From: a phage
Length of the DNA stretch: 64,000 nt
NCBI GenBank assembly: GCA_029945195.1
Contig: GCA_029945195.1_4117.1
Strand: one strand, 5' to 3'
Shown here: in pieces, positions 1 to 64,000 of the stretch
Layout: the number at the start of each line of letters is the position of its first letter
Numbering within the stretch: position 1 is the first letter of the stretch
Notes under the pieces: model-generated
The model's input: the letters and a program-made list of their open reading frames with translations, nothing else
Told to the model about the DNA's origin: nothing
Databases searched by the model: none
Translations under genes and position numbers: made by a program

Positions 1-141
1 AAACCAGTTGAACTAGAATCAGTACACGAATCTGAGTGGGCTTGGATTGGCATAAACAATCCTGATATAATTGTACAGAATAACAGTACTATTGATGATT
101 TACATAAAAAAGCAATGGACATTATTTATTCTAATACATAA
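1..141 (+). CDS. 3' end of an upstream gene running off the window (46 codons visible, stop TAA at 139-141)
   Basis: Frame 1 is open from position 1 to the TAA at 139-141; too short to identify. Confidence 0.3.
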   Translation, partial: KPVELESVHESEWAWIGINNPDIIVQNNSTIDDLHKKAMDIIYSNT

Positions 142-235
142 ATTATAAACAATAAGGACTGGACAATTAAATCCTTCAATAAATAAGACTATACGAATAT
201 ATTTCGAATAACCAATTATTTTTGGAGGATTTAAT

Positions 236-2899
236 ATGGCAGGAGATCTACTCTCACCTGGCGTTTCCATTTCAGTAACTGATGAAAGTATGAGTACCGC
301 TGCTGCTCCTGGCACTGTACCACTATTTGTAATCGCTACTGCTGAAGACAAACTTGTCCCAGGAAGCAGTGCAATAGCTGCGGGAACTACTAAAGCAAAC
401 GCTGGAAAACTACAGCTTCTAACATCACAAAAAAGCTCACTTGATACCTATGGTACACCAATTTTTCAAATGAATAACGGTTCTGTTGTTCAAGGTGATG
501 AACTAAACGAATATGGCCTACATGCAGTATATTCTTATCTAGGCATTACTAACCGTGCATATGTAATTCGTGCTGATATCGATCTAGCACAACTAGCACC
601 AAGTGCTGAAGCACCAACTGGCCCAGTATCCAATGGTACTTTGTGGTTTGATACCGCACAATCACAAGTAGAAGCGTATGTAGCGAAGAAAGATAGTCCA
701 AGCAGTTTTTATGATTGGCAACTTAAGCCAGTAACTATTGTAAGTGCTGAAGAAGTTGAAGATGTAAGTCTAGTAGGTTTAAATGTTGATGATTTAGTTC
801 TACGTTACAAACCAAGCAATGGTCAGATGCTAATGTATAAACGTTCTGCTTCTGGGCTAGTGCAAATGGAAACTTATCTATCACCAATTAACAAAGTTCC
901 AGTTGGCTCAACTGTAGAAAAAGGTAACATTTGGATTCGTGATGGTTACACCCAAAATGGTTCAAACTATTTTGGTACTCGTTTTGTTATTAAACGTTAT
1001 GCATCCCTAACTCAAGTTTGGAATATTGTACCAGCATATACTGGTAATTCATTCCAAGAAATTGAAGCGAAAAGTGGTGTACTAAACAATAGTTATATCG
1101 CATCTCGTTTTGATGAAGATAGTAAGAGTTTCTCTTTCTATATTCAAAGTGCAAAACTAACAACAATTAGTGCTCCTGCTTTGCCACTTGGTGAAACTAT
1201 TATTGAACAAGCAGGTGCTGATAGTTATATGACTTTTGTTTATTTGAATAAATCAGTTAAAGTACTAGCAGTTCCACAAGGCGGTGTTATTAATACCCAA
1301 ACTATCATCAATAATCTAAATGCAAATGCTGAAATTATTAACGATGGTTTTAAATTTAAACGTGAAACTAATGGTGGTTTAGTTGTTTCCAATACAAAAG
1401 GTTACAGTTTCAAAATCACACAAAGTGGTGATGATATTTTTGCTGAATCTGAACTACAAAAACTAACTGTAGATAGTAACAACTACTCTCTAATTAACGT
1501 TAATAACTTCCGTGTTAGTTATTCAGTACCACGTAGTGTAGCAAAAGAAGGAACTCTCTGGTATGATTTCGGGAACTCCGATAATCTAACTGTAACTATG
1601 TATGTTGCTGATGTTGCTAATGATGAATGGGATCTAGTACAAGAAGAAAACAAATATGTACAAGTTGATGAACCAGCGGCTGACCGTTTAATTTGGGTTT
1701 GTCCTTTGTCTCAAGGCATTGATGGTTATGATTTCTATCGTAACGTTGATGGTGAATGGGTTAAACTTGACAGTACTGATCAAAGTACACTAAATGGTAT
1801 GATTTTCCAAGACTTTAATTTCCCAAGCCAAGTTCCTGCTGCGGCATTGTATCAAAATGGTATGCTTGCAGTTGACCTAGGTAACACTGAAGGTGTTGTT
1901 AAGAAAATGGTTAATGGTCAATGGGAAGTTGTTAGTGGTGTAAGTCTTGATGGTGCTGGCCTATTTGGTCGTGCTGCACAACGTCAACTAGTAGTTGAAG
2001 CACTAGCTGCTGTTATTATTGGTAATGATGACATTCGTTCTGAATTTATTGATTTTAACCTAATTTGTGTACCTGGTTACGTTGAAACACTTGATGAATG
2101 TGTAACTTTAAACACTGATCGTAAAGAAACTGCATTTATTGTTACTGACGTTCCAGCACGTTTGAATCCAACCGGAAACGGTAGTGCTGTACAACAATGG
2201 GCTACTAATGCTAACAATGCACCAAGCAACGGTTCAGTTGGTCGTACAACTGCTTATGATTATGCTGCTCAGTATATGGGTTGGTGTCTAAGTACTAACG
2301 TTGATGGTGAAGAAGTTGCAGTTCCTGGTAGTACTATTGCAATGCGTACATATGCATACAGTGATAGTGTTAGTTATGTATGGTATCCACCTGCTGGTAC
2401 AACTCGTGGTGTTGTAACAAACGCTGCAAGTACTGGTTTTATCAACAGCGAAGGTGAATATCAACCAGTAGTATACAACCAAGGTCAACGTGACGTTATG
2501 TATACTAACAACATTAACCCAATTGCAATGCGTCCTAACCGTGGTTTGCTTGTTTATGGAGATAAAACTCTATCTGCTAATCAAACTTCTGCACTAAGTC
2601 GTGTTAACGTTGCTCGTTTAGTTGTTTATATTCGTCGTCAACTAGAAATTATTTCCGAACCATTCCTATTCCGTTTGAATACTCCAAGTACTCGTCAGGA
2701 ATTTAGTGGTGTAGTTAATAGCTTCTTGGCTGAAATTGTTCAACAACAGGGTCTTTATAACTTCGCAGTGGTTTGTGATGAAAGTAACAACACCGCAGAG
2801 CGTATTGACCGTAATGAACTTTGGATGGATATTGCAATTCAACCAACTAAGAGTATTAACTTCATTTACGTACCAATCCGTATCGAGAAAACTCAATAA
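236..2899 (+). CDS. contractile tail sheath protein (T4 gp18-like)
   Basis: 887 aa; C-terminal region (LLVYGDKTLSA...RVNVARLVVYIRRQLE...YNFAVVCDESNNTAERIDRNELWMDIAIQPTKSINFIYVPIRI) matches the conserved C-terminal domain of T4 gp18 as recalled; GGAGG RBS 7 nt upstream of ATG; hairpin terminator follows. Confidence 0.9.
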   Translation: MAGDLLSPGVSISVTDESMSTAAAPGTVPLFVIATAEDKLVPGSSAIAAGTTKANAGKLQLLTSQKSSLDTYGTPIFQMNNGSVVQGDELNEYGLHAVYSYLGITNRAYVIRADIDLAQLAPSAEAPTGPVSNGTLWFDTAQSQVEAYVAKKDSPSSFYDWQLKPVTIVSAEEVEDVSLVGLNVDDLVLRYKPSNGQMLMYKRSASGLVQMETYLSPINKVPVGSTVEKGNIWIRDGYTQNGSNYFGTRFVIKRYASLTQVWNIVPAYTGNSFQEIEAKSGVLNNSYIASRFDEDSKSFSFYIQSAKLTTISAPALPLGETIIEQAGADSYMTFVYLNKSVKVLAVPQGGVINTQTIINNLNANAEIINDGFKFKRETNGGLVVSNTKGYSFKITQSGDDIFAESELQKLTVDSNNYSLINVNNFRVSYSVPRSVAKEGTLWYDFGNSDNLTVTMYVADVANDEWDLVQEENKYVQVDEPAADRLIWVCPLSQGIDGYDFYRNVDGEWVKLDSTDQSTLNGMIFQDFNFPSQVPAAALYQNGMLAVDLGNTEGVVKKMVNGQWEVVSGVSLDGAGLFGRAAQRQLVVEALAAVIIGNDDIRSEFIDFNLICVPGYVETLDECVTLNTDRKETAFIVTDVPARLNPTGNGSAVQQWATNANNAPSNGSVGRTTAYDYAAQYMGWCLSTNVDGEEVAVPGSTIAMRTYAYSDSVSYVWYPPAGTTRGVVTNAASTGFINSEGEYQPVVYNQGQRDVMYTNNINPIAMRPNRGLLVYGDKTLSANQTSALSRVNVARLVVYIRRQLEIISEPFLFRLNTPSTRQEFSGVVNSFLAEIVQQQGLYNFAVVCDESNNTAERIDRNELWMDIAIQPTKSINFIYVPIRIEKTQ

Positions 2900-2905
2900 A
2901 ACACT

Positions 2906-2932
2906 AAGGGAACCTTTTGGTTCCCTTTTTTA
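2906..2932 (+). terminator. rho-independent terminator after tail sheath gene
   Basis: agggaacc-tttt-ggttccct hairpin followed by a T-tract. Confidence 0.7.
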
Positions 2933-3295
2933 TTGATTAAAATTAAATACCTTTATATTGATGTTATAAAGGAACATTATGGATATGGAAGAAATACTAA
3001 AAAAAAACAATACAAGATGTCAGTAAAATAGTTTTAACTCAGTTGGAATCAGTACACATACTAAATATATTTTTAAAAAATTTGGAAGATTGTCGGTATA
3101 ATTGAAAAATACGAAGTATACACAAATGGAAAATGGTCTATATCAGTAAACTATATTGACCACACTAAACGAAAAAGATACTTATATTGTGTTAATATTA
3201 ATTGGTTCCCTGTTGATGACACTTTAGTTAATTAAAAATATACTTCCAGATAGATAAATAATATAAAGATGTCATTCCATAATAGGAGAATATAA

Positions 3296-3982
3296 ATGGC
3301 TACAATGCTTGATCGATATGGCGTACCGCTCGCTGGCGGTGGTCGTATCTCTATGAAACAACCAAAAGCAAAATACAAATTTCGTGTTATTTTCTTTGGT
3401 TTTGGTACTAATGATGATGGTAATATGATTACACTAGACACCAATACAGTTGGGGCAGTATCTGTATCACATGAAAATGTCACTGTTCATAGTTACAACA
3501 GTTCTGCACACTATAAAGGTAAGTACACTTGGGATACAATTGATGTTGCTTTCCGTGACTCAGTAGGTAATGCTTCTGCTAAAGCACTATACAACCAAAT
3601 GCGTAAAGAATTCAACTACTACAGTCAAGAATCTCGCATGACTGATTCACAATTTAAATTCGAAATGTGGATTCAAGAACTTGATGGTTCTAATAGTGAA
3701 AATACAACAAACTTGTTTGAAGGAACATTGAGTACTTGGGTATGTCAAGGTTGCTTTATTGAATCCAGCAACTTTGGTGATTGGGATTATTCCTCAAGTG
3801 AAGCACAAGTTATTTCAATGACTGTTCAACCAGATGGTTGTGCTAAATTGGGTCCAAATGGCGAAGCGTTCGGTGATGAAGTTAGTGGCTTCGGTAATCC
3901 ATCAACTGCTACCTCTATTTCTGGTGCACAAACTAATATTAGTAGTACTACTCTACCAGATAGTAACTTCTACGAAAATTAA
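3296..3982 (+). CDS. tail tube protein (paralog 1)
   Basis: 228 aa directly downstream of sheath; N-terminus M..DRYGVPLAGGGRISMKQPKAKYKFRVIFFGFGT shared with the next ORF; AGGAG RBS. Confidence 0.7.
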   Translation: MATMLDRYGVPLAGGGRISMKQPKAKYKFRVIFFGFGTNDDGNMITLDTNTVGAVSVSHENVTVHSYNSSAHYKGKYTWDTIDVAFRDSVGNASAKALYNQMRKEFNYYSQESRMTDSQFKFEMWIQELDGSNSENTTNLFEGTLSTWVCQGCFIESSNFGDWDYSSSEAQVISMTVQPDGCAKLGPNGEAFGDEVSGFGNPSTATSISGAQTNISSTTLPDSNFYEN

Positions 3983-4003
3983 TTTTATTTAAACTTAATA
4001 TAT

Positions 4004-4031
4004 AGCCTCGAATCTATTCGGGGCTTTTTTT
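4004..4031 (+). terminator. rho-independent terminator
   Basis: gcctcgaa-tcta-ttcggggc hairpin (one mismatch) followed by ttttttt. Confidence 0.6.
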
Positions 4032-4077
4032 ATGCTAAATAAAGTATAATGCCTTATAAAATAAAAAAGAGGTTGCT

Positions 4078-4854
4078 ATGGCAAATAACATGATTAATAA
4101 ATATGGCGTTCCTTTACCATCGGGGCGTAATCGTTCAATGCTACAACCGAAAGCAAAATACAAGTTTCGTGTTATTGTGTATAATTTCGGTACTGATATA
4201 GATGAACGTGATCACATCGCATTAGATGTTGATAAAATTGATAGACCTACTGTAACATTTAGTACTCATAAACTATATCAATTTACTACTAATACTTCCT
4301 ATATAGGTAGTCATGATTGGGAACCAATTACAATATCTATCCGTGATTCAGTTGGTAATGCATCAGCAAAAGCATTATCACGCCAATTACAAAAACAACT
4401 TGACTTTCAACGCAGAATAACTTCAAGAAGTGACCAAGATTATGGTTCTTATAAATTTGGCTTGGTTATACAGATGTTGAGTGGACGTAACTCAGATGAT
4501 ACACTAGGAAATCTAGGAAGAGATACTCTAGTAGATGCTGCAACTGCTGCAACAAATAATTCTGGCTTAGTAAATGCAGTAGATCAATTTATTGGTGGTT
4601 CTTCATATAACAGTGCTGGTGTTATGGAATACTTTGTTTTAACCGGATGTGTTATTCAAAACATATCATACGATTCATTAGATTATAGCTCAAGTTCTCC
4701 AGTTGAAATGGTAGTGACTATCAAACCAGATAATTGTATACAATTTGATAATATTGAAGAAATGTATAGTACCAGAATTAATTCACTTTTACCTGAAAAT
4801 GTCAATCAAGGTTTAGATATCATTGATCGTGTTTTTGGTAGTGTAGGATTTTAA
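4078..4854 (+). CDS. tail tube protein (paralog 2, with internal insertions)
   Basis: 258 aa; N-terminus M..NKYGVPLPSGRNRSMLQPKAKYKFRVIVYNFGT is collinear with ORF 3296..3982, and the IRDSVGNASAKAL motif is shared by both. Confidence 0.7.
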   Translation: MANNMINKYGVPLPSGRNRSMLQPKAKYKFRVIVYNFGTDIDERDHIALDVDKIDRPTVTFSTHKLYQFTTNTSYIGSHDWEPITISIRDSVGNASAKALSRQLQKQLDFQRRITSRSDQDYGSYKFGLVIQMLSGRNSDDTLGNLGRDTLVDAATAATNNSGLVNAVDQFIGGSSYNSAGVMEYFVLTGCVIQNISYDSLDYSSSSPVEMVVTIKPDNCIQFDNIEEMYSTRINSLLPENVNQGLDIIDRVFGSVGF

Positions 4855-4865
4855 GGAGATAATGA

Positions 4866-6973
<2,108 letters not shown>

Positions 6974-7000
6974 CTTAAACGACCTTATGGAGTTATTAAA

Positions 7001-7537
7001 ATGAATAGATTACAACAAATCCTAACTGAAAAGAAACCAGTTTATGAATACCGAGTTAAGTTTGCAGTTGAACCAACACCTGAACAACTTAGTAAAGTAA
7101 CACAGCGACTAATGGATCGCTATGATGCGTTTGAAATTGGAGCACTAAAGAAAACAATTTTTATGGAAAAACCATTAGATTTCTATGAATTAGATTGTGG
7201 TGAAATTTGGATGTTTGACTTTAAATGTCATCGTGGCGTTCAATCAAATGTACTAATGTATGAAATTGGCAATTTACTAAGCATGACAGAAGCATTGATT
7301 CGTGTTCGTAGTAAAGATGAACCTCGTCAAATTGAAATGACTGATTTGGAAGATGATATCGATTTTGATGATGTTGATGAACCAGTTATTGGAGTGGATT
7401 TTGGCAAACCAGAAGACAGTTATGACTTAGCTGGACAACAACGTGCAGACACTGCCGTTGATGATGCAATTGAAGCATCGAAAAAAGACAATAAATACTC
7501 TCAATATATGAGTGCTGGTTTTGGTAAAAAGGATTAA
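7001..7537 (+). CDS. hypothetical protein
   Basis: 178 aa; ATG with GGAG RBS; acidic C-terminus. Confidence 0.5.
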   Translation: MNRLQQILTEKKPVYEYRVKFAVEPTPEQLSKVTQRLMDRYDAFEIGALKKTIFMEKPLDFYELDCGEIWMFDFKCHRGVQSNVLMYEIGNLLSMTEALIRVRSKDEPRQIEMTDLEDDIDFDDVDEPVIGVDFGKPEDSYDLAGQQRADTAVDDAIEASKKDNKYSQYMSAGFGKKD

Positions 7538-7540
7538 CAC

Positions 7541-8083
7541 ATGAGTATACTTAATGAAATGTTAGATTATGAAGACAATGAGTTAAATGAAGCTCGTCCT
7601 TATAGTCGTTCACAAAGTGCAGTTGATAGTGCAAAAGGAAAAGTAAAAGGCTTTTTTGGTAGTGGACAGATTGAACAAGGTGCACAAGAAGTTGGTGCTG
7701 AAGCCAACCGCTTATGGGCAGAGTTTAAACGTTATGTTGGACGTAAATATGGTAAAGCTCAACCATCAGTACCTTACGCTGATGTGGCACAGTTTTTTAA
7801 AGGTAACAATCTTGATATTAAACATTTAGGGAACAATCCTCGTCGTTCTTTTACACCAAAAGATGTAGGTACTGCTCTATTAAATGCTGCTCGTGATATA
7901 ATGAATGACTACCGTGACCAACAAGGTGGCGAAGAAAGTTCAGAATCACAACCATCACAATCGACCTCAACTGAGCAACCAGCACAACAAGAACAACCAA
8001 AAGCACAAGGTTCCAGTATCCCTGATGCTCTACAAAAATTAAGTCCAGAGCAACGCGACCAACTGTTACGTATGCTTTCTTAA
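7541..8083 (+). CDS. hypothetical protein
   Basis: 180 aa; tightly spaced behind the previous ORF; Q/E/S-rich C-terminus. Confidence 0.5.
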   Translation: MSILNEMLDYEDNELNEARPYSRSQSAVDSAKGKVKGFFGSGQIEQGAQEVGAEANRLWAEFKRYVGRKYGKAQPSVPYADVAQFFKGNNLDIKHLGNNPRRSFTPKDVGTALLNAARDIMNDYRDQQGGEESSESQPSQSTSTEQPAQQEQPKAQGSSIPDALQKLSPEQRDQLLRMLS

Positions 8084-8096
8084 GGAGAATCAACAC

Positions 8097-9614
8097 ATGG
8101 ATAATTTTTTCAGTACTGAAACTACCACAGTTCCTAATGGATATGTATATACGTCACATACTGGTGCAAAATATGTATTTCTTGAAGGATTCTGGTTCAA
8201 TGACAATAATATGTTAATGGTAGACCCTAGAAAATACCCATCCATGTACGCAAGTGCTCGACAACAGATTGTCGAGCACAATCTAGCTTCAAATGAATAT
8301 AAGATTGGTAACAAATATATTGTTGAAGGTAAAGAGTGTACATTTATTGGTGAAAACCGTTTCAATTCAAAAGATGGAATTCTATTAACTGAAAGTGAAT
8401 TCATCACTGAATTAATGGCAGATGATCATCGAGTATATAATGTTTCTAAAGAAACACTACAAAAAGAATGGAATGCATTAAAATTTTACATTCTTCCACC
8501 ATATGCTGATGATATATCAATTCCAGCAGGTATGGAAGTAAGTGGTTTTAAATTTGTTCCAAAGAATCACCGTTTTGTTGATATGAAATCAGGCCGAGCA
8601 GTTGATCCAGCAATGACCCGTAAACTATCAGATGAAGGTATGCGTATTGCTCGTCAGTTAGCTTCTAAAAATAAACTAATTCCAATCAAATCAACCTTAG
8701 TACAAGGCAATACACGTTGTGAGTGGAATGGTAAAGAATTTTGTGATAATGATGGTAATGTAGTAATTCCAGAACAAAATGCACATGCAATTATTAATGC
8801 ATATCAGCAATTTGTTAAGAATAACCCAAGTGATTTTCCAACATTAACGGGTGAACAAGAACATAGTGAGCAACGTTTTGGTTCAGGTGAAAAGCCACAA
8901 CAAGCTTCACAACCTGCTAAACAGCCAGTATTTGCAACTAAAGAATCAATTAATGAAGCAGATGAAGAAATTGAAGAATTTGAAAGCATTACTGTTCCTG
9001 ACGGTTATAGAATGACTTCTTCTAAAGGAAAAACATACGCTAAGAAAAATAACTTGTGGTATGATATCGAAAGTAAAAAGCAACTTAACACAAGTGCTTC
9101 TAAAAGTGTTGAACGAGCAGCACAGCGTGATATTTTCCGTCATAACAATTCCGGTGCTATGAAAATCGGTACAAAAGTTAAATCCAAACAAGGCAAAGAA
9201 TATTCGTATGTTGGTGGTGACAGATTCATTAGTGCTGATGGTAAGTTTATACCAAAAGCAACTGCTGCTAAATTACTTGCCAAATATGAACAAGATAAAG
9301 AAGTTAAAAGTGATGAAACACCTGAAGTAGACTCTGGTACTGAGCAAATTCAATCAAAAGAAGAACCTAAGAAAGAACCAGAATCTGAACAAAAACCAGA
9401 CGAAGTTTCTGAACCAGAAACTAAATCTGAAACAATTGCTGGTGATGATGTACAATCATTAGCTTCTAAAATTAAAGAGTCACCTTATGCTAAAAAAATC
9501 ACAGTACTACTAACTCGTGGTGATGAGGTTTCTCTACTTGCTGCTGACATTTTACTTTCAGGTAAAAAGGATGAAACAGTGCAAATTTTAAAATCATTAA
9601 ATAATAATGATTGA
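8097..9614 (+). CDS. hypothetical protein with two internal repeat modules
   Basis: 505 aa; AGGAG RBS; two similar modules (TVPNGYVYTSHTGAKY... and TVPDGYRMTSSKGKTY...), each followed by an acidic linker. Confidence 0.55.
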   Translation: MDNFFSTETTTVPNGYVYTSHTGAKYVFLEGFWFNDNNMLMVDPRKYPSMYASARQQIVEHNLASNEYKIGNKYIVEGKECTFIGENRFNSKDGILLTESEFITELMADDHRVYNVSKETLQKEWNALKFYILPPYADDISIPAGMEVSGFKFVPKNHRFVDMKSGRAVDPAMTRKLSDEGMRIARQLASKNKLIPIKSTLVQGNTRCEWNGKEFCDNDGNVVIPEQNAHAIINAYQQFVKNNPSDFPTLTGEQEHSEQRFGSGEKPQQASQPAKQPVFATKESINEADEEIEEFESITVPDGYRMTSSKGKTYAKKNNLWYDIESKKQLNTSASKSVERAAQRDIFRHNNSGAMKIGTKVKSKQGKEYSYVGGDRFISADGKFIPKATAAKLLAKYEQDKEVKSDETPEVDSGTEQIQSKEEPKKEPESEQKPDEVSEPETKSETIAGDDVQSLASKIKESPYAKKITVLLTRGDEVSLLAADILLSGKKDETVQILKSLNNND

Positions 9615-9636
9615 TAACTAAAAGGATTTATTTAAA

Positions 9637-10617
9637 ATGGCTAAAAAAATTAATGAAGCACAAGTTAAAATCGATATCGCAGGTTTAGAATCTGATGATT
9701 TGGAAACTCTATCACGTATGTTAGCTCTTGCTGGTCAAGCTGAACGTCAAGACCCAGTAGTTGCTGCTCCAGTACCATCTATGGGGTCTATGACTCCATC
9801 TCTTCCACCTATTGCTCCACTAGATCTCGATTCTATTGGTGCTGAAGAAGAAATTGGTGGAATTGAAACTTCAGTTGAAGACCCACTAGCAGCGGCAGTT
9901 GATGATCTTTCCGCTGATGTTGGTGATTTTGGTGCTGACACAGATGAAGTTAGTATGGATGCTGAATTTTCAGAACCAGGTGTAGAAGGTGAAGAAGATT
10001 TTTCTCTTGACCTTAGTGGTCAACCTCAACTAGAATCAGTTGAAGAAGACGATGAGGAAGAAGAAGAAATTATTGAAGAAGAATTCGATTTTAGTCGTAT
10101 GCTATCTCTTGCTGGTATTAACGAAGAAGAAGACGAAGATTTTTCAGTAGAGGGTAATCCTGCTACCGATAAAGAAATGAAAGATACCCAATTTCTACCA
10201 GATCTAAGTATCTCTGAAGATGAAGAACCATCTAACAGTACTGATTATGGTCCATATGAAACAGAAGCTGATGCCGTTCGTGATGGTCAACTAAAGACTA
10301 ATGGTGTTGAAGGTGATCATTTTGTTGTAATTGCAAAAGGCAATCAATTTTATTGGAGACGTGTTGTAGATGAAGATCTTGACAATCGTCCAGAACCTGA
10401 GTATTATGATAATGAAGGGAACGAAAATCGTGTTCATAAATTTGAACCAAAATTCCCAGGCACTGCATTAGGAGATAACCCACTAAATGTTAATGAAAGT
10501 GAAGAAGATGATTCACCTGAAGGTAACATTGACTTGGAAGATGATTCTGATGAAGAAGTAGAAGATATTTTTGAAAGTCTCCAAGAAAAATACAAGAAAT
10601 TTTTAGGAGACAAATAA
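9637..10617 (+). CDS. highly acidic low-complexity protein
   Basis: 326 aa, extremely D/E-rich (e.g. VEEDDEEEEEIIEEEFDF); could be a scaffold or internal protein, or a DNA mimic (inference only). Confidence 0.5.
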   Translation: MAKKINEAQVKIDIAGLESDDLETLSRMLALAGQAERQDPVVAAPVPSMGSMTPSLPPIAPLDLDSIGAEEEIGGIETSVEDPLAAAVDDLSADVGDFGADTDEVSMDAEFSEPGVEGEEDFSLDLSGQPQLESVEEDDEEEEEIIEEEFDFSRMLSLAGINEEEDEDFSVEGNPATDKEMKDTQFLPDLSISEDEEPSNSTDYGPYETEADAVRDGQLKTNGVEGDHFVVIAKGNQFYWRRVVDEDLDNRPEPEYYDNEGNENRVHKFEPKFPGTALGDNPLNVNESEEDDSPEGNIDLEDDSDEEVEDIFESLQEKYKKFLGDK

Positions 10618-10618
10618 T

Positions 10619-11014
10619 ATGCAATATAATTATCGTGAACTAGTTGAAGCGTTAGACGAAATTACCGGAAGAGATGAAGACGAAAGTTTTTCAGTTGAAG
10701 TTGAATCCGATGTTGTAGCAGTTGATGTTCTTAAGGATATTACCAAATGTCTTATTGATATTGTTGATAAGATTAAATCTGGTGAAGACCAAAAAGAAAT
10801 TGTAGATAAACTACAAAAAGCCTGTGACATTTTGTCTGACATTCGATATAATGATGAAAGTACTGAAGTTGCTGATGAAGAAGTGTTGGAAGCCATTGCA
10901 GGTTGTTTTGGAACTGAAGGTATGGGACCATCAATTGACAAAGAAGGCGTACAACACTATAATGAGCCTGGTGCACCATCTTATGCTGCACGTCAAGGTT
11001 TTGTTGGAGACTAA
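10619..11014 (+). CDS. hypothetical acidic protein
   Basis: 131 aa; GGAG RBS; translationally coupled to the upstream ORF. Confidence 0.5.
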   Translation: MQYNYRELVEALDEITGRDEDESFSVEVESDVVAVDVLKDITKCLIDIVDKIKSGEDQKEIVDKLQKACDILSDIRYNDESTEVADEEVLEAIAGCFGTEGMGPSIDKEGVQHYNEPGAPSYAARQGFVGD

Positions 11015-11017
11015 TAT

Positions 11018-11398
11018 ATGTTTCCAGAACCATCACATAACAGTACTGAATATCAAAATAATGTACTTTCCAAAGTTAGGGAAGTACATGAATCAGATTC
11101 AGAAATAACAGACCGTATGCTTCTGATGTCAATTTTTGAAAATTTCAGAACTGGCGGTGGTTTACGTCTTAGCAAGTTTGGGTATGGAATTTGTAAAGAA
11201 AATAATCTTTATGAATTTACCAAAATCCCCTTGCAAAGAGAATTTAAAAGTTCTATAATGTTTACATCACTTGACAGAATATGTACTTCACCTTATTATG
11301 TTGAAGGTCAGTACATATATCTGACAGATGCAATGATAATAACTGAATTAACATTGTGTTGTGATGATTTTAAACAGTTATTTTCTATTCATATGTAA
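11018..11398 (+). CDS. hypothetical protein
   Basis: 126 aa; GGAG RBS; last gene before the promoter-rich spacer. Confidence 0.45.
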   Translation: MFPEPSHNSTEYQNNVLSKVREVHESDSEITDRMLLMSIFENFRTGGGLRLSKFGYGICKENNLYEFTKIPLQREFKSSIMFTSLDRICTSPYYVEGQYIYLTDAMIITELTLCCDDFKQLFSIHM

Positions 11399-11421
11399 GA
11401 AAAATGAATTAAAAAAAAATG

Positions 11422-11449
11422 TTGACAAGATAGAATGATGTGATACAAT
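11422..11449 (+). promoter_or_regulatory. sigma70-type promoter P1 (TTGACA-N16-TACAAT, extended -10)
   Basis: TTGACA at 11422-11427, 16-nt spacer ending in gatgtga, TACAAT at 11444-11449; A-tract upstream. Confidence 0.6.
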
Positions 11450-11515
11450 AAGCATCAGACATAAAGTTTTCAAGCGACACAAGATGTGAGTTTGAAAAAA
11501 AAAGAAAAAAAGTGA

Positions 11516-11543
11516 TTGACAAGTTGAAACGATGTGATATAAT
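11516..11543 (+). promoter_or_regulatory. sigma70-type promoter P2 (TTGACA-N16-TATAAT, extended -10)
   Basis: Perfect -35 and -10 hexamers with 16-nt spacer and TGn extended -10; same gatgtgata.aat architecture as P1; A-rich UP-like tract upstream. Confidence 0.65.
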
Positions 11544-11604
11544 GTTCACATCAAGACAGCAAAGAGATTTACCTTTTAAACACACGGATGATTCATGAAG
11601 TAAC

Positions 11605-11645
11605 AAAGGAACTGATAAGTTAAATTATTTTAACACAGTTCCTTT
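11605..11645 (+). promoter_or_regulatory. leader hairpin in 5' UTR of the AAA+ ATPase gene
   Basis: Perfect 10-bp inverted repeat aaaggaactg / cagttccttt with a 21-nt loop, followed by a U-rich run; a 12-codon mini-ORF (11588-11623) overlaps the left arm. Confidence 0.4.
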
Positions 11646-11712
11646 ACTTTTGCCCACGGATTGGCTATAATAGAAACTTAAACGATTTTATCCAACAAAA
11701 GGAAATATATAC

Positions 11713-13038
11713 ATGACTACTCAAAACGATATCCTGAACGTTAAACTGACTCCAAAGAAAGCTAAAGAAGCAATGGCACTAGCTGACATGATTCAAGATA
11801 GCCTGATGATTTGGGGTAGCCCAGGTATCGGTAAGTCTGCAATCGCTCGTCAATACGCTGATGAAAATTACCCACTGCGTAAAGATAACGTAGCTAAAAT
11901 CGAGTTCATGAAACAACAAATCGAAGCTGACCCTGAAAATGCTGATCAGCTACGCCGTGAACTGGCTGCATTTGAAGCAAAACTAATCGACCAAGATACT
12001 AACTTTATCGATTTCCGTTTGTCTCAAATCGAACCAAGTGACCTTCGCGGTATTCCAGTACCAGAGAAGCTTTTCCGTAAAACTGACGGTTCTCTTCTGA
12101 AAGAATCTGAGCTTGCCGAAGCAAAAGATTATGTAGCTGAAACTGCGGTAGTATGGGCTGCACCTAAAGTTCTGAAATTGTCCGAAGATTGGAAAGGTGT
12201 TATTCTGTTTGACGAAATTAACTCTGCAATGCCTATTGTTCAGGCAGCGTCTTATCAGCTAATCCTCGACCGTTGTGTTGGTGAGATGAAGCTACCTAAG
12301 ACTGCACTGATTCTTGCAGCAGGTAACCGTGAAACTGATGGTGGTGTAACTTTCTCTCTTGCTACACCACTGCGTGACCGTATGACTCACATTGAGATGA
12401 TTCCTTATCATCAAGATTGGATTAACGATTATGCGATTGCAAAACGTTTGAACCCAGCAACTGTTGCGTTCATCAACAACACTGGTTCTAAGTACTTTAA
12501 CACACTTAGTCCACAAGATCCTTCTCACAGTGGTGGTACTTCTCCACGTTCATGGGAAGCAGTAGCACGCTACGAAGATCTCAAGAAAACTAAGACAATT
12601 GATAAAGAAGTGTTCCGTGCAATGATTGCTGGTCGTGTTGGTGAAGGTGTTGCAACTGAATACATTGAGTACGTTGAGAACGTTGCTAAACTACCAGATA
12701 CTATGTCTATTCTGTCTGGTGAAATCAAAGAAATCGACGCAACGCTGGATATTTCTGCGAACTACTTTATCACTCTGAACTTGGTTTATAAAATTATCGA
12801 CCTGTTCAATGAGAAGCAAGAACAACGTCTACCAGTGGAAGAATGGGGTAAACTGTGTAACAACTTCATCACCTTCCTAGACCATAACTTCTCTGCAACT
12901 CAAGCAGAACTGGCAGTACTGGCAATTCGTACCATCACGCTTCATAAGGTTGCGATTTCCATTAAAGATGTACCAGCGTTTAAAGATTTCATCGCTAAGT
13001 ACTCTGATCTTGTACGTAAAGCACGCTCTCTTGGCTAA
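11713..13038 (+). CDS. MoxR-like AAA+ ATPase
   Basis: 441 aa; Walker A GSPGIGKS, Walker B ILFDEIN, MoxR-type core followed by a C-terminal extension; codon usage differs from neighbours (CTG/CGT/GGT-rich). Confidence 0.8.
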   Translation: MTTQNDILNVKLTPKKAKEAMALADMIQDSLMIWGSPGIGKSAIARQYADENYPLRKDNVAKIEFMKQQIEADPENADQLRRELAAFEAKLIDQDTNFIDFRLSQIEPSDLRGIPVPEKLFRKTDGSLLKESELAEAKDYVAETAVVWAAPKVLKLSEDWKGVILFDEINSAMPIVQAASYQLILDRCVGEMKLPKTALILAAGNRETDGGVTFSLATPLRDRMTHIEMIPYHQDWINDYAIAKRLNPATVAFINNTGSKYFNTLSPQDPSHSGGTSPRSWEAVARYEDLKKTKTIDKEVFRAMIAGRVGEGVATEYIEYVENVAKLPDTMSILSGEIKEIDATLDISANYFITLNLVYKIIDLFNEKQEQRLPVEEWGKLCNNFITFLDHNFSATQAELAVLAIRTITLHKVAISIKDVPAFKDFIAKYSDLVRKARSLG

Positions 13039-13059
13039 TTAACAAAGAGTTGTTGACAA

Positions 13060-13090
13060 GAAGGATGCCTAATGGTATCCTTCTTTTATC
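13060..13090 (+). terminator. rho-independent terminator after the AAA+ ATPase gene
   Basis: 10-bp stem gaaggatgcc / ggtatccttc (one G-U), UAAU loop, then ttttatc. Confidence 0.6.
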
Positions 13091-13112
13091 TTAACTAAAC
13101 GAGGAAATATAC

Positions 13113-14537
13113 ATGTCAGATAACAAATCTACTTCAAGATTCAATGAAGTATCTCCGGCACTCCAGAAAGAATGTCAAGAACGTCTGGTTCTGGCTCGTA
13201 CATCTTTGATGTTAACTGCACCATTCTTTGGTGTACTCGCTTCACGTTTACGTCCAGTTCCTAATAATACATGGTGTCGTACTCTAGCAGTGGATGGTAA
13301 ACATCTATTCTACAACGTAGAATTTGTAATGGGCATTCAAGACCCATCTAAAAAGAAAGAATATGAAGAAGCTATTCGTGAAAAGCACCCTGAAGTTACA
13401 GACGAACAATTAAAAGAAATGACTGAAGGTTTGACTGATGAAAACCTTGTTGCTGTAATTTGTCATGAAATTCTACACTGTGCTTACGATCACTTCCTTC
13501 GTCGTGGTATGCGTGATCCACAACGTTATAACCGTGCAGCGGATTATGCCATTAACCAAATCATCGTTCGTGAGAAAATTGGGAAAATCCAAAGTTCATG
13601 GTTGTATGATAAAAAATATGAAGGCATGACCGCAGAAGAGATTTACATTCTTCTTGAAGAAGAAGAACAAAAAGAAGATGGTGAAGGTGAAGGTCAACCA
13701 CAAAGTGGCGGCGGTGAAGGTGAAGGTAAAAATCGCGGTACTTTTGGCGATATTAAAGATGGTAAGGGTAAACCAAAAGGTACTACCATTGACCAGCATG
13801 ACGTTCCACAAGAAGGTCAAGAGGGTGGTTCAAGTGAACAGCAAAAACGTGATTACATGGATGATTTCAAAACAGCAATGATGAATGCTGCTCGTGCAGG
13901 TGGTACACCAGCAGAAATCGCTCGTATGATTAACAACTTTAAAGAACCAAAGATTGACTGGCGTTCAAAACTTCAACGTACACTTCGTAGTTGGTTGAAG
14001 TCTGATGCAACATATCAAAATCCGAATCGTCGTTCTTGGGGTGCAGGTTTTGGTTCTAATGGCTCATTCTATGGTAATCCAATTTACCCAGGGATGAAAC
14101 CAGATGATGATATTGATATTGCGATTGCACTAGATGCTTCTGGGTCTATTTCTGAAGATATGCTTCGTGATTTCATTAGTGAAGTTCTTGGCATCACTAA
14201 ACAATTCAAACAGTTTAAGATTCGTATCATGACTTTTGATACTGAAGTTTATACTGTAAAGGATTACAAAACTGGCGAAGAACGTAAGATTCTGGAATAT
14301 CCAGTAAAAGGTGGTGGTGGTACTGACTTTGAAGCAGTATGGGTTCATATGAAGAACGACAACTATAAGCCTAAACAGCTTGTAATGTTTACTGATGGTG
14401 AACCGTGGCAGTCATGGGGTGATCCAAACTACTGTAAAACACTGTTCGTGATTCACAGTAACCCAAATAAAGTTGCACCATTTGGTGAGACTGTACACTA
14501 CGAATATGAAGCTGATAAAAAGCGTCAACGTAGTTAA
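13113..14537 (+). CDS. VWA-domain protein with N-terminal HExxH metallopeptidase-like domain
   Basis: 474 aa; HEILHCAYDH zincin-like motif, acidic/Gly-rich linker, C-terminal VWA domain with MIDAS-like DASGS and GGGGTD; architecture resembles the partners usually paired with MoxR ATPases. Confidence 0.75.
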   Translation: MSDNKSTSRFNEVSPALQKECQERLVLARTSLMLTAPFFGVLASRLRPVPNNTWCRTLAVDGKHLFYNVEFVMGIQDPSKKKEYEEAIREKHPEVTDEQLKEMTEGLTDENLVAVICHEILHCAYDHFLRRGMRDPQRYNRAADYAINQIIVREKIGKIQSSWLYDKKYEGMTAEEIYILLEEEEQKEDGEGEGQPQSGGGEGEGKNRGTFGDIKDGKGKPKGTTIDQHDVPQEGQEGGSSEQQKRDYMDDFKTAMMNAARAGGTPAEIARMINNFKEPKIDWRSKLQRTLRSWLKSDATYQNPNRRSWGAGFGSNGSFYGNPIYPGMKPDDDIDIAIALDASGSISEDMLRDFISEVLGITKQFKQFKIRIMTFDTEVYTVKDYKTGEERKILEYPVKGGGGTDFEAVWVHMKNDNYKPKQLVMFTDGEPWQSWGDPNYCKTLFVIHSNPNKVAPFGETVHYEYEADKKRQRS

Positions 14538-14549
14538 GTACTAAATAAT

Positions 14550-14580
14550 GAGAACGGAAAATTCCGTTCTCTTCTTTTAT
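14550..14580 (+). terminator. rho-independent terminator
   Basis: gagaacgg-aaaatt-ccgttctc hairpin followed by ttcttttat. Confidence 0.65.
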
Positions 14581-14584
14581 AAGT

Positions 14585-14612
14585 GGGACAACTTATAAAA
14601 ATATGATATAAT
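14585..14612 (+). promoter_or_regulatory. sigma70-type promoter (GGGACA-N16-TATAAT, extended -10)
   Basis: -10 TATAAT at 14607-14612 preceded by TGa; weaker -35 at 14585-14590. Confidence 0.5.
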
Positions 14613-14646
14613 AGTTAATGTACCAATATACATGGAGAGTATTAAA

Positions 14647-14925
14647 ATGGAACAAGAAAATAATCAAATTCAACTAACCCTTCTAGACCTAATCAATGCT
14701 GCAAAAATCATGGAAGCTGCTGTTGCACGAAACACCTTTAAAGTTGAAGAACTTGTTGAGGTTGCTCCAGTTGTATCTAAATTTGTTTCTTTTGCAAATG
14801 TAGCTCTTGAAGATATTAAAGCACAAGAAGATGCAGCTAAAGAAGAAGCTGAATCACAAGAAGATGCAGCTAAAGAAGAAGCTGAATCACAAGATAGTGA
14901 AACTCAAGAAGATAAAGGAGAATAA
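14647..14925 (+). CDS. small acidic protein with 11-aa tandem repeat
   Basis: ORF track starts at 14632, but the ATG at 14647 has a GGAGAG RBS 7 nt upstream; contains duplicated SQEDAAKEEAE. Confidence 0.5.
   Translation: MEQENNQIQLTLLDLINAAKIMEAAVARNTFKVEELVEVAPVVSKFVSFANVALEDIKAQEDAAKEEAESQEDAAKEEAESQDSETQEDKGE
14822..14894 (+). repeat. 33-bp direct tandem repeat (2 copies plus partial) inside the small ORF
   Basis: cacaagaagatgcagctaaagaagaagctgaat repeated exactly twice then a truncated copy; in frame. Confidence 0.85.
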
Positions 14926-14927
14926 TT

Positions 14928-15584
14928 ATGGCAGCTATTCGTCATGTTGGTGTAATGCGTAATACAGGTTCTCGTGTTTTTGTTGTTTGGCGTTCACTAC
15001 CAGATGATCCTGAACACTGCCTTATCGTTTATCGTGATTCACTACCAGAAGCATATGTACACGCAGTAACTGATATTGTTATGGGTCATGGTCAATCTAA
15101 TATTGATTTGTGGGAAGTAATGCATAAAATTGGTTATCTCGATGGACGCAAAATGCTAGATGTTCTACACAACATGCAGCATCTACGTCGCGTTCGTACT
15201 TGTGATATTGATATGCACACTGGTGGTAATAATAAAATTTCTCTTGATGTTCTAAACAAAGCATTAGATGAAAATCAAGCGAAAGTACAAGAAGATGGTA
15301 AAGTAAAAGACTTTAACCCATTCAATCCACAAGAAGCAGACACTAAAGTAGAAGAAGCTACTATTGTAGAACAACTTCTCACTGATGCACAAAAATATGA
15401 AAAACTGGCTAAAGAACATTATGAACGTGCATACAATTTAGAGCCAAGCTTGCGTCCGCAAACACAAGTTGTTGAACAACCGAAAGATAGTAAAACAATT
15501 TATCTAGAAATTCCAGAAGGTATTTCACAGACTAAAGCTATTGAGAAAGTAAAACAACTATTTGCAGAACGTAAAGCAAAATAA
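14928..15584 (+). CDS. hypothetical protein
   Basis: 218 aa; AGGAG RBS; no recognisable motif. Confidence 0.5.
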   Translation: MAAIRHVGVMRNTGSRVFVVWRSLPDDPEHCLIVYRDSLPEAYVHAVTDIVMGHGQSNIDLWEVMHKIGYLDGRKMLDVLHNMQHLRRVRTCDIDMHTGGNNKISLDVLNKALDENQAKVQEDGKVKDFNPFNPQEADTKVEEATIVEQLLTDAQKYEKLAKEHYERAYNLEPSLRPQTQVVEQPKDSKTIYLEIPEGISQTKAIEKVKQLFAERKAK

Positions 15585-15587
15585 AAT

Positions 15588-16181
15588 ATGAAAAAGAATG
15601 AATTAGATGAAGCAATTAAAGGTTTATCTAATGTATGTTTTAGTGGCGGGGCAGCAGGTGCTGACCGCCTTTTTTCTATCTATGCAAAAAATAATGGATT
15701 TGAAGTTATTAATTTTTCATTCAAAGGTCATGAGCATAGTGTAGATGAAAGTACTATATTAGAAATACCATCCAATATTCTATCTGATATTTCTATATTA
15801 AATCAACTAAACATTGCATGTTACTCGTTGCAGCGAAAAGTACCAAAACCTGGTTCTTATGTTTACAACTTACTTGCAAGGAATAGTTATCAGATACTTA
15901 ATACAGAAAGAATATATTGTATTGCAAATATCACATCACCAACTAAGGTAAGTGGTGGTACTGCATGGGCAGTACAGATGTATATGGATTCAGTTGAAAA
16001 TCCTGAAATTTATTGTTATGATATGAATTCACGTTCAGTATTTTATTTCGATACAGTACTGAAAGAGTTCACACAAACATTCGTCGTTCCAGCACCACAT
16101 GGTAACTGGACTGGTATTGGTTCACGCAATGCCACCGAAAAACATATGGAACATTTTATTACATTTTTCAAGGAAGAATAA
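15588..16181 (+). CDS. SLOG-like Rossmann-fold protein (DprA/LOG/YpsA-like)
   Basis: 197 aa; N-terminal FSGGAAGAD motif typical of the SLOG superfamily (inference from motif only); stop overlaps the start of the ThyA-family gene. Confidence 0.4.
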   Translation: MKKNELDEAIKGLSNVCFSGGAAGADRLFSIYAKNNGFEVINFSFKGHEHSVDESTILEIPSNILSDISILNQLNIACYSLQRKVPKPGSYVYNLLARNSYQILNTERIYCIANITSPTKVSGGTAWAVQMYMDSVENPEIYCYDMNSRSVFYFDTVLKEFTQTFVVPAPHGNWTGIGSRNATEKHMEHFITFFKEE

Positions 16182-17110
16182 TGAAACAACTACAAGAACT
16201 ATATCAAAAAATTCTAGATGAAGGCGTAGAAAGCGTTGACCGTACTGGTGTTGGAACAATCAAACTTATCGGTCAACAAATGCGTTTTGACCTTAAAGAT
16301 GGTTTCCCAGCAGTGACGACAAAACGTCTAGCTTGGAAAGCAATGACTTCAGAATTACTATGGTTTATTGAAGGTTCCCATGATGAGCGTCGCCTTTGTG
16401 AAATTTTGCATGGAACTCGTGATACAGAAAAGAAAACTATTTGGACAGATAATTACCTAAATCAAGGCGTTGCTCTTGGTTATACTGATGGTGAGTTAGG
16501 TCCAGTGTATGGTAAGCAATGGCGTGAATGGGAAGATTATAAATTTAGTTCCAGTACTGAAGAAATTCAAGAATTAAAAGATAAAGGATACAAAGTTATC
16601 GATTATACTGGTTCACATGGTGTTGTTATGAAACGTACAACTGACCAATTACAAGAACTAATCAAAGGTATAAAGTCCGATCCATATGGCCGTCGCCACA
16701 TTCTAAGTGCATGGAACGTTGGTGAGCTTGATGATATGACGTTACCACCTTGTCATAGCTTTGTGCAATTTTGTGTAGTGCAAGGAAAACTAAGCTGTAT
16801 TCTGCATCAACGCTCCGCTGATCTATTTTTAGGAGTTCCATTTAATATCAGTAGTTACTCACTACTAACTCATATGATTGCACAAATTACTGGTTTAGAT
16901 GTTGGTGAATTTATTTGGAATGGTGGTGATTGTCACATTTATAAAAACCACGTTGAACAAGTAAAAGAACAACTACAGCGAAAACCTCGTGAATTACCTG
17001 AATTGTGGCTTGATCCTACAATTACTAATATTGAAGATTTCACTATGGATTCTTTTAAATTAGTGAATTACAACCCAATGCCAACAATTAAAGCACCTAT
17101 GGCTGTATAA
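16181..17110 (+). CDS. thyA: thymidylate synthase family protein (ThyA-like; dUMP hydroxymethylase not excluded)
   Basis: 309 aa; ThyA hallmarks DRTGVGT, GPVYGKQWR, SAWNVGELD, catalytic PCH, QRSADLFLGVPFNISSY and C-terminal KAPMAV; ~29-aa insertion after GKQWREW. Confidence 0.85.
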   Translation: MKQLQELYQKILDEGVESVDRTGVGTIKLIGQQMRFDLKDGFPAVTTKRLAWKAMTSELLWFIEGSHDERRLCEILHGTRDTEKKTIWTDNYLNQGVALGYTDGELGPVYGKQWREWEDYKFSSSTEEIQELKDKGYKVIDYTGSHGVVMKRTTDQLQELIKGIKSDPYGRRHILSAWNVGELDDMTLPPCHSFVQFCVVQGKLSCILHQRSADLFLGVPFNISSYSLLTHMIAQITGLDVGEFIWNGGDCHIYKNHVEQVKEQLQRKPRELPELWLDPTITNIEDFTMDSFKLVNYNPMPTIKAPMAV

Positions 17111-17112
17111 AC

Positions 17113-17145
17113 GAAAAGGGAGAACATCAGTTCTCCCTTTTTTAT
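17113..17145. terminator. bidirectional rho-independent terminator between convergent genes
   Basis: aagggagaac-atca-gttctccctt hairpin flanked by an A-tract upstream and a T-tract downstream. Confidence 0.75.
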
Positions 17146-19109
17146 TATCTAATTGTTACCAATGTTCTTCCGTCGAAACGTACATCAGGAGTTGAAGGTA
17201 TACTAAACACTACGTTAGTGCCGTTAAACGTAACGCTATCGACCTCAACACGAGTATAGACACCAGGACTAACCTGTTCCTGTATCTCTGCTGTGACGAT
17301 GTTTGAGGCTGTTACAGTAAGGGTGTAGTAGTTACCACTTAATACCCAAGATGAAATTGTAAAAGCATCGGTTCTCACTGAACCTGAACCAATTGGAACC
17401 CATTGACCTTGAACTTTTTGCATTGAAGTACGCTCGGTATTGGAGTATGCAATCATACCATCAACGCCAACAGAGTTATCAATAGTAGCTAGTACTGGTA
17501 ATTGGATACCATATCTATTAAAACGTGTTCTTATAGTTCCATTATCATAGATACTTACATCAGCATAATTACCCATTGATAGTTTTAAATCAGAACTAAC
17601 TAATTGGATTGTACTTTGATTAGTAGTACTTTCTAATGTAATTATACCATTAGCTAATAGATTTATATTTTTAAATTTATTAGTTGTTCCATTGAAATTA
17701 GTGTTTGCTGTAAACGTACTAACTCCATTAACTGTAATTGTATCAGATGCAGCATCGCCTAATGTAGTATTACCTTGAATGTTCAAATTACCACTAGCAG
17801 TGATATTACTAGCTGATGTATCACCAGTCAATGTACTTGTACCATCAACCACAATATTACCATGAAACGCACTTTCACCATTTTTAAATTCAACTTGTAC
17901 TTTATTCATTGAACTAAATGAAATAATATTACTACTAGCACTTAGTCCAACATTAGTATTGGTTGCATTATCAAATCTTAGTACTGGGGTTGATGCTGGG
18001 GTTGAAGTTGTTTGGTATAATGTTAATGTTGAATTATTAATTCTAATACGTTCAGTTCCAGCAGTACTGAAACCAATTGCATCATCTGCTGGATGAAACA
18101 TACCAGTATTAGCGTCTGACCATTTTGCAGGATCATTACCTGGGTTATTGGTTGGATCAAATGGATTGTTATTAAATGTCAATGCTGGTGCTGCTGCACT
18201 ACCATAGACCACACCAAAACGCCCTGAGCCGCTTGTTCCATCATTATACATGGAATCACCAGTTCTACGTAAACACTCAATCACAACGTTATCTATGGAT
18301 GTTTGAACGGTCCCTGCGTTTGTCCTAAATTGACGATGATTTGCAATCATTACAGTATTGTCATATAATACTGAAGCAGCGGAAATGCTTGTTCTTGACT
18401 GGCGTAGACGTATGTTTTTATCTTCAGTTATAATAATCCAATCACCATCTGATAGTGCGGTTTGGTTCATTGGAACACCTGAAGCAAATGGTTTGGTTAA
18501 GTCAGCATCTGTTGCTAAATTTTTAAGACCATCATGACCAGTACTAGGAATAGATGCAGGAATAATTCTAGCGAAAGCGTATGTTACTAGTTTAGCACCA
18601 GATATATTTGGATTAGAGTCAACATAATATAAAATTTCAATCCAATTACCTTGTCCAGTTGGATTTGTAGGTGTAAATGTAACAGGACTTGTTTGTGGAT
18701 TATTTGCTTCATAATGGGCTTGTGCGGCATCCATAATACCACGAACAACATAATAATCACCATTTAGTGATGCTGCTGGTGCTGGTAGTGGTGTTTGTGC
18801 TAAAGGTGGATCAATATCATCTGGGATAGGATTGTATGTACCAACAAACTGTAAACCACTAGTTACTGAATCTGGTAATTGGGAAGTAAGAAGTTTACCA
18901 TTTGCATCTAAGTTTGCAAAGCGGCGATATGCCATAGTACCATCTTCAAAATCCAGAACACCTTCAAATGATTTCCATTCCTTATTGTATCTAATCATCC
19001 CTGATCTTATTACATCAGCGGTTTCTTTTGATGGTGCTTTCGGTAACTCTAAAAAAGATTTACTATCAATAATTACACCACCATCACCTCTAATTCGATT
19101 TATACTCAT
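17145..19109 (-). CDS. tail fibre protein
   Basis: 654 aa; ATG with GAGGA RBS; S/T/N/G-rich beta-rich sequence typical of phage fibres; first of several fibre-like genes on this strand. Confidence 0.65.
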   Translation of the reverse strand: MSINRIRGDGGVIIDSKSFLELPKAPSKETADVIRSGMIRYNKEWKSFEGVLDFEDGTMAYRRFANLDANGKLLTSQLPDSVTSGLQFVGTYNPIPDDIDPPLAQTPLPAPAASLNGDYYVVRGIMDAAQAHYEANNPQTSPVTFTPTNPTGQGNWIEILYYVDSNPNISGAKLVTYAFARIIPASIPSTGHDGLKNLATDADLTKPFASGVPMNQTALSDGDWIIITEDKNIRLRQSRTSISAASVLYDNTVMIANHRQFRTNAGTVQTSIDNVVIECLRRTGDSMYNDGTSGSGRFGVVYGSAAAPALTFNNNPFDPTNNPGNDPAKWSDANTGMFHPADDAIGFSTAGTERIRINNSTLTLYQTTSTPASTPVLRFDNATNTNVGLSASSNIISFSSMNKVQVEFKNGESAFHGNIVVDGTSTLTGDTSASNITASGNLNIQGNTTLGDAASDTITVNGVSTFTANTNFNGTTNKFKNINLLANGIITLESTTNQSTIQLVSSDLKLSMGNYADVSIYDNGTIRTRFNRYGIQLPVLATIDNSVGVDGMIAYSNTERTSMQKVQGQWVPIGSGSVRTDAFTISSWVLSGNYYTLTVTASNIVTAEIQEQVSPGVYTRVEVDSVTFNGTNVVFSIPSTPDVRFDGRTLVTIR

Positions 19110-19193
19110 TTAAATATTTCCTCAGAATAGATTTATATGATGTATTTATTTTAGTTAAAAGAAAAGGCCAAGCATAGGCTTGACCTTAAAAAA

Positions 19194-19973
19194 TTAACGT
19201 ATACGTTCAGGAATATCAACACCTTCATATACCCAAGTTGCAGCTTGTTGTGCCTTATAAATTGCATCAGGATCTAAATCATCAACTGCATCAATTGCTG
19301 CACACTGATTGTCACATTCTGTAAACAATTGCTCAATCATAGCAAAGGCTCCAGTGTATAGTTGTGTCATTTCAGTAGCAGATAATTTTACAATTGCGTC
19401 ATCAAGAAAAATAGAAACACTTTCAGAACCTGAAGTGACTTGTGTATAGTAATTAAGAAGCATTTGACGACCAGACATATCAGTACTGTAACGATGACCA
19501 TTGAACATATAACCAGAATTCATACGATTTGTACGTTCTGATATAGTTCTTGCTTTTAAATCAACTTTAACATCTGCTATTGGCATATCAATATAATGAT
19601 ATGTTTTAAGAACAGTTAGTGCTTTATATTCTTCGGTAGCGTCTTCTAAAAATTCAACAATAGGTTGATTTTCATCTTTTAATTTAATAAACTCCAACGG
19701 TTGTTCAATAGCATTAACATTTCCAACATTTTTATACACTAACCACCAAAAACCTTCTTCTTTTCTAACAGCATCATTAGGTTCTACTGGGGAACCATCT
19801 TTACTTGAAATACCATAAAGAGTTCTAATATCACTATAAAGATAACGATAGGTTTGTGGATCTTCTGGTGTTGCACCAGGACGTTCTTTAAGTCCTTTTA
19901 CACCAATTGGATTGGAAATAATGTTTCCCAATTCATAATTTTCTTTTGAATTTCCTTTCACATATGTGAACAT
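19194..19973 (-). CDS. hypothetical protein within the tail fibre cluster
   Basis: 259 aa; ATG with GAGGT RBS; a terminator-like hairpin follows its 3' end. Confidence 0.5.
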   Translation of the reverse strand: MFTYVKGNSKENYELGNIISNPIGVKGLKERPGATPEDPQTYRYLYSDIRTLYGISSKDGSPVEPNDAVRKEEGFWWLVYKNVGNVNAIEQPLEFIKLKDENQPIVEFLEDATEEYKALTVLKTYHYIDMPIADVKVDLKARTISERTNRMNSGYMFNGHRYSTDMSGRQMLLNYYTQVTSGSESVSIFLDDAIVKLSATEMTQLYTGAFAMIEQLFTECDNQCAAIDAVDDLDPDAIYKAQQAATWVYEGVDIPERIR

Positions 19974-20037
19974 ATAACTACCTCACTTGTTATGATGGTG
20001 TCACCCAAAATGAGTGACACCTTTATTATTATAATTA

Positions 20038-23000
20038 TTAAGCAGTACGTTGTGCAATAAACATATCTGTTACTGGACTCACACCGTCATAAATGACTTG
20101 GTAGATAGTTACAGAGTTTGCAGTTTTGTTCAGTGTGCCATCAACAACCGCATAAGTACCATCAGTAGTAAAGTTTCTATTACCTGTTGCATCTTGTTTC
20201 ACATAAATGTATACTGAAGATGCTTTACCACCACCGATTAGACCAGTGATTGGTGCTAGAGTGGTATCTTGATCTAGAGTGATAAAGTATACGTTGCTAG
20301 TACCGTCTGGGGTCCAAGTACCAGTTGGTGCGATAACAGAAGAAGTTACTTGATTAGGAATAACATCATATTTTTTAGTAGTTACTGTTGTAGTAGTTAG
20401 GTCAGCATTAGTAGTTGTTAATTGACCAGTTACAGTTACATCTTTATCAAATACTGCATTTTCTTTGAAAGAAGATGTTGCATTGACAGTTAATGTATCA
20501 GCAGCAGCGTCACCTAAAACAACACTACCATTTGCAGTCATTAAACCAGTAACAGTTAAAGTACCACCGATTGTTGCTGCTCCAGTAACAGATGCACTAG
20601 CAAGTGTTGCTGCACCAGAAGTAGTAATGGTAGTTACTGAAGTTGCTGCTAGGGTTGCAGTACCTGTTGCAGAAATATCACCACCAACAGTTAGGTTACC
20701 AGAAGTAATTCCAACGGTTCCAGTAATGTTAGCACCACTTGACATTGTTACTGCACCACCAAATGAACCAGTAGTAGTTACTTCAAGGGTGTTCCCTTTT
20801 AGTAGACCAGTTGCAGTAATACTTGTACCTGCGGTAATACTAGTACCAGCAGCAACACTGTTGGTTGCAGTTAATGATTTAACAGCCACGTCAGAGTTTG
20901 CTTGGTTTAGTGTTGCGTTAAGTAGACCAGTTACTGTAAAGTTACCGTTGTTAACTACGTTACCATTGATTGTTAAGTTGTTGTTTTGTGAACCAACATC
21001 ACCAATAGTTGCTGATTTGGAAATCAACTCTGCACCAGAAGTAATATTACCCGCTGCACTAATAGTGTCCGCCGCAACAACTGCATAAGGTTCAATTGTT
21101 TGACCACTAACGTCAATATCAGCGTTGATACCACCATCTACACGCAAGGAGCCAGCAATGTAAGTATTAGGGAAAATCTGAACTGTCTCTGGTTGATCGC
21201 CAATTTTAGTACCGATAATAACATCAGCACCAGTTTTAACTGCACCAGAGGTTGTTAGAGAACCTAAAGTTGTAGCACCAGTTACACCTAATGTACCACC
21301 AATTGTTGCGTTATTAGTAACTGCTAACGCAGCACCTTCACCATTAAGAGCGATTGATGGAGCAGATACTGCACCAGTTACGCCTAATGTGCCACCAATT
21401 GTTGCGTTGCCATCTGAATGTAGAGTTGTAGCTACAGAAAGACTGTTAGCAACTACATCAGTACTAGCTAAATCCAATGCACCTGGGGTTAATGTACCAG
21501 TAATGTTAACATTATTACCAAAGGTCGCTGCACCAGTCACATCTAGTGTAGTACTAAATGTACCAGATGTTGCAGAGATTGCACCTGAATCTAGTGATCC
21601 AACAGTTGCTTTACCAGTTACACCTAAAGTTCCACCAACAGTTCCATTTGTGGTTACATCCAATGTACCAGTACTTAGTTCTTGTGCGGTTACCTTACCG
21701 GATGCAGTAACAGTTGAAGTGGAAACACCACCAGTTAGAGTACTAGCACCAGTAACACTTAATGTGGTTGCCGCAGTTACGCTATTCACACTAAGATCAG
21801 CACCGGATAAGTCCAAACCACCTTCAGGAACAAATACACCCTTAACAGTTAGTTTTTGTACTGTACTATCACCTGTTACATCCAATGTAGAAGCAGTTAA
21901 ACCACCATTCATACTTGCTGCACCAGTAACACCTAGTGTAGTGGTTACAGTAGCACTATTAAGTGTTGAGCTACCAGAAATATTAGCACTAGAAGCAGTA
22001 ATAGTTCCAGAATCAACTTGTATACCACCAGCAACAACCTGAATTCCACCAGCATTAACTGTTAGTTTACCAGCAGTATTCAATGTATTTGAAACTGTTG
22101 TTGCACCAGTTAAAGTTGTAGTGCCAGTTACACCTAAGTTACCAGAAATAGATGGACTACCTGTAATGTTACCAGTAGTTAGTATCAAATCAGTACCTAC
22201 GGTAGTGGAGCCAGTACTTTCTAGTGTTACACCGACGATGTTTGCAGAACTTAGGTTAATAGTACCATCAACAGTTAAGTTACCTTGAACGGTTGCATCA
22301 CCTAGAGAAGTTAATGTCTTCACAGACACATCAGTTGTGCTAAGATCAATAACACCCGCAGTTAGTGTTCCAGATACTGCTAAATTACCAGTAATCGCGG
22401 TATTTTTAGTAATGGATACATTTTCTGCCGCTGAAGTAATAGAACCAACAGTAAGTACACCACCAACAGTTGCGTTATTAGTTACATTTAGAGCAGTTCC
22501 AACACCAGATAGTGTTGCTGACCCACCAGTAATTGCACCTGAGATTGAAGCTGTTGCTGCTGAAACATCACCAGAAACTACTGCATTTGTTGCATTTAGA
22601 GCAGACACAGTAACTTCAGTACTTTGAACTTTAGGTAGAACGTTGATACCTTCTGCACTACTAACTGTAATAATACCAGTACTTGTTAGAGATTTAACAG
22701 ATACATCAGCACCACTTAAATCAACTGTACCAGAAACAACAAGATCTCCACCAATATTTGCTCCAGCGGTAGTAGTAATGGATTTTGCACTTACATCAGT
22801 TGTGCTCAAATCAATTGCACCTGGTGTTACTGTACCAGAAACTGTTAGGTCACCAGTAATAGATGTATTATTGGAAATAGATACACCATCAACGTTACTA
22901 ATTGTTGGGGTTTCTACAGAAACTGCTTTAACTTTACCTGAAGAAGTTACGTCAGCTACGGTAGATGCACCAGTAACATTCAAATTAGTAATATTTGCAG

Positions 23001-25563
23001 TTGTTGAACCAAGGGTTGCAATAGTTGCATCAGTACTTTGAAGTTTAGGTAGAACACTACTAATTGTGGATTCATTACTAACAATTGCACCAGTACTAGT
23101 TAAAGATTTGACAGTAACATCAGCCGTAGTAAGATCTACTGTACCATTAACAGTTAGGTTACCACCAATAGTTGCACCAGCAGTAGTAGTAATGGATTTA
23201 GCATTAACATCAGTTGTTGCTAGATCGATAGAGCCTGGAATAACTGCACCAGTAACAGTTAGGTCACCAGTTACATTTGTATTATTGGAAATAGTGACAC
23301 CACTTGCATTTGAAATGGTTGGGGTAACCAACGATGCAGTTGTAGTTTCACCAGTTACAGTTAAAGTTGACCCAACTAGAACAGATGAGCTTGAGTAAAT
23401 TGTACCCAAATTAGCAGATCCGGTAACAGTTATATCATCAGCATTAACAGTAGTTGCCGTTATGGTAGTACTATTAAGTACTGGAAGTACGTTAGCATTA
23501 ACAAGATCATTACTTTTAACAATACCAGAAGTAGTTAATGATTTAACATTAAGGTCGGCTGCTGATAAATCAAAAGAGCCTTGAACTACTAAATCACCAC
23601 CAATAGTTGCACCAGCAGTAGTAGTGATTGATTTAGCATTAATATCGGTAGTGCTCAAGTCTAGAGAACCAACAGTTAAGCTACCAGTAATATCAACATT
23701 TTCTGTAAAGTTAGTATTACCACTAATAGTTGGTGCAGTCAGAGTTGTTGCACTAATATTAGTACCGTTAATTGTTTGCCCACTTACAGTTCCACTCGCA
23801 GTGATAGTAGGGGCCGTTACTTCAGTAGATGCACTAATTGTTGGTGCAGATACAGAAGTTGTACCAGTAATAGAACCAGAACTTACTGAACCAGCGGATA
23901 ATGCACCAGAAAGAGTTGCAGTTGTACCAGCAATATCACCAGTAACAGTTAGTTTAGCACCCACGGTAGTGTTACCAGTACTTTCAAGTGTTGCACCTTT
24001 AATATTTGCTGCCGCGACAACAGAATTAGGTGTTAGATCCTGCCCACTAACATCAACAGTTAGTCCAGTTACTGTTCCAGTAAATTCAACATCATTAAGA
24101 ATTGCTTTACCACCAACTTGTAGGAATGGTGTACCTGGAGCTTGTGTTTCGTTACCAGTAATAGTTAGGTAATCTAGTTTGTTTAGACCGTTACCAGTAA
24201 TACCATAAGTGGAAAGAGAAGCGTTACCGAAAGTTGCTGTTTTAAGAACGTTCAATGTAGAAGGAGAAACGACTTCTGATTGAACTTCGTTAGGTAGAAT
24301 AACTGTTGGGCGTTGACCTGGTGCAGTATATCCAAAACCTAGTTTCACTGCCGCATCTTGACTATTTTGACCTAAGCTGATAGCTTTAAAGGATGCAGTA
24401 CTGTTATAACCAGTAATATTAGAACCAAGAGTAACACCACCAACTAATGAAGTTACACCAGTAACGTTCAAAGATACTGCATTAATATCGTCTAGTTGGA
24501 ACGTTCCACCAAGAAGACCAGAAACATTAATGTTATTAAAATTAGCAGTACCAGTACTTTCGATATTTGGAATAGTTGCAGTTCCGGTTACTTCAAAGTC
24601 AGCAACTTTAGTTTTTCCTTTTTGAACTTCTAATAGTGGTGTGTCTGGTGATTGTGTATTGTTACCAGAAACTGTTAGATAATCTAATTTGTTTAGACCA
24701 TTACCAGTAATACCATAAGAAGATAATGACGCATTACCAAAAGAAGCAGAGGTCAATACTGTCAAGTTTGCAGGTGACATTAGCTCGGACTGAATTTCGT
24801 TTTGTAGAATAACAGTTGGGCGTTTACCAGGAGCAGTGTAAGGGAAGCTTAATCTGAAGGTTTGTGATTCAGAGTTAGAACCAATACGAATGTCTTTAAA
24901 AGTAGCAGTACTGTTAATACCAGTTACGTTAGCACCGAAAGTTACTGCACCTTGTTGGTTAGATGCACCAGTAACGTTCAATGTTACTGCATTTAAGTCA
25001 GATAGATTAAACTCACCACCAAGTGTACCACTAATTGTCACATCGTTAAATGTAGCAGTACCAGTACTACTAATATCTGTTGTACTTACATTAGTAATTT
25101 CTGCGGTATTAGCAGTAATTTTATCAAATGCAGCAGTAGTCCCAACATCAGCAGTAATATTACCTTTAAATGCTGTTGTTTCAGCAACTTCTAAGTTTTT
25201 AACTTTAGTTGCTTGTAGAGTGGTTGTACCAGCAGTTTGTGTAAAATCAGAACCAACTGATACAGTACCGTTAAAGGTAGCGTTTGAATTAATTGTTGCT
25301 GTATCAGACCCGACAACTGCACTACCGATTGTAGTATTACCCTCAACACCAAGACCACCAGAAAGTGTTGCTTTGCCACCTACATCTAAAGTAGATGTAA
25401 TGTTGGCAGTTGATGATTCAATGGCAGTAAAAGTTGCATTTGCAAAAGTTACAGTACCATTTACAGTTAGGTTATTGTTGAAAACAGCATTTCCTTTGAC
25501 TAAAAGATCCTTACCAACCGTACCAGCACCAGTAATATCTAAGTCAGTTTTTATTGAGTACAT
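20038..25563 (-). CDS. large repetitive tail fibre protein
   Basis: 1841 aa; extremely T/S/G/N/V-rich with several internal tandem repeat modules; ATG start. Confidence 0.75.
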   Translation of the reverse strand: MYSIKTDLDITGAGTVGKDLLVKGNAVFNNNLTVNGTVTFANATFTAIESSTANITSTLDVGGKATLSGGLGVEGNTTIGSAVVGSDTATINSNATFNGTVSVGSDFTQTAGTTTLQATKVKNLEVAETTAFKGNITADVGTTAAFDKITANTAEITNVSTTDISSTGTATFNDVTISGTLGGEFNLSDLNAVTLNVTGASNQQGAVTFGANVTGINSTATFKDIRIGSNSESQTFRLSFPYTAPGKRPTVILQNEIQSELMSPANLTVLTSASFGNASLSSYGITGNGLNKLDYLTVSGNNTQSPDTPLLEVQKGKTKVADFEVTGTATIPNIESTGTANFNNINVSGLLGGTFQLDDINAVSLNVTGVTSLVGGVTLGSNITGYNSTASFKAISLGQNSQDAAVKLGFGYTAPGQRPTVILPNEVQSEVVSPSTLNVLKTATFGNASLSTYGITGNGLNKLDYLTITGNETQAPGTPFLQVGGKAILNDVEFTGTVTGLTVDVSGQDLTPNSVVAAANIKGATLESTGNTTVGAKLTVTGDIAGTTATLSGALSAGSVSSGSITGTTSVSAPTISASTEVTAPTITASGTVSGQTINGTNISATTLTAPTISGNTNFTENVDITGSLTVGSLDLSTTDINAKSITTTAGATIGGDLVVQGSFDLSAADLNVKSLTTSGIVKSNDLVNANVLPVLNSTTITATTVNADDITVTGSANLGTIYSSSSVLVGSTLTVTGETTTASLVTPTISNASGVTISNNTNVTGDLTVTGAVIPGSIDLATTDVNAKSITTTAGATIGGNLTVNGTVDLTTADVTVKSLTSTGAIVSNESTISSVLPKLQSTDATIATLGSTTANITNLNVTGASTVADVTSSGKVKAVSVETPTISNVDGVSISNNTSITGDLTVSGTVTPGAIDLSTTDVSAKSITTTAGANIGGDLVVSGTVDLSGADVSVKSLTSTGIITVSSAEGINVLPKVQSTEVTVSALNATNAVVSGDVSAATASISGAITGGSATLSGVGTALNVTNNATVGGVLTVGSITSAAENVSITKNTAITGNLAVSGTLTAGVIDLSTTDVSVKTLTSLGDATVQGNLTVDGTINLSSANIVGVTLESTGSTTVGTDLILTTGNITGSPSISGNLGVTGTTTLTGATTVSNTLNTAGKLTVNAGGIQVVAGGIQVDSGTITASSANISGSSTLNSATVTTTLGVTGAASMNGGLTASTLDVTGDSTVQKLTVKGVFVPEGGLDLSGADLSVNSVTAATTLSVTGASTLTGGVSTSTVTASGKVTAQELSTGTLDVTTNGTVGGTLGVTGKATVGSLDSGAISATSGTFSTTLDVTGAATFGNNVNITGTLTPGALDLASTDVVANSLSVATTLHSDGNATIGGTLGVTGAVSAPSIALNGEGAALAVTNNATIGGTLGVTGATTLGSLTTSGAVKTGADVIIGTKIGDQPETVQIFPNTYIAGSLRVDGGINADIDVSGQTIEPYAVVAADTISAAGNITSGAELISKSATIGDVGSQNNNLTINGNVVNNGNFTVTGLLNATLNQANSDVAVKSLTATNSVAAGTSITAGTSITATGLLKGNTLEVTTTGSFGGAVTMSSGANITGTVGITSGNLTVGGDISATGTATLAATSVTTITTSGAATLASASVTGAATIGGTLTVTGLMTANGSVVLGDAAADTLTVNATSSFKENAVFDKDVTVTGQLTTTNADLTTTTVTTKKYDVIPNQVTSSVIAPTGTWTPDGTSNVYFITLDQDTTLAPITGLIGGGKASSVYIYVKQDATGNRNFTTDGTYAVVDGTLNKTANSVTIYQVIYDGVSPVTDMFIAQRTA
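22386..23766 (-). repeat. about four tandem ~390-bp (~130-aa) repeats inside the large fibre gene
   Basis: Repeated protein module (I/L)DLSTTD(V/I)(N/S)AKSITTTAGA.IGG.L.V.G..DL..AD..VKSLT..G with matching nucleotide repeats; coordinates approximate. Confidence 0.6.
24066..25056 (-). repeat. tandem duplication of a ~165-aa (~500-bp) module inside the large fibre gene
   Basis: Two consecutive segments share long identities (e.g. ...FGNASLS.YGITGNGLNKLDYLT..GN.TQ.P.TP.L); nucleotide identity visible around 24140-24300 versus 24640-24800. Confidence 0.7.
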
Positions 25564-25659
25564 TTATACCCTCCATTATAACCTTGTTAATATGTATATA
25601 TTTAGTTTTATTATGCTGTTATCCAACAATTAATATGTTATTTGACAAAAGCAAATATA

Positions 25660-25702
25660 ATAAAAACCAGACTTATTTAGAACAAGTCTGGTTAATTTTT
25701 TT
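25660..25702. terminator. bidirectional hairpin terminator between two fibre genes
   Basis: Perfect 10-bp stem aaccagactt / aagtctggtt with an A-tract on one side and a T-tract on the other. Confidence 0.65.
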
Positions 25703-26597
25703 ACTTACCAGAGATGACAATCTTACCACTGAAAGAAATATCAGAAGTGAAGATTACATCACCAGTACTACTAATTTGTGTATCAGTCACTACCAATTCA
25801 AATGGAGATGACGAAACACTCCCAGGTGTTTTATTTGCATAAATTGAAATATACAAATTATCTGGTGTTTGATTGTGTTCAGATGCAGGAATAGTGATTG
25901 TAAAATCACCATCACTAGAAACCCAATCTGCTTGGTTTACCAATTTACTATAAGGTACTGTCATTGTTGTTGCTCCTATAATGTTTACTTTAACACTTGC
26001 ATAATCTGTGATTTGACCAATCACATCAATTGTTATATCCCCAATACCACTAACTGTTACTGTGGTTTGGAATACTGATTCCAATGCAACATTACCTGGG
26101 TCACCTTGTAGTTGGATCATAATATCAGAACCTCTACCATGAACTGATTCTGGTAGTGTGTAAGTATAATGATCAGTAGTATCTGGCACTAATGTAAATG
26201 CAGAAACAGGAACTATTTCAGTAGTTACATATGAGCTATCAGTCCCAGGTGAGCTACCTTTAAATGGTTTCCAAATACCAAGATCTTTAATATAAATTTG
26301 AAGAACATTAGTACTATCAACCAAAAAGTAAACGTCACCATCTAGACCGATCGAATCGGATGGTGCTGTTGTTCCACGTAAGATACCAGAACTACCACCA
26401 CCACTGTGTGCGTTTAAATATCCCAATGTAACCAAGTGTGTGTTTGCAGTTGGTTCACCTGCTGAAATTGGAAGAAGTTGTGTTCCTGAGTAGTTTTGAA
26501 TTTGCACAACACTACCATTTGTGGTAATCTGTGCACCATTCTTCCCAAGAATGAAGGACTTCTTCATGGTTCCTTCTAAATTAGAAAAAACTGCCAT
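25701..26597 (-). CDS. tail fibre or tailspike protein sharing an N-terminal anchor domain with the next gene
   Basis: 298 aa; N-terminus MAVFSNLEGTMKKSFILGKNGAQ collinear with MAVFSNFEGTMQPKFILGKKGAS of ORF 26614..28755; AAGGAG RBS. Confidence 0.65.
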   Translation of the reverse strand: MAVFSNLEGTMKKSFILGKNGAQITTNGSVVQIQNYSGTQLLPISAGEPTANTHLVTLGYLNAHSGGGSSGILRGTTAPSDSIGLDGDVYFLVDSTNVLQIYIKDLGIWKPFKGSSPGTDSSYVTTEIVPVSAFTLVPDTTDHYTYTLPESVHGRGSDIMIQLQGDPGNVALESVFQTTVTVSGIGDITIDVIGQITDYASVKVNIIGATTMTVPYSKLVNQADWVSSDGDFTITIPASEHNQTPDNLYISIYANKTPGSVSSSPFELVVTDTQISSTGDVIFTSDISFSGKIVISGK

Positions 26598-26613
26598 TTT
26601 AATATAATCTCCT

Positions 26614-28755
26614 TTATGGTAGGGTTATGTAAGTTACGGGTTGGGCAGCTTTTAATGCTGCACCAGCGGCAGTTGCTGTTATGATAGGATCTGCAATATC
26701 AATTCTATATACGTTGTTTACAACATACACTGCACGAGTTATATACGTTCTCAAATCACCACCATTTTCACCAGCACCGGATATAATGATCTCAGTACCA
26801 GCAGCTTTTGCATATTGGTTTTCACCCCATGACACACCCAATGCTTCTATGTATGTTTGTCCTGCTACCGTTTGTCTAATTGTGTCATATTTTCCGAAAA
26901 AAGAACCACCAACAGTTACAATATATTTTCCACCCGATTGTTTATGAATAATCGTGCCTTCAGAGAAATAGCGTCCCCCAGGAAAAGTATCGTATGGAAT
27001 ATAATATTGCTCAACTACAGGTATCAGTACTGGGCCACGGTGTCCTGTACCATCGATTGCAGTTGTAACTTTAAAGTTATTAGATGATTGGTCTATTCTG
27101 TCTACATACATTTTAGAAAAACTATATTTTGAAACATTACAATCATCTTGAACAACACAGTTAGTCCAATTAGTATAAGTATATTTAGAGCGAGTATAGA
27201 TACCACCACCTTCGCCTTCGGTAGAGAGGTGTTGACCAATTACATCTAATTCTTTAGTTCTAATATCACTAAATTTAGATGATGATGGCAAACCACGCCA
27301 AAGGATTTTAGAACAGGTGATATTGCTCAATTCTGTATTATTTAACCAATTATCAGAACCGGAAGTATAAACAAGTATAGAAGACTCTGGAATATAGAGA
27401 TTAGAAATTTTAAAGTTTCTAGGTGGTCCAGCAAAACGACCAGAAGTTACACCCCAGTTTATTGAAACCATTCTATTTGTGATAGAAGGATCATTAAGCA
27501 AATGACCAGTCAACCCATCAATAATGAATTCTTTCGAACCATAAGTTATAACACCAGCAGTGGTTAATCCAGTACCAACAGAAACTAAAGATGATGGATA
27601 AACTTCATTATTAAGTATTTTAAAGTCCATTCCTAATTCAACGTGGATACATTGTCTAACATTATATAGTCTGTTATTTTTAATAACAAAGTTTCTGACA
27701 TATTGTGTATCTGGTGCATCTAAACCATAAGGACCAGAACCAGCAACGCCAATACCAATGCCCCAGTTTGAAAGTGGGATTGGAGCGTTAGAACCATCAA
27801 CGTTTTCAATTACGTTTCCTTCAATCACAAAACCATCAGGATAATGTGAGTTAATTACGTTTAGTTCAATTGCATCACCATATATATCATGTATGTGGTT
27901 ATATGAATATCTACCAACCTTCATTTTCTCACCAGTACCTTGTTGAAGAACACCATACTTACATTGGGTCATTTCATTAAAGCAAAAATCTATTGTTCCT
28001 GGTTGTGTCATACCTTGCATTAAAAATGCAGCAGTACTTGTGATGTTTATAAATTTATTAAAATAAAACTTACCATCGCCACCGAAGAATTTTAAATAAC
28101 ATCCAGTAAGTGTTGCAAATTGTATTTGGGAATTAATAACGGATACCATAGTACCACCATTACCAGTAATAGTTCCCCCAAACCAAGTTACATCTTCCAG
28201 GTATATTGCAGTTTTGATACGGTAATTACCACCAGCCTGAATTTGGATTTTATTTTCTTTAGCATAAGCAGCACATAAATTTACAGCAGCAGTGTCATCA
28301 GTTTCGCCATCACCTTTAGCACCAAATTCTTCTGGTGTTATATAAAACTGGGCCTGTTGAACTGTACCTCCAGTAATAAGTCCGATGAAATCGCCACCAT
28401 TTTTACTGGATATAACTTTTTTATTAATGTATAATGATTTTACCCATGTGCCATTACTTTTTGCAAAAATATCAACAATACCATCTTCATCAATTTGAAA
28501 ATACGTATTATTGTTCTTTCCTACATCATCGGTAGGGGGTACAACACCAAATAATGCATTAGGGTTATCTTCAAGATATTTTACGTTAACTGCTGAATTA
28601 GGGTCAGATGAAGTTCCTACCTTCAGTGGTAGGAACTGTTCTCCTAGATAATCTTTTATAGAAACTGAATCATTGATAAAATTTATTGAAGCACCTTTTT
28701 TCCCCAATATGAATTTGGGCTGCATAGTTCCTTCAAAATTAGAAAATACTGCCAT
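26614..28755 (-). CDS. tailspike with pectate-lyase-like beta-helix (putative polysaccharide depolymerase)
   Basis: 713 aa; shared N-terminal anchor; EEFGAKGDGETDDTAAVNL motif characteristic of pectate-lyase-superfamily phage depolymerases; GGGAGGA RBS. Confidence 0.75.
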   Translation of the reverse strand: MAVFSNFEGTMQPKFILGKKGASINFINDSVSIKDYLGEQFLPLKVGTSSDPNSAVNVKYLEDNPNALFGVVPPTDDVGKNNNTYFQIDEDGIVDIFAKSNGTWVKSLYINKKVISSKNGGDFIGLITGGTVQQAQFYITPEEFGAKGDGETDDTAAVNLCAAYAKENKIQIQAGGNYRIKTAIYLEDVTWFGGTITGNGGTMVSVINSQIQFATLTGCYLKFFGGDGKFYFNKFINITSTAAFLMQGMTQPGTIDFCFNEMTQCKYGVLQQGTGEKMKVGRYSYNHIHDIYGDAIELNVINSHYPDGFVIEGNVIENVDGSNAPIPLSNWGIGIGVAGSGPYGLDAPDTQYVRNFVIKNNRLYNVRQCIHVELGMDFKILNNEVYPSSLVSVGTGLTTAGVITYGSKEFIIDGLTGHLLNDPSITNRMVSINWGVTSGRFAGPPRNFKISNLYIPESSILVYTSGSDNWLNNTELSNITCSKILWRGLPSSSKFSDIRTKELDVIGQHLSTEGEGGGIYTRSKYTYTNWTNCVVQDDCNVSKYSFSKMYVDRIDQSSNNFKVTTAIDGTGHRGPVLIPVVEQYYIPYDTFPGGRYFSEGTIIHKQSGGKYIVTVGGSFFGKYDTIRQTVAGQTYIEALGVSWGENQYAKAAGTEIIISGAGENGGDLRTYITRAVYVVNNVYRIDIADPIITATAAGAALKAAQPVTYITLP

Positions 28756-28769
28756 TATGACATCCTCCC

Positions 28770-29897
28770 TTAAATATTATCTTGAATCGGTTGGATAGGA
28801 GCTTGCCATGAAAGAGTACAAATAATTTCCATTTTTCCATAAGGACTGTTGTTAACAGAATCGTTGAATACACATGAAATAATTTCATCAACATCGGATG
28901 CTGCATGATTAGTTTCATTAACAATAAAACGCATCTGACGATTGATATCAAAGTAGGAAGTTGGTGCAATTACAGTCCCACCAATATCTTCTTGTGCTTC
29001 ACCACCAAAACGTACAAACATATCAGTTACAGGAAGAGAATAAGGTTGTATAACGTTTACATCAATATTAGAAACTACATATCCAGCAGGACACGTACCA
29101 ATAACTAATAGTGCGTTAGTCCATGAGCTATCTATTGTATTTCTAATAGAAATTGTATCTTTACCTGGTGCACCTGGTTCGCCTTGTATACCTTGAATAC
29201 CTTGCTGACCTTCTTTACCACGGAATAGAATACCCTCACTCCACTCTTTTGCAGGAGGGGTAGTTGTAGTTACTTCATCAACATAATATAGTTTTCCATC
29301 AGTGTTGTTATAAAAACAATAATCAACTGGAAGATTTTCAATACTTGGAAATTGATCACCACTGCTATCAATATGGAAACGACCACGCGGACCTTGTTCA
29401 CCACGGAAAGGTATACCATCACTCCAAGTAGCAGTTACACTTTGATAGAAATAAAGTTTACCATCTTGAGTATTATAAAATGTATAGTTATCAAAAAGAC
29501 CAGTTGTTGGGAAAGTAGTTCCAGCACTATCAATGTGGAACGGCTTACCCGCTTCACCCGTATCACCTTTACCAAACTCAACACTAATCCATGTACTTGT
29601 CGGATCTTGTGCATCATTTGATTTAAAGTATAGAGTACTGGTATTGTTAGCCAAGCTTAAGTAGCACCACCCAAGTGGTTCACCAACTTTAAATTGTTCG
29701 GAAGGAATTTCAAAACCAATCTCATTAGGATAAAAGTTTTTACCATTCTCGCCATTCTGTCCTACAACAAGACCTAAATCTTGAATTGTGTTATCTGCAT
29801 AGGTTACAATTAAATGCCCAGCACCATTAATAACTAGACTTTTGATGCCGGAGTTATTACATGAACCACTGGACCCATTGTTAAATGAAATTGTCAT
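28770..29897 (-). CDS. tail fibre protein with short collagen-like Gly-X-Y segments
   Basis: ORF track start at 29933 is a CTG; the ATG at 29897 (MTISFNNG...) has an AAGGGA RBS; contains GKEGQQGIQGIQGEPGAPGKD and shorter G-X-Y runs. Confidence 0.6.
   Translation of the reverse strand: MTISFNNGSSGSCNNSGIKSLVINGAGHLIVTYADNTIQDLGLVVGQNGENGKNFYPNEIGFEIPSEQFKVGEPLGWCYLSLANNTSTLYFKSNDAQDPTSTWISVEFGKGDTGEAGKPFHIDSAGTTFPTTGLFDNYTFYNTQDGKLYFYQSVTATWSDGIPFRGEQGPRGRFHIDSSGDQFPSIENLPVDYCFYNNTDGKLYYVDEVTTTTPPAKEWSEGILFRGKEGQQGIQGIQGEPGAPGKDTISIRNTIDSSWTNALLVIGTCPAGYVVSNIDVNVIQPYSLPVTDMFVRFGGEAQEDIGGTVIAPTSYFDINRQMRFIVNETNHAASDVDEIISCVFNDSVNNSPYGKMEIICTLSWQAPIQPIQDNI
29156..29225 (-). repeat. collagen-like Gly-X-Y tract (7 triplets) within the fibre gene
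   Basis: Encodes GKEGQQGIQGIQGEPGAPG; read directly from the reverse complement of cctggtgcacctggttcgccttgtatacc... Confidence 0.7.
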
Positions 29898-30007
29898 AAT
29901 ATTTCCCTTGTATGAGTTAATGTCATATACCAATATTTATCAGTACAAAATACATTTCGTTATCATTAATAAATAAATGAAAGTTCACTACTAAAAGGGC
30001 TTAAACA

Positions 30008-30505
30008 ATGGCATTAAGATCAAAAGACTTTCTCTTCAGAAGAAAAACAAAAGATGGTTCATGGCAAGATTTTCCTGAATCTGATAGCTGGTATCCAGCT
30101 AACTTGGATTATCACTGGAATGAACAAACGTTACCACTCGCAAGTGGTGGCTACTATGGCTGTACTACAGGTTTACATACTATTTCATTTACACTACGTA
30201 ATTTTATTGGTAGAATTTATGTGTTAGCTACATTAGCTAGTAATCCTACTGATGATGATTGGTTTCCAATTAAATTCACTGAAAGTTGTAATTATTATCT
30301 TGAATTTACTGATATGGTTATTTTAAATCCAAATGGTGGGGATTTAATTAGACAACAAGGAACTACCGGAACATTTGCTGAAACAGTAACTGGTAATTTT
30401 ACTTACCTTAAAGTTGGTATAGACCGTGATTATATTAGTAAGTATCCATCAGATGTCCAAAAAAGTTTAGCTGGGAAGTTAGAACAAATTTTAATTAACT
30501 ACTAA
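30008..30505 (+). CDS. hypothetical protein
   Basis: 165 aa; ATG start; first of three plus-strand genes between the fibre cluster and the Nudix gene. Confidence 0.5.
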   Translation: MALRSKDFLFRRKTKDGSWQDFPESDSWYPANLDYHWNEQTLPLASGGYYGCTTGLHTISFTLRNFIGRIYVLATLASNPTDDDWFPIKFTESCNYYLEFTDMVILNPNGGDLIRQQGTTGTFAETVTGNFTYLKVGIDRDYISKYPSDVQKSLAGKLEQILINY

Positions 30506-30514
30506 GGATTAGAA

Positions 30515-31123
30515 ATGAAATTAGAAACAGAACAACCAAAACTATTTGTTAAAGGTCATGTCCTAATTACTGACGTTACTGATCCATCAAATCAAAAAAT
30601 CGTTTTAGATAAATCTAACGCTATTCACCCTGAAAATATGAGTACTGCCATTGCTAATGCGTTAGCATATAATCAAGACAGTACTGGTATTCCTATTGGT
30701 TCTATTAGCGAGATGCGTTTTGGTAATGGTGGTACAGTAGTTTTAAGTACTGGTCGTGTTACTTATAAAAAACCACGTGTTACATCATTTGGTGGTTTGT
30801 ATTCACAAACATATTTGAAAAAAATCAACCCACGAATTACGGCAGGTATTGATTCACAATACAATAATATTACAACTGTACATATACCAGGACAGTCCTA
30901 TACTGATATTGTATGTATTTGTACTCTAGGGTTAGGTGAACCATCCGACCAAGGTGTAAGCTCAGGGACAAGCATGGATGGAACTTATGTGTTTGATGAA
31001 TTGGGATTATACACGGATGGCGATAGTGGTATTCCTTTAACCCATATCATTTTTCACCCAGTTGAGAAAAGTGCAAACCGTGTCTTACAAATTAAATACA
31101 CAGTTCGTGTACAATTACAATAA
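30515..31123 (+). CDS. hypothetical protein (possibly structural)
   Basis: 202 aa; AGGA RBS; tightly spaced with flanking ORFs. Confidence 0.5.
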   Translation: MKLETEQPKLFVKGHVLITDVTDPSNQKIVLDKSNAIHPENMSTAIANALAYNQDSTGIPIGSISEMRFGNGGTVVLSTGRVTYKKPRVTSFGGLYSQTYLKKINPRITAGIDSQYNNITTVHIPGQSYTDIVCICTLGLGEPSDQGVSSGTSMDGTYVFDELGLYTDGDSGIPLTHIIFHPVEKSANRVLQIKYTVRVQLQ

Positions 31124-31135
31124 TGGGGACATATA

Positions 31136-32236
31136 ATGAGTGTTAATTATACAATTTATAGAAGTAATGGTAGTGTTTATGCTACCATTCCAAATAATGT
31201 TATTTTAGGACCAAACCAGCCCGGAAGTAACCCAGTTCCGTTAAATTTAGTTGGTAGAAATAAAGTAAGTTACGGTCAAGCATGGAATGAAAACTTTTTA
31301 CATTTAGTTGAAAATTTCAGTTCAGCATCTGCACCACGTGGCAACGTCAATGGTCAACTTTGGTATAGAAACACTGGTAGTACTGGTGAGTTATTGATAT
31401 CATTAGTTGATAATGCTAGACAACCTGCTGATATGGTAAGTGAAGCTGAGTGGGCGTCTATCCCTATGATTACTGTTTTTAACACAGTGCCTGATGGTGA
31501 AAATAGTGTTATGGGTCGTATGGTATTAACTAGTAACGGTGATTCTCTTCGTGTGTTAATGAAAAACAAAGAATGGCGTGAAATTCAAACATCTAGACCA
31601 GAAAACAAAGAGTATTCATCATTATTAGATATTAACTATGATAATGGTAAAAAATATATAGAGTTCACACAAAGTAATAGTACTAAACCAATTGCGTATT
31701 TTAACTTAGGTGGTACTTCACAAGTAGATACAAATAACTGGACAACATTAACTAATGGTACTGGTGTCTTTGAATTTGGTAGCAACTATTTCTATGAATT
31801 AAAAATTATGATTAGAGAAGTAAATGATTCTTCTGGTGAGATAGTTTCTCTTCCATACAATTCAAAAACCTTTTTTATAAAAGGGCAATTTTATGTAGAT
31901 AATCAAGGAACTTTTGTTCCTGGTTCGGTGGGGGCAAGTCAAATGCCAGACCCACGTAGGATTACACAATTAGAATCCATAAAAGATGTTATTACCAGTA
32001 GTCGCCCAAACTGGGACGTAAATATTGTTATTAATGGTGTAGATCCATCTATCCCAAATCCTAATGGAACATCTAAAGCTGATTATGAAAATTGGGTTAT
32101 CAATTCTCTAAACTCAAATAAAAATTTAGGTTTTCGAGTTGATGGTAGCATTAGTAATCTAACTGCTGGTGAATCCGTTAAACTACAAGCATCCGTGTTG
32201 TTAAATATTACAGGTATTCCGATTATTGGAGTATAA
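31136..32236 (+). CDS. hypothetical protein (possibly structural)
   Basis: 366 aa; followed by a bidirectional terminator. Confidence 0.5.
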   Translation: MSVNYTIYRSNGSVYATIPNNVILGPNQPGSNPVPLNLVGRNKVSYGQAWNENFLHLVENFSSASAPRGNVNGQLWYRNTGSTGELLISLVDNARQPADMVSEAEWASIPMITVFNTVPDGENSVMGRMVLTSNGDSLRVLMKNKEWREIQTSRPENKEYSSLLDINYDNGKKYIEFTQSNSTKPIAYFNLGGTSQVDTNNWTTLTNGTGVFEFGSNYFYELKIMIREVNDSSGEIVSLPYNSKTFFIKGQFYVDNQGTFVPGSVGASQMPDPRRITQLESIKDVITSSRPNWDVNIVINGVDPSIPNPNGTSKADYENWVINSLNSNKNLGFRVDGSISNLTAGESVKLQASVLLNITGIPIIGV

Positions 32237-32266
32237 AAAAAGGAGCCACACGGCTCCTTTTTGTTT
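32235..32266. terminator. bidirectional rho-independent terminator
   Basis: aggagcc-acac-ggctcct hairpin flanked by an A-tract and a T-tract. Confidence 0.75.
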
Positions 32267-32730
32267 TAATATCTATATGGTAAACTGTTGACAAACTGTG
32301 TACCTTCACGTATACTTTCCCATAGTGAGTAAAAATCTTTCATTAAGTTTGTGTTAAGTAAAGTATTTTTAGCACCAGGGTGTAATGGTTTAGGCCAAGA
32401 ACCAATTCTAACCCAAGCATAACCAGAGCTTTCATGATTTAAAGTTGGTACAAATTCATTCTCAACTACAATAACAAATGAATAATATTTAAATTTACCA
32501 TTTTTTGTACAAAATACATCAAACGGTATAATATCAATAATGTTAGGTATTGAGTTGCCCAACTCTTCTTTAATTTCTCTCATCAGACCTTGTAATGGTG
32601 TTTCGTTATGTTCAAGCTTTCCACCAACAAATGCCCAGTTGTTAGAATAGGTACTTCTTTCAGAACGCAAGTTTAACATCATATGTCCAGTACTTTTTGA
32701 TAAAAATATAGCACCAACCGCTTCATTCAT
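32266..32730 (-). CDS. Nudix hydrolase
   Basis: 154 aa; canonical Nudix box GGKLEHNETPLQGLMREIKEELG; strong AAAGGAGGTG RBS. Confidence 0.85.
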   Translation of the reverse strand: MNEAVGAIFLSKSTGHMMLNLRSERSTYSNNWAFVGGKLEHNETPLQGLMREIKEELGNSIPNIIDIIPFDVFCTKNGKFKYYSFVIVVENEFVPTLNHESSGYAWVRIGSWPKPLHPGAKNTLLNTNLMKDFYSLWESIREGTQFVNSLPYRY

Positions 32731-32743
32731 AACAACACCTCCT

Positions 32744-34087
32744 TTATTTGTCAGTGAAAGTTATTTTCCAATATCCCTGACGATACACAGGCATGATACT
32801 TTTATGCCATTTAAATTTGTCATTATATCTATAATAACCATTGTCTTCTTTATTATAAATGTAATTTCGTACAGTAGATGGTTCAATTAATTGTGCACCA
32901 TCATTTGTAATTTTAAACAAATAATTTGATGGGATTTCGGTTTCTTTATAAATGATGTTATGTATACTGTTATTTACATAATATTGTTCAGGTAATGCAT
33001 TTGAAAGTACTGAATCTTTCTGCACAAACCCATGTATAGTGTAATCAACAGTATAATTTGTATTATCAAGCTGTACTATAATTTTGTTGGCATCTTCATT
33101 TTCACCATACGACGCTATATGACCTTTTAGTGGGTTGTCTTCTTCAATAGATTGTTGAAATTTAATCCCTACTTTTTTATCATCAAAATTTGGTTCTAGA
33201 TATTTAAGATATTTTTCCCATGAATATATTCCACCGTTGGGAGAAACCGCAGATAGCGATTGGCTAACCAAGGTAAGTTGGTATGTATCAGGTAAATTAT
33301 ACTTGGAATTAGTAATTTCTTCAACTTTAATACATAAGTTCTTTGGTGTAAAAACATCTGTTATTATATCTGAATAATTTCCCATTTCAAAATCAAATTC
33401 GTCACGAGCACCTTTAATATTTGTAGTAATCTGTTGAATTAATTTTGGTTTTTCAACAATAGCTGGTAAAGAAAACCATATTGTCGTTTCAAATGTTAAA
33501 ACCATTATATCCAAATCTGGGTCAGTTCCTTGTGGAAAACCACGAGTAGAAAACTGACAATCTATTAGTTCAACATCACTAAGCGATGTCCAATCTAACG
33601 GGTTATCAGATAATTGAAGTTGTATACTAGGTGCAAACAAAGTTGAGATTTGTTCGAATAATTCCATTTTAGTTTGAGTTTGAGTTACCCAAATATTCAA
33701 ATCAAACGTAAAAGTCCAAGGTACTGGGTTATGTCTTACAATTTTGTATTGTGTGTCAAGATCTTTTGTGTACTCATTAATAGCAGGGGACTTGTTAGAC
33801 CCCATTACTATAGTTTCGTTGGCATTAGAACGAATATTTTTACGATCCAACTTTAGTTGATTAACACTTATGGTCATTATAGGTGCTGATGGGAGAACAT
33901 TTTCACTATTCCCATTTATAATTGCTGCTGCCATTCTTGAAATATCGGCATAGCGACATGGAACCTTTTTGTATTTTGGGTTTCCATTAGCATCAACACC
34001 ATTTTGTACTTGAAATTCACCAAAAACTCTGATAAGATGTTTCAGTACTCTGCGAAATTGACCGTCATAATAATAATCTATTTTCAT
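32744..34087 (-). CDS. hypothetical protein
   Basis: 447 aa; ATG start; 4-nt overlap with the upstream gene suggests translational coupling. Confidence 0.55.
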   Translation of the reverse strand: MKIDYYYDGQFRRVLKHLIRVFGEFQVQNGVDANGNPKYKKVPCRYADISRMAAAIINGNSENVLPSAPIMTISVNQLKLDRKNIRSNANETIVMGSNKSPAINEYTKDLDTQYKIVRHNPVPWTFTFDLNIWVTQTQTKMELFEQISTLFAPSIQLQLSDNPLDWTSLSDVELIDCQFSTRGFPQGTDPDLDIMVLTFETTIWFSLPAIVEKPKLIQQITTNIKGARDEFDFEMGNYSDIITDVFTPKNLCIKVEEITNSKYNLPDTYQLTLVSQSLSAVSPNGGIYSWEKYLKYLEPNFDDKKVGIKFQQSIEEDNPLKGHIASYGENEDANKIIVQLDNTNYTVDYTIHGFVQKDSVLSNALPEQYYVNNSIHNIIYKETEIPSNYLFKITNDGAQLIEPSTVRNYIYNKEDNGYYRYNDKFKWHKSIMPVYRQGYWKITFTDK

Positions 34088-35577
34088 TCTGTGTCCTTAT
34101 GTATGCGATAAACAGTATTAGGTTTAACTGCGTCATGTAATGGAACTTTGTTATCACTATTTACAAACTGTGTAAGTGCTAAGTCTGCACCTTCCCACGG
34201 TTTTCTTCCACCATAATCAAAAATAACCCATGAATTCTTAGTTGCATTGAATTCCCATAACGTAACTGGAGTATAATCGGTGCGATAGAAATAGTCACCA
34301 TCTACTGCATCAGTTGGGAACATATTTCCTTCAGGGACTGTACCTCGTGCTGGTGGAATTTTAGGACGATAATCTTGTTGCGAATCAATATTACCATATA
34401 CACAATTGGACGTGAATGGTTCATTGACATAAGTTACCTTTGGTTCCCCCCACTTGTCATCATTATACTGATAAATGTGTGGTTCTTTATAAAAAATACA
34501 AAAATCTTCCACATCTTCTGGTGGAACATCACTGGTAGTATATTCTACATCACAATTTAACCATTTTTTAGCACTTTTATCATATTGATACAACGTATAA
34601 CCTGTCACATCTGCGTCATTTTCTTTAAAGAAGAAGTCACCATCCATTGGTTTTCTGGGAAAGATGGTTCCACGCTTGACTTCCACAGAAATCCATGTAT
34701 CATTAACAAACTCTTTGAGTACTGGGTATGTTTTTTTCAAAAAATACATTCCATCGGCAGGTTCTTCTGGAAAATCATAACCGTTAAGCATATATTTGGA
34801 TAAATCTACTGTATCAGGTCGATCATCATACAAATGTTCATTTGTATAATGAATATAGGGTACTTCATCATCAGCTTGCATGATGATACGGTTCATGATA
34901 TCCATTTCATTGCCATAGTTACTGTTTTCCGACGAACCATCATCGGTATTTCCATTACCATTATTAGGGTCATCTGGATTATCAGGATAATTATTGTTAC
35001 CGAGTAAATCGGAGTACTCAGGTGAGTCGGTTAGCGGTTTAACTCTAAGTTTATAAATGTGATGTTGCCACGTAACCGAGTATCCCTCAGATGTACGAAA
35101 TGCATCTTGGACGACATAGAAGCGGTTTAGACCTGTATCTTTACCCAATACATCAAAATCACGTAAATTTGGTAGTTCTATCACATCCCCTGGCATGATT
35201 TTTCTACCTAAACGCTGCATCATTGTATTATAATGGATTGTGATGTCCATAGTGTTGAAATTAAAGAACAATCCTGGGATTTTCAAGTCTGGAGTTGCTT
35301 CTTGAACTTGATAGACACAACTAAGTGTGATAGCTTCAAGGTTGTAGTTTCTGTTTGGTGTGTCACCAAAAATTAAATCGCCAATACTTGACACAACTGA
35401 TCCTGAAGATGTATAATCACCTCCATAGGATAAGTCAGTGTTGTCAGCAACTTGTTTTGGACCGACATATGCATAAAGCCACATGTCAACTCCACCAATG
35501 TTGTATTGTTCAGCAATGGCAGAATCAATGAACTTGTAATCATTGGTTCTCCCTTTTTTCCACATTCTATATGTCAT
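34084..35577 (-). CDS. hypothetical protein
   Basis: ORF track start at 35589 is a TTG; the ATG at 35577 (MTYRMWKKG...) has a GGAG RBS. Confidence 0.55.
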   Translation of the reverse strand: MTYRMWKKGRTNDYKFIDSAIAEQYNIGGVDMWLYAYVGPKQVADNTDLSYGGDYTSSGSVVSSIGDLIFGDTPNRNYNLEAITLSCVYQVQEATPDLKIPGLFFNFNTMDITIHYNTMMQRLGRKIMPGDVIELPNLRDFDVLGKDTGLNRFYVVQDAFRTSEGYSVTWQHHIYKLRVKPLTDSPEYSDLLGNNNYPDNPDDPNNGNGNTDDGSSENSNYGNEMDIMNRIIMQADDEVPYIHYTNEHLYDDRPDTVDLSKYMLNGYDFPEEPADGMYFLKKTYPVLKEFVNDTWISVEVKRGTIFPRKPMDGDFFFKENDADVTGYTLYQYDKSAKKWLNCDVEYTTSDVPPEDVEDFCIFYKEPHIYQYNDDKWGEPKVTYVNEPFTSNCVYGNIDSQQDYRPKIPPARGTVPEGNMFPTDAVDGDYFYRTDYTPVTLWEFNATKNSWVIFDYGGRKPWEGADLALTQFVNSDNKVPLHDAVKPNTVYRIHKDTE

Positions 35578-35619
35578 GTTTGTCTCCAAAATAAATCGGG
35601 TATATCTTTATTTACCTTG

Positions 35620-35647
35620 TAGACAAACCGTAAGAATGTGATATAAT
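35620..35647 (+). promoter_or_regulatory. sigma70-type promoter (TAGACA-N16-TATAAT, extended -10) upstream of the Clp-like ATPase gene
   Basis: Same gaatgtgatataat -10 context as the promoters at 11422 and 11516. Confidence 0.55.
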
Positions 35648-35687
35648 GTTTATTAATTAGAGTGACGTGAATCACATAGGAGAATAC

Positions 35688-37976
35688 ATGAATCTTACTC
35701 AATTGTTCAAAAAAAGCGACGAACTGGCAACATCTCTAGGTCATACATTCTTGACTATTGACCACGTAAGTGCCACAGTACTGACTATTGATAGCATCAA
35801 GAACGTATTTGAAGATATGAACATTGATGCAGACAAACTGCACAACCGCCTGATGAACTATCTTAAAAATACAACAGTTCCACATGCACCAAAAAGTGTT
35901 AAAGATGAAGACGCGAATCGCACTTCACTTCTAGTGAATCGCGTTGTACATGAGCTTTCTAAAAAATCAGTTATTGAACAACTAAAAAGTGATGATTTTT
36001 CGATTGATGCATATTTTGTTCTATTCGAATGTCTGTCTTTCCCTAACACAGCACTAGAAGCTGCGTTAAAAGAAGAAGGTGTTAGCTGTACTGAAGCTGC
36101 ACGTGCATTACAGAAACACGTTGAGTCACTTGATAAGGGTATCAACTTACAAAGTATTAATGACGAACCGATTGGAGATAAAAAAGTGGCCCAACAGCAG
36201 CAATCATCTAAACAAAAAGGTTTGGAAGACTATACAACGAATCTAACTGCTCTTGCAAAAGAAGGCAAACTAGATCCTATGATTGGTCGCCAGAAAGAAT
36301 TGTCTGCATTGATTGAGACTCTTGCTCGCAAAACCAAAAAGAATGCTATTCTTACTGGTGAAGCTGGTGTAGGTAAAACACAAATCATCGACGGTCTTGC
36401 ACAAGCTATTGCTGACGGCAACGTACCTGAACACCTGAAAGACGTTGAAATTCTTTCACTAAATGTTGGTGCATTGACTGCTGGTACTAAGTATCGTGGT
36501 GAGTTTGAAGAACGCATCGACAATTTGCTAAAAGAACTAAAGAAACGTGAAAATACTATTGTTTTCATTGATGAAATTCATATTATGGTTGGGGCTGGTT
36601 CCGCAAGTAATGGTTCTATGGACATGAGCAATATGCTTAAGCCAGCACTTTCACGTGGTGAGATTCGTGTAATTGGTGCAACAACATATGATGAATATCG
36701 TAAAAATATCGAGAAAGATAGTGCATTAACTCGTCGTTTTATGAAAATTGATGTAGTTGAGCCGTCAATTGATGAAACTCGTGCAATTGTTAATGGTTTG
36801 AAACCAACTTATGAAAAATTCCATAATGTTGAGTTCACAACTGATGCAATGGATGCTGTAATTTCTCTCAGTGATAAATTCCTGAAGAATAAGCACTTCC
36901 CAGATAAAGCAATTGATCTAATGGACGCTGCTGCTGCAAAAGTTCGTTCACGTGACAACAATAGTAAGCTTATTACTGCCAATTTGATTCAAGAAGTTGT
37001 TGCTGGTATTGCCAATTTGGATATCAACGTGGTTGCATGTACTGAAAGTGATCGTATGCGTAATCTACCAGATGCACTACGCTCACGTGTATACGGTCAA
37101 GAGGAAGCTATTCAAAAATTAGTTGATAACGTGATGGTAGCTCGTGCAGGACTGCGTGACAAATCTAGTGTTCAGGGTGCATTTATGTTTGTTGGACCAT
37201 CTGGTACTGGTAAAACAGAAATTACCAAAGCATTAGCAGATGCAACTGGTGCGGAACTGATTCGCTTTGATATGTCAGAATTTTCTCAAGAACATACTGT
37301 TTCTAAACTAATTGGTTCACCTCCAGGTTATGTTGGGCATGATTCTGGTAACGGTTTACTGTTGGATAAAATTGAGCAGTTCCCTAATGCAGTACTGTTA
37401 CTTGATGAAATTGAAAAAGCAGATCGTAAAGTACTACTAACCTTCCTACAGGTTTTGGATGAAGGTCGCCTGACTGGTTCACAAGGTAAAACTGTATATT
37501 TTAATAACGTAACTGTTATTATGACTACAAACCTTGGTGCGGCAGATTCAACGAAGCGTAGCATTGGTATGAGCGGTAGTGATACTGCACAAGACAAGGC
37601 AATTAAAGCATTCTTGCCACCAGAGTTTATTAACCGTATTGATAGTATCGTTACGTTTAAAGACCTAAGCAGTGAAGCTATTGACAGCATCATTGATAAG
37701 TTCATGGGCAGTTTGAATGAACAAGTCAAAGACCGCAATGTTAAAGTTACATTGACAAAAGCTGCACGTGAATGGCTTGCGAAAAATGGGGTAAAAGTTG
37801 GTATGGGTGCACGTCCAATGAAACGTACCATTGAACAAAACATTCGTGTACCACTAGCTAAAGAAATGTTGTGTGGTTCACTTGTGAATGGTGGTAACAT
37901 TACATTTGATGTTATTGATGGTAAAATCGGTATTAAACCGAAACGTTCCAAAGCTGTAGATAAAGCACTGGCATAA
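35688..37976 (+). CDS. ClpA-type double-AAA+ unfoldase (Hsp100 family)
   Basis: ORF track start at 35667 is a GTG; the ATG at 35688 has an AGGAG RBS. D1 Walker A GEAGVGKT and Walker B IVFIDEIH; D2 Walker A GPSGTGKT and Walker [10 protein letters not shown]; sensor GARPMKR; no ClpB-type middle domain; IGM tripeptide at the position of the ClpA ClpP-docking loop. Confidence 0.8.
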
Positions 37977-38005
37977 AAAAAGAAAAGGAGAGCAATATGC
38001 TCTCC
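37975..38005. terminator. bidirectional rho-independent terminator
   Basis: ggagagca-ata-tgctctcc hairpin flanked by an A-tract and a T-tract; separates the convergent Clp-like and giant genes. Confidence 0.75.
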
Positions 38006-38012
38006 TTTTTTA

Positions 38013-41000
38013 TTACTTAACTAATAATATATTTTTAATATCATTACCACTAACTTGTAGACTATCAGTGTATACTGAAAGATCTATAGTGTAACTATTT
38101 TGTGTGTAACGTTTTAACATATCATAATTACCTAAATTAATTCCATTGAATGAATATGTAGTATTAAGTTTAAAATCATGTTCCGCACTATACATTACTC
38201 CACGGAGTAAATTATTTGCATTTCTAACTTCAACTTTTTCATATCCAATCGATATAATATCATTCATGTTCGCGGCAGAACCGGATAAAACATTATTTCT
38301 AATACTATAAGGACTTATTGATTTAGGTTGAGAAACATAGGTTGTATTTTCTTCACTAATGGTTGTGATGTTAGTAACCGTGCCACCAACAACACCGATG
38401 TACATACCGTCAACCATTGGATATCCATAAACCCATATACCTTCATTATTTCTAAACGGTTGAATAACACTTGAATCATATTCAATAACGTTGATTTCTA
38501 AACTATCAGTCATTTTAGTTCTTGCTAATTCACTAAGAACTCCCGCACCAGTAATTGGTAGGTTATAACCGTTGTCGATAGTAATTCCATCAACATCAAA
38601 TATTTCGTTAGAGATTATCCAAACGTCAACGTCATCTGGTGTTATTCCGTCATTGTACTTACCACCATTTAAAGTAGTATCGTAGAAAACATCATAATTA
38701 ATTACATCAATTGTGTAATTTCTATTTTGTTCGTACAATTTGATACCATTCTTCACAAATTCTGGGTCAGCAAATGTTCTAACACGAACAATGTTCAATG
38801 CAAGAGGCTGTACTGGCTCATTTTGTTGTGCAAGAGTGATATTATCATAACGGAGAACTGCACCAGTACTCTCATCAATCAATTCAATCGTTTCTTTACC
38901 TGTATTTCTTACAGTGAATAGGATCGGAGTTGTATTGTTTTTGATGTTAGATACACGCAAGATTGTTTCCCATGTGTGATTTTGATATCTCACGAAATCT
39001 TCACCATCAGGAGTGAAAATCATCACCTTATCACCATCAGATAGGTCATTGTCAACTATTTCTGCTTCAGTTAAGCTATTAATAGATCTCACACGATAGA
39101 AATATTTTTCATCAAACTTCGATGTTGTTTTATTAATATCATTTTCAATCTTAGCATATGAAGGAATACTAACAATTGCTTCTGTATGTTTATATGGATT
39201 GATAATTGCCATACCTTCAGTTTGATATCTGCTGTTATCACGTAATTGTACAAGAGATACATTGTCAAACCCATATCCATCAACTGTAAATCTAATTTGA
39301 CCAACATCACGCCCAGAAGGGTTTATGTCAGATATATCCACAATATAAGGATCAACTTCATCATCTTTAACTTCCCATTTTATTGAAGAAGTTTGAGATT
39401 CTAATGCTAGGTTATCAAATGCATTCATATCATTGAAGTACTTAGCTTCAGTAATACTATCAAGTATATATTGATAATCTGAATACATTGGGTTATTTTG
39501 ATCTAGTGGTAAATCATCTAGATTTATTTCAGCTAGTTCAATCATTTCACCATTTGTGATAAAATAATCTTCCATGAAATCATCAATACTTTGTTCATCA
39601 GGTATACTTTGATATACACCGTTAACATTTAAGTAAACATATTTTCGTGGAATCATTGTAATTGCATAGATATCAATTGGGGTTTTACTAAGAATCTCTT
39701 CAGCTTTTTCGTACTTATCAGTAGCGTCTTTGTCGAATAACCCTCTCATACCTGCTAATACGTGAATAGCATCAGTATAGAAACGGGTATCACCACCGAC
39801 TTCATCATAACGATAAACATATACACCATACTCAACTTCAAGTTTAACTTTTACTTCATAGTCTGATGCGTCAGGATTTTTATCTTTAATTAATGAAATA
39901 TATTTTTGATACAGTTCACTGCTTATTTCAAAATATCCATAGTTATAATCATTACTAGAAGAAAAGCCTAATGGAAGTCTAGTACTAGGATTGTCATTAT
40001 AAGTAAGTCCACTAAATCCACAACCAACTTCATCGTGAATTTTCTCATCACTTATATCTTTATAAAGTTTCAAACGGTTTGCCAATGTGTTATACTGAAC
40101 ATATTGTCTAAGGTCAGTAAACATATCGTTCTGCGTTGATTCTTTATAAACACGCTCCAATGTAGCAGTAAATTCATCAGTTGCTTCTAAATCTTCCGCA
40201 TGGTCTTTATACCACTGGTTAACACCATATGCTGTTCCTAATGTTACATCCAATTCTGGATAGTAGATTTGCATTTGATAAGCAATAAGAAGATCGAAAG
40301 TTTCTTCACTATATTCTGGGAAAGAATATATATAACGTTGTAATTCATAGTTACTAACAGCATCCTTTTCATTGGATTGATATTTGTTATTAACACTTAC
40401 TAATTCATTTATGCTTGCCAAATCTGCATTTGGTTTACATTGAATGTTATCGTAATGCATAATAATATCAATTTCTTGGAATCTTCTATTTGGTGTAATG
40501 AAATCACTTGGTAGTGAACCTACCTGTTCCCATTTTTGGGTAATTTCATTAAATTGAGCGTACTCATAATCCCAAATATCTTTTTCAGTTTTGACCCAAG
40601 AACCGTCAACGAAAATATATCCATTAGGATCTAAATCATTACACAGACCTTTTATTAAATCATCATCAGATGTCTTTTGCTCTATTTGTGAACGAATTTT
40701 AGTTCTATAAGGTTTAACTTCTTCAAAATATTCAACAATTTGATTAATCAAATTATCGTTTGAATAGTTTTGAACTAATGATTGTTCCAAACCAACAATA
40801 TAGATATATGATGTTTTAAATACCCAATCCACAACACTTTGTTCAACATGTACATATTTGACCATATCAAAAACAATTTCGCTTTGATGTAAATCGAAAG
40901 AATTTTTGAGTAAAGCTAGTGCTTTACGAACGTTGATTTCACGATTGCTTAGTGAACCATTATCATTATGAACACTATAATCTGCGTAAAGCATATCATT

Positions 41001-44000
41001 GAGTTCAACTGTACTGTTTTCACGACCAATCGCTTTCCAATAAATTGAATCGCGTGATTGTGATTTAATATACAATGTCCAAATGTTTTCACTATCGGTA
41101 ACTCTGATAATATCGCCAACTTGGTAGTTTTTAGTATTAGCATCTTCTAAGCTTGACTCTTGAGTATAAGTCGTGTTACTATCATACCCAACATCATACC
41201 AATCAGCATATGACCAGTACTGAGTCATGTCCAATGAAGTTCCCAGTGATTCAACATAATCAGATTGTTTAATCATTTTATGTTGACCCTCACCTTTGTT
41301 CTCTAACGTTATAGTAACAACACTACCCGCGTTTGCTGGACTATTCATTAACTGAATATATCCATTTTCGTCGAAGTGAATAAAATAAACAGCACTAGAA
41401 GTTAATGGATTTGGTAGATATCCACTAGTACTTAAAATAACAGCGTCATTTTCTTTAAATTTATCACTTTCAACTGCAATAACTAATTCATTATTGTAAG
41501 ACAATACACGGAAAGAAACTTCATTCGGATTAACTTCAGTGGTTTTAACATTAAACACATCTTCCATAACAACACTATTAGTGGTTATGTTTTGTGACCT
41601 ATAATAATTATTAGCACTTTCTACAAAGTTTCTACGAGCTTCTATAACATTTTGGAACCAAGTTTTGTTTGAACCTAAACCGTTATCAACATCTGGATAT
41701 AATAAATTAATCACAGAACCTGATTCAGTTGTTTCTTGACCAATTAGTGAGTTCCACATTGAATCCCAAATTAGTGGGTTAAAGTTATAGCTGTCACCTT
41801 CTTTACATAGTTGATACTGGTCATGTTTAACAACTTCAGTACTATCCATGTAATAAGAAACAGTTAAAATACTGGTATCATCATTCACTTTAAATTGCAT
41901 ATTACTAAGAATAAACGAGTTTTCATTGATTGGAGCGAACCAAGGAATGTTTAGCTGTGTTGGATCTTTAATAATACGAGCAATGTCAGTACATGATTTT
42001 GTTCTGGTATGTAGTGGTGGTACATAAATTGTATCACGTACCCAGAAATAGTATTTTGTCACATAACTATCAGTTGAACTATCATATTCCAAAAATGTAC
42101 TATAATTATCTTCAAGTGCAGTTCCACTTGGTAGATACATAGTATTATTTTTGTTTTTCTTAGCAACATCTTTACAGTATTTGTCCCAGTTATATGGCTC
42201 AACTGGTGAACAAACCCACTCTAACACATCAATTGTACTATGTGGTAATAAACGACCCCAGTTGTAACGTTTGTATTCATTGGTTGCATCAATGTCAACA
42301 TTACCGTCTGCGTCATAAATTGCACGAGTATAATCCAAATAAAATGCAGTGCTAGTGTTCCACCATACTTGACCAACTTTATCAGCACCCCAAGCCTGGA
42401 TTAACTCTCCATTACTATTATACTGTGCAGGATCAACTGGTGAAGTATATGTTACGTTTTGCATAGCCGCACCTGGAATAACACCATTAATTGGGTCATA
42501 AACGTTTAGATATAGCTCAGTAATGTTAGTACGTTCATCATATGTCGTTGGACGATCAAATAAAGTACTTTGTGGTGCTTTAAAACTATATTTCTTGTCA
42601 ATGTAAGCTTGACGTTCATCAGTACTGGCAAAACGTGATACATAACGATACAAACGTGGACGTGTATCTGGATCAGTAAATTCAATATCAATAGAAGTGT
42701 CAAATGGAACTACCATAACTTTAGGATCAGAACCAGCAGTATAATATTGACTTTCTACTGTTAAAGTATCTGGCATAAAGTTAGTTTCATCAACAAAATA
42801 ATAATAATCACCATCTTCAAGTGGTACATTATCAGTTAAAGTTACTTTACAAAATTGTTCAGCATACACATCGGTATTTTCAATAGGTGTTATAGAAACC
42901 ATTTGCACATTAGTATCAACCAATTCAAAAATGTTCCACAAACCATTACCGTCTTTAAACATCCACACAGATTCAGGATTTTCACCTTTACCATTAGTAT
43001 AAGTTATGCGGTCATTATATGCAGTACTGAAATCTTTTGTAGTGTAAGATACTTCATCCAATGTTACTGGACCAATATCTGGAAGTTGAATGTTTTCACT
43101 TCTTCCACTACGCATCGGGAATGAGAACTTACCATTTGGACGTGTAATCCAACGAGGATCTTTACCTTGTTCGCCGAAGTATACAATATTGTTTCCATTT
43201 CCATTTGAAGTAGCGTTTACATCAAAAGATACCATTTGTGGTTGTTGTTTAAATTGGTCATTGATTAGTTTAAATTGAAGGTTTTTCTTACCATCAATAT
43301 TACCATATGTACCAATTTTAAATGCCCATTCTTGTAATGCTTTATATTCATCAGTGTCATATGATTTAGAAACACGAAGTACACGTTCTAAAACTTGGTT
43401 AGTACCTTTATCGTGAATGAATCCTTTATAGAAATCAACACGACTAACATCACTACTAATCATACGCTGTAGATAATCACGAGATTGATAACCAATCAAA
43501 TGGTTTGACAACTCTTGTAATTGTACATCACTTACTGGAGTTTCACTATCATAATAATGTTGGAAATCCGACACTAATTTTTCAAATGATGGTAGTGTTC
43601 CAGCTTCCAAGATAATAAATCCAGGAGCTTGTAGGCGACCAGTCCATGAACCAGTAATATATCCATACATTTTAATTAGTTCTTGAATAGAACCATATGT
43701 TGGCTGATAAATGTAATCACCAAAAATAGTTTTATCATCAAAAATAACAGCATGTTCATATGAACACAAACTTAAACGAATCAATGCAATGCGTTTATTA
43801 GATTCTAAAGTTCTAACAGTGAAGATATTTCCAATACGAGAAGTTTCAATTTCATATTGGCGAATACCTTGGTTATTATCATCAAGTAATGACCATACAC
43901 CACCATTATTTTGCGTAATAGATTGTACTGAACCAAAGTCTGCCCCAAATTTAGCGTTTGCAGCACTTGGGGTACAAGAAATAAATTCACCAGTTACTAG

Positions 44001-47000
44001 AGAATTCTGACTCCAGATCACGAAATCTTTAGCAATAGTGTTCCAATCTTGTTGAGCACCACTATCATTTACATCTTCAAAAATCCAACCATGTTCTTTA
44101 AGATATTCACCATATCCACAAATAAAAGTATAAACTTCTTGGTAACTATTGAAAACTTTACCATATTCAATTGAAGCTTCAGACTTCCATTCATTATAAT
44201 GAACAACATTACGGTTTTCCAATTTAAGAGTTACTTTTCTACCATTTTTTACGGGAAGTTTATATTTAAATTTAGCACCAACTAGATCATATCCATCAAT
44301 CTGATATGCACTACCATTCCAAGTAATTTTGATCGCACTCATTTGCTCATCACGGATATTATTAGAACGAACAAGACCAATGGTTTGGTTTTCTTGTGAA
44401 ATAAGACCGAAAGATTTAGCATTGAATGTTAGCTGATCTGCTTTAGTAAATCCTCCAATTTTATGACCAACATTTATATAAGAAGAACGAACTACATCCC
44501 CATACTTGGTGGTAATATTTTTATTTTGATACATCAAATGGTCACTTACAAACATTTGATAACCAATGGTTCTTGTGCTATTTTCACCATGAACTACTGT
44601 ATTTTTATCAAAATTAATACGCTTACGTGTATCACCATAAAGGAATTGTGAACCATCAGTGAATACTTCTTTTAAGTTATCATTGCGGGTATCCCAGAAA
44701 TAGTTAGCAAATTGTGCTGGTTTAGCTTTATACAAAAGCATCATTTGGTCATATGCAAACAATGTAGTGTTCATGTATGTAAATTCCATGTCACCCATAT
44801 CACCATATGTCCAAGGTTCTGCTCTATGATTTAAAGATCCAGACACTAAACCTAAAATTTCAGGTGCAATATATTCAACCACACAAATATCAATACCAGA
44901 AGATGTTTTATTTCCAGTTTTTGTAATTTTGAATGGCTGTACACCAAATCTTTTATATTTGTCATATTGACCACGACGATCACCAAATAAAATAGTTCCA
45001 GTACTGCTATCGCCAATAGTTCCGTCAATATCCCAAAGACCACTAGGAACTAAATCACCTTGCTCATTCATAACAAGTGCTTCATATACATATACAACAT
45101 CACTATCACGTTCACCAACTTGAACAGCCGTTGGTTCGTATTCTTGGTTCCACCAAGTTGGACGTTGTGTAAAGCCAAACATTTCCCACGGATGGGTAGC
45201 TGGGCGATATGTACCATATTGGTCAGTGTAAATGGCACGCCATGAACCACGTGCAGGAATTTCAGTACTTTGACCATTAACTACATAATAAGTGCCAGTA
45301 TAGTTCCAAGTTCTCCAATTGTTAGGATCATAATCATGTGTACTATTACTGATACCATTAGTTGCGGTGAAGTTAATGTATCCACGTAGTAATAATGTTT
45401 GTTTCTCTTCAGCACTATATTCAGTTTTAGTGAAATATGGTGTAGGGAAAAGGTCATCACTATTCAATACTGGTACGTAATCAACATCTTTGAATTTATT
45501 ATCAATACTATTAAAAATTCTATTTTCTAATTCATATACAACATCATCCATTTTATCAACACCATTGATAACACGGTATGCTTTGGAAATAATACCAGTA
45601 TGACTGATGTTATAACAGCTTGGTTTACTACCAGCAGTGAGGAATGTCGCTTTTTCTGGTACATATGCTTGAAGAATACCTAAGAACTGTGGTGTTGGTG
45701 GTATAAATGCACGAATGAATCCAGAAGTACTTCCAACATTATCATAATAGAATGGGAATGAACTATCACGTCCCATATTAATAGTAGTTAAAATTGCATC
45801 AACAATGTTTGCAGCACTATTTTGTAAAAAGTCTGATGGATTTTCATCATACATACGAAGCATTTGTGTATTAAATTTATTAATGAATCTAAAATATTCA
45901 GATTGCATAAACATAGTTGCTTCAAATAAATCAATATCTTCATTTGCAGTATGTGCCATCAATGGAAGCATAGATGCTTCATTTTGGATAATTTTAGTAC
46001 CTACGCCATTATTAACCAATCCTTTAGCCAAACGTTCTTCATAGTCATTGAAATCATCAGAAGAACCACGTGTAATGTTCTTTTGAATAATATCCTGAAA
46101 ATGTAAAGTGTAGTCACCTTGGTTAATGTATATAATATTGGAATTGTATGGGTTATTTTGTAAGTTAATTGGAACTTCATATGCACCTAATTCTTTATTA
46201 GGAGTTACAGTACTGCTATAAGTTCTAATTTGAATAACTGAATCTTCATCCAAATCTACAGTGCTATCTAAGGTGATACTTTGAACTTGACCTTTTGATA
46301 CATTTTTGGTATATTTTGATACATCAACACCATCAACAACAACTTCAATTATGTCAGAATCATTATCTAAAACTTTTTGTGCTAATTCGAATGTGTGGTC
46401 ATATTTTACAATCTGAACACCATCACCAGTGATTGGATGCCAGTCTAGATAAGTTTCGCGGTCTGCTTTATAGTACTGATAGGTTCTATCAACTTCAATA
46501 ACATATGCATACATACCATCAACTGGTTCTTTAAAAACTTCCATATCATAAACAGTACTGAATACACGATACATATCAGTACGTTTGACTTGTGGAGTTT
46601 GTTTTACAAATTGTTTAGAGTACTCTTCTGAACGAACCCAATCGGTTTGAAGATTCATTTCATTATTTTCATCAATAATGTTATAATAGTATAAACCATC
46701 AATTTCAACTTCTTTTCCAAGATGGTCATAGGTATAACGTTGGGATTGTAAAAAGTTTTCATAAATGTAATAATTATAATCACCAAGTTCAATGTTATAT
46801 CCATATACACTATCAGTTGCATAGTTGTAATTTATTTTAAAACCAAACAACTCTGAACCTTTAAAGTTACTTGATGGATATGTAGTACTGTTGTCAAGTT
46901 TGATACCATTACGATCATAAAGTTGGAATTTAGGGAATACGTTAACACTAGTTTTTGATTGTGCACGAACCCACAAAGAACCATTCCAGTACATAGAACT

Positions 47001-47984
47001 ATTACCATACTCATTACCTTTAGTGATTAGAACAACATCACCATCTTGAGGTTCACCACTTGGGCGTGATTCGGTTTCTTCTTCTGGATCTAGTGCTAAA
47101 CCATAAACACGAGTACCATCTTGCATTTTTTTCACATATACATTATAAATTCTATTGTTTTCACCATTGTTACCAATACTGGTGAATAGAATACGCATTC
47201 CATCTTGCGGAATAATACCATCAATACGTATACCACTATTAATATCTTTTTGAACGATATCTTCAGGTTTAATAATATCAGAGAACAGATCAACAGTTCC
47301 ACGGAATTTTGTACCGTAGTTAATTAGCTCAATATTTTTATTATATTCAATAATTGGTGCACGTGCACGAATAAAACGTGAATCTTGCATTAATTCTTCA
47401 GTTAATATTGAGCCATCTTCTAATGTTTCACCTAAAGTATACCAAAAGTTTTGTAGTGACCATGTATTACCATTAAGTGCTCCACGTTCCATTACAATGT
47501 AATCAGGTGAAGTAATATTATAAGAGTTTTTAGTATCCCAAAGATATGAGCTAAAATTGTTCATTTTATTTGGGTTAATAGCTGGAGTCCATGCATAAAA
47601 CTTACCGTTGAACAAACGGCTTTCATTATCGGTTAGTGCTCCATAATGATTCATGTATCCAACTAGATCATCATAAAATTGAATTGAACGAATTGTCGAA
47701 TCATCATTTTTTGAGACGTAAGCAGTGGACAACTGATAAAGTTGACGTGCTACAGTACTTTCATGTAAGAAGATATTACCAGCAGCGGCAGGAGAACCCA
47801 TATCACCAATATAGCCGTCAACTAATTCGTTTTCAGCCGGATTAAACCATTGTTGAATAACATCATCACTGACTTTTTGAATATCTTCTAAGCCTTGCAT
47901 CCACTCAGGCAATCTTTTAATAAAAAGCTTCTTCTGTACTGCTTCAGCCATCTGTGTAGGTTGAAACTTAAAATTATTAGTCAT
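38013..47984 (-). CDS. giant virion protein (~3,320 aa), probably baseplate or fibre-associated
   Basis: Uninterrupted frame of ~10 kb; the ATG at 47984 has a GGAG RBS (ORF track ATG at 48014 lacks one); sits directly downstream of the gp6-like and gp25-like genes; no motif recognised by eye. Confidence 0.6.
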   Translation of the reverse strand: MTNNFKFQPTQMAEAVQKKLFIKRLPEWMQGLEDIQKVSDDVIQQWFNPAENELVDGYIGDMGSPAAAGNIFLHESTVARQLYQLSTAYVSKNDDSTIRSIQFYDDLVGYMNHYGALTDNESRLFNGKFYAWTPAINPNKMNNFSSYLWDTKNSYNITSPDYIVMERGALNGNTWSLQNFWYTLGETLEDGSILTEELMQDSRFIRARAPIIEYNKNIELINYGTKFRGTVDLFSDIIKPEDIVQKDINSGIRIDGIIPQDGMRILFTSIGNNGENNRIYNVYVKKMQDGTRVYGLALDPEEETESRPSGEPQDGDVVLITKGNEYGNSSMYWNGSLWVRAQSKTSVNVFPKFQLYDRNGIKLDNSTTYPSSNFKGSELFGFKINYNYATDSVYGYNIELGDYNYYIYENFLQSQRYTYDHLGKEVEIDGLYYYNIIDENNEMNLQTDWVRSEEYSKQFVKQTPQVKRTDMYRVFSTVYDMEVFKEPVDGMYAYVIEVDRTYQYYKADRETYLDWHPITGDGVQIVKYDHTFELAQKVLDNDSDIIEVVVDGVDVSKYTKNVSKGQVQSITLDSTVDLDEDSVIQIRTYSSTVTPNKELGAYEVPINLQNNPYNSNIIYINQGDYTLHFQDIIQKNITRGSSDDFNDYEERLAKGLVNNGVGTKIIQNEASMLPLMAHTANEDIDLFEATMFMQSEYFRFINKFNTQMLRMYDENPSDFLQNSAANIVDAILTTINMGRDSSFPFYYDNVGSTSGFIRAFIPPTPQFLGILQAYVPEKATFLTAGSKPSCYNISHTGIISKAYRVINGVDKMDDVVYELENRIFNSIDNKFKDVDYVPVLNSDDLFPTPYFTKTEYSAEEKQTLLLRGYINFTATNGISNSTHDYDPNNWRTWNYTGTYYVVNGQSTEIPARGSWRAIYTDQYGTYRPATHPWEMFGFTQRPTWWNQEYEPTAVQVGERDSDVVYVYEALVMNEQGDLVPSGLWDIDGTIGDSSTGTILFGDRRGQYDKYKRFGVQPFKITKTGNKTSSGIDICVVEYIAPEILGLVSGSLNHRAEPWTYGDMGDMEFTYMNTTLFAYDQMMLLYKAKPAQFANYFWDTRNDNLKEVFTDGSQFLYGDTRKRINFDKNTVVHGENSTRTIGYQMFVSDHLMYQNKNITTKYGDVVRSSYINVGHKIGGFTKADQLTFNAKSFGLISQENQTIGLVRSNNIRDEQMSAIKITWNGSAYQIDGYDLVGAKFKYKLPVKNGRKVTLKLENRNVVHYNEWKSEASIEYGKVFNSYQEVYTFICGYGEYLKEHGWIFEDVNDSGAQQDWNTIAKDFVIWSQNSLVTGEFISCTPSAANAKFGADFGSVQSITQNNGGVWSLLDDNNQGIRQYEIETSRIGNIFTVRTLESNKRIALIRLSLCSYEHAVIFDDKTIFGDYIYQPTYGSIQELIKMYGYITGSWTGRLQAPGFIILEAGTLPSFEKLVSDFQHYYDSETPVSDVQLQELSNHLIGYQSRDYLQRMISSDVSRVDFYKGFIHDKGTNQVLERVLRVSKSYDTDEYKALQEWAFKIGTYGNIDGKKNLQFKLINDQFKQQPQMVSFDVNATSNGNGNNIVYFGEQGKDPRWITRPNGKFSFPMRSGRSENIQLPDIGPVTLDEVSYTTKDFSTAYNDRITYTNGKGENPESVWMFKDGNGLWNIFELVDTNVQMVSITPIENTDVYAEQFCKVTLTDNVPLEDGDYYYFVDETNFMPDTLTVESQYYTAGSDPKVMVVPFDTSIDIEFTDPDTRPRLYRYVSRFASTDERQAYIDKKYSFKAPQSTLFDRPTTYDERTNITELYLNVYDPINGVIPGAAMQNVTYTSPVDPAQYNSNGELIQAWGADKVGQVWWNTSTAFYLDYTRAIYDADGNVDIDATNEYKRYNWGRLLPHSTIDVLEWVCSPVEPYNWDKYCKDVAKKNKNNTMYLPSGTALEDNYSTFLEYDSSTDSYVTKYYFWVRDTIYVPPLHTRTKSCTDIARIIKDPTQLNIPWFAPINENSFILSNMQFKVNDDTSILTVSYYMDSTEVVKHDQYQLCKEGDSYNFNPLIWDSMWNSLIGQETTESGSVINLLYPDVDNGLGSNKTWFQNVIEARRNFVESANNYYRSQNITTNSVVMEDVFNVKTTEVNPNEVSFRVLSYNNELVIAVESDKFKENDAVILSTSGYLPNPLTSSAVYFIHFDENGYIQLMNSPANAGSVVTITLENKGEGQHKMIKQSDYVESLGTSLDMTQYWSYADWYDVGYDSNTTYTQESSLEDANTKNYQVGDIIRVTDSENIWTLYIKSQSRDSIYWKAIGRENSTVELNDMLYADYSVHNDNGSLSNREINVRKALALLKNSFDLHQSEIVFDMVKYVHVEQSVVDWVFKTSYIYIVGLEQSLVQNYSNDNLINQIVEYFEEVKPYRTKIRSQIEQKTSDDDLIKGLCNDLDPNGYIFVDGSWVKTEKDIWDYEYAQFNEITQKWEQVGSLPSDFITPNRRFQEIDIIMHYDNIQCKPNADLASINELVSVNNKYQSNEKDAVSNYELQRYIYSFPEYSEETFDLLIAYQMQIYYPELDVTLGTAYGVNQWYKDHAEDLEATDEFTATLERVYKESTQNDMFTDLRQYVQYNTLANRLKLYKDISDEKIHDEVGCGFSGLTYNDNPSTRLPLGFSSSNDYNYGYFEISSELYQKYISLIKDKNPDASDYEVKVKLEVEYGVYVYRYDEVGGDTRFYTDAIHVLAGMRGLFDKDATDKYEKAEEILSKTPIDIYAITMIPRKYVYLNVNGVYQSIPDEQSIDDFMEDYFITNGEMIELAEINLDDLPLDQNNPMYSDYQYILDSITEAKYFNDMNAFDNLALESQTSSIKWEVKDDEVDPYIVDISDINPSGRDVGQIRFTVDGYGFDNVSLVQLRDNSRYQTEGMAIINPYKHTEAIVSIPSYAKIENDINKTTSKFDEKYFYRVRSINSLTEAEIVDNDLSDGDKVMIFTPDGEDFVRYQNHTWETILRVSNIKNNTTPILFTVRNTGKETIELIDESTGAVLRYDNITLAQQNEPVQPLALNIVRVRTFADPEFVKNGIKLYEQNRNYTIDVINYDVFYDTTLNGGKYNDGITPDDVDVWIISNEIFDVDGITIDNGYNLPITGAGVLSELARTKMTDSLEINVIEYDSSVIQPFRNNEGIWVYGYPMVDGMYIGVVGGTVTNITTISEENTTYVSQPKSISPYSIRNNVLSGSAANMNDIISIGYEKVEVRNANNLLRGVMYSAEHDFKLNTTYSFNGINLGNYDMLKRYTQNSYTIDLSVYTDSLQVSGNDIKNILLVK

Positions 47985-48030
47985 TTTTGGACTCCATATA
48001 ATTCGTTCATTCATTTGATTTATTTATGAT

Positions 48031-48056
48031 ATAAAAAAGGCGTTCCGAAGAACGCC
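48031..48056 (-). terminator. UUCG-tetraloop hairpin terminator between the gp6-like and giant genes
   Basis: On the minus strand: ggcguuc-UUCG-gaacgcc followed by a U-tract. Confidence 0.6.
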
Positions 48057-48063
48057 CGTTATA

Positions 48064-51000
48064 TTAAGAACCGATATTAATATTACTTTTAGCTAGTGAG
48101 TTAACAATTTGAACATTTTCAACAGATGCAGTACTCAAGAATATTTGGTCTGAACGTGAAGGGATTTCAAATAGAGAACCAAATTTTGAATTTGGATTTT
48201 GTGCAACTATAACAATAGTACTAATATGTCTACCTAACTGTGAGTGTATGTAAGTACACAAATCAGTATAATAGAAACTTTCACCGAAATCCCAGTTATC
48301 AACATTGAAGTATTCATTAGTTAATGCTATGACATTTTGACGAATTTCATCATCACTCATTGTGCTGTTTGGTAATTTCACTACTTTAAAATCAGCTTTG
48401 TAATCTTCAGCAGCACTGTTTCCAAATAAAGGTAAGTACTCAGCACTATGCCAAATGATACTATCACTAATGACTATTTTTTGTTCAACATCTTTGAACA
48501 TATCTTTTAATTCAACCGATGTTGGTGGTTTAGGAATACTACCAACAGCATTATTTTTCAACCAAACGTCAACTTCAGTTTTATATGAATTGGTTAATAC
48601 ATACATATCAATTAAGTTTGTTCTACTAGGATCAATGCGATTGTCGTCAGGTGCATAGTGTTTCCAATGGAAGTCTATACTAGTACGTGCATTAGTTTTA
48701 ACAGTGTACTGTGAAGTAACATCTTTGTATCCATAATAATCTAGCTTCTGATTCTCGTCAGCATTAGTTCCCATGTTATTAATTGCACGATAAAAAGCCA
48801 ATTCAGGACTAACAGTGCCAGTATCATCGGAATAAGTTAAATTACTAATTAGTTGTCCCAAACGATCATTGTTATTGCCAACTGTTTGTTCAATAAAATA
48901 ATATTTACCATCATAGTTAAAACCAACTAAAAATCCAGAACCTTTACTATATAATCCACTCAATGTGGTTGAACGAATTGCGTTATTTCTAACAAATTCA
49001 GTTCTTTTATATGCATTCGGCTCTGCCAAAGCTTGTTCCATTGTATAAGACCACGATGAATCAAGAAGTGTGAAGGTATCATTTGGTAACGACAGTACTG
49101 ATATAGTGAAATCACTATTTTCCTGAAATACCAAAATACCACCATATTTTAATGCATCGGTTCCAGTCCAAGTAGGAACAATTTCTTTAAATTGGTTTGG
49201 TTCCAATGGTATACCATTACTATCTACTTTCCTAGATGTAACAATAACACGAGAACCATCTAGATAGCCATTCTCTTGTTGAATTGTGTCATAAATTTGA
49301 AAATCTATATTACTTGTCAACCCTGAATTACTACTACTAGTAGTGTTAGATGATAAAATTTCAATCTTATCACTTTGAACTGTACCAGTACTTATATCAG
49401 TAATTTTTTTAGATGATACAAAGTAAAATCTTACTTTTTCTCCACCCACAAAAATATATTCAATACCGTTAGCATCAAATTCCCAAGTTTCTGCTGTATA
49501 TTTTACATTTATTATAATTAAAACTTCATTACCATTATACACAATAGTATCGTCATTAGTACTTGCTTCGATTGGAACCCATGAAGTTGTTTCTTTATCA
49601 TGTACAATTACAAAATCGGTTTTTTTATCCAACATAGCAGAAATAGACTGAACTTCAACTGTGTTAAATCGAGTTCTATATGGTAATATGTACTCTATTG
49701 CTTGCATTCCACTAGGAACAGATGTGCTTAGTACATAAAAACCATTATCTAACACACTTACAACACTTGCCCATATCGTAGTACCAGAATTAGAAAATTT
49801 AATAAGAGTACCTACCTGATACGAACCATACACTGTTCCAGACGAACCCAAAATTCTGCCATATGTATTGGTTGTGTAATTTGAATTGTACACTGGAGTC
49901 CATGCTTGTTGTATTTCAATACCAATTGTATTGGATGGATACGCTTGATAACGTTGTATTACTGCATTTTCCCCAATCAATGGTTGAATATTGTCAATAA
50001 CAATACTAGCATTTGTTTTTGTAGTTGGGAGCAATAACGATCTATTAAATTGCGTGTTTTCTTGATATAATGCACCATCATCACTAAAAACGTCGGTATT
50101 CTGATACTTACCAGTAGGATCATTGATATCAATGAACCTTGATTGACCACTATAAATTCTATTAATAGCTTTAGATTTAAGTACTGTATTTCCTAAACTA
50201 AGTGGTGCTATATTATAATCTTCACCATTGACAAAACGGTTTTGGGTATAGTACATTTGTGGTGCACGTGCTTTAATCTGCTCAATAGTTTCAGCACTTT
50301 GTGCACGGTCGGACTCATATTGTAATGAAAAACGTATATCCAATGTACTAGATTCATAACTTGACTGTGTTTTTGTACGATATGTATATTTTACGCTTTT
50401 ATTTTGAATTTCAGAAGTTTTAATGTTATATGTTTTACCATTACTAACACGATACCATACACGGAACGTCCCACGGGGAACAACACCACTTCTTGAGTCT
50501 GGGTACTTAATTGTTATTTGGTCTTTATCACGAGTAGTAACAGCAAAAATTGTTTTTAATTGACGATTAACAGTGTTATATGCAATACTTTCCATTGATG
50601 GAACTTTTGTCCATTTGGTACGAACAATACCATCTTCATTTATTTCTTGAACCCATACATCAGTTTCGTTGATATTATCAACGTTAATATCTTGTATACG
50701 GTTCTCTTCACGGATAGCATATTGATAATCTTGATATGTTAATGTACCTTGTACGAAATATACAAAAAACCCAGTATTTGGTGAGCTAAATCCATTACCA
50801 TCATTTTGATAAACAATATATTTTTGCTCTTGTGGTTCTGGATGTCGTTCTTCAACACCAACAGACGTAATGTCAGGATTCACTACTTCAAATGTCATAG
50901 ATTCACCATTGACAGTTGCAATAAATGGAATACTGGGTGCTGTCATTGGGATGGTGTTCATTCGATATAGTTGACGGGAGACACCATTAACATCAATACG

Positions 51001-51525
51001 CTTGACTGGATTACCAAATTGGTTAGTACTGACAAATGAACTGTTCATTACTAGAATAAAGTTTTCATACCAGTTAGCATCCATCGGGTCATTCCAACGA
51101 ATAATTTTATCTTTTAATGATTCATTAAAACTATTACGAACATCTTGGTTTGTTTTAATTTCGGTTAATTTAGCAACTGCACGACCTGGATATGAGCGGC
51201 GTGGTGAGTAAGAAATCATTTTAGCTAGTTTTAGTACTGATGCACGACGAGTTGCAGTATCTAAAAAGTTTTCACGTGTGTTCAAATCCATACGAAATGC
51301 CAAGTTCTGACCTAGCATAGAAATCGTATCTAAAATAAAAATAAACTGGTCGTTTTCGATCCAGTCATTGAATGAGTCTGGGTAAGTTGCACGTAGATAA
51401 TCAATCATACTCTGACGGATAGTGTCGAAATCATAAGCTGTTAGATTGATTTTATAAAAACTTTCATATACTTGAGTCCAATCCTCACCAGCGTATAAAT
51501 TTGATTGCCTTTTTTGTTGTGACAT
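48064..51525 (-). CDS. baseplate wedge protein (gp6 / Baseplate_J-like)
   Basis: 1153 aa; position immediately after the gp25-like gene, plus size, suggests gp6; AAGGA RBS. Confidence 0.5.
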   Translation of the reverse strand: MSQQKRQSNLYAGEDWTQVYESFYKINLTAYDFDTIRQSMIDYLRATYPDSFNDWIENDQFIFILDTISMLGQNLAFRMDLNTRENFLDTATRRASVLKLAKMISYSPRRSYPGRAVAKLTEIKTNQDVRNSFNESLKDKIIRWNDPMDANWYENFILVMNSSFVSTNQFGNPVKRIDVNGVSRQLYRMNTIPMTAPSIPFIATVNGESMTFEVVNPDITSVGVEERHPEPQEQKYIVYQNDGNGFSSPNTGFFVYFVQGTLTYQDYQYAIREENRIQDINVDNINETDVWVQEINEDGIVRTKWTKVPSMESIAYNTVNRQLKTIFAVTTRDKDQITIKYPDSRSGVVPRGTFRVWYRVSNGKTYNIKTSEIQNKSVKYTYRTKTQSSYESSTLDIRFSLQYESDRAQSAETIEQIKARAPQMYYTQNRFVNGEDYNIAPLSLGNTVLKSKAINRIYSGQSRFIDINDPTGKYQNTDVFSDDGALYQENTQFNRSLLLPTTKTNASIVIDNIQPLIGENAVIQRYQAYPSNTIGIEIQQAWTPVYNSNYTTNTYGRILGSSGTVYGSYQVGTLIKFSNSGTTIWASVVSVLDNGFYVLSTSVPSGMQAIEYILPYRTRFNTVEVQSISAMLDKKTDFVIVHDKETTSWVPIEASTNDDTIVYNGNEVLIIINVKYTAETWEFDANGIEYIFVGGEKVRFYFVSSKKITDISTGTVQSDKIEILSSNTTSSSNSGLTSNIDFQIYDTIQQENGYLDGSRVIVTSRKVDSNGIPLEPNQFKEIVPTWTGTDALKYGGILVFQENSDFTISVLSLPNDTFTLLDSSWSYTMEQALAEPNAYKRTEFVRNNAIRSTTLSGLYSKGSGFLVGFNYDGKYYFIEQTVGNNNDRLGQLISNLTYSDDTGTVSPELAFYRAINNMGTNADENQKLDYYGYKDVTSQYTVKTNARTSIDFHWKHYAPDDNRIDPSRTNLIDMYVLTNSYKTEVDVWLKNNAVGSIPKPPTSVELKDMFKDVEQKIVISDSIIWHSAEYLPLFGNSAAEDYKADFKVVKLPNSTMSDDEIRQNVIALTNEYFNVDNWDFGESFYYTDLCTYIHSQLGRHISTIVIVAQNPNSKFGSLFEIPSRSDQIFLSTASVENVQIVNSLAKSNINIGS

Positions 51526-51591
51526 AATTTATTCCTTTAAATCAGTAAAGTACTAGTTCAGTACTGGGAATTATATATAGAAATATTTATT

Positions 51592-51620
51592 CAAAAAGAA
51601 AAGCACTCCGAAGAGTGCTT
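51592..51620 (-). terminator. UUCG-tetraloop hairpin terminator
   Basis: On the minus strand: aagcacuc-UUCG-gagugcuu followed by uucuuuuug. Confidence 0.55.
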
Positions 51621-51626
51621 TTATAA

Positions 51627-52022
51627 TTATAAAGACGAAACTGAATATGTTGCCATTCGGTTATTACTTCTAGCATCAAATACAATAGTAAGTTCTTCTA
51701 ATGCATCTAATACTACATACTCTAATACGATGTTCATTTGATAACCATATTCTATTCTTGAAATTTGCAATTTCTTGAGATTCAATCTTGGATCTAAGCT
51801 AATTATTCTACGGGCATCTGCTTCTAAAAGGTTGATAGTATTATAACCTTCTAGTTCAAATAACAAATCCCATGCAATAAAACCATAGTCCGCATCAAAT
51901 GCTCTTTCGCCTTTTTTTGTGTTAAAATGATTCATTAAATCTTGACGAACCAGTTCACTATCATACAATGTTTCGGTTCTACCCACAACAGGAGTATGAA
52001 ATCCTTTAAAAACAACTGCCAT
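51627..52022 (-). CDS. baseplate wedge protein (gp25-like)
   Basis: 131 aa; KKGERAFDADYGFIAWDLLFE resembles the conserved gp25/GPW core (T4 gp25 GSRPFDPEFGCDLSDQLFE, from memory). Confidence 0.65.
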   Translation of the reverse strand: MAVVFKGFHTPVVGRTETLYDSELVRQDLMNHFNTKKGERAFDADYGFIAWDLLFELEGYNTINLLEADARRIISLDPRLNLKKLQISRIEYGYQMNIVLEYVVLDALEELTIVFDARSNNRMATYSVSSL

Positions 52023-52036
52023 TGATTATTCCTTTA

Positions 52037-52525
52037 TTATACGGATTCAACGATACGTGCCATCTTTTCCGCTCTTGAAGTGGTTTGTTTATACCAAGTA
52101 CTATCACGCATTTCTTTACCAGCAGTTTTGTAATCACCCTTACCCAAAGCAGTGAGTGCTTTTTTGAATTTCAAAACTTTGGTTTTGCCCATTTGGAATA
52201 CCATTAACCATAATACACGTTGTACTTGGACTGGTGCGGTCATACCAAATTGTTCATAAATTGATTTTGCATCATTGTACGCAGTTTGAGCATCTTTAAG
52301 AAGAAGTTGGTCAGCTTGTGATTCAGTTAGTCCATTTTTGAAGTTTTCACCTGGAAGAACTAGATGACCATAACCAATAGTATCAAGACCTAAGCTGTCT
52401 TTATATACCCAAAACTTATCATTTTTAAAATAACCAAGTTTTTTCTGGTATGCAATTGTACCTTCAAATTCTTTTACTTCTTTGAAAAATTGCTCATCTG
52501 TATTTTTAATTTCCCATTTACTCAT
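52037..52525 (-). CDS. T4-lysozyme-like (GH24) endolysin
   Basis: 162 aa; EFEGT...LDTIGYGH catalytic region; MVFQMGKTKVLKFK and WYKQTTSRAEKMARIV match T4 lysozyme blocks; close paralog of the C-terminal domain of the hub protein. Confidence 0.85.
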   Translation of the reverse strand: MSKWEIKNTDEQFFKEVKEFEGTIAYQKKLGYFKNDKFWVYKDSLGLDTIGYGHLVLPGENFKNGLTESQADQLLLKDAQTAYNDAKSIYEQFGMTAPVQVQRVLWLMVFQMGKTKVLKFKKALTALGKGDYKTAGKEMRDSTWYKQTTSRAEKMARIVESV

Positions 52526-52561
52526 AAAGATATCCTCGTTTTATTTATAGTGCTAAAATAT

Positions 52562-55225
52562 TTATTGACATGCCTCCAAACGACGAGCCATTAACTCCGC
52601 ACGGCGTGTGGTTTGGCGATACCAAGCAGAATTGCGGATTTGTGCCGCTGCTTGTTTATAATTACCTTTTGCCATTTCTGATAACATAGTTTTAAATTTC
52701 AATACACCACCTTTACCCATCTGAAATACCATTTGGCATAGTACTTGTTGAGCAAGATAAGGAGTTTTCATGTTATATGAAGCATAAATTGATTTGGCAT
52801 CATAAATTGCTTTACTACTATCACGAACTAACATATCATTTGCTTGTTGTTCAGTTATTCCATCAGAGAAGTTTTCACCGCTAACAATTAAGTGACCGTA
52901 ACCAATAGTTGGATATCCACGACTATCTAAATAACGCCAGAACTTACCATTACGATAATATCCCTTTGCTTGTTGATATTGTAATGTACCCTCATATTCT
53001 TTTAATTCAGAAATAAACTGAGCATCACCAGGAACAACTTTCCAATCTATGGCTGTTTTATCAACATTACCTATATTATAAGTTGGTTGCTCAACTGGCG
53101 TAGTTGAAACACCACTTCTTTGTGTTCTTCTTCGACGAGGAACATGTCGTGAACCACGTTGTGAATAACCTGTACCAATTGTTTTAATTTTTGTAGTAAC
53201 TACTAATTCATCACTATCAACAGAAGGTTGCACTACTGCTTGAGGTGCAGATTGATTGGTTGCTTTTCCTGCAATTAATGTTTTATTGGCTGCGTCAGAA
53301 CCAGTACCAGTTTGAGATGCATAAAATAGACCCGGATCAACTGAACCGCTAAAACCAAGCACGTTAGCTGATGTAACACGTATTTCAAACTGTATAACAC
53401 CATTTGCTTTACCAACAACTTGTCCTTTTTGAACAACATCTTTGTTTAATAAATCAGATTGAATATTATAAAATACAGATTTATATCCTGACTTATGTTG
53501 TATTAACAGTGCACCATTAGTAATTACTATTACACCACCATCGGGTGCAACTATGTCACCTTTACATTGTATTTCCCATCCAGAACGATCTGACTTCCCA
53601 CCACTTTGTGTTGGAACACCTTTCCCCCAATAACCATATTGGCGAATAGTACCACTACATGGCATGAACATATGTAAACCTTCATATGTAATACTATATC
53701 CAGTCATCCCAGGGTCAGATGTCATTAAATCTTGAGATTGCACTTGTTCAGTTTCTGATGTATAGTTTACAAACTGAACAGCTTCTGTATCTTGTGCAAC
53801 TGGTAGTTCTGGCGATACATCGTTTGCTGGCTGTGGTTGAACTGGTGATTCACTTGAGCCACTCCCCCCACCTTGCCTTGGTGGTTCAACATAACTACCA
53901 TGATTTTCAGCATTAACCCAAGCGGCAATATCATGAATGTGTTCATTAAGACCAGCAGATGGTGTTCTGAAATTTGGTGCAGTAAATTCAGCTGTACCGC
54001 TATTACCACCACTATTAACTGTTAATGTTTGACCTCCACCACTAACAATTGCTGAAGATGAACCAATTAAGTTTGCAGATGTAGAAGCAGAAATAGACGC
54101 ATTTGAACCAGCAGTAATATCAGTACTGCTACCACTTTGCATACGTAATGATGCAGCCGTAACTAAACGAAGGTCAGCACCTGAATTAACCACCACTTGT
54201 CCACCAACTTTTGCATCAAGAGCACCAATTAGATCTAATTTAGTATTTGCACCAACGCGTGCATTGAAATCTTGTCCGGTTTCAATGTTGTATGAACGTC
54301 CAGCCGTAATATTAATATCTTGTCCTGCACGAATATTGATATTCTTGTCACAATGCATGTCAATATCACCTTCACCAGTGAATTTAATACGTGCAGTACC
54401 GTCACGGTTAATTAAAAGAACATCACCAGTTGCTTCTGATAAAAGAAGTTGTGCACCACTACGTGTTTTTATTACAACACCTTCATTTTTACGAGAACCA
54501 ACACGGGTATCGTTTACTGGGTTATTAAATTGCGTATCTTGATATCCATCTGGGTCTTGATCCCATGTGGGTGCAGTTAATTCCTCTTCAGTATATCCAT
54601 CATCAATAATGAAACTATTTCCACGTGGTGATGACATTCCATATACAGTACTTGTGGTTTGTCGAGTACTACTACGATTCGCCAACCCAGCTTCTTCGTC
54701 ATATAAAAGGTTTTGCTTTTTAAGACCTGCGATGATTGGAACGTTAGCATATTTGTCTTGCATATCGGTAGTGATAGTGTTACGATCATAGTCAGTAACA
54801 GGAAGTGGCATATCAGTTCCACCATAATTACTTACTTCAGTTGCCATACCCGGAACCATAGTATTCATACGCTGGTCATATACACAACCAATCCAATATG
54901 CTTGGAATGTACGGGCTTGTGCAAAAATTACAACAACTGTACACCCTACGTCTGGTGGTACTGCCCAAAAACCGTATCCTTTTGGATATTGACCATATGC
55001 ATCAGCACTTGGAATACCTGGTGTTTTACCAGCAAAAGGAGACATGTAAGATGCTTCTATCCATGATTCTTTTGAGTTTTTATCACTTTGAGAACCTTGT
55101 ATCCAAACTTTCAGTTTTCCTGATTTAGTTGGATCTCTGTTATCCATAACAGTTGCTAACTGCGGATAAGATGGGTCAAAACGACCCAACTGCTGTTGTG
55201 CATACTTTTTACTTGTATCTGCCAT
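52562..55225 (-). CDS. baseplate hub/spike protein (gp5-like) with C-terminal GH24 lysozyme domain
   Basis: 887 aa; N-terminal OB-like region, central beta-helix-like repeats (NINIRAGQDINITAGRSYNIETGQD...), a segment resembling a degenerate M23 peptidase fold, and a C-terminal lysozyme domain (EYEGT...PTIGYGH, MVFQMGKGGVLKFK, WYRQTTRRAELMARRL). Confidence 0.75.
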   Translation of the reverse strand: MADTSKKYAQQQLGRFDPSYPQLATVMDNRDPTKSGKLKVWIQGSQSDKNSKESWIEASYMSPFAGKTPGIPSADAYGQYPKGYGFWAVPPDVGCTVVVIFAQARTFQAYWIGCVYDQRMNTMVPGMATEVSNYGGTDMPLPVTDYDRNTITTDMQDKYANVPIIAGLKKQNLLYDEEAGLANRSSTRQTTSTVYGMSSPRGNSFIIDDGYTEEELTAPTWDQDPDGYQDTQFNNPVNDTRVGSRKNEGVVIKTRSGAQLLLSEATGDVLLINRDGTARIKFTGEGDIDMHCDKNINIRAGQDINITAGRSYNIETGQDFNARVGANTKLDLIGALDAKVGGQVVVNSGADLRLVTAASLRMQSGSSTDITAGSNASISASTSANLIGSSSAIVSGGGQTLTVNSGGNSGTAEFTAPNFRTPSAGLNEHIHDIAAWVNAENHGSYVEPPRQGGGSGSSESPVQPQPANDVSPELPVAQDTEAVQFVNYTSETEQVQSQDLMTSDPGMTGYSITYEGLHMFMPCSGTIRQYGYWGKGVPTQSGGKSDRSGWEIQCKGDIVAPDGGVIVITNGALLIQHKSGYKSVFYNIQSDLLNKDVVQKGQVVGKANGVIQFEIRVTSANVLGFSGSVDPGLFYASQTGTGSDAANKTLIAGKATNQSAPQAVVQPSVDSDELVVTTKIKTIGTGYSQRGSRHVPRRRRTQRSGVSTTPVEQPTYNIGNVDKTAIDWKVVPGDAQFISELKEYEGTLQYQQAKGYYRNGKFWRYLDSRGYPTIGYGHLIVSGENFSDGITEQQANDMLVRDSSKAIYDAKSIYASYNMKTPYLAQQVLCQMVFQMGKGGVLKFKTMLSEMAKGNYKQAAAQIRNSAWYRQTTRRAELMARRLEACQ

Positions 55226-55238
55226 AATATTTTATTCC

Positions 55239-57488
55239 TTAATCAACTATACTATCGTGACGTTTGAGTGCACGAATTACAATTGCAGCTTGAATTTGTT
55301 GTGTAAAAGAACCACCTGCACCAAAATCATGAACAATTTTATTAACACGATAAATTGTTTGGTTAAATGTGGTTGGTGTATTAATATCCAAAACACCAGT
55401 GTTATCATTTATTGATATTACTGGTTGTAATTTTAGTAATAGATACGCTTCAGATGTTATATAATTTGCTACATGATAATCATCTGGGTTAATTTCCATA
55501 TCTTCACCATTAATTACTTGTTCTAGATATTGTAAGTAAGAGTAATCACTCCACCCTAACCAGTACGGGTCGCCTACTACACGCATATCGAGTTTACACA
55601 AAAAAGGTCTATTGTAATAGTTGTCACGTATTTTACGTCTATCCATTTCATATGTGCTGCTGTTATCGTTTAACGAAGCGGATAAAGTTGTTTCATTGTT
55701 AGTTGCTTCGGTTGGCATTGTGAACACTTCACCATAACGGTGACCAACACCATCAGTACCGCCATCGTTTTCTTCATAAGTGGTTACATAATCTTCAATA
55801 TATTGAGGTAAAACATTGACTTGATAGTTATTATAACGGTCTTGTTCTTCTGCGTTACCAACCTGCATTTGATTTTTTGCTAAAGTTTCAACTTCAGTTA
55901 ACAATTGTTGTTGGGCTTGTGTTAACATCCCTCCTAAATCACGAGTTACACGTAAATCACTTGTTTTTGCCCATGCGTCTGGTATACTATTGTATTGTAC
56001 ACCTTGAATATTGAGTTCTTGGGATGTATGTGTACCTGCATGGTTCGCTACATCTTGTATCGGACCAGGGTTACGTGTAGTGGCTACGAAAAATTGCTGA
56101 TCAAATTTCAAATCCAAATCAAGTATCTCACTATTAAGCCCACTAAATTGATAATTATAAGTTTTCATGTTTATTTTTGGTTTTTGATCATTAGGATCTA
56201 CGTATTTTTCTGCGTTCTCAAAAAAGTACTCAAATGTGAAATTTTCAGGTTGTAAATCCGATTCATGAACAATATCACCTATTTTAAATCTAACAATATA
56301 AAAAATTACTTTATACACAGAAGTATTACGATAATTATCAAAACCAACGTATTGTTTAACTGGTATAATGTTTACAAATTGACGCACACTAGTACTATCA
56401 TCGGCTTGTACAGTACATGTATCAATAACGTCATCAATAATTCGAGATATAGGAGTACTTGGGTTCCATGAAAAGTTTTTAGAACCTTGTGCACCACTTT
56501 TAGTTGTTCCGGCCTCTGCCATTTGTTTAGAATCATAGTTTATAAACAAATCTTGCAAATCAGGTGCTACTTTAAATTCGAAAAATTTACCTTCGGATAA
56601 TTCACCAAATTTATATCTAAGATAACCATATTGTTGGTCAGCCATCTGATTTAATTTATCTTCTAAATCAAAGCAGAAGTCACCAAAGTTTTCAGCAGTA
56701 CAATTGAATGGTTCTTTTAAGGTCCATTCAATGTTATCAACTAAAGCTGCTCTATTATGAACTAAGTTCATAGTATACATCATAGTACTACCACTTTGTG
56801 AAGCACTTGCAGTAACACTATTAATTTTAACTGACCAGCGTCTTGTTGTTTCTGGGATAATTTCAGGTATTCCATTTTTATTAAAGCCAATAAACTTTAA
56901 TTCCAAGATCAATGGCAAGTCCATAAATTTATGATATCTAAGTTTGTTACTTAACGAAATTAATTCATCATATAGACTCATACTATTATTTTCAGACATA
57001 TTAAGTACTGCTGTATTAAAACAATAGTTTGTTGTCATTCCTGGTGTTGAAGGTCCAGCTTGTGTCATTTGTACACTAGTGATATTATATTTGCCAGTAA
57101 CACCACTTTCTGATATCACATGTCGTTGCACTTCTGCATCTGGGTAAAGCCAAAAGTTTTTAAAATCATCTTTATCTAAGGCAAATAAACAAAAGTGCCA
57201 AGTTGGGTTATCATATTTCAATAATTTATTGTCATACGGTATTACAAACTGACTTAAATCGAGATCTTCATAAACTTGATCAACACTAGCACTTTGTTTT
57301 GGTAATGATACTACATTACTTACATTTGCTTTGTAATTATTTTTTGTAATAGTTTTTACATCATTTTGTAATGTATTTGCTGTAGCTTTCAAACTATCAA
57401 GTGCATTAGATGTGGTGGTTTTAGCCTTACCATTAATACTTGTAATATCATTTTGAAAATTATCAACTGTACTTCGTAAATCTGCCAT
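55239..57488 (-). CDS. hypothetical structural protein (possible baseplate hub component)
   Basis: 749 aa; immediately upstream of the gp5-like gene in the same operon; GGAG RBS. Confidence 0.5.
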   Translation of the reverse strand: MADLRSTVDNFQNDITSINGKAKTTTSNALDSLKATANTLQNDVKTITKNNYKANVSNVVSLPKQSASVDQVYEDLDLSQFVIPYDNKLLKYDNPTWHFCLFALDKDDFKNFWLYPDAEVQRHVISESGVTGKYNITSVQMTQAGPSTPGMTTNYCFNTAVLNMSENNSMSLYDELISLSNKLRYHKFMDLPLILELKFIGFNKNGIPEIIPETTRRWSVKINSVTASASQSGSTMMYTMNLVHNRAALVDNIEWTLKEPFNCTAENFGDFCFDLEDKLNQMADQQYGYLRYKFGELSEGKFFEFKVAPDLQDLFINYDSKQMAEAGTTKSGAQGSKNFSWNPSTPISRIIDDVIDTCTVQADDSTSVRQFVNIIPVKQYVGFDNYRNTSVYKVIFYIVRFKIGDIVHESDLQPENFTFEYFFENAEKYVDPNDQKPKINMKTYNYQFSGLNSEILDLDLKFDQQFFVATTRNPGPIQDVANHAGTHTSQELNIQGVQYNSIPDAWAKTSDLRVTRDLGGMLTQAQQQLLTEVETLAKNQMQVGNAEEQDRYNNYQVNVLPQYIEDYVTTYEENDGGTDGVGHRYGEVFTMPTEATNNETTLSASLNDNSSTYEMDRRKIRDNYYNRPFLCKLDMRVVGDPYWLGWSDYSYLQYLEQVINGEDMEINPDDYHVANYITSEAYLLLKLQPVISINDNTGVLDINTPTTFNQTIYRVNKIVHDFGAGGSFTQQIQAAIVIRALKRHDSIVD

Positions 57489-57499
57489 ACGTTACTCCA

Positions 57500-57814
57500 T
57501 TAGCCTATGTTTCGAGTACCATTAAGATAATTCTGTACTCTTTGATTTGCTGGTATTCTAATTGTTACTCCACTTTTAAAATTATATATAGGATCTTCTC
57601 CTAGTATGTCTGGATTTAACAATGCGAAAATATAATATAAGCGTTCATTACCATACATTTCGTATGCTAAACGCCAAGGTTGATATTCATATTTCAATGG
57701 GATCTCATAAAAATCATCAGTATCAGCCGGAACAATATCACGTGGTAAATTATACCCAAGATACCATGTTTGTTTCACCTTAGCGTAAGGTGAGTATTGA
57801 CTATAGTTGGACAT
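57500..57814 (-). CDS. hypothetical small protein in baseplate operon
   Basis: 104 aa; strong AAAGGAGGA RBS; start overlaps the stop of the upstream gene. Confidence 0.5.
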   Translation of the reverse strand: MSNYSQYSPYAKVKQTWYLGYNLPRDIVPADTDDFYEIPLKYEYQPWRLAYEMYGNERLYYIFALLNPDILGEDPIYNFKSGVTIRIPANQRVQNYLNGTRNIG

Positions 57815-58545
57815 TAAATGAATCCTCCTTTACGTAATAGTTCACCACGTTTGAATGCATTGAGGTTGAACGTTTTAGTCATATAATCCGATGTTGGTTG
57901 TTCTTCAAGTTGTAACATAACTGAGATTTTTTGTGGAACCCAAACTTCATCTTGTGGGTTCATATATCCAGTACTTCTAAGTTGTTCGAAGAATTTTCTA
58001 CTATCCATGTCGGATAAATTAAAAGTACTATCGCTACTATTCAATGGAACTTGAATATAAGAAACATCATTTGGGTAAGTAAAATTATAAGATTTTAAAA
58101 TAACAGGAATATCATTATATGTATAACGACCATATCCACTTAGAAGTAAGATTGGTGGTGGTGCACCCGCAATTGCGAGTTCGGGGTTATTAGCCGAAGC
58201 AGCTTGTCTACCAAAATCCATCAATGAAACAGAACGTATAAAATGAACACATGCCAACGCATACATAGCTTCTGCTGCTGTATTTGCATAAAATTCACCC
58301 TGAATAGTGAAAACTGTATTAGTAGTGTTCTTATAGTTGTTATAGTTACTGTTGGTATGTATAGGAGACTGTGTTTCATACTGAATTGACCTTTGTTCAG
58401 TAATTGTTGGTGTTACAGTCCAAACCAACCCATTAGTTGGACGCAGAAACGAAAGTAGTGTTGGTTCGGAGCTATCCCCGAAATCACCATATACATAGTT
58501 AGCACCTGCGGCTTTAGGTCGTAATCGAATTCTACGATCAATCAT
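57814..58545 (-). CDS. hypothetical baseplate-associated protein
   Basis: ORF track extends to 58635 using a TTG start; the first ATG (58545, MIDRRIRL...) has a GGAG RBS; stop overlaps the next gene's start. Confidence 0.45.
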   Translation of the reverse strand: MIDRRIRLRPKAAGANYVYGDFGDSSEPTLLSFLRPTNGLVWTVTPTITEQRSIQYETQSPIHTNSNYNNYKNTTNTVFTIQGEFYANTAAEAMYALACVHFIRSVSLMDFGRQAASANNPELAIAGAPPPILLLSGYGRYTYNDIPVILKSYNFTYPNDVSYIQVPLNSSDSTFNLSDMDSRKFFEQLRSTGYMNPQDEVWVPQKISVMLQLEEQPTSDYMTKTFNLNAFKRGELLRKGGFI

Positions 58546-58676
58546 CTTTTTGATTCTCCATAATAAGGGAACATTTGATGTATTTATACGTGGGACAAAA
58601 TGCTTTTTGGTGCTATAATAACATTGATGGTACAAGGATTGTACCTATTGGATTTAAACATGGAGAGTAAAATACA

Positions 58677-59516
58677 ATGACAAATAGGCCAAAGCGTAAA
58701 AAGTATCTCAATAATGCTGATTTACTTCGTGAAATACAAAAAAGTAAGATTTCATACTGCTGGTTATTAGACAAATCATATAGTATGTATGATTATATTG
58801 TTTTTCATGAGTCAGAAATTACTGCTGAGTTACTTGAAAAAGCCAAAGCAGCACGAATCAAACGACTAAACAATGAAATGCTTGATAGTATTCGTGAAAA
58901 GGAAAGTATGAGTGCTAAAAAAGCTAAAGAATATGCAGATGAAAATAATTTAGTTATCACTGATGTTCCAATCGATGAAGTTGTTATTCGTGTTATCACT
59001 GATGAACATATTCCACCCGACACTAGAGTTAACTTTGAACCATTCAAGCATTACATTGTAGATAATGAAGGAATTCTCTATGAAGTATGTCGTTCTCATT
59101 GGAAAGGAGATCTTGAAACTGGTGAATTCAGTACTGTTCATGGTAAAATTACAAATGAACTAGGGAAGATGTTCATTAAACTTGCTGAGGAAATCTCTCA
59201 TAAATCTAATTACAGAAACTATACATACTTAGATGAAATGATGGGTGATGCAAGAATACAATTAGTTAAAAACGCACTTCTCTTTAAAGAGAGCATTCTT
59301 TATAAAAAAGATAAACCAGCAGTTCAGCTAAATCCTTTCTCTTACTATACATCATTCGTAAACAATAGTTTTCGTTCTATATTGAATAGTGAGAAAAATG
59401 TTCGAAATATACGTGATGATTTACTTGAAATGCATGGCTTTACGCCATCACATACACGTCAAATTGAAATTGAATTGAACATGATTGAAAGGAAAAATGA
59501 AGATGGCTCTGTTTGA
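58677..59516 (+). CDS. late-transcription sigma factor (T4 gp55-like)
   Basis: 279 aa; N-terminal K.KYLNNADLLREIQKSK and the NPFSYYTSFVNNSFRSILNSEKNV block resemble T4 gp55 (from memory); longer than T4 gp55. Confidence 0.6.
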   Translation: MTNRPKRKKYLNNADLLREIQKSKISYCWLLDKSYSMYDYIVFHESEITAELLEKAKAARIKRLNNEMLDSIREKESMSAKKAKEYADENNLVITDVPIDEVVIRVITDEHIPPDTRVNFEPFKHYIVDNEGILYEVCRSHWKGDLETGEFSTVHGKITNELGKMFIKLAEEISHKSNYRNYTYLDEMMGDARIQLVKNALLFKESILYKKDKPAVQLNPFSYYTSFVNNSFRSILNSEKNVRNIRDDLLEMHGFTPSHTRQIEIELNMIERKNEDGSV

Positions 59517-60534
59517 TAAAGCAATTACATTCACTGATATTCACTTAGGTTTAAAGAATAACAGCAAGCAACACAATGAAGATTGTTTAAACTTCATTAA
59601 ATTCATGATTGATGTAGCTAAAAAAAATAATATCAAAGTTTGTGTTTTTATGGGAGATTATTTTCATAATAGAAGTAATATCAATATTCAAACACTAAAC
59701 TATGGTTTACAAATTCTTCAATTATTAAATGATAATTTTGAAAAAGTATATTTTTTAGTCGGAAACCATGATATGTATCATAAAAACAAACGTGATATAA
59801 CAAGTATCAATATGGCTCAAGTTTATGAAAATATAGAATTCATTAATGAAATTACAACCTTTGATGATTGTACTTTCATTCCATTTATGATTGAAGATGA
59901 ATATAAGTTGTTACCTCAACTAAAAAGTAAGTATGTTTTTGGTCACTTAGAGTTACCAGGTTACTTGCTTAACAAGATGGTAGAAATGCCTGATCATGGA
60001 AAAGAAACAGAAGGTTCTTTTGGTGGATGTGAGTATGTTTTTAGTGGACATTTTCATAAACGACAGTCAAAAACAACTTCAAAAGGAACTCGTGTAGTTT
60101 ATACTGGTAATTGTTTTCCACATAATTTTTCCGATACATGGGATGATGCAAGAGGTGTGATGATTCTTGAACATGGCAAAGAACCTATTTTCAAGTCATG
60201 GGATAATGCACCAAAATATAGAACATTCACACTTTCTGAATTGTTGACTGATCCAAGCTATTATCTACAAGATAACACAATATCAAAAGTTCAAGTTGAT
60301 ATATCAATAACAACTGATGAGATTAGTTTTATTCGTGATACATTTACTAAACTTTATAACATTAGAGAGTTTAATGTTGTGACAAGCAAGCAAAGTATTT
60401 CAGAATTAATCGAAGATGGTGTTAGTTTTGAAAGTACTGAATCAGTTGATGAGATAGTTTTGCAGCAAATTATGGAAATTGATTCACCAATGTTTGATAA
60501 AAATCTTCTAATCCAAATTTACAGATCGTTATAA
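59503..60534 (+). CDS. Mre11/SbcD-like recombination nuclease subunit (T4 gp47-like)
   Basis: ORF track start at 59485 is a TTG; the ATG at 59503 has an AAAGGA RBS. Calcineurin-like phosphoesterase motifs TDIHLG, GDYFH, GNHD, GHLE, SGHFH. Confidence 0.8.
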   Translation: MALFDKAITFTDIHLGLKNNSKQHNEDCLNFIKFMIDVAKKNNIKVCVFMGDYFHNRSNINIQTLNYGLQILQLLNDNFEKVYFLVGNHDMYHKNKRDITSINMAQVYENIEFINEITTFDDCTFIPFMIEDEYKLLPQLKSKYVFGHLELPGYLLNKMVEMPDHGKETEGSFGGCEYVFSGHFHKRQSKTTSKGTRVVYTGNCFPHNFSDTWDDARGVMILEHGKEPIFKSWDNAPKYRTFTLSELLTDPSYYLQDNTISKVQVDISITTDEISFIRDTFTKLYNIREFNVVTSKQSISELIEDGVSFESTESVDEIVLQQIMEIDSPMFDKNLLIQIYRSL

Positions 60535-60542
60535 GGGACTAT

Positions 60543-62690
60543 ATGCTAAACATTACACGTATATCTATGAGGAACTTCTTTTCATTTGGTAATGCACCAC
60601 AATCAATTGACTTGAATGGTTCCGACATTTCATTAGTACTGGGTCAAAATAATGATGCAGTTATTGAAGGTGGTGACAGTACCGGACGTCGAAATGGTGT
60701 AGGGAAAAGTGCTATTATTCAAGGATTAGTTTTTGGATTATTTGGTAAAAGTATTGGTAACGATATTAAAATTCCTAACCTAGTCAATAAAACTAATGGA
60801 AAAAATTGTGAAGTAGTTGTAGAGTTTGAAAAAGATGGTGTACAATATCTGGTTGAACGTGGGAGAAGTCCCACGTATTTCAATTTTGTTACTTTAGGGA
60901 AAGATAATAAAATTGAAGATGAATCAAGGGGAGAAAAGAAAGACACACAAGAAGATTTGAATGAAATTCTTGGTATATCTCAATTATTATTTGAACATAT
61001 TGTAGTACTGAATGCTAACGTTGAACCTTTCTTAGCTTTATCCACACAAAAACAACGTGATATGATAGAAGAACTTCTTGGAATAACACAGTTGACGGAA
61101 AAAGCTGAAATGCTAAAGGAGATGTATAAGGATACTAAACGTTTAGCCGAACAAGAAAAGTTCAAAAATGAAACTGTAGCTGCAAGTAATGAACGTATTC
61201 AAAAAAGTATTGAGGCACTACAAGAACAGGCAAACCAGTTTGAAATTGATAAAAATAATAGAGTATCTAAGTTAAATGAAGAGTTGAATATATATAAAAC
61301 TTTAGACTTTAATGACCTCTATGAAGCTGCGGACATAAAAGAGAAAGCTCTTATTCATAACGCAAAGCGTGGTGAAATCGAACGCCGTGTACAAGAGTTG
61401 GCTTTAAAATTTGATGCATATGACCGTGAACTTGAAAGATCTAAAAGAGCATTAAATCTAAGCATTGATAAGCTAAAAACTATTGATATTAGTGCAGAAT
61501 TGGAAAATCATAATGAGTTGGAGATATGGAAACAGTTAGAGGGTATTCTAAAAGAGAATAATAACCAAAAACGTTTCAAAGAACAAAAACTAAACTCACT
61601 AAAAATAGCTTTAAAAGGATATGAATGTTCAATTAATGCTGAAATTGACAAATTATCAACAGTTGAAAACAGCAAATGTCCACTTTGTATGTCTGAATTG
61701 GAACATAACGAACATACTTCTTCAATTAAAGACAAAATCCAAAGTACTATTAATGATCTTCAAGCTAAAATTGATAGTTCTTCTTCTGAAATTGAAACAT
61801 TACTTCAAGAAATTGATAGTATTGAGATTTTTGATATGCCACCTAAGCCTGTGACATATTATAATACACTTTCAGAAGCACAAATGCATGAACATAAGCT
61901 TCAAGAATTGGTCAGAAAGAGTGAAGAAGAACAAATAAACATCTATGCAAATGAACTTATGTCATCATATGATGAACTTAACTCATATGAACTAATGGAA
62001 GTTCCAGATACATTAAACAAATATGAAGTTAAAGAGTTAGAAATGACTGTAAATTCATTATCACAGCAATTAGATCGTGAATTGAAGACTACTAACACAT
62101 TTATTAGCCAAATTAATACCCTGAAGACTGATTCTTTAGTACCAATTGATTATAGCGACTATAATAATCTTGATAAAATGTCAAATCACCAAGATTTCTT
62201 GGTTAAATTACTTTTAAACAAGGATTCTTATGTCCGTAAACGTATTATTGAGCAAAATATATCATATTTGAATACACGACTTCAGTACTATATCGATATG
62301 TGCGGTTCTGAGCATAATGTTGTGTTTTTGAATGATTTGAGTGTTGAAATTGAGAAGAGTGGACAGTACTTTGACTATAAACAGCTTAGTAGAGGTGAGC
62401 GTACAAGGGTAAACATCGCATTATCTTGTGCTTTCCGTGATACATATGAGTCATTATACCAAAGTATTAATATTCTTATCATTGATGAGATGATTGACCA
62501 AGGTCTTGACTCAAGTGGTGTTCTACGTGTGTGGTCTATCTTCCAAGATATGGCTGCTGTACGTGGTAAGAACGTTTATGCTATTTCCCACAGAGAAGAG
62601 TTACTATCTAAGACTGAAAAAATCCTCAAAGTTGTTAAAGAGGACGGTTTCAGTACTGTTGAATATGCAACCCTTGATGATGTTTTCTAA
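60543..62690 (+). CDS. Rad50/SbcC-like ATPase (T4 gp46-like)
   Basis: 715 aa; N-terminal Walker A GRRNGVGKSA, long coiled coil with CPLC zinc-hook-like motif, C-terminal LSRGERTR signature and Walker B LIIDEM. Confidence 0.8.
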   Translation: MLNITRISMRNFFSFGNAPQSIDLNGSDISLVLGQNNDAVIEGGDSTGRRNGVGKSAIIQGLVFGLFGKSIGNDIKIPNLVNKTNGKNCEVVVEFEKDGVQYLVERGRSPTYFNFVTLGKDNKIEDESRGEKKDTQEDLNEILGISQLLFEHIVVLNANVEPFLALSTQKQRDMIEELLGITQLTEKAEMLKEMYKDTKRLAEQEKFKNETVAASNERIQKSIEALQEQANQFEIDKNNRVSKLNEELNIYKTLDFNDLYEAADIKEKALIHNAKRGEIERRVQELALKFDAYDRELERSKRALNLSIDKLKTIDISAELENHNELEIWKQLEGILKENNNQKRFKEQKLNSLKIALKGYECSINAEIDKLSTVENSKCPLCMSELEHNEHTSSIKDKIQSTINDLQAKIDSSSSEIETLLQEIDSIEIFDMPPKPVTYYNTLSEAQMHEHKLQELVRKSEEEQINIYANELMSSYDELNSYELMEVPDTLNKYEVKELEMTVNSLSQQLDRELKTTNTFISQINTLKTDSLVPIDYSDYNNLDKMSNHQDFLVKLLLNKDSYVRKRIIEQNISYLNTRLQYYIDMCGSEHNVVFLNDLSVEIEKSGQYFDYKQLSRGERTRVNIALSCAFRDTYESLYQSINILIIDEMIDQGLDSSGVLRVWSIFQDMAAVRGKNVYAISHREELLSKTEKILKVVKEDGFSTVEYATLDDVF

Positions 62691-62696
62691 TTAAAG

Positions 62697-62727
62697 ATAA
62701 AGGGAGCCTTAGCTCCCTTTTTTTATA
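62697..62727. terminator. bidirectional rho-independent terminator
   Basis: aagggagc-ctta-gctccctt hairpin flanked by an A-tract and a T-tract, between convergent genes. Confidence 0.75.
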
Positions 62728-63200
62728 TCAACCATATTTAATTTACCGTCCTTAATCAGCTTTCTAGCTTGCTTTACACGAGCAGTAGTGTTACTACCAG
62801 GGACAACTCCTAACCCTTCCAGAATCGCGTTTTGCTGTGTTGCTGGAAGCCTTTTAAACTTATTAACATCCACAGTTAGTGCAGTGTGATGTATAACTTG
62901 TTCATCGTCAGGAATGCTGTTATTACGCTCTAAGTAATCAGCAAGATTTCTGAGTACCTCATATAATGGTTTATCAGTTAAGTGCTTCATATATCGATTG
63001 AAGCTGTTTTGTACCTTTCCTTCCCAAGCATTGACTTCATTTTGAAGAACTTGTCTACAATGTTGGTTACCATAGTGGTAGTGATCCAGTACTGGTTTAG
63101 TTATTGGTTCTTTAATTATAGGATCTATTCCATTTTGTTTCTTTAGTAATTCGTTTCGATAGTTTGCAGCATCCTTACTATCTTTTAATCTTTTTTTCAT
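62709..63200 (-). CDS. endonuclease VII-like Holliday junction resolvase (T4 gp49-like)
   Basis: 163 aa; LDHYHYGNQHCRQVLQNEVNAWEGKVQNSFNRYMKHL resembles the T4 endo VII core (LDHDHE...RGLLCNLCNAAEGQMKHKFNR, from memory); GAGGA RBS. Confidence 0.6.
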   Translation of the reverse strand: MKKRLKDSKDAANYRNELLKKQNGIDPIIKEPITKPVLDHYHYGNQHCRQVLQNEVNAWEGKVQNSFNRYMKHLTDKPLYEVLRNLADYLERNNSIPDDEQVIHHTALTVDVNKFKRLPATQQNAILEGLGVVPGSNTTARVKQARKLIKDGKLNMVDIKKGS

Positions 63201-63292
63201 AATTCCTCACCAAACTATTTGTTATCAAAATATTTATAGATTAGTTATTTGCAATATTTTAAGTACTTAATGAATATTTTTATAAAAATAGT

Positions 63293-63320
63293 GAGACAAC
63301 TTTAAAGTTTGTGCTATAAT
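63293..63320 (+). promoter_or_regulatory. sigma70-type promoter (GAGACA-N16-TATAAT, extended -10) with no downstream ORF
   Basis: -10 TATAAT at 63315-63320 preceded by TGc; AT-rich UP-like tract upstream; nearest downstream ORF of 60 aa or more is absent. Confidence 0.5.
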
Positions 63321-63326
63321 GTTTGT

Positions 63327-63781
63327 TGTAGTAATGACAATCCTGTTGAATGCAGAAATGCATATAAATTAGAACCTGATCCTATCGAAAATGTAGATGG
63401 CAGATGAGCAGTTCAACAGTGCGATGAGCAAAAGAAACCCGTTAGATGTGGGCATAGTTTGAACCCCTCACGGCAATGCGGCTCAATAAAGAACTCCGAT
63501 AAGCATACAGAGAGTTCCTCGATAGACATATAAGGATCGCACCTTACCAGATTTGCTAAGGGAGTTTATTAAGTGATTTTAATAAACAGCCTGAAGTTTG
63601 ATTGTATAGACTTTCAGGTGAGTGTCAGGATGATTAAGACTGACGACCGTTGCACATGACTGCGATAGAGAGAAACAGAGCAACCCGCTTTCGTTCTTAA
63701 TATATTTTTAAGAAATTCGCAATACAATAAATGCTGAAACCATCAGCGTCAAGAAATAGAGACTTCATTGTCTCTTTTTTA
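63327..63781 (+). ncRNA. candidate non-coding RNA of unknown class (~450 nt) bounded by promoter and terminator
   Basis: No ORF of 60 aa or more on either strand; GC content locally higher than the flanks; ends at hairpin agagac-ttcatt-gtctct plus T6 (63758-63780); no tRNA cloverleaf recognised by eye. Confidence 0.3.
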
Positions 63782-64000
63782 TTGTCTTCATTCCCCTGCG
63801 GGGGGATGAAAATGTCCTCAACAAATCCCGTCAAGTATTAAATCTTTTAAAGTTCTTTATAATTAATTTAATTAAATGAATATGAGTTACGTAGTAACGA
63901 ATATTCTTCAGCTAACGAATGAAATGAGTTAGATGAATCCAATAATATTAAAATTAATCCTTTCATAATTCAATTCAAATAATTCTGTAGTTTAAAACCA

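Follow-up and report, generated by a model that had tools for sequence, protein, structure and literature searches.

A MoxR-class ATPase and an HExxH/VWA partner in an Asteriusvirus jumbo coliphage: relatives, expression signals and candidate roles

Two adjacent genes of a jumbo coliphage, here called A and B, encode a MoxR-class AAA+ ATPase and a protein that joins a zincin-like HExxH domain to a VWA domain, and the locus raises the question of what such a pair does for a virulent phage. The stretch of DNA analysed (64,000 nucleotides, hereafter the window) belongs to an Asteriusvirus, being 99.8% identical to PBECO4-like phages and 99.2% identical to 121Q and phAPEC6. A and B are genuine genes that are re-identified here, as both had previously been annotated. 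The phAPEC6 orthologs already carry the labels 'MoxR ATPase' (A) and 'N4 gp25-like' (B), and Iyer et al. 2021 (PMC7824862) reported the identical architecture from group 2.2 jumbo phages. Given these records and the homology to N4-like gp24/gp25, a preliminary description made from the DNA letters alone overstated the novelty of the pair. Its statement that the phage role of such a pair is not established agrees with the literature searched, which reports no experimental role, and a literature search for functional studies on DUF2201, COG3864, sll7028/7029, or N4 gp24/gp25 found none. We add the homology of A and B to N4-like gp24/gp25, as judged from sequence comparison, together with a terminator of conserved position between A and B, a hairpin between the promoters and the start of A, and three conserved neighbour genes.

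The ATPase, its DUF2201 partner and their relatives

The two genes and their principal motifs are as follows.
11713..13038, plus strand: gene A, MoxR-class AAA+ ATPase of 441 aa and 49.5 kDa (open reading frame, motifs, HMM, fold)
11815..11838, plus strand: Walker A GSPGIGKS of A (translated motif)
12202..12222, plus strand: Walker B ILFDEIN of A (translated motif)
13113..14537, plus strand: gene B, DUF2201 protein of 474 aa (121Q gp564, phAPEC6 gp264c, homolog of N4 gp25)
13464..13478, plus strand: HEILH in the zincin-like N-domain of B (translated motif)
13668..13787, plus strand: Gly/Glu-rich linker of B (translated)
14133..14147, plus strand: MIDAS DASGS of B (translated motif; GGGGT and FTDG also lie in this domain)

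Gene A has counterparts in 121Q (gp563) and phAPEC6 (gp265c) and is a homolog of N4 gp24. With sensor 1 AAGNR, PLRDRM, and sensor 2 SPRSW found in addition to the Walker motifs, A has every AAA+ core motif, the arginine finger included. Residues K41, S42, E168, N205, R223, and R279 are invariant among 39 aligned sequences and D167 is nearly so, while lineage-specific inserts occupy residues 53-95 and part of the 114-149 hairpin. In Pfam, A matches only the generic AAA family, at threshold (21.3 bits); the MoxR-specific AAA_3 (PF07726) scores 16.7 bits, below its cut-off of 27, and AAA_5 (PF07728) gives no match. Because the AAA_3 score is below the cut-off, membership of A in the MoxR class rests on its motifs, on its AAA_3/AAA_5-bearing homologs, and on its fold. 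Homologs matching A at E-values of 1e-43 to 1e-50 carry PF07726 and PF07728. In the AF2 model of A (pLDDT 86.7), the conserved PSDLRG is followed by strands 114-123 and 140-149, which form a long hairpin in keeping with the beta-hairpin insert at helix 2 of MoxR ATPases, and the top 12 Foldseek matches of the model in the PDB are NorQ chains (E 5e-7), with CbbQ2 at rank 16; a PDB sequence search gave no significant match. We conclude that A is a MoxR-class AAA+ ATPase, which by analogy would form a ring and hydrolyse ATP.

Gene B starts 75 nt after the end of A and encodes a zincin-like DUF2201_N domain, a Gly/Glu-rich disordered linker, and a VWA-like domain at residues 335-462. It matches DUF2201_N at 2e-35 (123 bits, cut-off 23) and the VWA-like DUF2201 at 7e-21. 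The HExxH residues H118, E119, and H122 lie inside helix 109-128 and are invariant in 43 sequences, an invariant DxH occupies residues 227-229, and the candidate third zinc ligands, D144/N148 and D227/H229, are all invariant as well. A PDB sequence search with B gave no significant match and its profile recovered only selecase (E 0.13), while sub-threshold matches of the family were to Peptidase_M48 (7 of 14 members, best 2e-4), PhageMetallopep, and SprT-like. The C-terminal domain has the VWA alpha/beta fold and a complete MIDAS (D341, S343, S345, T404, and D428, invariant in 43 sequences). It is unusually small (~130 aa), and its beta2-beta3 hairpin (369-386) is the only candidate for a pore-entering finger such as that of NorD. 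The B family comprises ~25,000 clusters at 50% identity. Neither protein has an NCBIfam match, and PADLOC defence models gave only noise for A (E > 0.02) and nothing for B.

The domain assignment of the preliminary description was thus borne out, every motif that it quoted being present in the translations; the HMM support that it anticipated was obtained in full for B and only as far as the generic AAA family for A. Two database labels are rejected. No HNH family occurs among the Pfam hits of B, and its label 'HNH endonuclease' (phrog_1314 and many GenBank records) probably arose because true HNH homing-endonuclease genes adjoin the B homolog in G7C and MIJ3. The 'T4 gp25-like' note in 121Q is likewise taken as an annotation error.

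BLASTP aligns A with G7C gp24 (annotated as similar to N4 gp24) at 30% identity over the ATPase core (E 7e-25), and B with G7C gp25 (annotated as similar to N4 gp25) at 26% identity over its full length (E 1e-26). N4 gp24 (an AAA ATPase) and gp25 (a vWFA protein), which are Schitoviridae core genes, resemble A and B in gene order, HExxH, and MIDAS, and nucleotide-metabolism genes lie downstream in both N4-like phages and the present one. When compared with the N4 type, the jumbo-phage ATPase is ~90 aa longer, its hairpin being extended and its Walker A helix being followed by a helical insert, and the jumbo-phage B protein has an extra 36-aa insert and the Gly/Glu-rich linker. N4 gp24/gp25 are core middle genes, and N4 middle genes use the phage RNAP II (PMC4193335), whereas A and B have predicted host-type promoters. 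The pair of Iyer et al. 2021, which couples MoxR, vWA, and metallopeptidase in group 2.2 jumbo phages (PMC7824862), is by its description of the same architecture and phage type.

Beyond phages, NorQ-NorD and CbbQ-CbbO are likewise encoded by adjacent genes, their ATPases are the best structural matches of A, and the NorD/CbbO partner resembles B in layout, with a disordered linker that connects an N-terminal domain to a MIDAS-bearing VWA domain at the C-terminus. One NorD binds the NorQ hexamer and has its linker remodelled (PMC9976466, PMC13036017). However, NorD and CbbO are without the HExxH domain, possess a larger VWA domain with a pore 'finger', and have metalloenzyme targets, and NorQ has ~260 aa as opposed to the 441 aa of A. 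The p618 MoxR ATPase of ATV and its VWA partner are a virus-encoded couple too and a cited precedent, likened here by description, but they belong to an archaeal virus and are without a peptidase domain. FtsH and Lon share the proposed logic of ATP-driven remodelling combined with a protease (a zinc protease in FtsH), although they are single chains of other AAA+ clades, whereas A and B are split over two proteins with a VWA adaptor; as weaker structural matches of A with homology limited to the AAA+ fold, they serve as an analogy only.

Expression signals and codon usage

The following elements surround the two genes.
11401..11449, plus strand: promoter module P1 (A-tract, TTGACA-16-TG-extended TACAAT, 11/12 consensus; hexamers 11422..11449)
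11495..11543, plus strand: promoter module P2 (A-tract, TTGACA-16-TG-extended TATAAT, 12/12 consensus; hexamers 11516..11543)
11605..11655, plus strand: hairpin T0, located between P1/P2 and the start of A; an inverted repeat (AAAGGAACTG...CAGTTCCTTT) that encloses an inner stem and has ACTTTTG behind it
11643..11671, plus strand: promoter-like P3 (TTTACT-17-TATAAT, 10/12), overlapping the T0 tail
13058..13095, plus strand: terminator-like hairpin T1 between A and B (12-bp stem plus T-run)
14550..14571, no strand assigned: terminator T2 after B (9-bp stem, T-runs on both strands)
14585..14612, plus strand: promoter-like P4 (GGGACA-16-TGaTATAAT), predicted to serve the downstream genes

The tandem consensus sigma-70 promoters reported upstream of A are real (TTGACA-16-TGaTACAAT and TTGACA-16-TGaTATAAT), and P1 and P2 are the two copies of a tandemly duplicated 49-nt module (a direct repeat). 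P1 is conserved in 121Q and BF17, and the P2 -35 hexamer plus adjacent downstream sequence CACATCAAGAC is also conserved in EJP2. Sites with at least 11/12 consensus number 10 in the window versus 4.3 +/- 2.2 in simulated sequence, and six of the 10 share one orientation within 10379..11543.

The terminators reported behind both genes were also confirmed, each as a hairpin plus T-run (13058..13085 and 14550..14571). At the T1 position, hairpins plus T-runs of differing sequence occur in BF17, EJP2, and GAP32 as well (four phages in all), and T1 is overlapped by a weak promoter-like site at 13053..13081. T2 is an annotated terminator in phage G17 and is matched in position by a hairpin in BF17, EJP2, and GAP32, three phages in which the extended -10 of P4 (TGnTATAAT) and the P3 spacer motif ACGGATT are likewise conserved. 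T0, whose terminator-like hairpin spans 11605..11645, is annotated as a terminator in G17, the leader fold around it has a z of -3.2, and the ATPase genes of GAP32 and EJP2 are preceded by a similar hairpin with T-run; Rfam families were found neither in the leader nor in the A/B unit. T0 could act as a terminator or attenuator; alternatively, a short leader RNA could have its 3' end here. The view that the pair forms its own transcription unit is correct as to strong promoters and terminators, but it is too simple, as a terminator splits A from B and a further hairpin and P3 precede A.

The codon usage of A is atypical, as had been proposed, with a GC3 of 0.341 (z 3.8) and a CAI of 0.463 that ranks first among the 43 window genes, neighbours C and D being third and fourth. 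CTG supplies 41% of its Leu codons versus 3% elsewhere, CGT and GGT reach 80% versus 57% and 95% versus 69%, respectively, and TTA, AGA, GGA, and ATA do not occur. Among the 381 ORFs of a near-identical full genome, A ranks second in CAI, the capsid gene seventh, and B eleventh, so that A outranks the major capsid gene in host-adapted codon usage. The capsid gene uses CTA for 24 of its 30 Leu codons and CTG for none, which places A in a different codon regime. Genes that have a consensus site no more than 250 nt upstream exceed the others in CTG share (p = 5e-5) and in CAI (p = 1e-6). The consensus promoters and the genome-wide CAI rank of A support the view that host-type promoters drive very high expression. 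Recent acquisition, the other explanation that had been offered, is rejected, because the same bias is found in the Asteriusviruses EJP2 and BF17 (B identity about 76% and 87%, respectively), favours host-optimal codons, and avoids rare ones. A bias common to divergent members of the genus, albeit absent in Cronobacter phage GAP32, instead points to selection for high expression.

As to timing, host-type promoters are active throughout infection in the related phage PA5oct, so that a sigma-70 consensus is no proof of early expression, and the PA5oct omics paper gives no gene-level timing for the A/B homologs. The avoidance by A of the codons read by the seven phage tRNAs was considered as an early marker and discarded, since the capsid gene avoids them even more.

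Gene order and neighbourhood

Three neighbouring genes have homologs at corresponding positions in distant phage-like contigs.
11018..11398, plus strand: upstream neighbour (121Q gp562, phrog_15638); homologs just upstream of the ATPase gene in six contigs
14632..14925, plus strand: downstream neighbour C (phrog_13789); homologs just downstream of B in three contigs
14928..15584, plus strand: downstream neighbour D (phrog_15894); homologs just downstream of B in seven contigs

D is additionally recorded in 86 jumbo-phage records. The flanking genes had been described as structural, which is true of the upstream flank only: the pair closes a run of same-strand virion structural genes and is followed by C, D, an SLOG/DprA-like gene, and a thymidylate synthase gene (ThyA, four genes downstream of the pair). 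In 33/33 scanned loci yielding both ORFs, A precedes B in the same orientation, and G7C and GAP32 show this order as well. In G7C, gp24 and gp25 are followed by dCTP deaminase and ThyA, and in uncultured phage contigs ThyX lies downstream of B. The linkage to thymidylate synthase is recurrent but not universal; the rV5-like phage examined and the majority of the bacterial loci lack it.

Proposed mechanism and rival explanations

What we observed directly are the domains, the conservation of catalytic and MIDAS residues, the order of the genes, their regulatory elements, and the codon statistics, and on this basis we judge it somewhat probable that A and B constitute a two-component MoxR-type machine acting as a split processing protease or chaperone, with action before or around replication on a non-virion target favoured. 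Complex formation, stoichiometry, proteolysis, timing, and target are what we infer. By analogy with NorQ-NorD and CbbQ-CbbO, A would form an AAA+ ring on which a single B would dock through its VWA-like domain, and the MIDAS of B may grip an acidic residue of the target protein. ATP-driven motion would be relayed through the long disordered linker of B, and the target would be remodelled or handed to B's own zincin-like HExxH domain for cleavage, so that the pair could work as a split ATP-dependent processing protease or chaperone. Host RNA polymerase would transcribe the unit from the strong consensus sigma-70 promoters. The conserved A-B terminator and the stronger codon optimisation of A suggest that the ring subunit is made in excess over B, and the conserved position of this terminator fits a 6:1 complex like that of the analogous systems. 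Timing and target are the least certain steps: the pair may act ahead of DNA replication or while it proceeds, and its target may be a protein complex of phage or host that is not part of the virion. Promoter type, CTG-rich codons, the middle-gene status in N4, and the proximity of thymidylate and dCTP genes favour such action over virion maturation.

Virion assembly was proposed by Iyer et al. 2021 (PMC7824862), whereby the MoxR-VWA couple would serve as a chaperone in building a large virion whose structural proteins would be processed by the fused peptidase. A MoxR-VWA system is needed in ATV tail development, the present pair ends a block of structural genes, and these phages encode giant virion proteins, the window having ORFs of 3,332 and 1,840 codons. 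Purified phAPEC6 virions yielded the ATPase (6 peptides, 19% coverage) and one peptide of D; however, the preparation also held thymidylate synthase and SSB, which suggests carry-over of abundant proteins, and A and B, unlike their neighbours, are unmarked as structural in 121Q, GAP32, and PA5oct. Moreover, homologs are core in N4-like podoviruses, rV5-like myoviruses, and jumbo phages, whose virions differ, and others are chromosomal in bacteria. As the N4 homologs are middle genes beside nucleotide-metabolism genes, the CTG-rich codon regime of A is unlike that of the capsid gene, and a separate prohead protease is present (phAPEC6 gp227c), the evidence leans to an earlier, non-virion role and we consider a virion factor unlikely.

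It is also conceivable that an early, abundant ATP-driven protease removes host defence or transcription factors. Strong host-type promoters, a codon class shared with promoter-proximal small ORFs of putative early regions, and restriction to virulent lineages in the phage collection are consistent with this. Anti-defence genes are usually variable and accessory, whereas A and B are a conserved core pair across families with chromosomal bacterial relatives; as there is no PADLOC family match and the gene context suggests no specific target, host takeover or counter-defence appears quite improbable. NorQD inserts iron into NO reductase and CbbQO is a Rubisco activase, and a NorQD-, CbbQO-, or CobST-like chaperone for metal-cofactor insertion or enzyme activation without proteolysis might have a nucleotide-metabolism enzyme of the phage as its client. 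In favour are NorQ and CbbQ as the solved structures nearest to A, and the recurrence of the pair beside dCTP deaminase and a thymidylate synthase, which is either ThyA or the unrelated ThyX, although this linkage is not universal. All 43 aligned sequences, as well as the homolog in the N4-like G7C, keep the catalytic Glu of HExxH; this invariance argues for hydrolysis as opposed to a mere binding domain, and no metallochaperone signature was found; such a chaperone is very improbable.

The preferred reading of a split, non-virion processing machine can be extended to a more specific and speculative form, which we offer as a long shot. The N4 gp24/gp25-type module would be an early, very abundant split ATP-dependent protease in several virulent phage families, and its non-virion target, for example a host protein, or a phage complex for dNTP synthesis or replication, would be tied to the phage DNA/nucleotide-metabolism switch. 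B would be kept sub-stoichiometric by the terminator, and the hairpin-bounded leader may serve as a small RNA or attenuator gate.

The A/B pair belongs to a module that is core in N4-like phages and also occurs in rV5-like and many jumbo phages, so that few uncharacterised modules of virulent phages are as widespread, and in this phage the high-expression signature of the ATPase gene exceeds even that of the capsid gene. Identification of the substrate would close a long-standing gap in N4 biology and would extend the MoxR-VWA mechanism, recently resolved for NorQD, by a variant coupled to a protease.

Composition and relatives of the pair

The region 11400..14580 is filled by two ORFs on the + strand, A and B. 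Its sequence identity is 99.8% with PBECO4-like Asteriusvirus jumbo coliphages, and 99.2% with 121Q and phAPEC6.

Features of the region and its surroundings
11605..11655: strong hairpin followed by ACTTTTG, between promoter module P2 and the start codon of A
11713..13038, + strand: A, ORF of 441 aa, MoxR-class AAA+ ATPase
13113..14537, + strand: B, ORF of 474 aa, DUF2201 HExxH/VWA protein
15588..17110: SLOG/DprA-like gene (phrog_768) and thymidylate synthase gene, behind the conserved block around the pair

The preliminary description had read the region as a MoxR ATPase followed by a protein with HExxH and VWA domains; all motifs that it quoted translate at the expected positions, and its domain reading is right. 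Profile searches placed B in two Pfam families, DUF2201_N (2e-35), described as a "putative metallopeptidase domain", and DUF2201 (7e-21), described as "VWA-like". For A only the generic AAA model was reached at the Pfam threshold, the score on the MoxR-specific AAA_3 model lying under the cut-off. The assignment of A to the MoxR ATPases is based instead on its conserved motifs, the domains of its homologs and its predicted fold. Walker A residues, the Walker B Glu, sensor 1, R223 (a candidate arginine finger) and the sensor 2 Arg are invariant among 39 aligned homologs, and D167 is nearly so. AAA_3 and AAA_5 are present in distant homologs of approximately 360 aa (E 1e-43 to 1e-50), and the best PDB matches to the AlphaFold model (pLDDT 86.7) are the solved MoxR ATPases NorQ and CbbQ2. 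Compared with shorter relatives, the alignment and model of A show a two-helix insert behind the Walker A helix (approximately residues 53–95) and a lengthened beta-hairpin at the helix-2 insert position; the C-terminus carries a long helical extension.

Among 43 homologs of B, with identities down to approximately 41%, invariant residues comprise the HExxH motif (H118, E119, H122), R130, R134, N140, D144 and N148, D227 and H229 directly behind the linker, and the full MIDAS (D341, S343, S345, T404, D428). Isolated N-domains of the family gave sub-threshold matches to Peptidase_M48 (7 of 14 members), PhageMetallopep, SprT-like and other zincin families, which, together with the Pfam family and the invariant HExxH, argues for a peptidase. 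The sole match in a profile search of the PDB was a weak one to the selecase HExxH helix (E 0.13), and the zincin fold and third zinc ligand of B are thus putative. The database labels "HNH endonuclease" (phrog_1314) and "T4 gp25-like" are errors, whereas the "N4 gp25-like" of the phAPEC6 record describes a real relationship. HNH homing-endonuclease genes lie between the ATPase and VWA-peptidase genes as G7C gp24.1 (L065 2467..2943) and as MIJ3_00181 (L064 1940..3436). These insertions, in two unrelated phage lineages, probably explain the widespread mislabel.

As judged from sequence comparison, the pair is the counterpart of N4 gp24/gp25 in jumbo phages. The N4-like phage G7C has a gp24 and a gp25 whose annotations note similarity to the N4 proteins of the same numbers; G7C gp24 is 30% identical to A (E 7e-25), and gp25 aligns with full-length B at 26% identity (E 1e-26) while retaining HExxH and MIDAS. 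Both N4 genes belong to the set of 14 that forms the core of N4-like phages, and they are middle genes of unknown function (PMC4193335). The pair was already annotated and has already been described: in 2021, Iyer et al. reported from "group 2.2 jumbo phages" a MoxR-vWA pair that includes an N-terminal metallopeptidase (PMC7824862). No functional study was found in the literature searched. By tblastn, A occurs in 816 phage records and B in 685, and the lineages common to both are Rak2-like and Asterius jumbo phages, PA5oct-like phages, rV5-like Vequintavirinae and N4-like Schitoviridae; A is also present in Atu_ph07. Among 1.84 billion cluster representatives, a profile search for B retrieved 24,935 relatives (E <= 0.001). 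In the rV5-like phage nomine, a "MoxR ATPase" lies 3.6 kb from the B homolog on the opposite strand, and gene 54 (L066 4984..5961), the immediate upstream neighbour of that homolog, bears the annotation "anti-sigma factor"; either of these two may be the true partner.

Across 185,579 species genomes, scanning located 44 loci; after clustering, each family was represented in 36 loci. The ATPase gene was upstream of B on the same strand in all 33 loci of the per-locus table from which both ORFs were recovered. Two contexts were found, phage-like contigs binned into MAGs (B identity 33–39%) and true chromosomal loci (approximately 28%). Some chromosomal loci belong to SUP05/Thioglobus-type and other Gammaproteobacteria and adjoin lipA, lipB and a rhodanese gene, and others belong to Rhizobiales. 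The phage-like contigs retain homologs of the upstream neighbour gp562 (11018..11398) and of the downstream neighbours C (14632..14925) and D (14928..15584), and therefore the conserved block exceeds the pair. These neighbours (phrog_15638, phrog_13789 and phrog_15894, respectively; function unknown) may be partners or substrates of the pair. D is confined to the jumbo lineage (86 records), and C and D rank third and fourth in CAI in the window. A tandem 33-nt repeat in C (14834..14884) encodes QEDAAKEEAES twice; its copy number probably varies among strains, as the ortholog in 121Q is shorter by 33 nt at its end. In N4-like phages and uncultured phage contigs, a thymidylate synthase gene (for ThyA or the unrelated ThyX) recurs downstream of the pair at a distance of a few genes, but this was not so in the rV5-like phage examined.

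Transcription signals and codon usage

Upstream of A, P1 (11401..11449) and P2 (11495..11543) are two copies of a 49-nt module consisting of an A-tract, TTGACA, a 16-nt spacer and a TG-extended -10. Near-consensus sigma-70 promoter-like sites are rare, and the whole window holds just 10 (4.3 +/- 2.2 expected), of which six are co-oriented within 10379..11543, the 1.2 kb upstream of A; four of the six (10379, 10824, 10935, 11271) lie inside coding sequences of upstream virion genes. The promoters, genes and terminators that had been described are all present, but not in the simple layout proposed, given the extra hairpin, the third promoter-like site P3 and a terminator between A and B. The hairpin at 11605..11655, a terminator in the phage G17 annotation, could be an upstream operon terminator, an attenuator or the 3' end of a short RNA. 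P3 (11643..11671) overlaps its tail. BF17 retains the whole layout of hairpin and P3, and a hairpin with a T-run also precedes the ATPase gene in GAP32 and EJP2. Within the P3 spacer, ACGGATT is conserved in BF17, EJP2 and GAP32 amid diverged flanking sequence, and it may be a regulator binding site. The leader at 11550..11655, a hairpin-terminated stretch of ~100-200 nt behind P1/P2 and before the ATPase start codon, matched no Rfam family and may be a small RNA or attenuator.

In four of four phages, the gap between A and B contains a terminator-like hairpin and T-run at the same position with differing sequences, and behind B a conserved hairpin is followed by an extended -10 promoter-like site for C and D. 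The ribosome-binding regions of A and B are nearly identical (GGAAATATAC before ATG), so that a lower level of B would stem from termination and weaker codon optimisation.

Using E. coli CAI weights (Sharp and Li), A and B rank first and second among the 43 genes of the window, and A has the highest GC3. The genome-wide comparison used the near-identical unannotated genome OR844650.1 (L011-L018, stitched together), in which 381 ORFs have 100 or more codons. Here A has a CAI of 0.464 (rank 2; mean 0.253, sd 0.064), the major capsid gene ranks 7 and B ranks 11. The high expression proposed for the pair is upheld by this rank and by the consensus sigma-70 promoters. The recent acquisition offered beside it is wrong: the bias is also present in A of EJP2 (CAI 0.516, CTG 57% of Leu codons) and of BF17 and is absent from that of GAP32, which indicates selection in the E. 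coli-infecting genus rather than recent import.

In OR844650.1, near-consensus sigma-70 sites number 108; nearly all point the same way as the genes, and they concentrate in two regions. Each of its remaining top-CAI, CTG-rich ORFs lies directly behind such a site. Both CTG share (p = 5e-5) and CAI (p = 1e-6) are higher in genes that have one in the 250 nt preceding them. The ATPase gene (180108..181433) and small ORFs behind consensus promoters are CTG-rich, whereas in the major capsid gene (118644..119819) CTA accounts for 24 of the 30 Leu codons and CTG does not occur, placing A in a distinct class of consensus promoter plus CTG-rich codons. This membership suggests earlier expression than in the capsid-type regime, and the two regimes may correspond to temporal classes or to Leu-tRNA availability that changes as infection proceeds.

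Possible mechanism and role

MoxR ATPases act with VWA partners. One NorD is bound per NorQ hexamer, with an extension of its VWA domain entering the NorQ pore, its MIDAS binding the target and its disordered linker remodelled by ATP hydrolysis (PMC9976466, PMC13036017). The domain order of NorD (N-domain, linker, VWA domain) is found in B too, except that in B the N-terminal part is a zincin-like module whose catalytic Glu is intact. By this analogy we favor an ATP-driven, MIDAS-targeted processing protease or chaperone, in which A would be in excess over B.

What such a machine would act on is less certain. Iyer et al. proposed a role in virion assembly (PMC7824862), and the evidence is divided. 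The pair sits behind structural genes and ATPase peptides have been found in phAPEC6 virions, but the same preparation contained thymidylate synthase and SSB, and the pair carries no structural flag in 121Q, GAP32 or PA5oct. Its conservation across very different virion types, the middle-gene status of the N4 homologs (PMC4193335), the dCTP deaminase and ThyA/ThyX genes in its neighbourhood and the non-capsid codon regime of A likewise speak against assembly. As such, we lean, with low certainty, toward a non-virion target for the pair.

Follow-up and report, generated by a model that had tools for sequence, protein, structure and literature searches.

The ATPase spacer and its promoters

The window, meaning the whole stretch of 64,000 nt that was analysed, belongs to an Asteriusvirus jumbo coliphage and was 99.8% identical to PBECO4 and 121Q. 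A spacer of 314 bp lies between a block of virion genes and a gene pair for a MoxR-type ATPase and a DUF2201-VWA protein (Table 1). The last gene of the virion block has its stop codon at 11396–11398, and an A-rich tract adjoins it from 11399. The enriched ribosome-binding signal of this phage consists of AAGGAAAT-type motifs, and ATAAATA is strongly enriched 5' of its genes. No ATAAATA late promoter was found from the terminator-like hairpin T1 to the ATPase ATG, and no tRNAs were found in the window or 3' of the promoter at 63293.

Table 1 Features of the spacer and of the gene pair that follows it (positions in the window).
Feature	Position	Strand	Description
A-rich tract 5' of P1	11399–11419	+	UP-element-like; 17 of the 25 nt 5' of the -35 are A
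P1	11422–11449	+	TTGACA 11422–11427, 16-nt spacer, TG 11441–11442, -10 TACAAT 11444–11449; predicted start ~11456
Candidate operator inverted repeats			TGTGA-N8-TCACA across the P2 -10; CACA-N3-TGTG at 11478–11488
A-rich tract 5' of P2	11495–11511	+	UP-element-like; 16 of the 25 nt 5' of the -35 are A
P2	11516–11543	+	TTGACA 11516–11521, 16-nt spacer, TG 11535–11536, -10 TATAAT 11538–11543; predicted start ~11550
CCUUUU	11572–11577	+	Possible anti-Shine-Dalgarno segment; can pair with AAAAGG 11697–11702
GGA box 1	11584–11590	+	ACGGAUG; 15 nt 5' of T1
Mini-ORF	11588–11623	+	ATG 11588 to TAA 11623; 11 codons plus stop; overlaps the T1 5' arm; judged not functional
T1	11605–11652	+	Intrinsic-terminator-like hairpin; outer stem 11605–11614/11636–11645, inner GUUAAA/UUUAAC, U-rich tail ACUUUUG 11646–11652
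P3 (candidate)	11643–11671	+	TTTACT-N17-TATAAT, 10/12 match; 3' of T1, overlaps the T1 tail and SL2
SL2	11652–11665	+	Hairpin GCC-CACGGAUU-GGC; GGA 11658–11660 in the loop
Ribosome-binding site and start	11699–11715	+	Shine-Dalgarno AAGGA 11699–11703; ATPase ATG 11713–11715
AAA+ (MoxR-like) ATPase gene	11713–13038	+	Homologue of 121Q gp563; first of the gene pair
DUF2201/VWA protein gene	13113–14537		Partner of the ATPase gene

A preliminary description had reported two sigma70-type promoters here, about 95 bp apart and with a common extended -10 context. Both were recovered: P1 (TTGACA-N16-TACAAT) matched the sigma70 consensus in 11 of 12 positions and P2 (TTGACA-N16-TATAAT) in all 12, with 16-bp spacers, inside the criterion of 16–18 bp. 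A TG one base 5' of the -10 hexamer extends each of them, both have the context GATGTGATA(C/T)AAT, and their starts are 94 bp apart. They form a direct repeat of 49 nt with 73% identity at a spacing of 94 nt. A motif scan found the exact pattern TTGACA-N13-TGnTAnAAT at two sites in the window, P1 and P2 only, far beyond chance (0.03 expected from shuffles), and at one further site in the 350-kb twin genome. The A content 5' of the two promoters (16–17 A in 25 nt), on which the UP-element reading is based by composition only, was among the highest of 108 sigma70-like sites.

P1 and P2 were kept in six Asteriusvirus lineages, with TATAAT as the P1 -10 in the five other than that of the window. 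Every relative examined had a promoter at the equivalent position, the P2-equivalent site being of the TGAAACG, TGGGACA or TTGACA type, and the leader start (U)AAGA(C/G)A was conserved among the relatives. P2 is probably the counterpart of the single promoter at the same spot in other RaK2-like genera, and P1 appears to be a diverged tandem copy of P2 that arose later. The candidate P3 had an invariant -10 among the six Asteriusvirus lineages, with TGGTATAAT as its counterpart in JNE01 and Hallingskeid; P3 was absent from the Munch, GAP32 and CBB groups. PA5oct, a relative, relies on host RNA polymerase and has promoters of the TTGAC/TATAATA type (PMC7318152). We searched the literature on Asteriusvirus and RaK2-like phages for transcription-start or RNA-seq data and found none.

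Promoter classes in the genome

P1 and P2 had been assigned to one promoter class together with sites at 35620, 14585 and 63293, which were said to have the same architecture. The genome-wide scan separated three groups: an early-type class (TTGACA-N9-AGTACTG-TATAAT), a second class (G(G/A)GACA-N13-TGnTATAAT) that includes the sites 14585, 58592 and 63293, and the P1/P2 hybrids. Scored with the matrix of the G(G/A)GACA class, P1 and P2 reached 8–9 bits, compared with a mean of 36 and a minimum of 27 for its members; with the early-class matrix they reached 0–8 bits, compared with a mean of 49. The single class was thus not upheld, and the same architecture was only partly right: the 16-nt spacer and TGnTATAAT do recur at the three sites, but their -35 hexamers are TAGACA (35620), GGGACA (14585) and GAGACA (63293) and not TTGACA. 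The gene after 35620, called Clp-like, is indeed ClpB/ClpA-like.

Three promoter classes have been predicted for CBB and GAP32: RpoD-like with an UP element, "divergent RpoD-like" (TGAAACG-N13-TGnTATAAT) and late (ATAAATA) (PMC5259590). All three were recovered in this phage, as TTGACA promoters with A-rich 5' tracts, as sites whose divergent -35 (TGRRAC) stands in an unchanged register, 17 nt 5' of TATAAT, and as ATAAATA enriched 5' of genes. The G(G/A)GACA class corresponds to the divergent RpoD-like promoters already predicted there, with G(G/A)GACA in Asteriusvirus where CBB and GAP32 have TGAAACG. The early class differs from its counterpart in the distinctive AGTACTG directly before the -10. 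A perfect TGAAACG-type promoter precedes the ATPase gene of CBB and GAP32; the divergent-class table of the CBB paper (S6) holds no entry for this gene ("Porf_216") (PMC5259590).

P1 and P2 fit neither of these classes well. The divergent-class -35, TGRRAC(A/G) located 17 nt 5' of TATAAT, was found at 14585, 58592 and 63293 but not at P1 or P2. The extended -10 of that class, TG(A/C)TATAAT, with a 16-nt spacer in the TTGACA register, was found at both P1 (TGATACAAT) and P2 (TGATATAAT). The two are hybrids of a consensus -35 and a divergent-class extended -10. Few places seem to join consensus host-type elements to the phage-specific extended -10, and P1 and P2 appear to be one of them. For promoter predictions in these genomes this means at least three sequence classes.

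A conserved hairpin and GGA elements in the leader

The preliminary description had pointed to a structured leader, with a perfect 10-bp inverted repeat followed by a U-rich run. Both were confirmed: the whole leader folded with z = -2.5, and T1 at -15.2 kcal/mol with z = -5.0. The repeat forms the outer stem of T1, which encloses a 6-bp inner helix. T1 has the form of an intrinsic terminator, a stable G+C-containing stem-loop with a U-rich tract directly 3' of it, and is annotated as a terminator (ARNOLD) in the G17 GenBank record. The U-tract is interrupted (UUUACUUUUG), with 7 U in 10 nt when the last stem bases are included; the tail in GAP32 and CBB is CUUUUUU. No other terminator-like sites were found from 9000 to T1.

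The order promoter, T1, ATPase gene was found in 21 orthologous leaders from several genera, with ATPase identities down to 54%. Outside this alignment, T1 also lies between promoter and ATPase gene in EJP2 and in Xanthomonas phage XaC1. Vibrio phage 2.275.O, with a more distant ATPase homologue, had a different leader without T1 or SL2. T1 has 11 column pairs in the alignment, five of them with changes on both sides, and 88.6% of their cells were paired. In the covariation tests, 85–87% of the cells were paired, compared with 76–77% after shuffling (0/500) and 16–51% in slid controls, and 33–35 cells had a change on both sides, compared with 13 after shuffling (0/500). The retention of T1 with compensatory changes fits the earlier suggestion of attenuation or of a site for an RNA-binding regulator.

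T1 occurs once per genome. The covariance model gave it 87 bits and all other matches at most 33 bits, and elsewhere in the window and the 350-kb twin genome it found generic terminators only. Scanning IMG/VR with a 16-mer gave 40 loci, 36 of them new, and the model matched none of these 36. The whole window had no Rfam 15 match at the gathering threshold, and positions 11380–11760, searched at E up to 10, gave chance-level Rfam matches only (≤23 bits).

Two GGA elements flank T1, and SL2 and the second GGA box, 5' of T1, are newly described here. At the position of box 1, 20 of the 21 leaders had A(C/U/A)GGA(U/A), usually unpaired or in a small loop. The GGA of SL2 was invariant in all 21, in a loop (A/U/G)(C/U/A)GGA(U/A). 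The stems that enclose it differ by lineage yet pair: GCC/GGC, GCCAA/UUGGU, GCUU/AAGC, UCAGA/UCUGA, CAAA/UUUG and GCUCA/UGAGU. They are 2–7 bp long, the lineage of the window having a weak one of 3 bp and ph0011 one of 2 bp. On average, the stem had 4.8 bp, compared with 2.8 bp at the 4357 genomic GGA sites that served as control; shuffling of the flanks was uninformative, because shuffled flanks retain their complementary composition. EJP2 has a sigma70-type consensus promoter between T1 and SL2, and SL2 therefore goes with the mRNA leader. Both GGA boxes were absent from XaC1, which retains T1. In the other leaders of the phage, GGA-loop hairpins were not enriched (23%, compared with 25% genome-wide).

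In linear sequence, 72 nt separate box 1 from SL2 in the window, and ~50 to 72 nt across the relatives. A further GGA (11701), 43 nt from that of SL2 (11658), overlaps the Shine-Dalgarno sequence; it was not conserved in the GAP32, CBB and Yen9-04 groups. The possible pairing of CCUUUU with AAAAGG, which would cover the Shine-Dalgarno sequence, was present in the minimum-energy fold and in the RNAalifold consensus of Asteriusvirus and Alcyoneusvirus. The segment is invariant, and hence covariation speaks neither for nor against this pairing. Two other pairings considered by eye, T1 pyrimidine tail with Shine-Dalgarno sequence and CCUUUU with T1 5' arm, were rejected as too weak or unconserved.

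Possible control of the ATPase gene pair

From these elements, their conservation and the covariation, we infer that the spacer is a compound control region, real but fairly ordinary, since its layout is conserved throughout the RaK2-like phage group. To the whole explanation, in which P1 and P2, a leaky promoter-proximal terminator and a site for a GGA-recognising protein act jointly, we assign a probability of roughly 0.5. Host RNA polymerase most likely fires at P1 and P2, which are strong sigma70-consensus promoters. T1, ~55 nt 3' of the P2 start, would be the leaky terminator. It would stop read-through from the upstream virion genes and also part of the transcripts from P1 and P2, yielding leader RNAs of ~100 and ~195 nt. 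Transcripts that read through would carry SL2 and, in this genus, possibly the anti-Shine-Dalgarno pairing. SL2, this pairing and box 1 most likely make up the site of a GGA-recognising RNA-binding protein, which would set the translation or stability of the ATPase mRNA; host CsrA is, speculatively, the obvious candidate. Against this explanation counts the position of P3, which lies 3' of T1 and could express the ATPase without read-through. The interrupted U-tract of T1, the short SL2 stems of the window's lineage and of ph0011, the loss of the GGA boxes in XaC1, the unconserved Shine-Dalgarno GGA, the lack of enrichment of GGA-loop hairpins in other leaders, the anti-Shine-Dalgarno pairing without covariation and the 72 nt from box 1 to SL2 also speak against it.

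T1 might also be a plain, simply leaky terminator of the upstream virion operon, with no regulated attenuation and with the ATPase expressed by read-through or from P3. A promoter would then precede T1 only because the ancestral -35 overlaps the preceding stop codon, and the -35 (TGAAACG) in CBB, GAP32 and their relatives does include the TGA stop of the upstream gene. Downstream of the virion-gene block, T1 is the first site that resembles a terminator, and in EJP2 a consensus promoter comes after T1, as is conventional. Muenster and Munch also have annotated terminators that separate the ATPase gene from the gene after it, and the window has a comparable hairpin at 13058–13085, so that leaky terminators look routine in this operon. 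We nevertheless consider the plain terminator unlikely. The T1 stem (AAGGCACUG...) is conserved beyond generic need, while the ATPases are only 54–60% identical; the order of promoter before T1 persists despite growth of the spacer to 300 bp and a promoter duplication; and the GGA-loop hairpin directly 3' of T1 is left unexplained. Two of the strongest possible promoters leading straight into a terminator could point to a 5'UTR-derived sRNA gene that ends at T1. Its abundant products, of ~100 nt when started at P2 and 195 nt when started at P1, would work in trans on targets of the host or the phage, for instance through titration of a GGA-binding protein. In the giant phages 201phi2-1 and phiKZ, sRNAs derived from 5'UTRs by premature termination have been mapped, one of them conserved across genera (PMC11512511), which speaks for this reading. 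The definition used there asks for a mapped start, a mapped termination site within 250 nt of it and an enriched short transcript; the predicted lengths would fit. Folding predictions for the terminated RNA usually leave box 1 single-stranded. However, the predicted distance from start to T1 varies from ~12 nt (EJP2) to ~100 nt (Muenster), no candidate seed besides (U)AAGA(C/G)A and box 1 is kept across genera, and no Rfam family matches. SL2, the best-conserved GGA element, is 3' of the termination point and thus outside such an RNA, and an sRNA gene seems to us distinctly improbable.

The conserved pieces could act as DNA instead, with the ACGGAT direct repeats and the inverted repeats at the promoters as operators of a regulator. 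Two direct ACGGAT copies flank T1, and the P2 -10 lies between the arms of a 7-bp inverted repeat, GATGTGA/TCACATC. This inverted repeat was not kept beyond the closest relatives of the window, and the spacing of the GGA boxes varies widely (~50 to 72 nt). The pairing of SL2 and T1 is retained via compensatory changes, which argues for RNA structure rather than a DNA operator, and we give operators very little weight. Least probable of all, to the point of near exclusion, is classical trp-type attenuation, in which translation of the mini-ORF would decide whether T1 forms. The 12-codon mini-ORF that had been described as compatible with attenuation is present, and it does overlap the T1 5' arm. 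However, it lacks a Shine-Dalgarno sequence, is cut to three codons in A4 (ATG ATT CAC TGA) and Muenster (ATG AAT TAC TAA), and is absent in other genera, with T1 intact in all of these; with the mini-ORF not conserved, leader-peptide attenuation fails. The folds of the leader and the RNAalifold consensus contained no alternative antiterminator helix. A 27-codon ORF noticed by eye in the CBB leader, from the first ATGGAT, was not kept in GAP32 and was rejected.

For annotation, the gene pair common to all RaK2-like jumbo phages now has a concrete regulatory layout that is conserved, and the leader with T1 and SL2 is an undescribed, single-copy, covarying RNA motif. If this leader is a regulated attenuator or a CsrA target, it would show a large virulent phage sensing the physiological state of the host; if it is neither, it would be a leaky terminator of the ordinary kind in an operon of a phage.

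With promoter-proximal intrinsic attenuators and insulators, the leader has in common a stem-loop and U-rich tail between the promoter and the first gene. It differs from attenuators in that no alternative antiterminator, leader peptide or ligand-binding domain was detected in it, and in that the T1 stem sequence is unusually conserved. The sRNAs of 201phi2-1 and phiKZ (PMC11512511) resemble it in having a terminator just 3' of the start in a jumbo-phage 5'UTR, at a position conserved before homologous genes across genera. These phages are unrelated and transcribe with RNA polymerases of their own; their RNAs come from experimental mapping and ours from prediction, and the downstream gene is a tail protein gene there and a MoxR-type ATPase gene here.

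CsrA sites have GGA in the loop of a short hairpin, and two sites, of which one typically overlaps the Shine-Dalgarno sequence, can be bridged over 10–63 nt (PMC7652899). Several features of the leader recall the CsrA/RsmA leaders glgC, flhDC and pgaA (PMC7652899). GGA lies in the loop of a 3–6 bp hairpin, each leader has several GGA sites, and the 43 nt from SL2 to the Shine-Dalgarno GGA are within the bridging range. The loops, A(C/U)GGA(U/A), are close to the SELEX consensus RUACARGGAUGU (PMC7652899), and box 1 of the window, ACACACGGAUGA, matches it by eye in 9 of 12 positions. In contrast, the 72 nt between box 1 and SL2 are outside the published range of 10–63 nt, the base 5' of GGA is a pyrimidine here and a purine in the consensus, and the more distant genera have not kept the GGA that overlaps the Shine-Dalgarno sequence. 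A tblastn search of the twin genome for a phage CsrA or Hfq gave noise only (E ≥ 0.8). That box 1 and SL2, on either side of T1, form a phage riboregulator using the host Csr system seems to us improbable: CsrA would bind the leader and govern termination, stability or translation of the ATPase/VWA operon, and/or the abundant terminated leaders from the two consensus promoters would soak up CsrA. If true, a whole clade of enterobacterial jumbo phages would tie one operon to a global post-transcriptional regulator of the host.

Conserved leader between gp562 and the ATPase gene

The phage belongs to the genus Asteriusvirus (jumbo coliphages), and window positions 11000–13100 were 99.7–99.8% identical to PBECO4, 121Q, G17, phAPEC6 and others. 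The intergenic spacer is preceded by consecutive + strand genes that the 121Q annotation gives as virion structural proteins (gp558–561), and then by the small gp562. The gene after the spacer, the gp563 homologue, encodes an AAA+ ATPase of 441 aa, MoxR-like in some records and with only weak Pfam AAA matches. Next comes a DUF2201_N/DUF2201 metallopeptidase-VWA protein. Between these two genes we found a 12-bp hairpin with a U-tail, and Muenster and Munch have annotated terminators at the equivalent position, pointing to an ATPase-VWA operon that seems to carry an internal attenuator too. A TTGACA lies immediately 5' of this hairpin.

Features of the ATPase leader and of the related sites in the window
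Feature	Position	Sequence	Remark
Intergenic spacer	11399–11712		314 bp, region under study
P1	11422–11449	TTGACA-N16-TACAAT	TG one base 5' of -10
Inverted repeat	11478–11488	CACA-AGA-TGTG	between P1 and P2
P2	11516–11543	TTGACA-N16-TATAAT	TG one base 5' of -10
Inverted repeat	11531–11553	GATGTGA-N8-TCACATC	brackets P2 -10
Pairing partners	11572–77, 11697–11702	CCUUUU, AAAAGG	second is Shine-Dalgarno flank
Box 1 (GGA box)	11584–11590	A(C/U/A)GGA(U/A)	5' of T1
Mini-ORF	11588–11623		11 codons
T1, terminator-like hairpin	11605–11652		perfect 10-bp repeat 11605–14 / 11636–45, U-rich tail
P3	11643–11671	TTTACT-N17-TATAAT	third promoter-like site, downstream of T1
SL2, small GGA-loop hairpin	11652–11665	GCC-CACGGAUU-GGC	directly 3' of U-tract
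ATPase gene	11713–13038		+ strand
Hairpin	13053–13085	AAGAAGGAUGCC-UAAU-GGUAUCCUUCUU-UUAUC	between ATPase and DUF2201/VWA genes
Terminator	14550–14571		followed by class M promoter
Class M promoter	14585	-35 GGGACA	
Small ORF	14632–14925		tandem repeat
Hairpin-like repeats	14834–14884	CAGCTTCTTCTTTAGCTG	minus strand, two copies
Class M relative	35620	-35 TAGACA	5' of ClpB/ClpA-like gene
Class M promoter	58592		
Class M promoter	63293–63320	GAGACA-N13-TGCTATAAT	
Terminator	63758–63780	AGAGAC-uucauu-GUCUCU-UUUUU	

We aligned the orthologous spacers of 21 phages and viral contigs, whose ATPases showed 54–100% identity; the relatives EJP2 (Escherichia) and XaC1 (Xanthomonas) were read separately. 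A promoter lay directly 3' of the gp562 homologue in all 21, in EJP2 and in XaC1: (i) the Mimasvirus, Eneladusvirus, Serratia BF and Erwinia group had TGAAACG-N13-TGGTATAAT, the TGA of the box being the upstream stop codon; (ii) the group of Salmonella phage Munch had TGGGACA-N..-TGATATAAT; and (iii) Alcyoneusvirus (RaK2, Muenster) and Asteriusvirus had TTGACA-N..-TGATATAAT. The leader start (U)AAGA(C/G)A was kept across the relatives. In every leader compared, the promoter was followed by the same hairpin, with a pyrimidine tail ending in U4–6.

In the window this hairpin, T1, contains the perfect inverted repeat and U-rich run already noticed in the preliminary description (-15.2 kcal/mol, z = -5.0), and the G17 GenBank record carries an ARNOLD label, “putative terminator”, on it. 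The T1 stem was AAAGGAACUG in Asteriusvirus, AGGACUG in Alcyoneusvirus, and AAGGCACUG, AAGACACUG, AAAGCACUGA or AAAGCACUGG in the other groups. Covariation was tested on the T1 and SL2 pairs in a MAFFT alignment (A1) of the 21 leaders. Pairing was found in 85.4% of cells, compared with 76.1% after shuffling, and both-side changes in 33 cells, compared with 12.9; none of the 500 shuffles reached either value. Five of the 11 T1 pairs had both-side changes. When the 3' partners were shifted by 1–3 columns as a control, only 19–51% of cells paired, and a model-based realignment gave the same picture. With a covariance model of the region, a single copy was found in the window, and likewise in the complete 350-kb twin genome OR845138.1 (87 bits), the next matches being generic terminators with ≤33 bits. 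A 16-mer scan of IMG/VR gave no further true copies, and the T1 + SL2/GGA leader matched no Rfam family.

The GGA in the SL2 loop was invariant (21/21). Its stems varied yet paired (GCCAA/UUGGU, UGCCA/UGGUA, GCUU/AAGC, GCUUA/UGAGC, GCUCA/UGAGU, CAAA/UUUG, UCAGA/UCUGA), with AU, CG, UA and UG at column pair 90–99. The stem is short in the lineage of the window (3 bp) and in ph0011 (2 bp). The mean GGA-enclosing stem was 4.8 bp, compared with 2.8 bp at 4357 background GGA sites, only 11% of which reached 5 bp; the test rests on these background sites, the initial shuffle being uninformative, and the 21 leaders are kin, hence not independent samples. In 20 of the 21 leaders, a second GGA element, box 1, preceded T1 by 6–15 nt and was mostly unpaired or in a small loop.

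XaC1 had the order TGAAACG, T1, ATPase gene, with neither of the GGA elements. EJP2 (L010 1037–1354) was rearranged, with, in this order, an extended -10 promoter, T1, an inserted A-rich tract, the GGA hairpin and the ATPase gene. The inserted tract holds a consensus promoter (TTGACA-N17-TATAAT, with a P2-like CACAUCAAGAC start) between T1 and SL2, suggesting that in EJP2 SL2 stays with the mRNA leader and T1 is a conventional upstream terminator. Vibrio phage 2.275.O had an ATPase homologue with a different leader of 250 bp. In that leader (L041 690–880) we recognized two copies of a ~33-nt repeat (TGTGTTATAACAATATGTAAGCAGTTAAGCGCA), with a short palindrome after each.

The mini-ORF overlapping T1, also part of the preliminary description, is present. 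It has no Shine-Dalgarno and is not kept in the relatives: only three codons remain in A4 and Muenster, and elsewhere it is missing. We therefore rejected leader-peptide attenuation. In Asteriusvirus and Alcyoneusvirus, CCUUUU can pair with AAAAGG, both in the minimum-energy fold and in the RNAalifold consensus; this pairing is invariant and thus uninformative on covariation. The fold of the 176-nt leader had z = -2.5.

Promoters of the leader and genome-wide promoter classes

P1 and P2 were found where the preliminary description had placed them, 94 bp apart start to start and sharing GATGTGATA(C/T)AAT. Loose consensus matching is uninformative in the AT-rich DNA of the window (10 matches with ≤1 mismatch, 6.2 expected). 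Exact matches that included the extended -10 were informative (two found, 0.03 expected), and the twin genome had only one other site with TTGACA, a 16-nt spacer and TGnTAnAAT. Both promoters are preceded by tracts with 16–17 A per 25 nt, counts near the top for the 108 sigma70-like sites.

P1 and P2 lie in a 49-nt direct repeat with 73% identity. P1 was found in all six Asteriusvirus lineages compared, with a perfect TATAAT as -10 in the other five, and is a diverged tandem copy of P2. The equivalent promoter in the relatives and the conserved leader start argue that P2 is the counterpart of the ancestral promoter 3' of the gp562 homologue. The -10 of P3 was invariant in Asteriusvirus, TGGTATAAT in JNE01 and Hallingskeid, and absent in the other groups. 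Four of the other five Asteriusvirus lineages have TCACA-N3-TGTGA as the repeat between P1 and P2; this repeat and the one around the P2 -10 could be operators or coincidence.

The genome-wide scan gave two promoter classes, with P1 and P2 apart. Class E (early-type) is TTGACA-N9-AGTACTG-TATAAT, then (A)GTTTACATCAA (...ACATCAA). Its 11 strict sites were all intergenic and on the + strand, clustering at about 30–50 kb and 318–349 kb of the twin genome, beyond the part covered by the window. The invariant AGTACTG directly 5' of the -10 is unusual. Class M is G(G/A)GACA-N13-TG(A/C)TATAAT, with 14 strict and about 30 relaxed sites, all intergenic, on the + strand and 14–200 nt 5' of genes; the window had three, with 0.00 expected. 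P1 and P2 scored 8–9 bits with the class M matrix (member average 36) and 0–8 bits with that of class E (member average 49). Therefore, the single promoter class proposed in the preliminary description was an over-merge: 14585 and 63293 belong to class M, 35620 is a near relative, indeed followed by a Clp-like gene, and P1 and P2 fit neither class. They are hybrids: they share the consensus -35 with class E, as P2 does the ACATCAA start region, and the extended -10 TGATATAAT with class M.

At 14585, a 7-bp inverted repeat is centred on the -35 (TATAAGT-GGGACA-ACTTATA). In the small ORF downstream, the two identical 18-nt copies of CAGCTTCTTCTTTAGCTG, 33 nt apart, reflect the tandem repeat. The promoter at 63293 is followed by about 450 nt of higher G + C without an ORF, up to a clean terminator. 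Neither a tRNA nor, with E values up to 1 allowed, an Rfam match was found in 63293–63780, which makes a good candidate locus of a large non-coding RNA.

Proposed working and comparison with known systems

The elements of the leader are conserved and single-copy, and T1 and SL2 covary. P1 and P2 would be used by host sigma70 holoenzyme; PA5oct, a relative, is host RNA polymerase-dependent (PMC7318152). T1 would stop read-through out of the upstream virion genes; between 9000 and T1 there was no other terminator-like site in the window. It would also end part of the P1 and P2 transcripts, as RNAs some 100 and 195 nt long, and the fraction reading through would be the ATPase-VWA message. More speculatively, the GGA elements may be the site of a GGA-specific RNA-binding protein. 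All these functional statements are predictions, as the literature search found no transcript mapping for any RaK2-like phage.

Alternatively, T1 may be merely a leaky terminator of the upstream operon. The promoter-to-T1 unit might also be a gene for a 5'UTR-derived sRNA, by analogy with those mapped in the giant phages 201phi2-1 and phiKZ (PMC11512511), or the conserved pieces might be DNA operators.

The leader resembles CsrA sites, by published criteria (PMC7652899), in having GGA in a short-hairpin loop, several GGA per leader and, in the window, a distance of 43 nt between the GGA of SL2 and that of the Shine-Dalgarno. We found no CsrA or Hfq homologue encoded by the phage. Against a CsrA site, the GGA at the Shine-Dalgarno was not kept in distant genera, and the other leaders of the phage showed no wider set of GGA-loop hairpins.

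Buttimer et al. (PMC5259590) predicted “divergent RpoD-like” TGAAACG promoters for CBB, reported for GAP32 too. They also described a late ATAAATA motif and an RpoD-like type with UP elements. When read as TGRRAC 17 nt 5' of TATAAT, class M matches the divergent type, and the late motif was strongly enriched 5' of genes in our phage too. Earlier work on this phage group had already described sigma70-like promoters, -35 boxes specific to a class and predicted terminators. What appears new is the recognition that P1 and P2 are a duplicated hybrid form of the ancestral promoter, and that the T1 + SL2/GGA leader is a covarying RNA motif present across the clade in single copy. The region is a promoter-proximal terminator or leader element of a phage operon, not a new kind of system.

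Follow-up and report, generated by a model that had tools for sequence, protein, structure and literature searches.

MilA and MilB form the pyrimidine hydroxymethylase module of mildiomycin biosynthesis, and it is well established that SLOG/LOG enzymes cleave the N-glycosidic bonds of nucleotides. In other phages, enzymes with the thymidylate synthase (TS) fold make hydroxymethyl-pyrimidines (PMC7824862). Within the SLOG fold, GxD/E is the substrate-binding signature of the YpsA clade (PMC6459960), and the two ssDNA-pocket motifs of DprA, G-S/T/A-R and F/L/Y-x-x-R-N/D, were defined by Wang et al. 2014 (PMC3950713). Two roles have been put forward for members of this fold in viruses: Iyer, Burroughs, Anantharaman and Aravind proposed a counter-defence function for viral YpsA-like SLOG domains (PMC9503650), and Iyer et al. 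2021 suggested that the DprA/Smf proteins of jumbo phages are extra ssDNA binders.

Here we analysed a 64,000-nt stretch of phage DNA (hereafter the window; GenBank assembly GCA_029945195.1), in which the ORF for a 197-aa protein runs directly into an ORF for a 309-aa protein of the ThyA family. We tentatively favour the reading that the locus encodes a plain thymidylate synthase next to a nucleotide-binding SLOG protein that acts as an accessory in the phage supply of dNTPs from dNMPs, the pairing of the two genes reflecting the gene order of Rak2-like phages.

Results

Organization of the locus

The window derives from a 121Q-like jumbo coliphage (Asteriusvirus) with E. coli as its host, and the region of the two ORFs is 99.9% identical to genes 567 and 568 of Escherichia phage 121Q. 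Both ORFs are real genes and not chance reading frames, as the 309-aa protein matches PF00303 with E = 8e-102 and the 197-aa protein has many homologues. The features of the region are as follows.

1..141, + strand: 3' end of the dNMP kinase gene (121Q gene 550, from the 121Q annotation; the frame-0 translation ends ...HESEWAWIG...YSNT and the stop)
14550..14571, + strand: terminator-like hairpin (9-bp stem with 5 G-C pairs, then a T-rich tail), closing the upstream MoxR-ATPase/VWA pair
14585..14612, + strand: putative sigma-70-like promoter (consensus match only: GGGACA, 16 nt, TATAAT, with TG), preceding the four-gene block
14632..14925, + strand: first gene of the block, 97-aa acidic protein (homologue of 121Q gene 565, phrog_13789)
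14928..15584, + strand: second gene, 218-aa protein (121Q gene 566, phrog_15894)
15588..16181, + strand: third gene, 197-aa single-domain SLOG protein (121Q gene 567; phrog_768, E = 1e-26; AlphaFold2 model with pLDDT 97; 15 invariant residues in 66 sequences)
16179..16183, + strand: TAATG stop/start overlap of the SLOG gene and thyA (TAA 16179-16181, ATG 16181-16183, one shared base)
16181..17110, + strand: fourth gene, thymidylate synthase ThyA, 309 aa (121Q gene 568; PF00303, 340 bits; aligned to 2tsc)
16535..16633, + strand: 33-residue insertion in the TS small domain (residues 119-151), similar in sequence to the insertion of the solved TS 3v8h
17113..17142, + strand: strong terminator-like hairpin (13-bp stem, then a T-run), closing the block between thyA and the convergent tail-fibre genes

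With intergenic gaps of 2, 3 and -1 nt and terminator-like sites on both flanks, window 14632-17110 appears to be a four-gene transcription unit within the morphogenesis region, with the SLOG gene and thyA at its end. The positions of both ORFs on the + strand and their TAATG overlap, reported in the initial annotation, were confirmed, and a Shine-Dalgarno-like AAGGAAG lies immediately 5' of the overlap. The gene of the 97-aa protein contains a 33-nt tandem repeat, present in the window in one copy more than in the 121Q RefSeq genome, and the phAPEC6 orthologue of the 218-aa protein, gp262c, has been found in virions by mass spectrometry (PMC7247149). The T4-type late promoter TATAAATA was considered and rejected: it has three matches in the whole window, which is rarer than chance, and none near the four-gene block.

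At the far end of the window, the product of 1..141 is homologous to a protein cluster (C1) that matches PF21448 DNMK and phrog_139. In many other phages the dNMP kinase gene lies directly upstream of the SLOG gene; 1..141 serves here as context.

The thymidylate synthase

Judged by its sequence, the 309-aa protein is most probably a canonical, ordinary thymidylate synthase. It scores 340.4 bits against PF00303 (cut-off 24.3) and lies above the equivalog cut-offs of NCBIfam models NF002497 (342.9 versus 327) and TIGR03284 (326.8 versus 108.35), and its matches in PHROGs are to TS families only. The end-to-end alignment with E. coli TS (2tsc) conserves R21, E58, W88, Y110, R171/R172, C191/H192, Q210/R211/S212/D214, N222 and H252/Y254. 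Among these, C191/H192 correspond to the catalytic C146/H147 of E. coli, the phosphate-binding arginines R21, R171, R172 and R211 to R21, R126', R127' and R166, and the dUMP-selecting N222 to N177, and the folate and hydride-transfer set E58, W80, Y94, D169, H207 and Y209 of E. coli is present as E58, W88, Y110, D214, H252 and Y254. The C-terminus KAPMAV aligns with the terminal KAPVAI of the E. coli enzyme, the last residue coinciding. The initial annotation had pointed to these TS hallmarks and to an insertion of about 29 aa, and both were found: GPVYGKQWR (Tyr110), PPCH (Cys191) and PFNISSY (Asn222) are in place, and the insertion spans residues 119-151, 33 in place of the 4 found in E. coli ThyA, which makes the protein longer by 29. 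Another 16 or so additional residues fall within the stretch from 68 to 103. As the long-form profile NF010393 spans the insertion in one unbroken alignment and 3v8h carries a similar one, the insertion is best read as marking a long form of the TS small domain that is already known, and does not point to new chemistry.

The 121Q genome encodes ribonucleotide reductase and dihydrofolate reductase (DHFR, gene 42), and its relatives RaK2 and CBB encode DHFR, dCMP deaminase, thymidine kinase and dNMP kinase. The DHFR of 121Q supports the assignment, since only a true TS needs DHFR: ThyA would methylate dUMP to dTMP with methylene-tetrahydrofolate and release dihydrofolate, which the phage DHFR would recycle.

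These features bear directly on the claim of the initial annotation that the SLOG protein and ThyA carry out a coupled pyrimidine modification or salvage step instead of plain dTMP synthesis. Such a module would make or process a modified pyrimidine nucleotide, for example by making 5-hmdUMP and then processing its glycosidic bond in the manner of MilA/MilB, or like the hydroxymethylases of hypermodified-base phages. The activities described above for TS-fold and SLOG/LOG enzymes are compatible with it, the TAATG overlap permits translational coupling, and the dUMP-selecting Asn would suit a dUMP hydroxymethylase too. However, ThyA exceeds the TS equivalog cut-offs, has the full hydride-transfer apparatus and C-terminus, shares its insertion with a solved TS, and is far nearer to proven TS genes (44-46% identity to those of T4 and T5) than to annotated hydroxymethylases (about 25% to one labelled 'pyrimidine hmase'; the match from a ViI-like phage has 26% identity and covers just a third of the query). 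The same genome encodes DHFR, the four-gene block contains no glycosyltransferase, 5-hmdU kinase or similar gene, and methylation is the sole modification reported for RaK2 DNA. By sequence, insertion and DHFR alike, then, ThyA is a standard TS, and the proposed replacement of plain dTMP synthesis was not borne out.

The SLOG protein

The predicted structure of the 197-aa protein (AlphaFold2, pLDDT 97) is a single domain with a three-layer alpha/beta fold like that of LOG, DprA and YpsA. In sequence order, the model is matched best by 3imk (Syntrophus aciditrophicus, 'putative molybdenum carrier protein'), which we take to belong to PF12694 (cpYpsA); sequence searches of the PDB with the protein and with the family profile gave no meaningful matches. 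Among 66 family sequences 15 residues are invariant, and the Gly-rich loops SGGAxGAD (19-26) and GGTAWA (123-128) are invariant or nearly so. The conserved motifs are encoded at the following positions.

15642..15665, + strand: codons of S19-G-G-A-A-G-A-D26, the Gly-rich loop after the first strand (S19, G20, A22, G24 and D26 invariant; includes the GxD of the YpsA clade)
15870..15884, + strand: codons of L95-L-A-R98-N99, DprA pocket motif 2, F/L/Y-x-x-R-N/D (pattern in 66/66 members)
15951..15977, + strand: codons of S122-G-G-T-A-W-A-V-Q130, the second Gly-rich loop (Q130 at the position of the catalytic Glu of LOG, PGGxGTxxE)
16119..16127, + strand: codons of G178-S179-R180, C-terminal, DprA pocket motif 1, G-S/T/A-R (pattern in 66/66 members)

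The putative equivalences to DprA and LOG residues follow the order of the motifs and the predicted secondary structure. On this basis and on that of the model, the 197-aa protein is, in all probability, a SLOG protein of the DprA/YpsA type. It is apparently circularly permuted, the first Rossmann strand having moved to the C-terminus (the G-S-R strand at residues 174-180), as in cpYpsA.

The initial annotation had seen a SLOG-like protein in the motif FSGGAAGAD (residues 18-26), which it called typical of enzymes such as LOG, DprA and YpsA. The SLOG fold and the DprA/YpsA motifs uphold the first part; the likeness to LOG does not hold, as the catalytic Glu is not conserved (of the 66 members, 59 carry Q at position 130, 6 carry E and one carries V). 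PF03641 (LOG) matches neither the 197-aa protein nor any of the 66 members, and there is no sequence or fold match to nucleoside 2-deoxyribosyltransferases, Rcl or MilB-type hydrolases. Against PF02481 the protein stays below threshold, with weak matches in 2 of the 66 members (best E = 0.006), and against PF10686 (YAcAr) it reaches 20.2 bits, below the cut-off of 28.2, with sub-threshold matches in 17 of the 66. Alignment of the family profile with hhalign to E. coli Smf alone and to a narrow 17-sequence Enterobacteriaceae DprA alignment (68-99% identity) was not significant (reported probability of about 0.1), and the one local match obtained with the single sequence lay at the R-N motif, a hint that falls short of evidence.

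The occurrence of both DprA ssDNA-binding signatures in every member raises the possibility that the SLOG protein binds ssDNA through its conserved pocket and either protects it or passes it to a phage recombinase of the RecA/UvsX type. PHROG 768 and the RefSeq record bear the name 'DprA-like DNA recombination-mediator protein', helicase fusions exist (PMC9503650), and the published suggestion for jumbo-phage DprA/Smf proteins points the same way. In Caulobacter phage Cr30 the gene comes after the gp46/47 recombination nuclease, and in Flavobacteriaceae a chromosomal SLOG gene is paired with an HTH-WYL-WCX regulator adjoining topA. The protein is, however, a single domain that lacks the SAM and winged-helix domains, falls short of PF02481 and of a significant profile-profile alignment to DprA, and has a pI of 5.75 (family median 6.6), unusual for a DNA-coating protein. 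Moreover, 121Q has its own RecA-like recombinase, UvsY mediator and SSB, all encoded elsewhere, and the SLOG gene is near none of them; it belongs to a late structural block and adjoins a gene of nucleotide metabolism. We consider an ssDNA-binding role unlikely.

Family distribution and genomic neighbourhoods

Homologues of the 197-aa protein number 106 in a set of 5.8 billion proteins, and the SLOG family comprises 2,808 cluster representatives (E <= 1e-3) in a library of 1.84 billion proteins. The family is large, almost entirely phage-specific and almost absent from cellular genomes. Some relatives (P0072 and P0084) are extended at the C-terminus by about 100 residues, and this extension has no Pfam match.

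All 14 Rak2-like loci have ThyA near the SLOG gene, and outside this clade none of 65 viral loci has it within 5 kb. Direct overlap of the two genes occurs in the 121Q and RaK2 lineages only, one or two small ORFs separating them in the other Rak2-like phages. The adjacency to thyA is best read as synteny inherited within Rak2-like phages and not as a conserved two-enzyme module. Neither the overlap, which the initial annotation had taken as a sign of functional coupling, nor the pairing itself, from which it had drawn the idea of a coupled step, extends to the family as a whole. Together with the missing LOG catalytic Glu and the properties of ThyA, this leaves a base-modification module unsupported and, in our estimation, highly improbable.

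A different neighbour recurs outside the Rak2-like clade. A dNMP kinase gene adjoins the SLOG gene in 32 of 58 non-Rak2 viral loci, in several different flanking arrangements, and in four of eight contigs examined independently, where stop and start often overlap; dCMP deaminase is found less than 3 kb from the SLOG gene in two further contexts. Phylogenetically, the association is narrow: one single-linkage cluster at >= 50% identity accounts for 29 of the 32 kinase-adjacent cases. As the dNMP kinase sits among tail genes, as it does in T4, inherited gene order may explain part of the linkage. On the whole, the family tends across phages to neighbour enzymes acting on deoxynucleoside monophosphates (dNMP kinase, ThyA and dCMP deaminase), and a loose link to nucleotide metabolism is plausible.

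Other contexts bear on a counter-defence role, in which the SLOG protein would bind or degrade an immune signal or toxin that the host derives from nucleotides, for instance ADPR, an isomer of cADPR or a compound related to these, and ThyA would be an unrelated neighbour. Besides the published prediction cited above, several observations fit this view. SLOG domains are embedded in giant, probably injected virion proteins, including gp38 of the crAss-like phage cr113_1 (4,329 aa), the virion RNA polymerase of the N4-like Klebsiella phage Pylas, and two further examples (P0219 and P0248). In a protein of 2,942 aa (P0208) a NADAR domain follows about 85 residues downstream of the SLOG domain. Neighbours seen at single loci comprise Acb1 (L077), an ART-PolyVal-like protein (L074), Nudix (L053), KptA (L091), and NMNAT-Nudix with NAMPT (L090, L094/95). 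Q130 in place of the catalytic Glu would suit a sponge or sensor, and two other products of the four-gene block are virion-associated in phAPEC6, in whose purified virions the ThyA orthologue was found. On the other hand, no Macro, NADAR or ART gene adjoins the SLOG gene in the window and a Nudix gene comes no closer than about 15 kb; the most frequent partner of the family is the housekeeping-type dNMP kinase; the SLOG gene has late morphogenesis genes around it, unlike known sponges, which are expressed early; and the pocket motifs match the DNA-nucleotide site of DprA and not a documented ADPR site. On balance we regard counter-defence as somewhat unlikely, though a serious competitor.

We discarded virion proteomics as an argument against packaging of the SLOG protein, because the phAPEC6 annotation splits the gene in two and the search database did not contain the full protein. 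A histidine phosphatase is fused to the SLOG domain, or is its neighbour, in some cases.

Discussion

The reading that we prefer is plain dTMP synthesis by ThyA next to a SLOG protein that would grip a nucleotide. The catalytic Glu of LOG is missing and the DprA-type loops are kept, from which we infer nucleotide gripping; a binder or sensor is, on these residues, more likely than a LOG-type N-glycosidase. The pocket loops SGGAxGAD, L-x-x-R-N and G-S-R would be those that hold one ssDNA nucleotide in H. pylori DprA, so that the 197-aa protein may grip a nucleotide or deoxynucleotide whose base would sit in the pocket and whose phosphate would contact R98 and R180. Given the recurrent neighbours dNMP kinase, ThyA and dCMP deaminase and the acidic character of the protein, the ligand would most likely be a free nucleoside or deoxynucleoside 5'-monophosphate, and the likeliest role of the protein would be that of an accessory in the phage dNMP-to-dNTP supply.

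A broader proposal is that the SLOG family as a whole constitutes an unrecognized part of phage deoxynucleotide supply, as a dNMP-binding (perhaps thymidylate-binding) partner or regulator working with dNMP kinase, TS and dCMP deaminase, in which the DprA pocket has been reused for a free nucleotide. We put this forward as a possibility that is, for the present, doubtful.

The contexts that count against a nucleotide-supply reading are the giant virion proteins, NADAR, the histidine phosphatase, the Acb1, Nudix, KptA and NAD-salvage neighbours, and gp46/47.

For 121Q-like jumbo phages, our results point to ordinary thymidylate synthesis, and the locus gives no reason to expect exotic DNA bases, which bears on sequencing, restriction analysis and phage therapy with these phages. 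The residual interest lies in the 197-aa protein, as a member of a large phage family with a sharply conserved DprA-type nucleotide pocket. Three signals stand out for this family: its adjacency to dNMP kinase, often with translational coupling, its presence in giant virion proteins, and the WYL pairing in Flavobacteriaceae. The ligand would decide among nucleotide supply, DNA handling and anti-defence.

Comparison with known systems

The ThyA of the window belongs to the same fold family as E. coli ThyA (2tsc), T4 td and T5 thyA and has the same catalytic, dUMP-binding and folate-binding residues. It differs from the E. coli enzyme in being 45 residues longer, 29 net in the insertion and about 16 between 68 and 103, the former resembling in sequence the insertion of the long-form TS 3v8h, and from this and other TS enzymes in being encoded amid tail and structural genes, with its phAPEC6 orthologue in virions. 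T4 gp42 dCMP hydroxymethylase, phage dUMP hydroxymethylases and MilA/MilB resemble the locus in that a TS-fold enzyme adjoins a Rossmann-like nucleotide-processing protein. In contrast to dCMP hydroxymethylases, however, the ThyA of the window has Asn222 and not Asp at the base-selecting position, and in contrast to MilA/MilB its partner is a SLOG protein of the DprA/YpsA type and not a MilB/deoxyribosyltransferase-type hydrolase.

Among SLOG proteins, the closest fold match is 3imk, taken here as a cpYpsA (PF12694) protein; the 197-aa protein differs in having three additional beta-strands inserted at residues 141-164 of the predicted structure and in giving no PF12694 match, whereas two relatives match it weakly. 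DprA/Smf (PF02481; H. pylori DprA, PDB 4ljk) shares with the family the SG-x-A-x-G-x-D loop and both ssDNA-pocket motifs. Unlike DprA, the 197-aa protein carries the G-S-R strand at its C-terminus and not its N-terminus, lacks the SAM and winged-helix (DML1) domains, is acidic, and occurs in a nucleotide-metabolism or virion context rather than in one of competence or recombination. Compared with LOG/PpnN (PF03641), the catalytic Glu of PGGxGTxxE is replaced by Gln in 59 of the 66 members and the fold is apparently circularly permuted, whereas two Gly-rich loops and a conserved Arg on the preceding helix occur in the same order. The substrate class of LOG, nucleoside monophosphates, is also the one acted on by the genomic neighbours of the SLOG family.

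Results

Gene block and sequence context

The window is closely related to Escherichia phage 121Q, an Asteriusvirus and Rak2-like jumbo myovirus; over positions 15000-17500 it shares 99.9% identity with 121Q, SHEFM2K, phAPEC6 and others. The initial annotation had proposed two ORFs, encoding a SLOG-like protein and a ThyA-family enzyme, as a possible nucleotide-modification module; their coordinates and stop/start overlap were verified exactly, with the TAA of the SLOG gene and the ATG of thyA overlapping by one base. The two genes end a tightly packed block corresponding to 121Q genes 565-566-567-568 (gaps of 2, 3 and -1 nt), which lies within the morphogenesis region.

Features of the window (position, strand where assigned, description)
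1-141, + strand: 3' end of a dNMP kinase gene, at the start of the window, ~15 kb upstream of the SLOG gene
about 237-2900: tail sheath gene, directly after the dNMP kinase gene
14550-14571: terminator-like hairpin, 5' boundary of the block
14585-14612: sigma-70-like promoter match, on the block's 5' side
15588-16181, + strand: SLOG ORF, 197 aa, 121Q gene 567
16181-17110, + strand: thyA ORF, 309 aa, 121Q gene 568
17113-17142: strong hairpin with T-run, 3' boundary of the block, beyond which convergent tail-fibre genes start

The small, acidic gene 565 homologue carries an exact 33-nt tandem repeat at 14822-14894 (2.2 copies; 2.8 copies at 91%), in which the window has one copy more (11 aa, EDAAKEEAESQ) than the 121Q reference. 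Several further small indels lie upstream, so the window is not 121Q itself. Two genes lie directly 5' of the block (11713-14537): one encodes a MoxR-type AAA ATPase, the other a 474-aa protein labelled 'HNH endonuclease' in PHROGs and RefSeq; because the latter corresponds to a DUF2201/VWA-type protein ('N4 gp25-like' in phAPEC6), the 'HNH' name looks wrong.

Fold of the SLOG protein

Sequence searches against solved structures returned no match for the 197-aa protein; in Pfam it gave a sub-threshold YAcAr match alone, and in PHROGs it matched phrog_768 'DprA-like' (E = 1e-26). In fold comparison, all matches listed below were SLOG-type, with 3imk at the top. Foldseek also ranked first this structure, which is labelled 'putative molybdenum carrier protein' and presumed to be the prototype structure for the Pfam family cpYpsA. 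The predicted structure thereby bears out the SLOG fold suggested initially, of the DprA/YpsA type.

Fold comparison of the SLOG protein (matched structure, value)
3imk: 12.4
type-II LOG: 7.9
TT1465: 7.8
ShosA: 7.5
YgdH: 7.3
DprA (three entries): about 7
YpsA: 7.0
Chlamydomonas Moco carrier protein: 6.6

The ThyA homologue

The thymidylate-synthase (TS) hallmarks noted at first reading extend to the full active-site set. The protein scores 340 bits against PF00303 and exceeds two NCBIfam equivalog cut-offs (NF002497, 342.9 against 327; TIGR03284, 326.8 against 108). In a full-length HMMER alignment with E. coli TS (2tsc), all textbook active-site residues are retained: R21, E58, W88 (E. coli W80), Y110 (Y94), R171/R172 (R126/R127), C191/H192 (C146/H147), Q210, R211, S212, D214, N222 (N177), H252 and Y254. 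The C-terminus, KAPMAV, stops at the same point as the E. coli KAPVAI. Residues 119-151 form an insertion, which was searched alone with its flanks against solved structures; its top match was the TS 3v8h (327 aa), whose own insertion is recognisably similar ('sRGFRIVarfeeGGadkVLLhKaiDQL' against 'dKGYKVIdytGShGVVMkRttDQL'). As, in addition, the long-form TS profile NF010393 covers the entire protein in a single stretch, the insertion can be assigned to a known variant of TS. Judged by sequence, the homologue is an ordinary, canonical TS, of an already known kind.

In a comparison with phage genomes, ThyA shares 44-46% identity with T4 td and T5 thyA, against 25% with the sole match annotated 'pyrimidine hmase' and 26%, over a third of the query, with a match in a ViI-like phage. 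As is well established, dihydrofolate is produced by TS and not by hydroxymethylases, and DHFR is required only where dihydrofolate is made; 121Q has genes for DHFR (gene 42), ribonucleotide reductase and a MazG-like enzyme. In its relatives RaK2 and CBB, the described enzymes include DHFR, dCMP deaminase, thymidine kinase and dNMP kinase. The RaK2 authors did not find homologues of dCMP hydroxymethylase or glucosyltransferase, and reported methylation alone in RaK2 DNA from restriction and bisulfite data (data not shown by those authors).

In purified phAPEC6 virions, mass spectrometry (PMC7247149) detected the orthologues of TS (gp259c, 3 peptides; window 16181-17110), of the uncharacterised 218-aa protein at 14928-15584 (gp262c, 1 peptide) and of the MoxR-type ATPase at 11713-13038 (gp265c, 6 peptides). 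The phAPEC6 genome (locus L101, MK817115.1, 4520-5094, equivalent to window 15588-16181) encodes an intact SLOG protein at 100% identity. As its record splits the gene into two small annotated fragments, gp261c and gp260c, absence from the virion proteome says nothing about the SLOG protein. A particle-associated TS brings to mind the older and disputed claims that the T4 baseplate contains TS and DHFR.

Genomic neighbours of the SLOG gene

Among 79 viral loci encoding SLOG relatives, ThyA adjoins the SLOG gene in 14 Rak2-like loci alone (SLOG identity at least 49%), and the other 65 have no ThyA within 5 kb. Even within this clade, the stop/start overlap is confined to the 121Q and RaK2 lineages. 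An ORF of 87-125 aa (phrog_22463) separates the two genes in 11 of the 14, two small ORFs do so in Xanthomonas phage XaC1, and one ORF does so in a more distant relative. The synteny is thus clade-restricted.

Beyond these phages, the SLOG gene recurrently neighbours a gene for a T4-gp1-type dNMP kinase (PF21448, phrog_139), which is adjacent in 32 of 58 loci, 29 of these 32 belonging to one sequence cluster; several flanking arrangements occur, two loci having the reverse order. Independent contig look-ups found it adjacent in four of eight, often with a stop/start overlap. The usual order, dNMP kinase, SLOG, tail sheath, occurs in Agrobacterium phage Atu_ph07, Sinorhizobium phage Phosso and many metagenomic phages. 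In Rak2-like phages, the SLOG gene seems to have moved ~15 kb downstream of the dNMP kinase/tail sheath junction, to a place beside thyA.

In two further contexts (L090; L094/L095), the SLOG gene lies between dCMP deaminase and an NMNAT-Nudix and NAMPT NAD-salvage pair. Other neighbours are PurA, histidine phosphatase, PRTase_3, KptA, NAD synthetase, dUTPase, Nudix, an ART-PolyVal-like protein and Acb1, the last an anti-CBASS gene following the SLOG gene in a metagenomic phage (L077, 5025-6230; PF23474, E = 5e-33). In Caulobacter phage Cr30, a gp46/47 nuclease and a peptide deformylase are nearby.

Distribution and fusions

Searched with the family profile, 1.84 billion representatives yielded 2,808 SLOG members, most of them stand-alone proteins of 175-210 aa. 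The domain is fused to histidine phosphatase in family protein P0150 and, in P0208 (2,942 aa), precedes a NADAR domain by ~85 residues. It is also embedded in P0219 and P0248, in a 4,329-aa protein of crAss-like phage cr113_1 (L082, 4001-4477) and in the virion RNA polymerase of N4-like Klebsiella phage Pylas (L083, 4001-4492). These giant hosts of the domain span 2,900-4,300 aa and look like injected polyvalent proteins. SLOG-helicase fusions are present in BFVD.

Cellular genomes are almost without the family: the 185,579 species genomes searched contain 13 loci. Of these, eleven are in Flavobacteriaceae (L102-L112: Flavobacterium, Myroides, Paenimyroides), always as a conserved two-gene cassette of SLOG and then an HTH-WYL-WCX regulator, which in the one locus examined (L105, 4986-6482) lies between miaB and topA. 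Genes for defence or the DNA-damage response are often under WYL regulators, so the cassette may offer an independent clue to the SLOG ligand.

Discussion

With a standard TS and a clade-restricted adjacency, the proposal that the pairing forms a base-modification module is not supported, and we regard it as extremely improbable. The initial interpretation holds in part: the SLOG fold stands, and what persists of the suggested tie to nucleotide metabolism is a loose link through dNMP-enzyme neighbours. The SLOG protein is a further member of a catalogued, uncharacterised family, for which we found no experimental work in the literature; the significance of the locus is modest and rests on what ligand a large phage-specific SLOG family holds.

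Fifteen residues are invariant among family sequences down to 24% identity, and so is the GxD signature of the YpsA clade (G24-A-D26). We infer that the protein would hold one (deoxy)nucleotide in a conserved pocket. Given the recurrent dNMP-enzyme neighbours and the acidic protein (pI 5.75; family median 6.6), we tentatively propose, at somewhat less than an even chance, that this ligand is a free (d)NMP and that the protein plays an accessory part in nucleotide supply. In the classification of Iyer et al. 2022 (PMC9503650), the majority of viral SLOGs are YpsA-like, with helicase and guanylate kinase fusions occurring sporadically; the authors predicted that these YpsA-like SLOGs sense or degrade ADPR-derived immune signals. 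Together with the domains fused into virion proteins and the NADAR, Acb1 and NAD-salvage contexts, this prediction speaks for a counter-defence ligand, which we consider unlikely.

Free (d)NMP binding must also be weighed against binding of ssDNA. Iyer et al. 2021 regarded jumbo-phage DprA/Smf proteins (SLOG superfamily) as possible additional ssDNA binders, and the Cr30 and WYL/topA contexts are compatible with such a role, as are the DprA motifs of the family; however, recombinase, UvsY and SSB genes are already present in 121Q, and we judge ssDNA binding distinctly improbable. The peptide deformylase gene of Cr30 is directly 3' of the SLOG gene (L081, 3998-5055), and in E. coli K-12 (L115, 4437-6200) def adjoins smf (dprA), with the putative topoisomerase gene yrdD two genes off. 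The Flavobacteriaceae relatives lie near topA. These resemblances to dprA loci may have arisen by chance or may reflect shared ancestry.

Wang et al. (PMC3950713) proposed G-S/T/A-R and F/L/Y-x-x-R-N/D as hallmarks of the pocket in which DprA binds ssDNA. All 66 aligned family members carry both, as G178-S/T-R180 and L95-x-x-R98-N/D99, with equivalence taken from motif order and predicted secondary structure; profile-profile comparison with DprA, for which a narrow set of aligned DprA sequences was used, gave no significant match. By motif order, the SLOG protein has a DprA-type motif set in common with DprA. It differs from LOG enzymes and is unlikely to be a hydrolase of the LOG type: at the position of the LOG catalytic Glu (PGGxGTxxE), placed in the same manner, the family mostly has Gln (59 of 66 members, against six with Glu and one with Val).

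Follow-up and report, generated by a model that had tools for sequence, protein, structure and literature searches.

The locus described here encodes, with a probability that we put at roughly 0.7, a distal host-recognition cluster of three co-oriented units, in which a chimeric colanidase tailspike shares its N-terminal anchor with a neighboring small spike. Terminator-like hairpins would split the units. The first would encode a conserved collagen-like "tail protein" of 375 aa together with the colanidase (713 aa) and the small spike (298 aa), the second a beta-helical long fiber of 1841 aa and its DUF4376 chaperone, and the third a conserved 654-aa fiber-like protein of variable shaft length. 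During infection, the long fiber would make the first, long-range contact, and the colanidase would clear colanic-acid slime, letting the fibers and the baseplate reach their receptors. Through the shared anchor, which would trimerize, the colanidase and the small spike would dock at equivalent positions on a conserved part of the virion; the candidates are the 375-aa protein encoded in the same unit and the periphery of the baseplate. The analysis shows the gene content, the homologies, the chimeric junction, the history of the insertion, and the spread of the anchor as a module, while location in the virion, docking partner, sequence of events, and enzymatic activity are inferred. The features are collected in Table 1.

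Table 1. Features of the proposed host-recognition locus, with positions numbered from the first nucleotide of the stretch.
Feature	Position	Strand	Basis
Hairpin, 13 pairs, between convergent thymidylate synthase and 654-aa genes	17113..17142		consensus scan and sequence
654-aa conserved fiber-like protein (121Q gp569)	17145..19109	-	homologues, AF2 model
Terminator-like hairpin 3' of DUF4376 gene	19164..19187	-	consensus scan and sequence
259-aa DUF4376 protein (121Q gp570)	19194..19973	-	Pfam PF14301
1841-aa long fiber (121Q gp571, phAPEC6 gp256)	20038..25563	-	PHROG 4549 "tail fiber"; PDB 9CUY_g
Terminator-like hairpin, 13-bp stem then T-run	25665..25693	-	consensus scan and sequence; pattern match only
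298-aa small spike or adaptor (121Q gp572)	25701..26597	-	anchor and two tandem beta-sandwich domains, residues ~124-296
Anchor of 298-aa protein, residues 1-~112	26262..26597	-	homology to 713-aa protein
713-aa chimeric colanidase tailspike (121Q gp573)	26614..28755	-	PDB 6E0V, PHROG 6117, PF27800
EEFGAKGDGETDDTAAV motif, residues 142-158 of 713-aa protein	28282..28332	-	translation
Colanidase N-terminal anchor, residues 1-105	28441..28755	-	homology to 298-aa protein
375-aa conserved "tail protein" (121Q gp574)	28770..29897	-	ORF with Shine-Dalgarno sequence and ATG; PHROG 13565

The locus shows 100% identity to Escherichia phage SHEFM2K and 99.7% to phage 121Q, in which it corresponds to genes 569-574, and its gene order is that of both phages; these identities place the source in Asteriusvirus, as an E. 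coli jumbo myovirus of the Rak2-like group and the 121Q/PBECO4/SHEFM2K type. The locus has already been sequenced and annotated, and it is a clear but ordinary case of modular host-recognition proteins. GenBank already holds the labels tail fiber, colanic acid degradation, tail protein, and structural protein for these genes, an annotation that the earlier note had overlooked, as it had the DUF4376 gene. The 121Q depositors gave the label "structural protein" to genes 569, 570, 572, and 574, and gp573, the colanidase, carries no such label. The five minus-strand open reading frames (ORFs) of 654, 1841, 298, 713, and 375 aa that the earlier note had listed are all present where it placed them; the four fiber or spike genes that it called consecutive do exist but are not strictly so, as a 259-aa ORF separates the 654-aa gene from the 1841-aa gene. 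The hairpin between the 298-aa and 1841-aa genes is predicted to close the 375-713-298 transcription unit, and the one next to the thymidylate synthase gene is probably a bidirectional terminator, with the terminators in general being consensus matches only (10 found in the scan against 6.6 +/- 2.4 expected).

The 713-aa protein takes its identity from the tailspike gp150 of phage phi92, which residues 96-712 match in PDB 6E0V with an E value of 4e-235 and 57% identity. Against full-length gp150, 353/619 positions are identical, with residues ~106-713 here facing gp150 residues 189-801, and the N-termini are unrelated; the alignment (PDB 6E0V/6E0W) otherwise runs end to end and takes in both the C-terminus and the region of the GDGxTDD motif. 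PHROG 6117, "colanic acid degradation", matches the protein with 877 bits, and Pfam PF27800 (WcaM) is assigned to it in precomputed annotation. This homology supports the proposal already made for the 713-aa protein, namely that it is a polysaccharide depolymerase-type tailspike, and colanic-acid hydrolysis is expected of it. In the passage of PMC13450770 that cites Xu 2025, phi92 gp150 is reported to cleave the beta-1,4 Glc-Fuc bond of colanic acid. Given such identity to a crystallized protein, the fold would be a right-handed parallel beta-helix. As for the pectate-lyase-fold depolymerase motif that had been assigned to the protein, the motif itself is in place, since EEFGAKGDGETDDTAAV opens the gp150-like catalytic region and aligns with PEQFGAIGDGVTDDTQAI of gp150, whereas the Pfam support for a pectate-lyase-like domain is sub-threshold (PF12708, residues 143-250, 24.3 vs 27 bits). 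The gp150-type module is found in 256 phage records from unrelated phage groups.

The N-terminal part of the colanidase points elsewhere, to the 298-aa protein. The two N-termini share 41/109 identical residues (38%; BLASTP E 1e-19), with a Smith-Waterman score of 192 compared with 27.5 +/- 4.9, and a maximum of 52, over 2000 shuffles (z = 33), which marks real homology and not low-complexity or chance matching. The similarity had been described as near-identity over ~25 residues; with 18 identities in the first 28 residues the N-termini are not near-identical, but the homology extends much further, over ~109 residues. The shared N-terminus occurs in only two proteins of the window (the whole 64,000-nucleotide stretch of DNA analyzed), and it has no similarity to the gp150 N-terminus in the alignment to the full-length protein; the phi92-type 188-aa N-terminus has been replaced by this anchor. 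Asteriusvirus genomes hold two copies of the anchor and other Rak2-like genera one. Among metagenomic relatives, a profile search picks up its positions 1-~70 in proteins of 705-1366 aa, at the very N-terminal end and ahead of beta-helix, Peptidase_S74, or BNR distal modules; at least 7 further clusters of long proteins, whose distal modules are unrelated, open with its first ~65 residues, and one Rak2-like contig holds two anchor-bearing spikes. The idea of a modular anchor is supported by this spread, because the same residues also head unrelated beta-helix spikes and BNR-repeat fibers, and the exchange of the gp150 N-terminus fits with it. Searches of Pfam and PDB sequences gave no match to the anchor, and fold searches no diagnostic one.

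The remaining proteins of the cluster are considered here in turn. The annotated start of the 375-aa protein is an ATG with a Shine-Dalgarno sequence, and a TTG at 29933 would give 387 aa. Its N-terminal region is followed by three short G-X-Y runs, each succeeded by a ~55-aa beta repeat (residues 101-170 vs 156-230 are 45% identical), and by a C-terminal part made of a 7-triplet collagen-like run (residues 227-247) and a globular domain. Collagen-like segments are therefore present, as had been stated, but they are short (3, 3, 3, and 7 triplets), and the Pfam Collagen family (PF01391) scores below its gathering threshold on this protein (15.9 vs 27.2 bits), with matches at E <= 1 in 16/42 members of the 375-aa family. 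Homologues (n = 64, 42-92% identity, almost all full-length) include one at the same position in the Rak2-like phages examined, PHROG 13565 is named "tail protein", and the 41-kDa phAPEC6 homologue gp253 was found in virions with 65.6% coverage; the protein is a candidate short trimeric fiber. The 654-aa protein consists of a conserved N-terminal body (residues 1-~365), a variable shaft (~365-527), and a C-terminal beta-sandwich tip (527-654), and its 114 homologues (362-1101 aa) differ mainly in the central shaft, residues ~345-527 being missing from RaK2 ORF060w. It has weak repeat similarity to the 1841-aa fiber and an AF2 model with a pLDDT of 71, and searches returned no PDB sequence match and no strong fold match. 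The 259-aa protein, whose gene lies directly downstream of the fiber gene, matches PF14301 (DUF4376) at residues 135-236 with 34.5 bits against a cutoff of 25, and it is probably a chaperone or cap for the upstream fiber; since its 121Q homologue is labeled a structural protein, the 259-aa protein may stay on the virion.

The 1841-aa long fiber is rich in T, G, S, V, and A and repetitive throughout, with internal repeats at residues 141-338/316-507 (50-65% identity) and 612-720/757-869/895-1001 (51-64%), and it ends in a tip domain that is found in 337 phage records. It matches the putative tail fiber of phage phiTE (PDB 9CUY_g) with an E value of 4e-30 in four stretches, including residues 1657-1838 against phiTE 612-792. 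The phAPEC6 homologue, a 180-kDa protein, was found in virions and is abundant there.

How these proteins are mounted is the point on which the readings diverge. The earlier note had envisaged a branched fiber with a multivalent host range, in which the 1841-aa protein would be the stem of a RaK2/CBA120-like structure and the 298-aa and 713-aa proteins would dock side by side through their N-termini. We regard this as unlikely. The shared anchor is real, the genes are adjacent, the related phage RaK2 is documented to assemble branched multispike fibers by way of conserved N-terminal domains (PMC10253068), and the joint loss in RaK2 of the long fiber and most of the 298-aa gene is compatible with a physical link between them; yet searches detected no gp10-like/XD docking domain in the 1841-aa protein or its neighbors, and a terminator-like hairpin parts the anchor genes from the fiber gene, leaving them predicted to be co-transcribed with the 375-aa gene. 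Electron microscopy of the near-identical phAPEC6 revealed six short baseplate fibers and unbranched hairs, with no branched fibers, and in a metagenomic relative the anchor-bearing spikes occupy a different neighborhood, beside fibers with a different N-terminus. The multivalent host range fares no better, since close relatives have narrow ones: Sharanji, 99.7% identical in this region, infects only K-12-type strains, and JP4 lyses 3/68 isolates. Colanic acid is a common enterobacterial slime and not a serotype receptor.

A reading that we hold to be possible though somewhat doubtful is that the long fiber does not belong to the baseplate and forms the ~100-nm "hairs" along the tail and capsid of phAPEC6 and CBB-type phages, where it would mediate entanglement with the flagellum or surface, with the short baseplate fibers being formed by the 375-aa, 654-aa, or 298-aa proteins. 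Both phAPEC6 and CBB have short baseplate fibers and long hairs, which in CBB measure 28.6 nm and 119 nm, respectively, and scaling of the phiTE fiber (512 A; the predicted architecture fits the 793-aa homologue) would give roughly 119 nm for 1841 aa. The abundance of the fiber in phAPEC6 virions, the reported flagellotropism of SHEFM2K, for which PMC11895373 provides a citation, and the origin of the nearest solved homologue in a flagellotropic phage are all consistent with such hairs, against which it must be weighed that GAP32 has a homologous fiber and no described hairs, that the CBB authors expected GAP32 to lack hair genes, and that Vequintavirinae lateral fibers with no link to flagella commonly carry the C-terminal tip domain. 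The colanidase, for its part, might be a decaying or soluble accessory gene instead of a functional virion spike, with its N-terminal similarity a relic of acquisition. In vB_Ec-M-J and JNE01 the gene is broken up into two separate ORFs, and an in-frame deletion of the enzyme in phage JP4 makes it dispensable at least in the laboratory, but it is intact and at least 99% conserved in about 20 independent isolates, lies 14 nt after the upstream gene with a strong Shine-Dalgarno sequence, and retains an anchor that is 58-84% conserved alongside the enzyme in more distant Asteriusviruses; its gp150-type homologues, moreover, are annotated as tailspikes. Its missing "structural" label in 121Q and its absence from the phAPEC6 virion proteome table would also fit with an accessory role, although that mass-spectrometry table equally lacks the 298-aa, 259-aa, and 654-aa homologues, and all four may be absent because these genes are unannotated in the phAPEC6 record, so that the colanidase could not be scored in the search. 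The virion-type anchor argues for incorporation of the colanidase into the virion, and we consider the accessory role improbable.

Returning to the preferred reading of a host-recognition cluster with a shared anchor, a tentative extension, to which we give a little under even odds, is that the first ~65-105 residues (MA[VI][FY]SNxxGTM...LGKxG...) form a plug-in module, hitherto undescribed, for docking in Rak2-like jumbo phages, which is distinct from the gp10/XD domains of CBA120/RaK2 and mounts unrelated modules on one conserved virion site. The modules would be the colanidase, other beta-helix depolymerases with S74 chaperones, BNR-repeat fibers of 1200-1366 aa, and tandem Ig-like tips. 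If this is true, the plug-in module and a roughly 119-nm fiber related to that of a flagellotropic phage would combine flagellum capture with slime degradation in giant phages.

Phage phi92 is a 148-kb Stephanstirmvirinae phage, whereas the phage here is a 348-kb jumbo phage, and gp150 carries a 188-aa attachment N-terminus in contrast to the 105-aa Rak2-like anchor. The phiTE fiber (Vequintavirinae, 9CUY chain g) has homologous beta-helical shaft repeats and a ~180-residue C-terminal tip, and both phages are reported to be flagellotropic, but it has 793 aa compared with 1841 aa, and no alignment reaches phiTE residues 1-204, which leaves unmatched the N-terminal helical-bundle attachment to wedge and sheath initiator and makes a different mode of attachment to the virion probable. 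Alteromonas phage V22 likewise has a DUF4376 gene (gp27) immediately downstream of a fiber gene (gp26), and DUF4376 is the C-terminal domain of gp27, an experimentally shown fiber chaperone (PMC7289586, PMC10579305), the N-terminal half of the 259-aa protein being unrelated to it.

At the level of the whole locus, Cronobacter phage GAP32 (GAP32_218-222) shares the gene order of the cluster: td / 645 aa / 212 aa / long fiber / 287 aa / tail protein, followed by three small genes / MutT / gp15-like, with proteins 53-58% identical but without the colanidase; this synteny shows the colanidase to be an Asteriusvirus-specific insertion into an ancestral locus that lacked one. RaK2 has lost both fiber and chaperone along with most of the 298-aa gene and keeps its single anchor copy as the ORF061w scar, and some Asteriusviruses have one or two additional long-fiber genes. 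Compared with CBA120 TSP1-4 and RaK2 gp526-gp534 (PMC10253068), the locus has only one depolymerase and no detected T4 gp10-like XD branching domains, and no relationship of its anchor to the CBA120 D1/D2 domains or the RaK2 TFP N-termini is detectable in sequence, but the locus has in common with these complexes several receptor-binding proteins in which conserved N-terminal domains carry differing, exchangeable distal modules, one or more of them depolymerases.

Across its full 12,789 bases, the locus at 17145-29933 has the same sequence as Escherichia phage SHEFM2K (PQ390715), and its identity to phages 121Q, phAPEC6, G17, Sharanji, and SP27 is 99.5-99.9%. All of them belong to the genus Asteriusvirus and are Rak2-like jumbo myoviruses of ~350 kb. 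The phage, its genes, and the colanidase annotation are already public, the counterparts in 121Q being genes 569-574. The five ORFs named in the earlier note were all found where it had placed them. For the 375-aa gene, the ATG with a Shine-Dalgarno sequence at 29897 is the start, an upstream TTG having been discarded as spurious. A further ORF of 259 aa, absent from that list and carrying a DUF4376 domain above the Pfam threshold, intervenes, so the fibre genes are not strictly consecutive as had been claimed.

Features of the adsorption locus, its surroundings, and the comparison loci
Feature	Location	Strand	121Q gene	121Q annotation	Remark
Thymidylate synthase homologue	16181-17110	+			phAPEC6 gp259c
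654-aa protein	17145-19109	-	569	structural protein	
259-aa protein	19194-19973	-	570	structural protein	
Perfect 9-bp hairpin	19974-20037	-			GGTGTCACTCATTTTGGGTGACACC, no T-run; between fibre and chaperone genes
1841-aa protein	20038-25563	-	571	long tail fiber proximal subunit	
Four ORFs, 182-247 aa	20465-25633	+			antisense within 1841-aa gene
298-aa protein	25701-26597	-	572	structural protein	
713-aa protein	26614-28755	-	573	colanic acid-degrading protein	
375-aa protein	28770-29897	-	574	structural protein	
Three divergent genes (165, 202, 366 aa)	30008-32236	+			position kept in GAP32 and RaK2
3333-aa ORF	38013-48014	-			no Pfam match
RaK2 ORF061w	L003:9001-9348				115 aa
vB_Ec-M-J extra fibres	L005:7844-12764				582 and 1049 aa
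JNE01 extra fibre	L006:12423-17309				1628 aa
JP4 colanidase remnant	L007:7001-7606				equivalent to window 26614-28755
Anchored spikes and fibres, metagenomic contig	L010:9001-19688				SRR18476386

On one side the cluster is flanked by the thymidylate synthase gene, whose phAPEC6 homologue is represented by 3 peptides in the virion mass-spectrometry table, an odd finding for an enzyme of nucleotide metabolism. On the other side lie three small divergent virion genes, MutT, and a T4 gp15-like protein, beyond which come baseplate genes encoding the 3333-aa protein, a 1153-aa wedge protein, and a gp5-like lysozyme spike. The divergent gene products, two of which have virion-protein counterparts in phAPEC6 (gp251c and gp250c), may be part of the same tail or baseplate assembly; the 3333-aa ORF adjoins the wedge gene, and its phAPEC6 equivalent, gp245 (382 kDa), is likewise a virion protein.

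On sequence comparison, the 713-aa protein is a chimera of a ~105-residue Rak2-type anchor and a mobile colanidase body. Its residues 96-712 match the crystallised phi92 gp150 (PDB 6E0V) at E 4e-235, and alignment with full-length gp150 (804 aa), annotated as a colanidase tailspike, gives 353/619 identities spanning gp150 residues 189-801. This homology, together with a precomputed Pfam match to WcaM, supports the predicted depolymerase identity proposed in the earlier note; gp150 itself reportedly cuts colanic acid at the beta-1,4 linkage between glucose and fucose (PMC13450770, citing Xu et al. 2025). The N-termini of the two proteins are unrelated, and the catalytic module is found in 256 phage records spread over unrelated groups (Stephanstirmvirinae, Vequintavirinae, Phapecoctavirus, and small podoviruses), always behind a lineage-specific N-terminus, which argues for the chimeric reading, with the Asteriusvirus recombination joint at about residue 105.

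The N-terminus shared by the 298-aa and 713-aa proteins, previously put at some 25 residues, is real and extends further: 41/109 residues are identical (E 1e-19), and the alignment score lies 33 standard deviations above that of 2000 shuffles. No other ORF in the 64-kb window carries this anchor, and by tblastn it was found only in Rak2-like jumbo phages, with two copies in Asteriusvirus genomes and one each in RaK2, K64-1, GAP32, CBB, Serratia BF, Yersinia fHe-Yen9, Munch, 7t3, and XaC1. When 1.8 billion representative proteins were searched with a profile, the 298-aa protein resolved into modules. Positions 1-~70 lie at the very start of proteins that differ widely in length, including BNR-repeat fibres of 1204-1366 aa, a Beta_helix spike of 705 aa, and a spike of 780 aa that combines a pectate-lyase-like motif with a Peptidase_S74 chaperone. 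Positions ~62-112 form a widespread short tail-fibre repeat, and the tandem beta-sandwich C-terminus is present also behind an unrelated N-terminus. One 120-kb Rak2-like metagenomic contig carries two anchor-bearing spikes with different enzymes, which supports the proposal of a modular anchor and takes it well past this phage. In that contig the 780- and 705-aa anchored beta-helix spikes flank fibres of 902 and 919 aa, whose own common N-terminus, MSKKI.G.L.V, is unlike the anchor and may represent a second anchor system.

PF27114 'Phage_tail_beta' is present on the spikes of the metagenomic contig, but the window proteins have no record of it, and it is therefore not the anchor. The ~375-aa proteins that match the C-terminus of the 298-aa profile are not members of the window's 366-aa gp577 family; they form an unrelated family with the tandem beta-sandwich module alone in common.

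Comparison of related genomes presents the cluster as a variable cassette. GAP32 has the same order, running from thymidylate synthase to genes for 645-aa, 212-aa, long-fibre, 287-aa, and tail proteins, and its locus has no colanidase, which argues that the colanidase is an insertion in the Asteriusvirus lineage. The two window anchors are only 38-44% identical, no closer to each other than either is to the anchors of other genera, and this points to an old duplication or acquisition. In other Asteriusviruses the position holds one or two further long-fibre genes; in vB_Ec-M-J and JNE01 these have the 1841-aa homologue on one side and the 298-aa homologue on the other, and both records show the colanidase broken into two ORFs. 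JP4 shows a clean in-frame loss of colanidase residues 152-662, with GDGE and GAGE micro-homologies at the endpoints, leaving a 201-aa remnant made up of the anchor and the last 54 residues; the colanidase is dispensable in at least this one isolate. The RaK2 locus keeps the 654-aa homologue, minus its central shaft, and the tail protein, has lost the long fibre and chaperone, and retains the first ~91 codons of the 298-aa homologue followed by unrelated residues. The resulting ORF061w, labelled 'virion structural protein' in RaK2 and K64-1, was rejected as evidence for conservation of the anchor's partner in RaK2, since it ends in 24 unrelated residues and looks like a deletion scar left by removal of the long fibre and chaperone gene; such a scar is consistent with replacement of the fibres by the gp526-534 system.

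The 1841-aa protein is T/G/S/V/A-rich and repetitive throughout, with two repeats of ~170 residues and three of ~110 residues at 50-65% identity, and the plus-strand ORFs antisense to it are very probably artefacts of this composition. It matches the putative tail fibre of phiTE, a flagellotropic Vequintavirinae phage (PDB 9CUY chain g), at E 4e-30, the C-terminal ~180 residues included; this tip domain is common among Vequintavirinae-type lateral fibres, and the phAPEC6 equivalent, gp256 (180 kDa), is a virion protein. Immediately downstream lies the DUF4376 gene, whose domain is that of V22 gp27, a fibre chaperone shown by experiment. The 375-aa protein, earlier credited with collagen-like segments, has short G-X-Y runs of 3, 3, 3, and 7 triplets, between which a beta repeat of ~55 residues occurs in duplicate, and it falls below the Pfam Collagen threshold; a homologue occupies the same position in the Rak2-like phages examined, and its phAPEC6 counterpart is abundant in virions (65.6% coverage). 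Searches of PDB sequences with single sequences and profiles of the 298-, 375-, and 654-aa families returned nothing significant. Foldseek of the 298-aa model against BFVD retrieved family members and collagen/Mtd_N-type tail-fibre proteins, and the lead it gave of homology between the 298-aa and 375-aa families was abandoned at an hhalign probability of 0.2%.

Terminator-like hairpins, identified as pattern matches only, lie 3' of the 298-aa and DUF4376 genes and in the gap where the 654-aa gene converges with that for thymidylate synthase; the spacing between the 375-, 713-, and 298-aa genes is only 14-16 nt. These positions suggest three predicted transcription units, one with the tail protein, the colanidase, and the small spike, one with the fibre and its chaperone, and one with the 654-aa protein. 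No T4-type late promoter (TATAAATA) was found in the 16-33 kb searched, and a scan for sigma-70-like promoters showed no enrichment (47 sites against 52.6 expected). The perfect 9-bp hairpin preceding the chaperone gene may be an RNA processing or stability element.

In the mechanism we propose, the long 1841-aa fibre would make first contact, and the colanidase would strip colanic-acid slime during approach. The 713-aa and 298-aa proteins probably trimerise and take equivalent sites on a conserved virion component, for which the co-transcribed 375-aa protein or the baseplate periphery is a candidate. Flagellotropism has been reported for SHEFM2K (Alsharif et al. 2025, cited in PMC11895373). 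The architecture described for the 512 A long tail fibre of phiTE fits the 793-aa homologue, and scaling from it gives a fibre of ~119 nm at 1841 residues. Such a length greatly exceeds that of the short baseplate fibres on phAPEC6 and CBB and comes near that of their hairs; in a rival reading, the 1841-aa protein may therefore form a hair rather than a baseplate fibre.

The branched fibre to which the anchors had been thought to dock finds no support as a structure of RaK2/CBA120 type: a gp10-like XD domain was not detected in the 1841-aa protein or its neighbours, the anchor shows no sequence relationship to the fibre proteins of RaK2, and electron microscopy of the near-identical phAPEC6 reveals no branching. 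The multivalent host range predicted from the arrangement is likewise unsupported. Colanic acid is a shared slime and not a serotype determinant, and close relatives have narrow ranges, Sharanji infecting K-12-type strains only and JP4 lysing 3/68 isolates.

Swaps of receptor-binding proteins are the chief route to engineering phage host range and require the portable anchor residues to be defined. The joint at ~105, together with an anchor of ~65-105 residues that recurs in related giant phages ahead of widely differing distal modules, offers a concrete handle for retargeting these jumbo phages, and the presence in one cluster of a spike predicted to degrade colanic acid and the long fibre of a reportedly flagellotropic phage bears on how such phages pass through biofilm slime. 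In the literature consulted on these phages we found no description of the exact chimeric joint, of the family-wide reuse of the anchor on diverse modules, or of the insertions and deletions that shaped the locus. They amount to useful detail and not to a new kind of system: the principle of modular anchors and depolymerase spikes is well established, and an anchor bearing an exchangeable module is textbook knowledge for CBA120, G7C, phi92, and RaK2.
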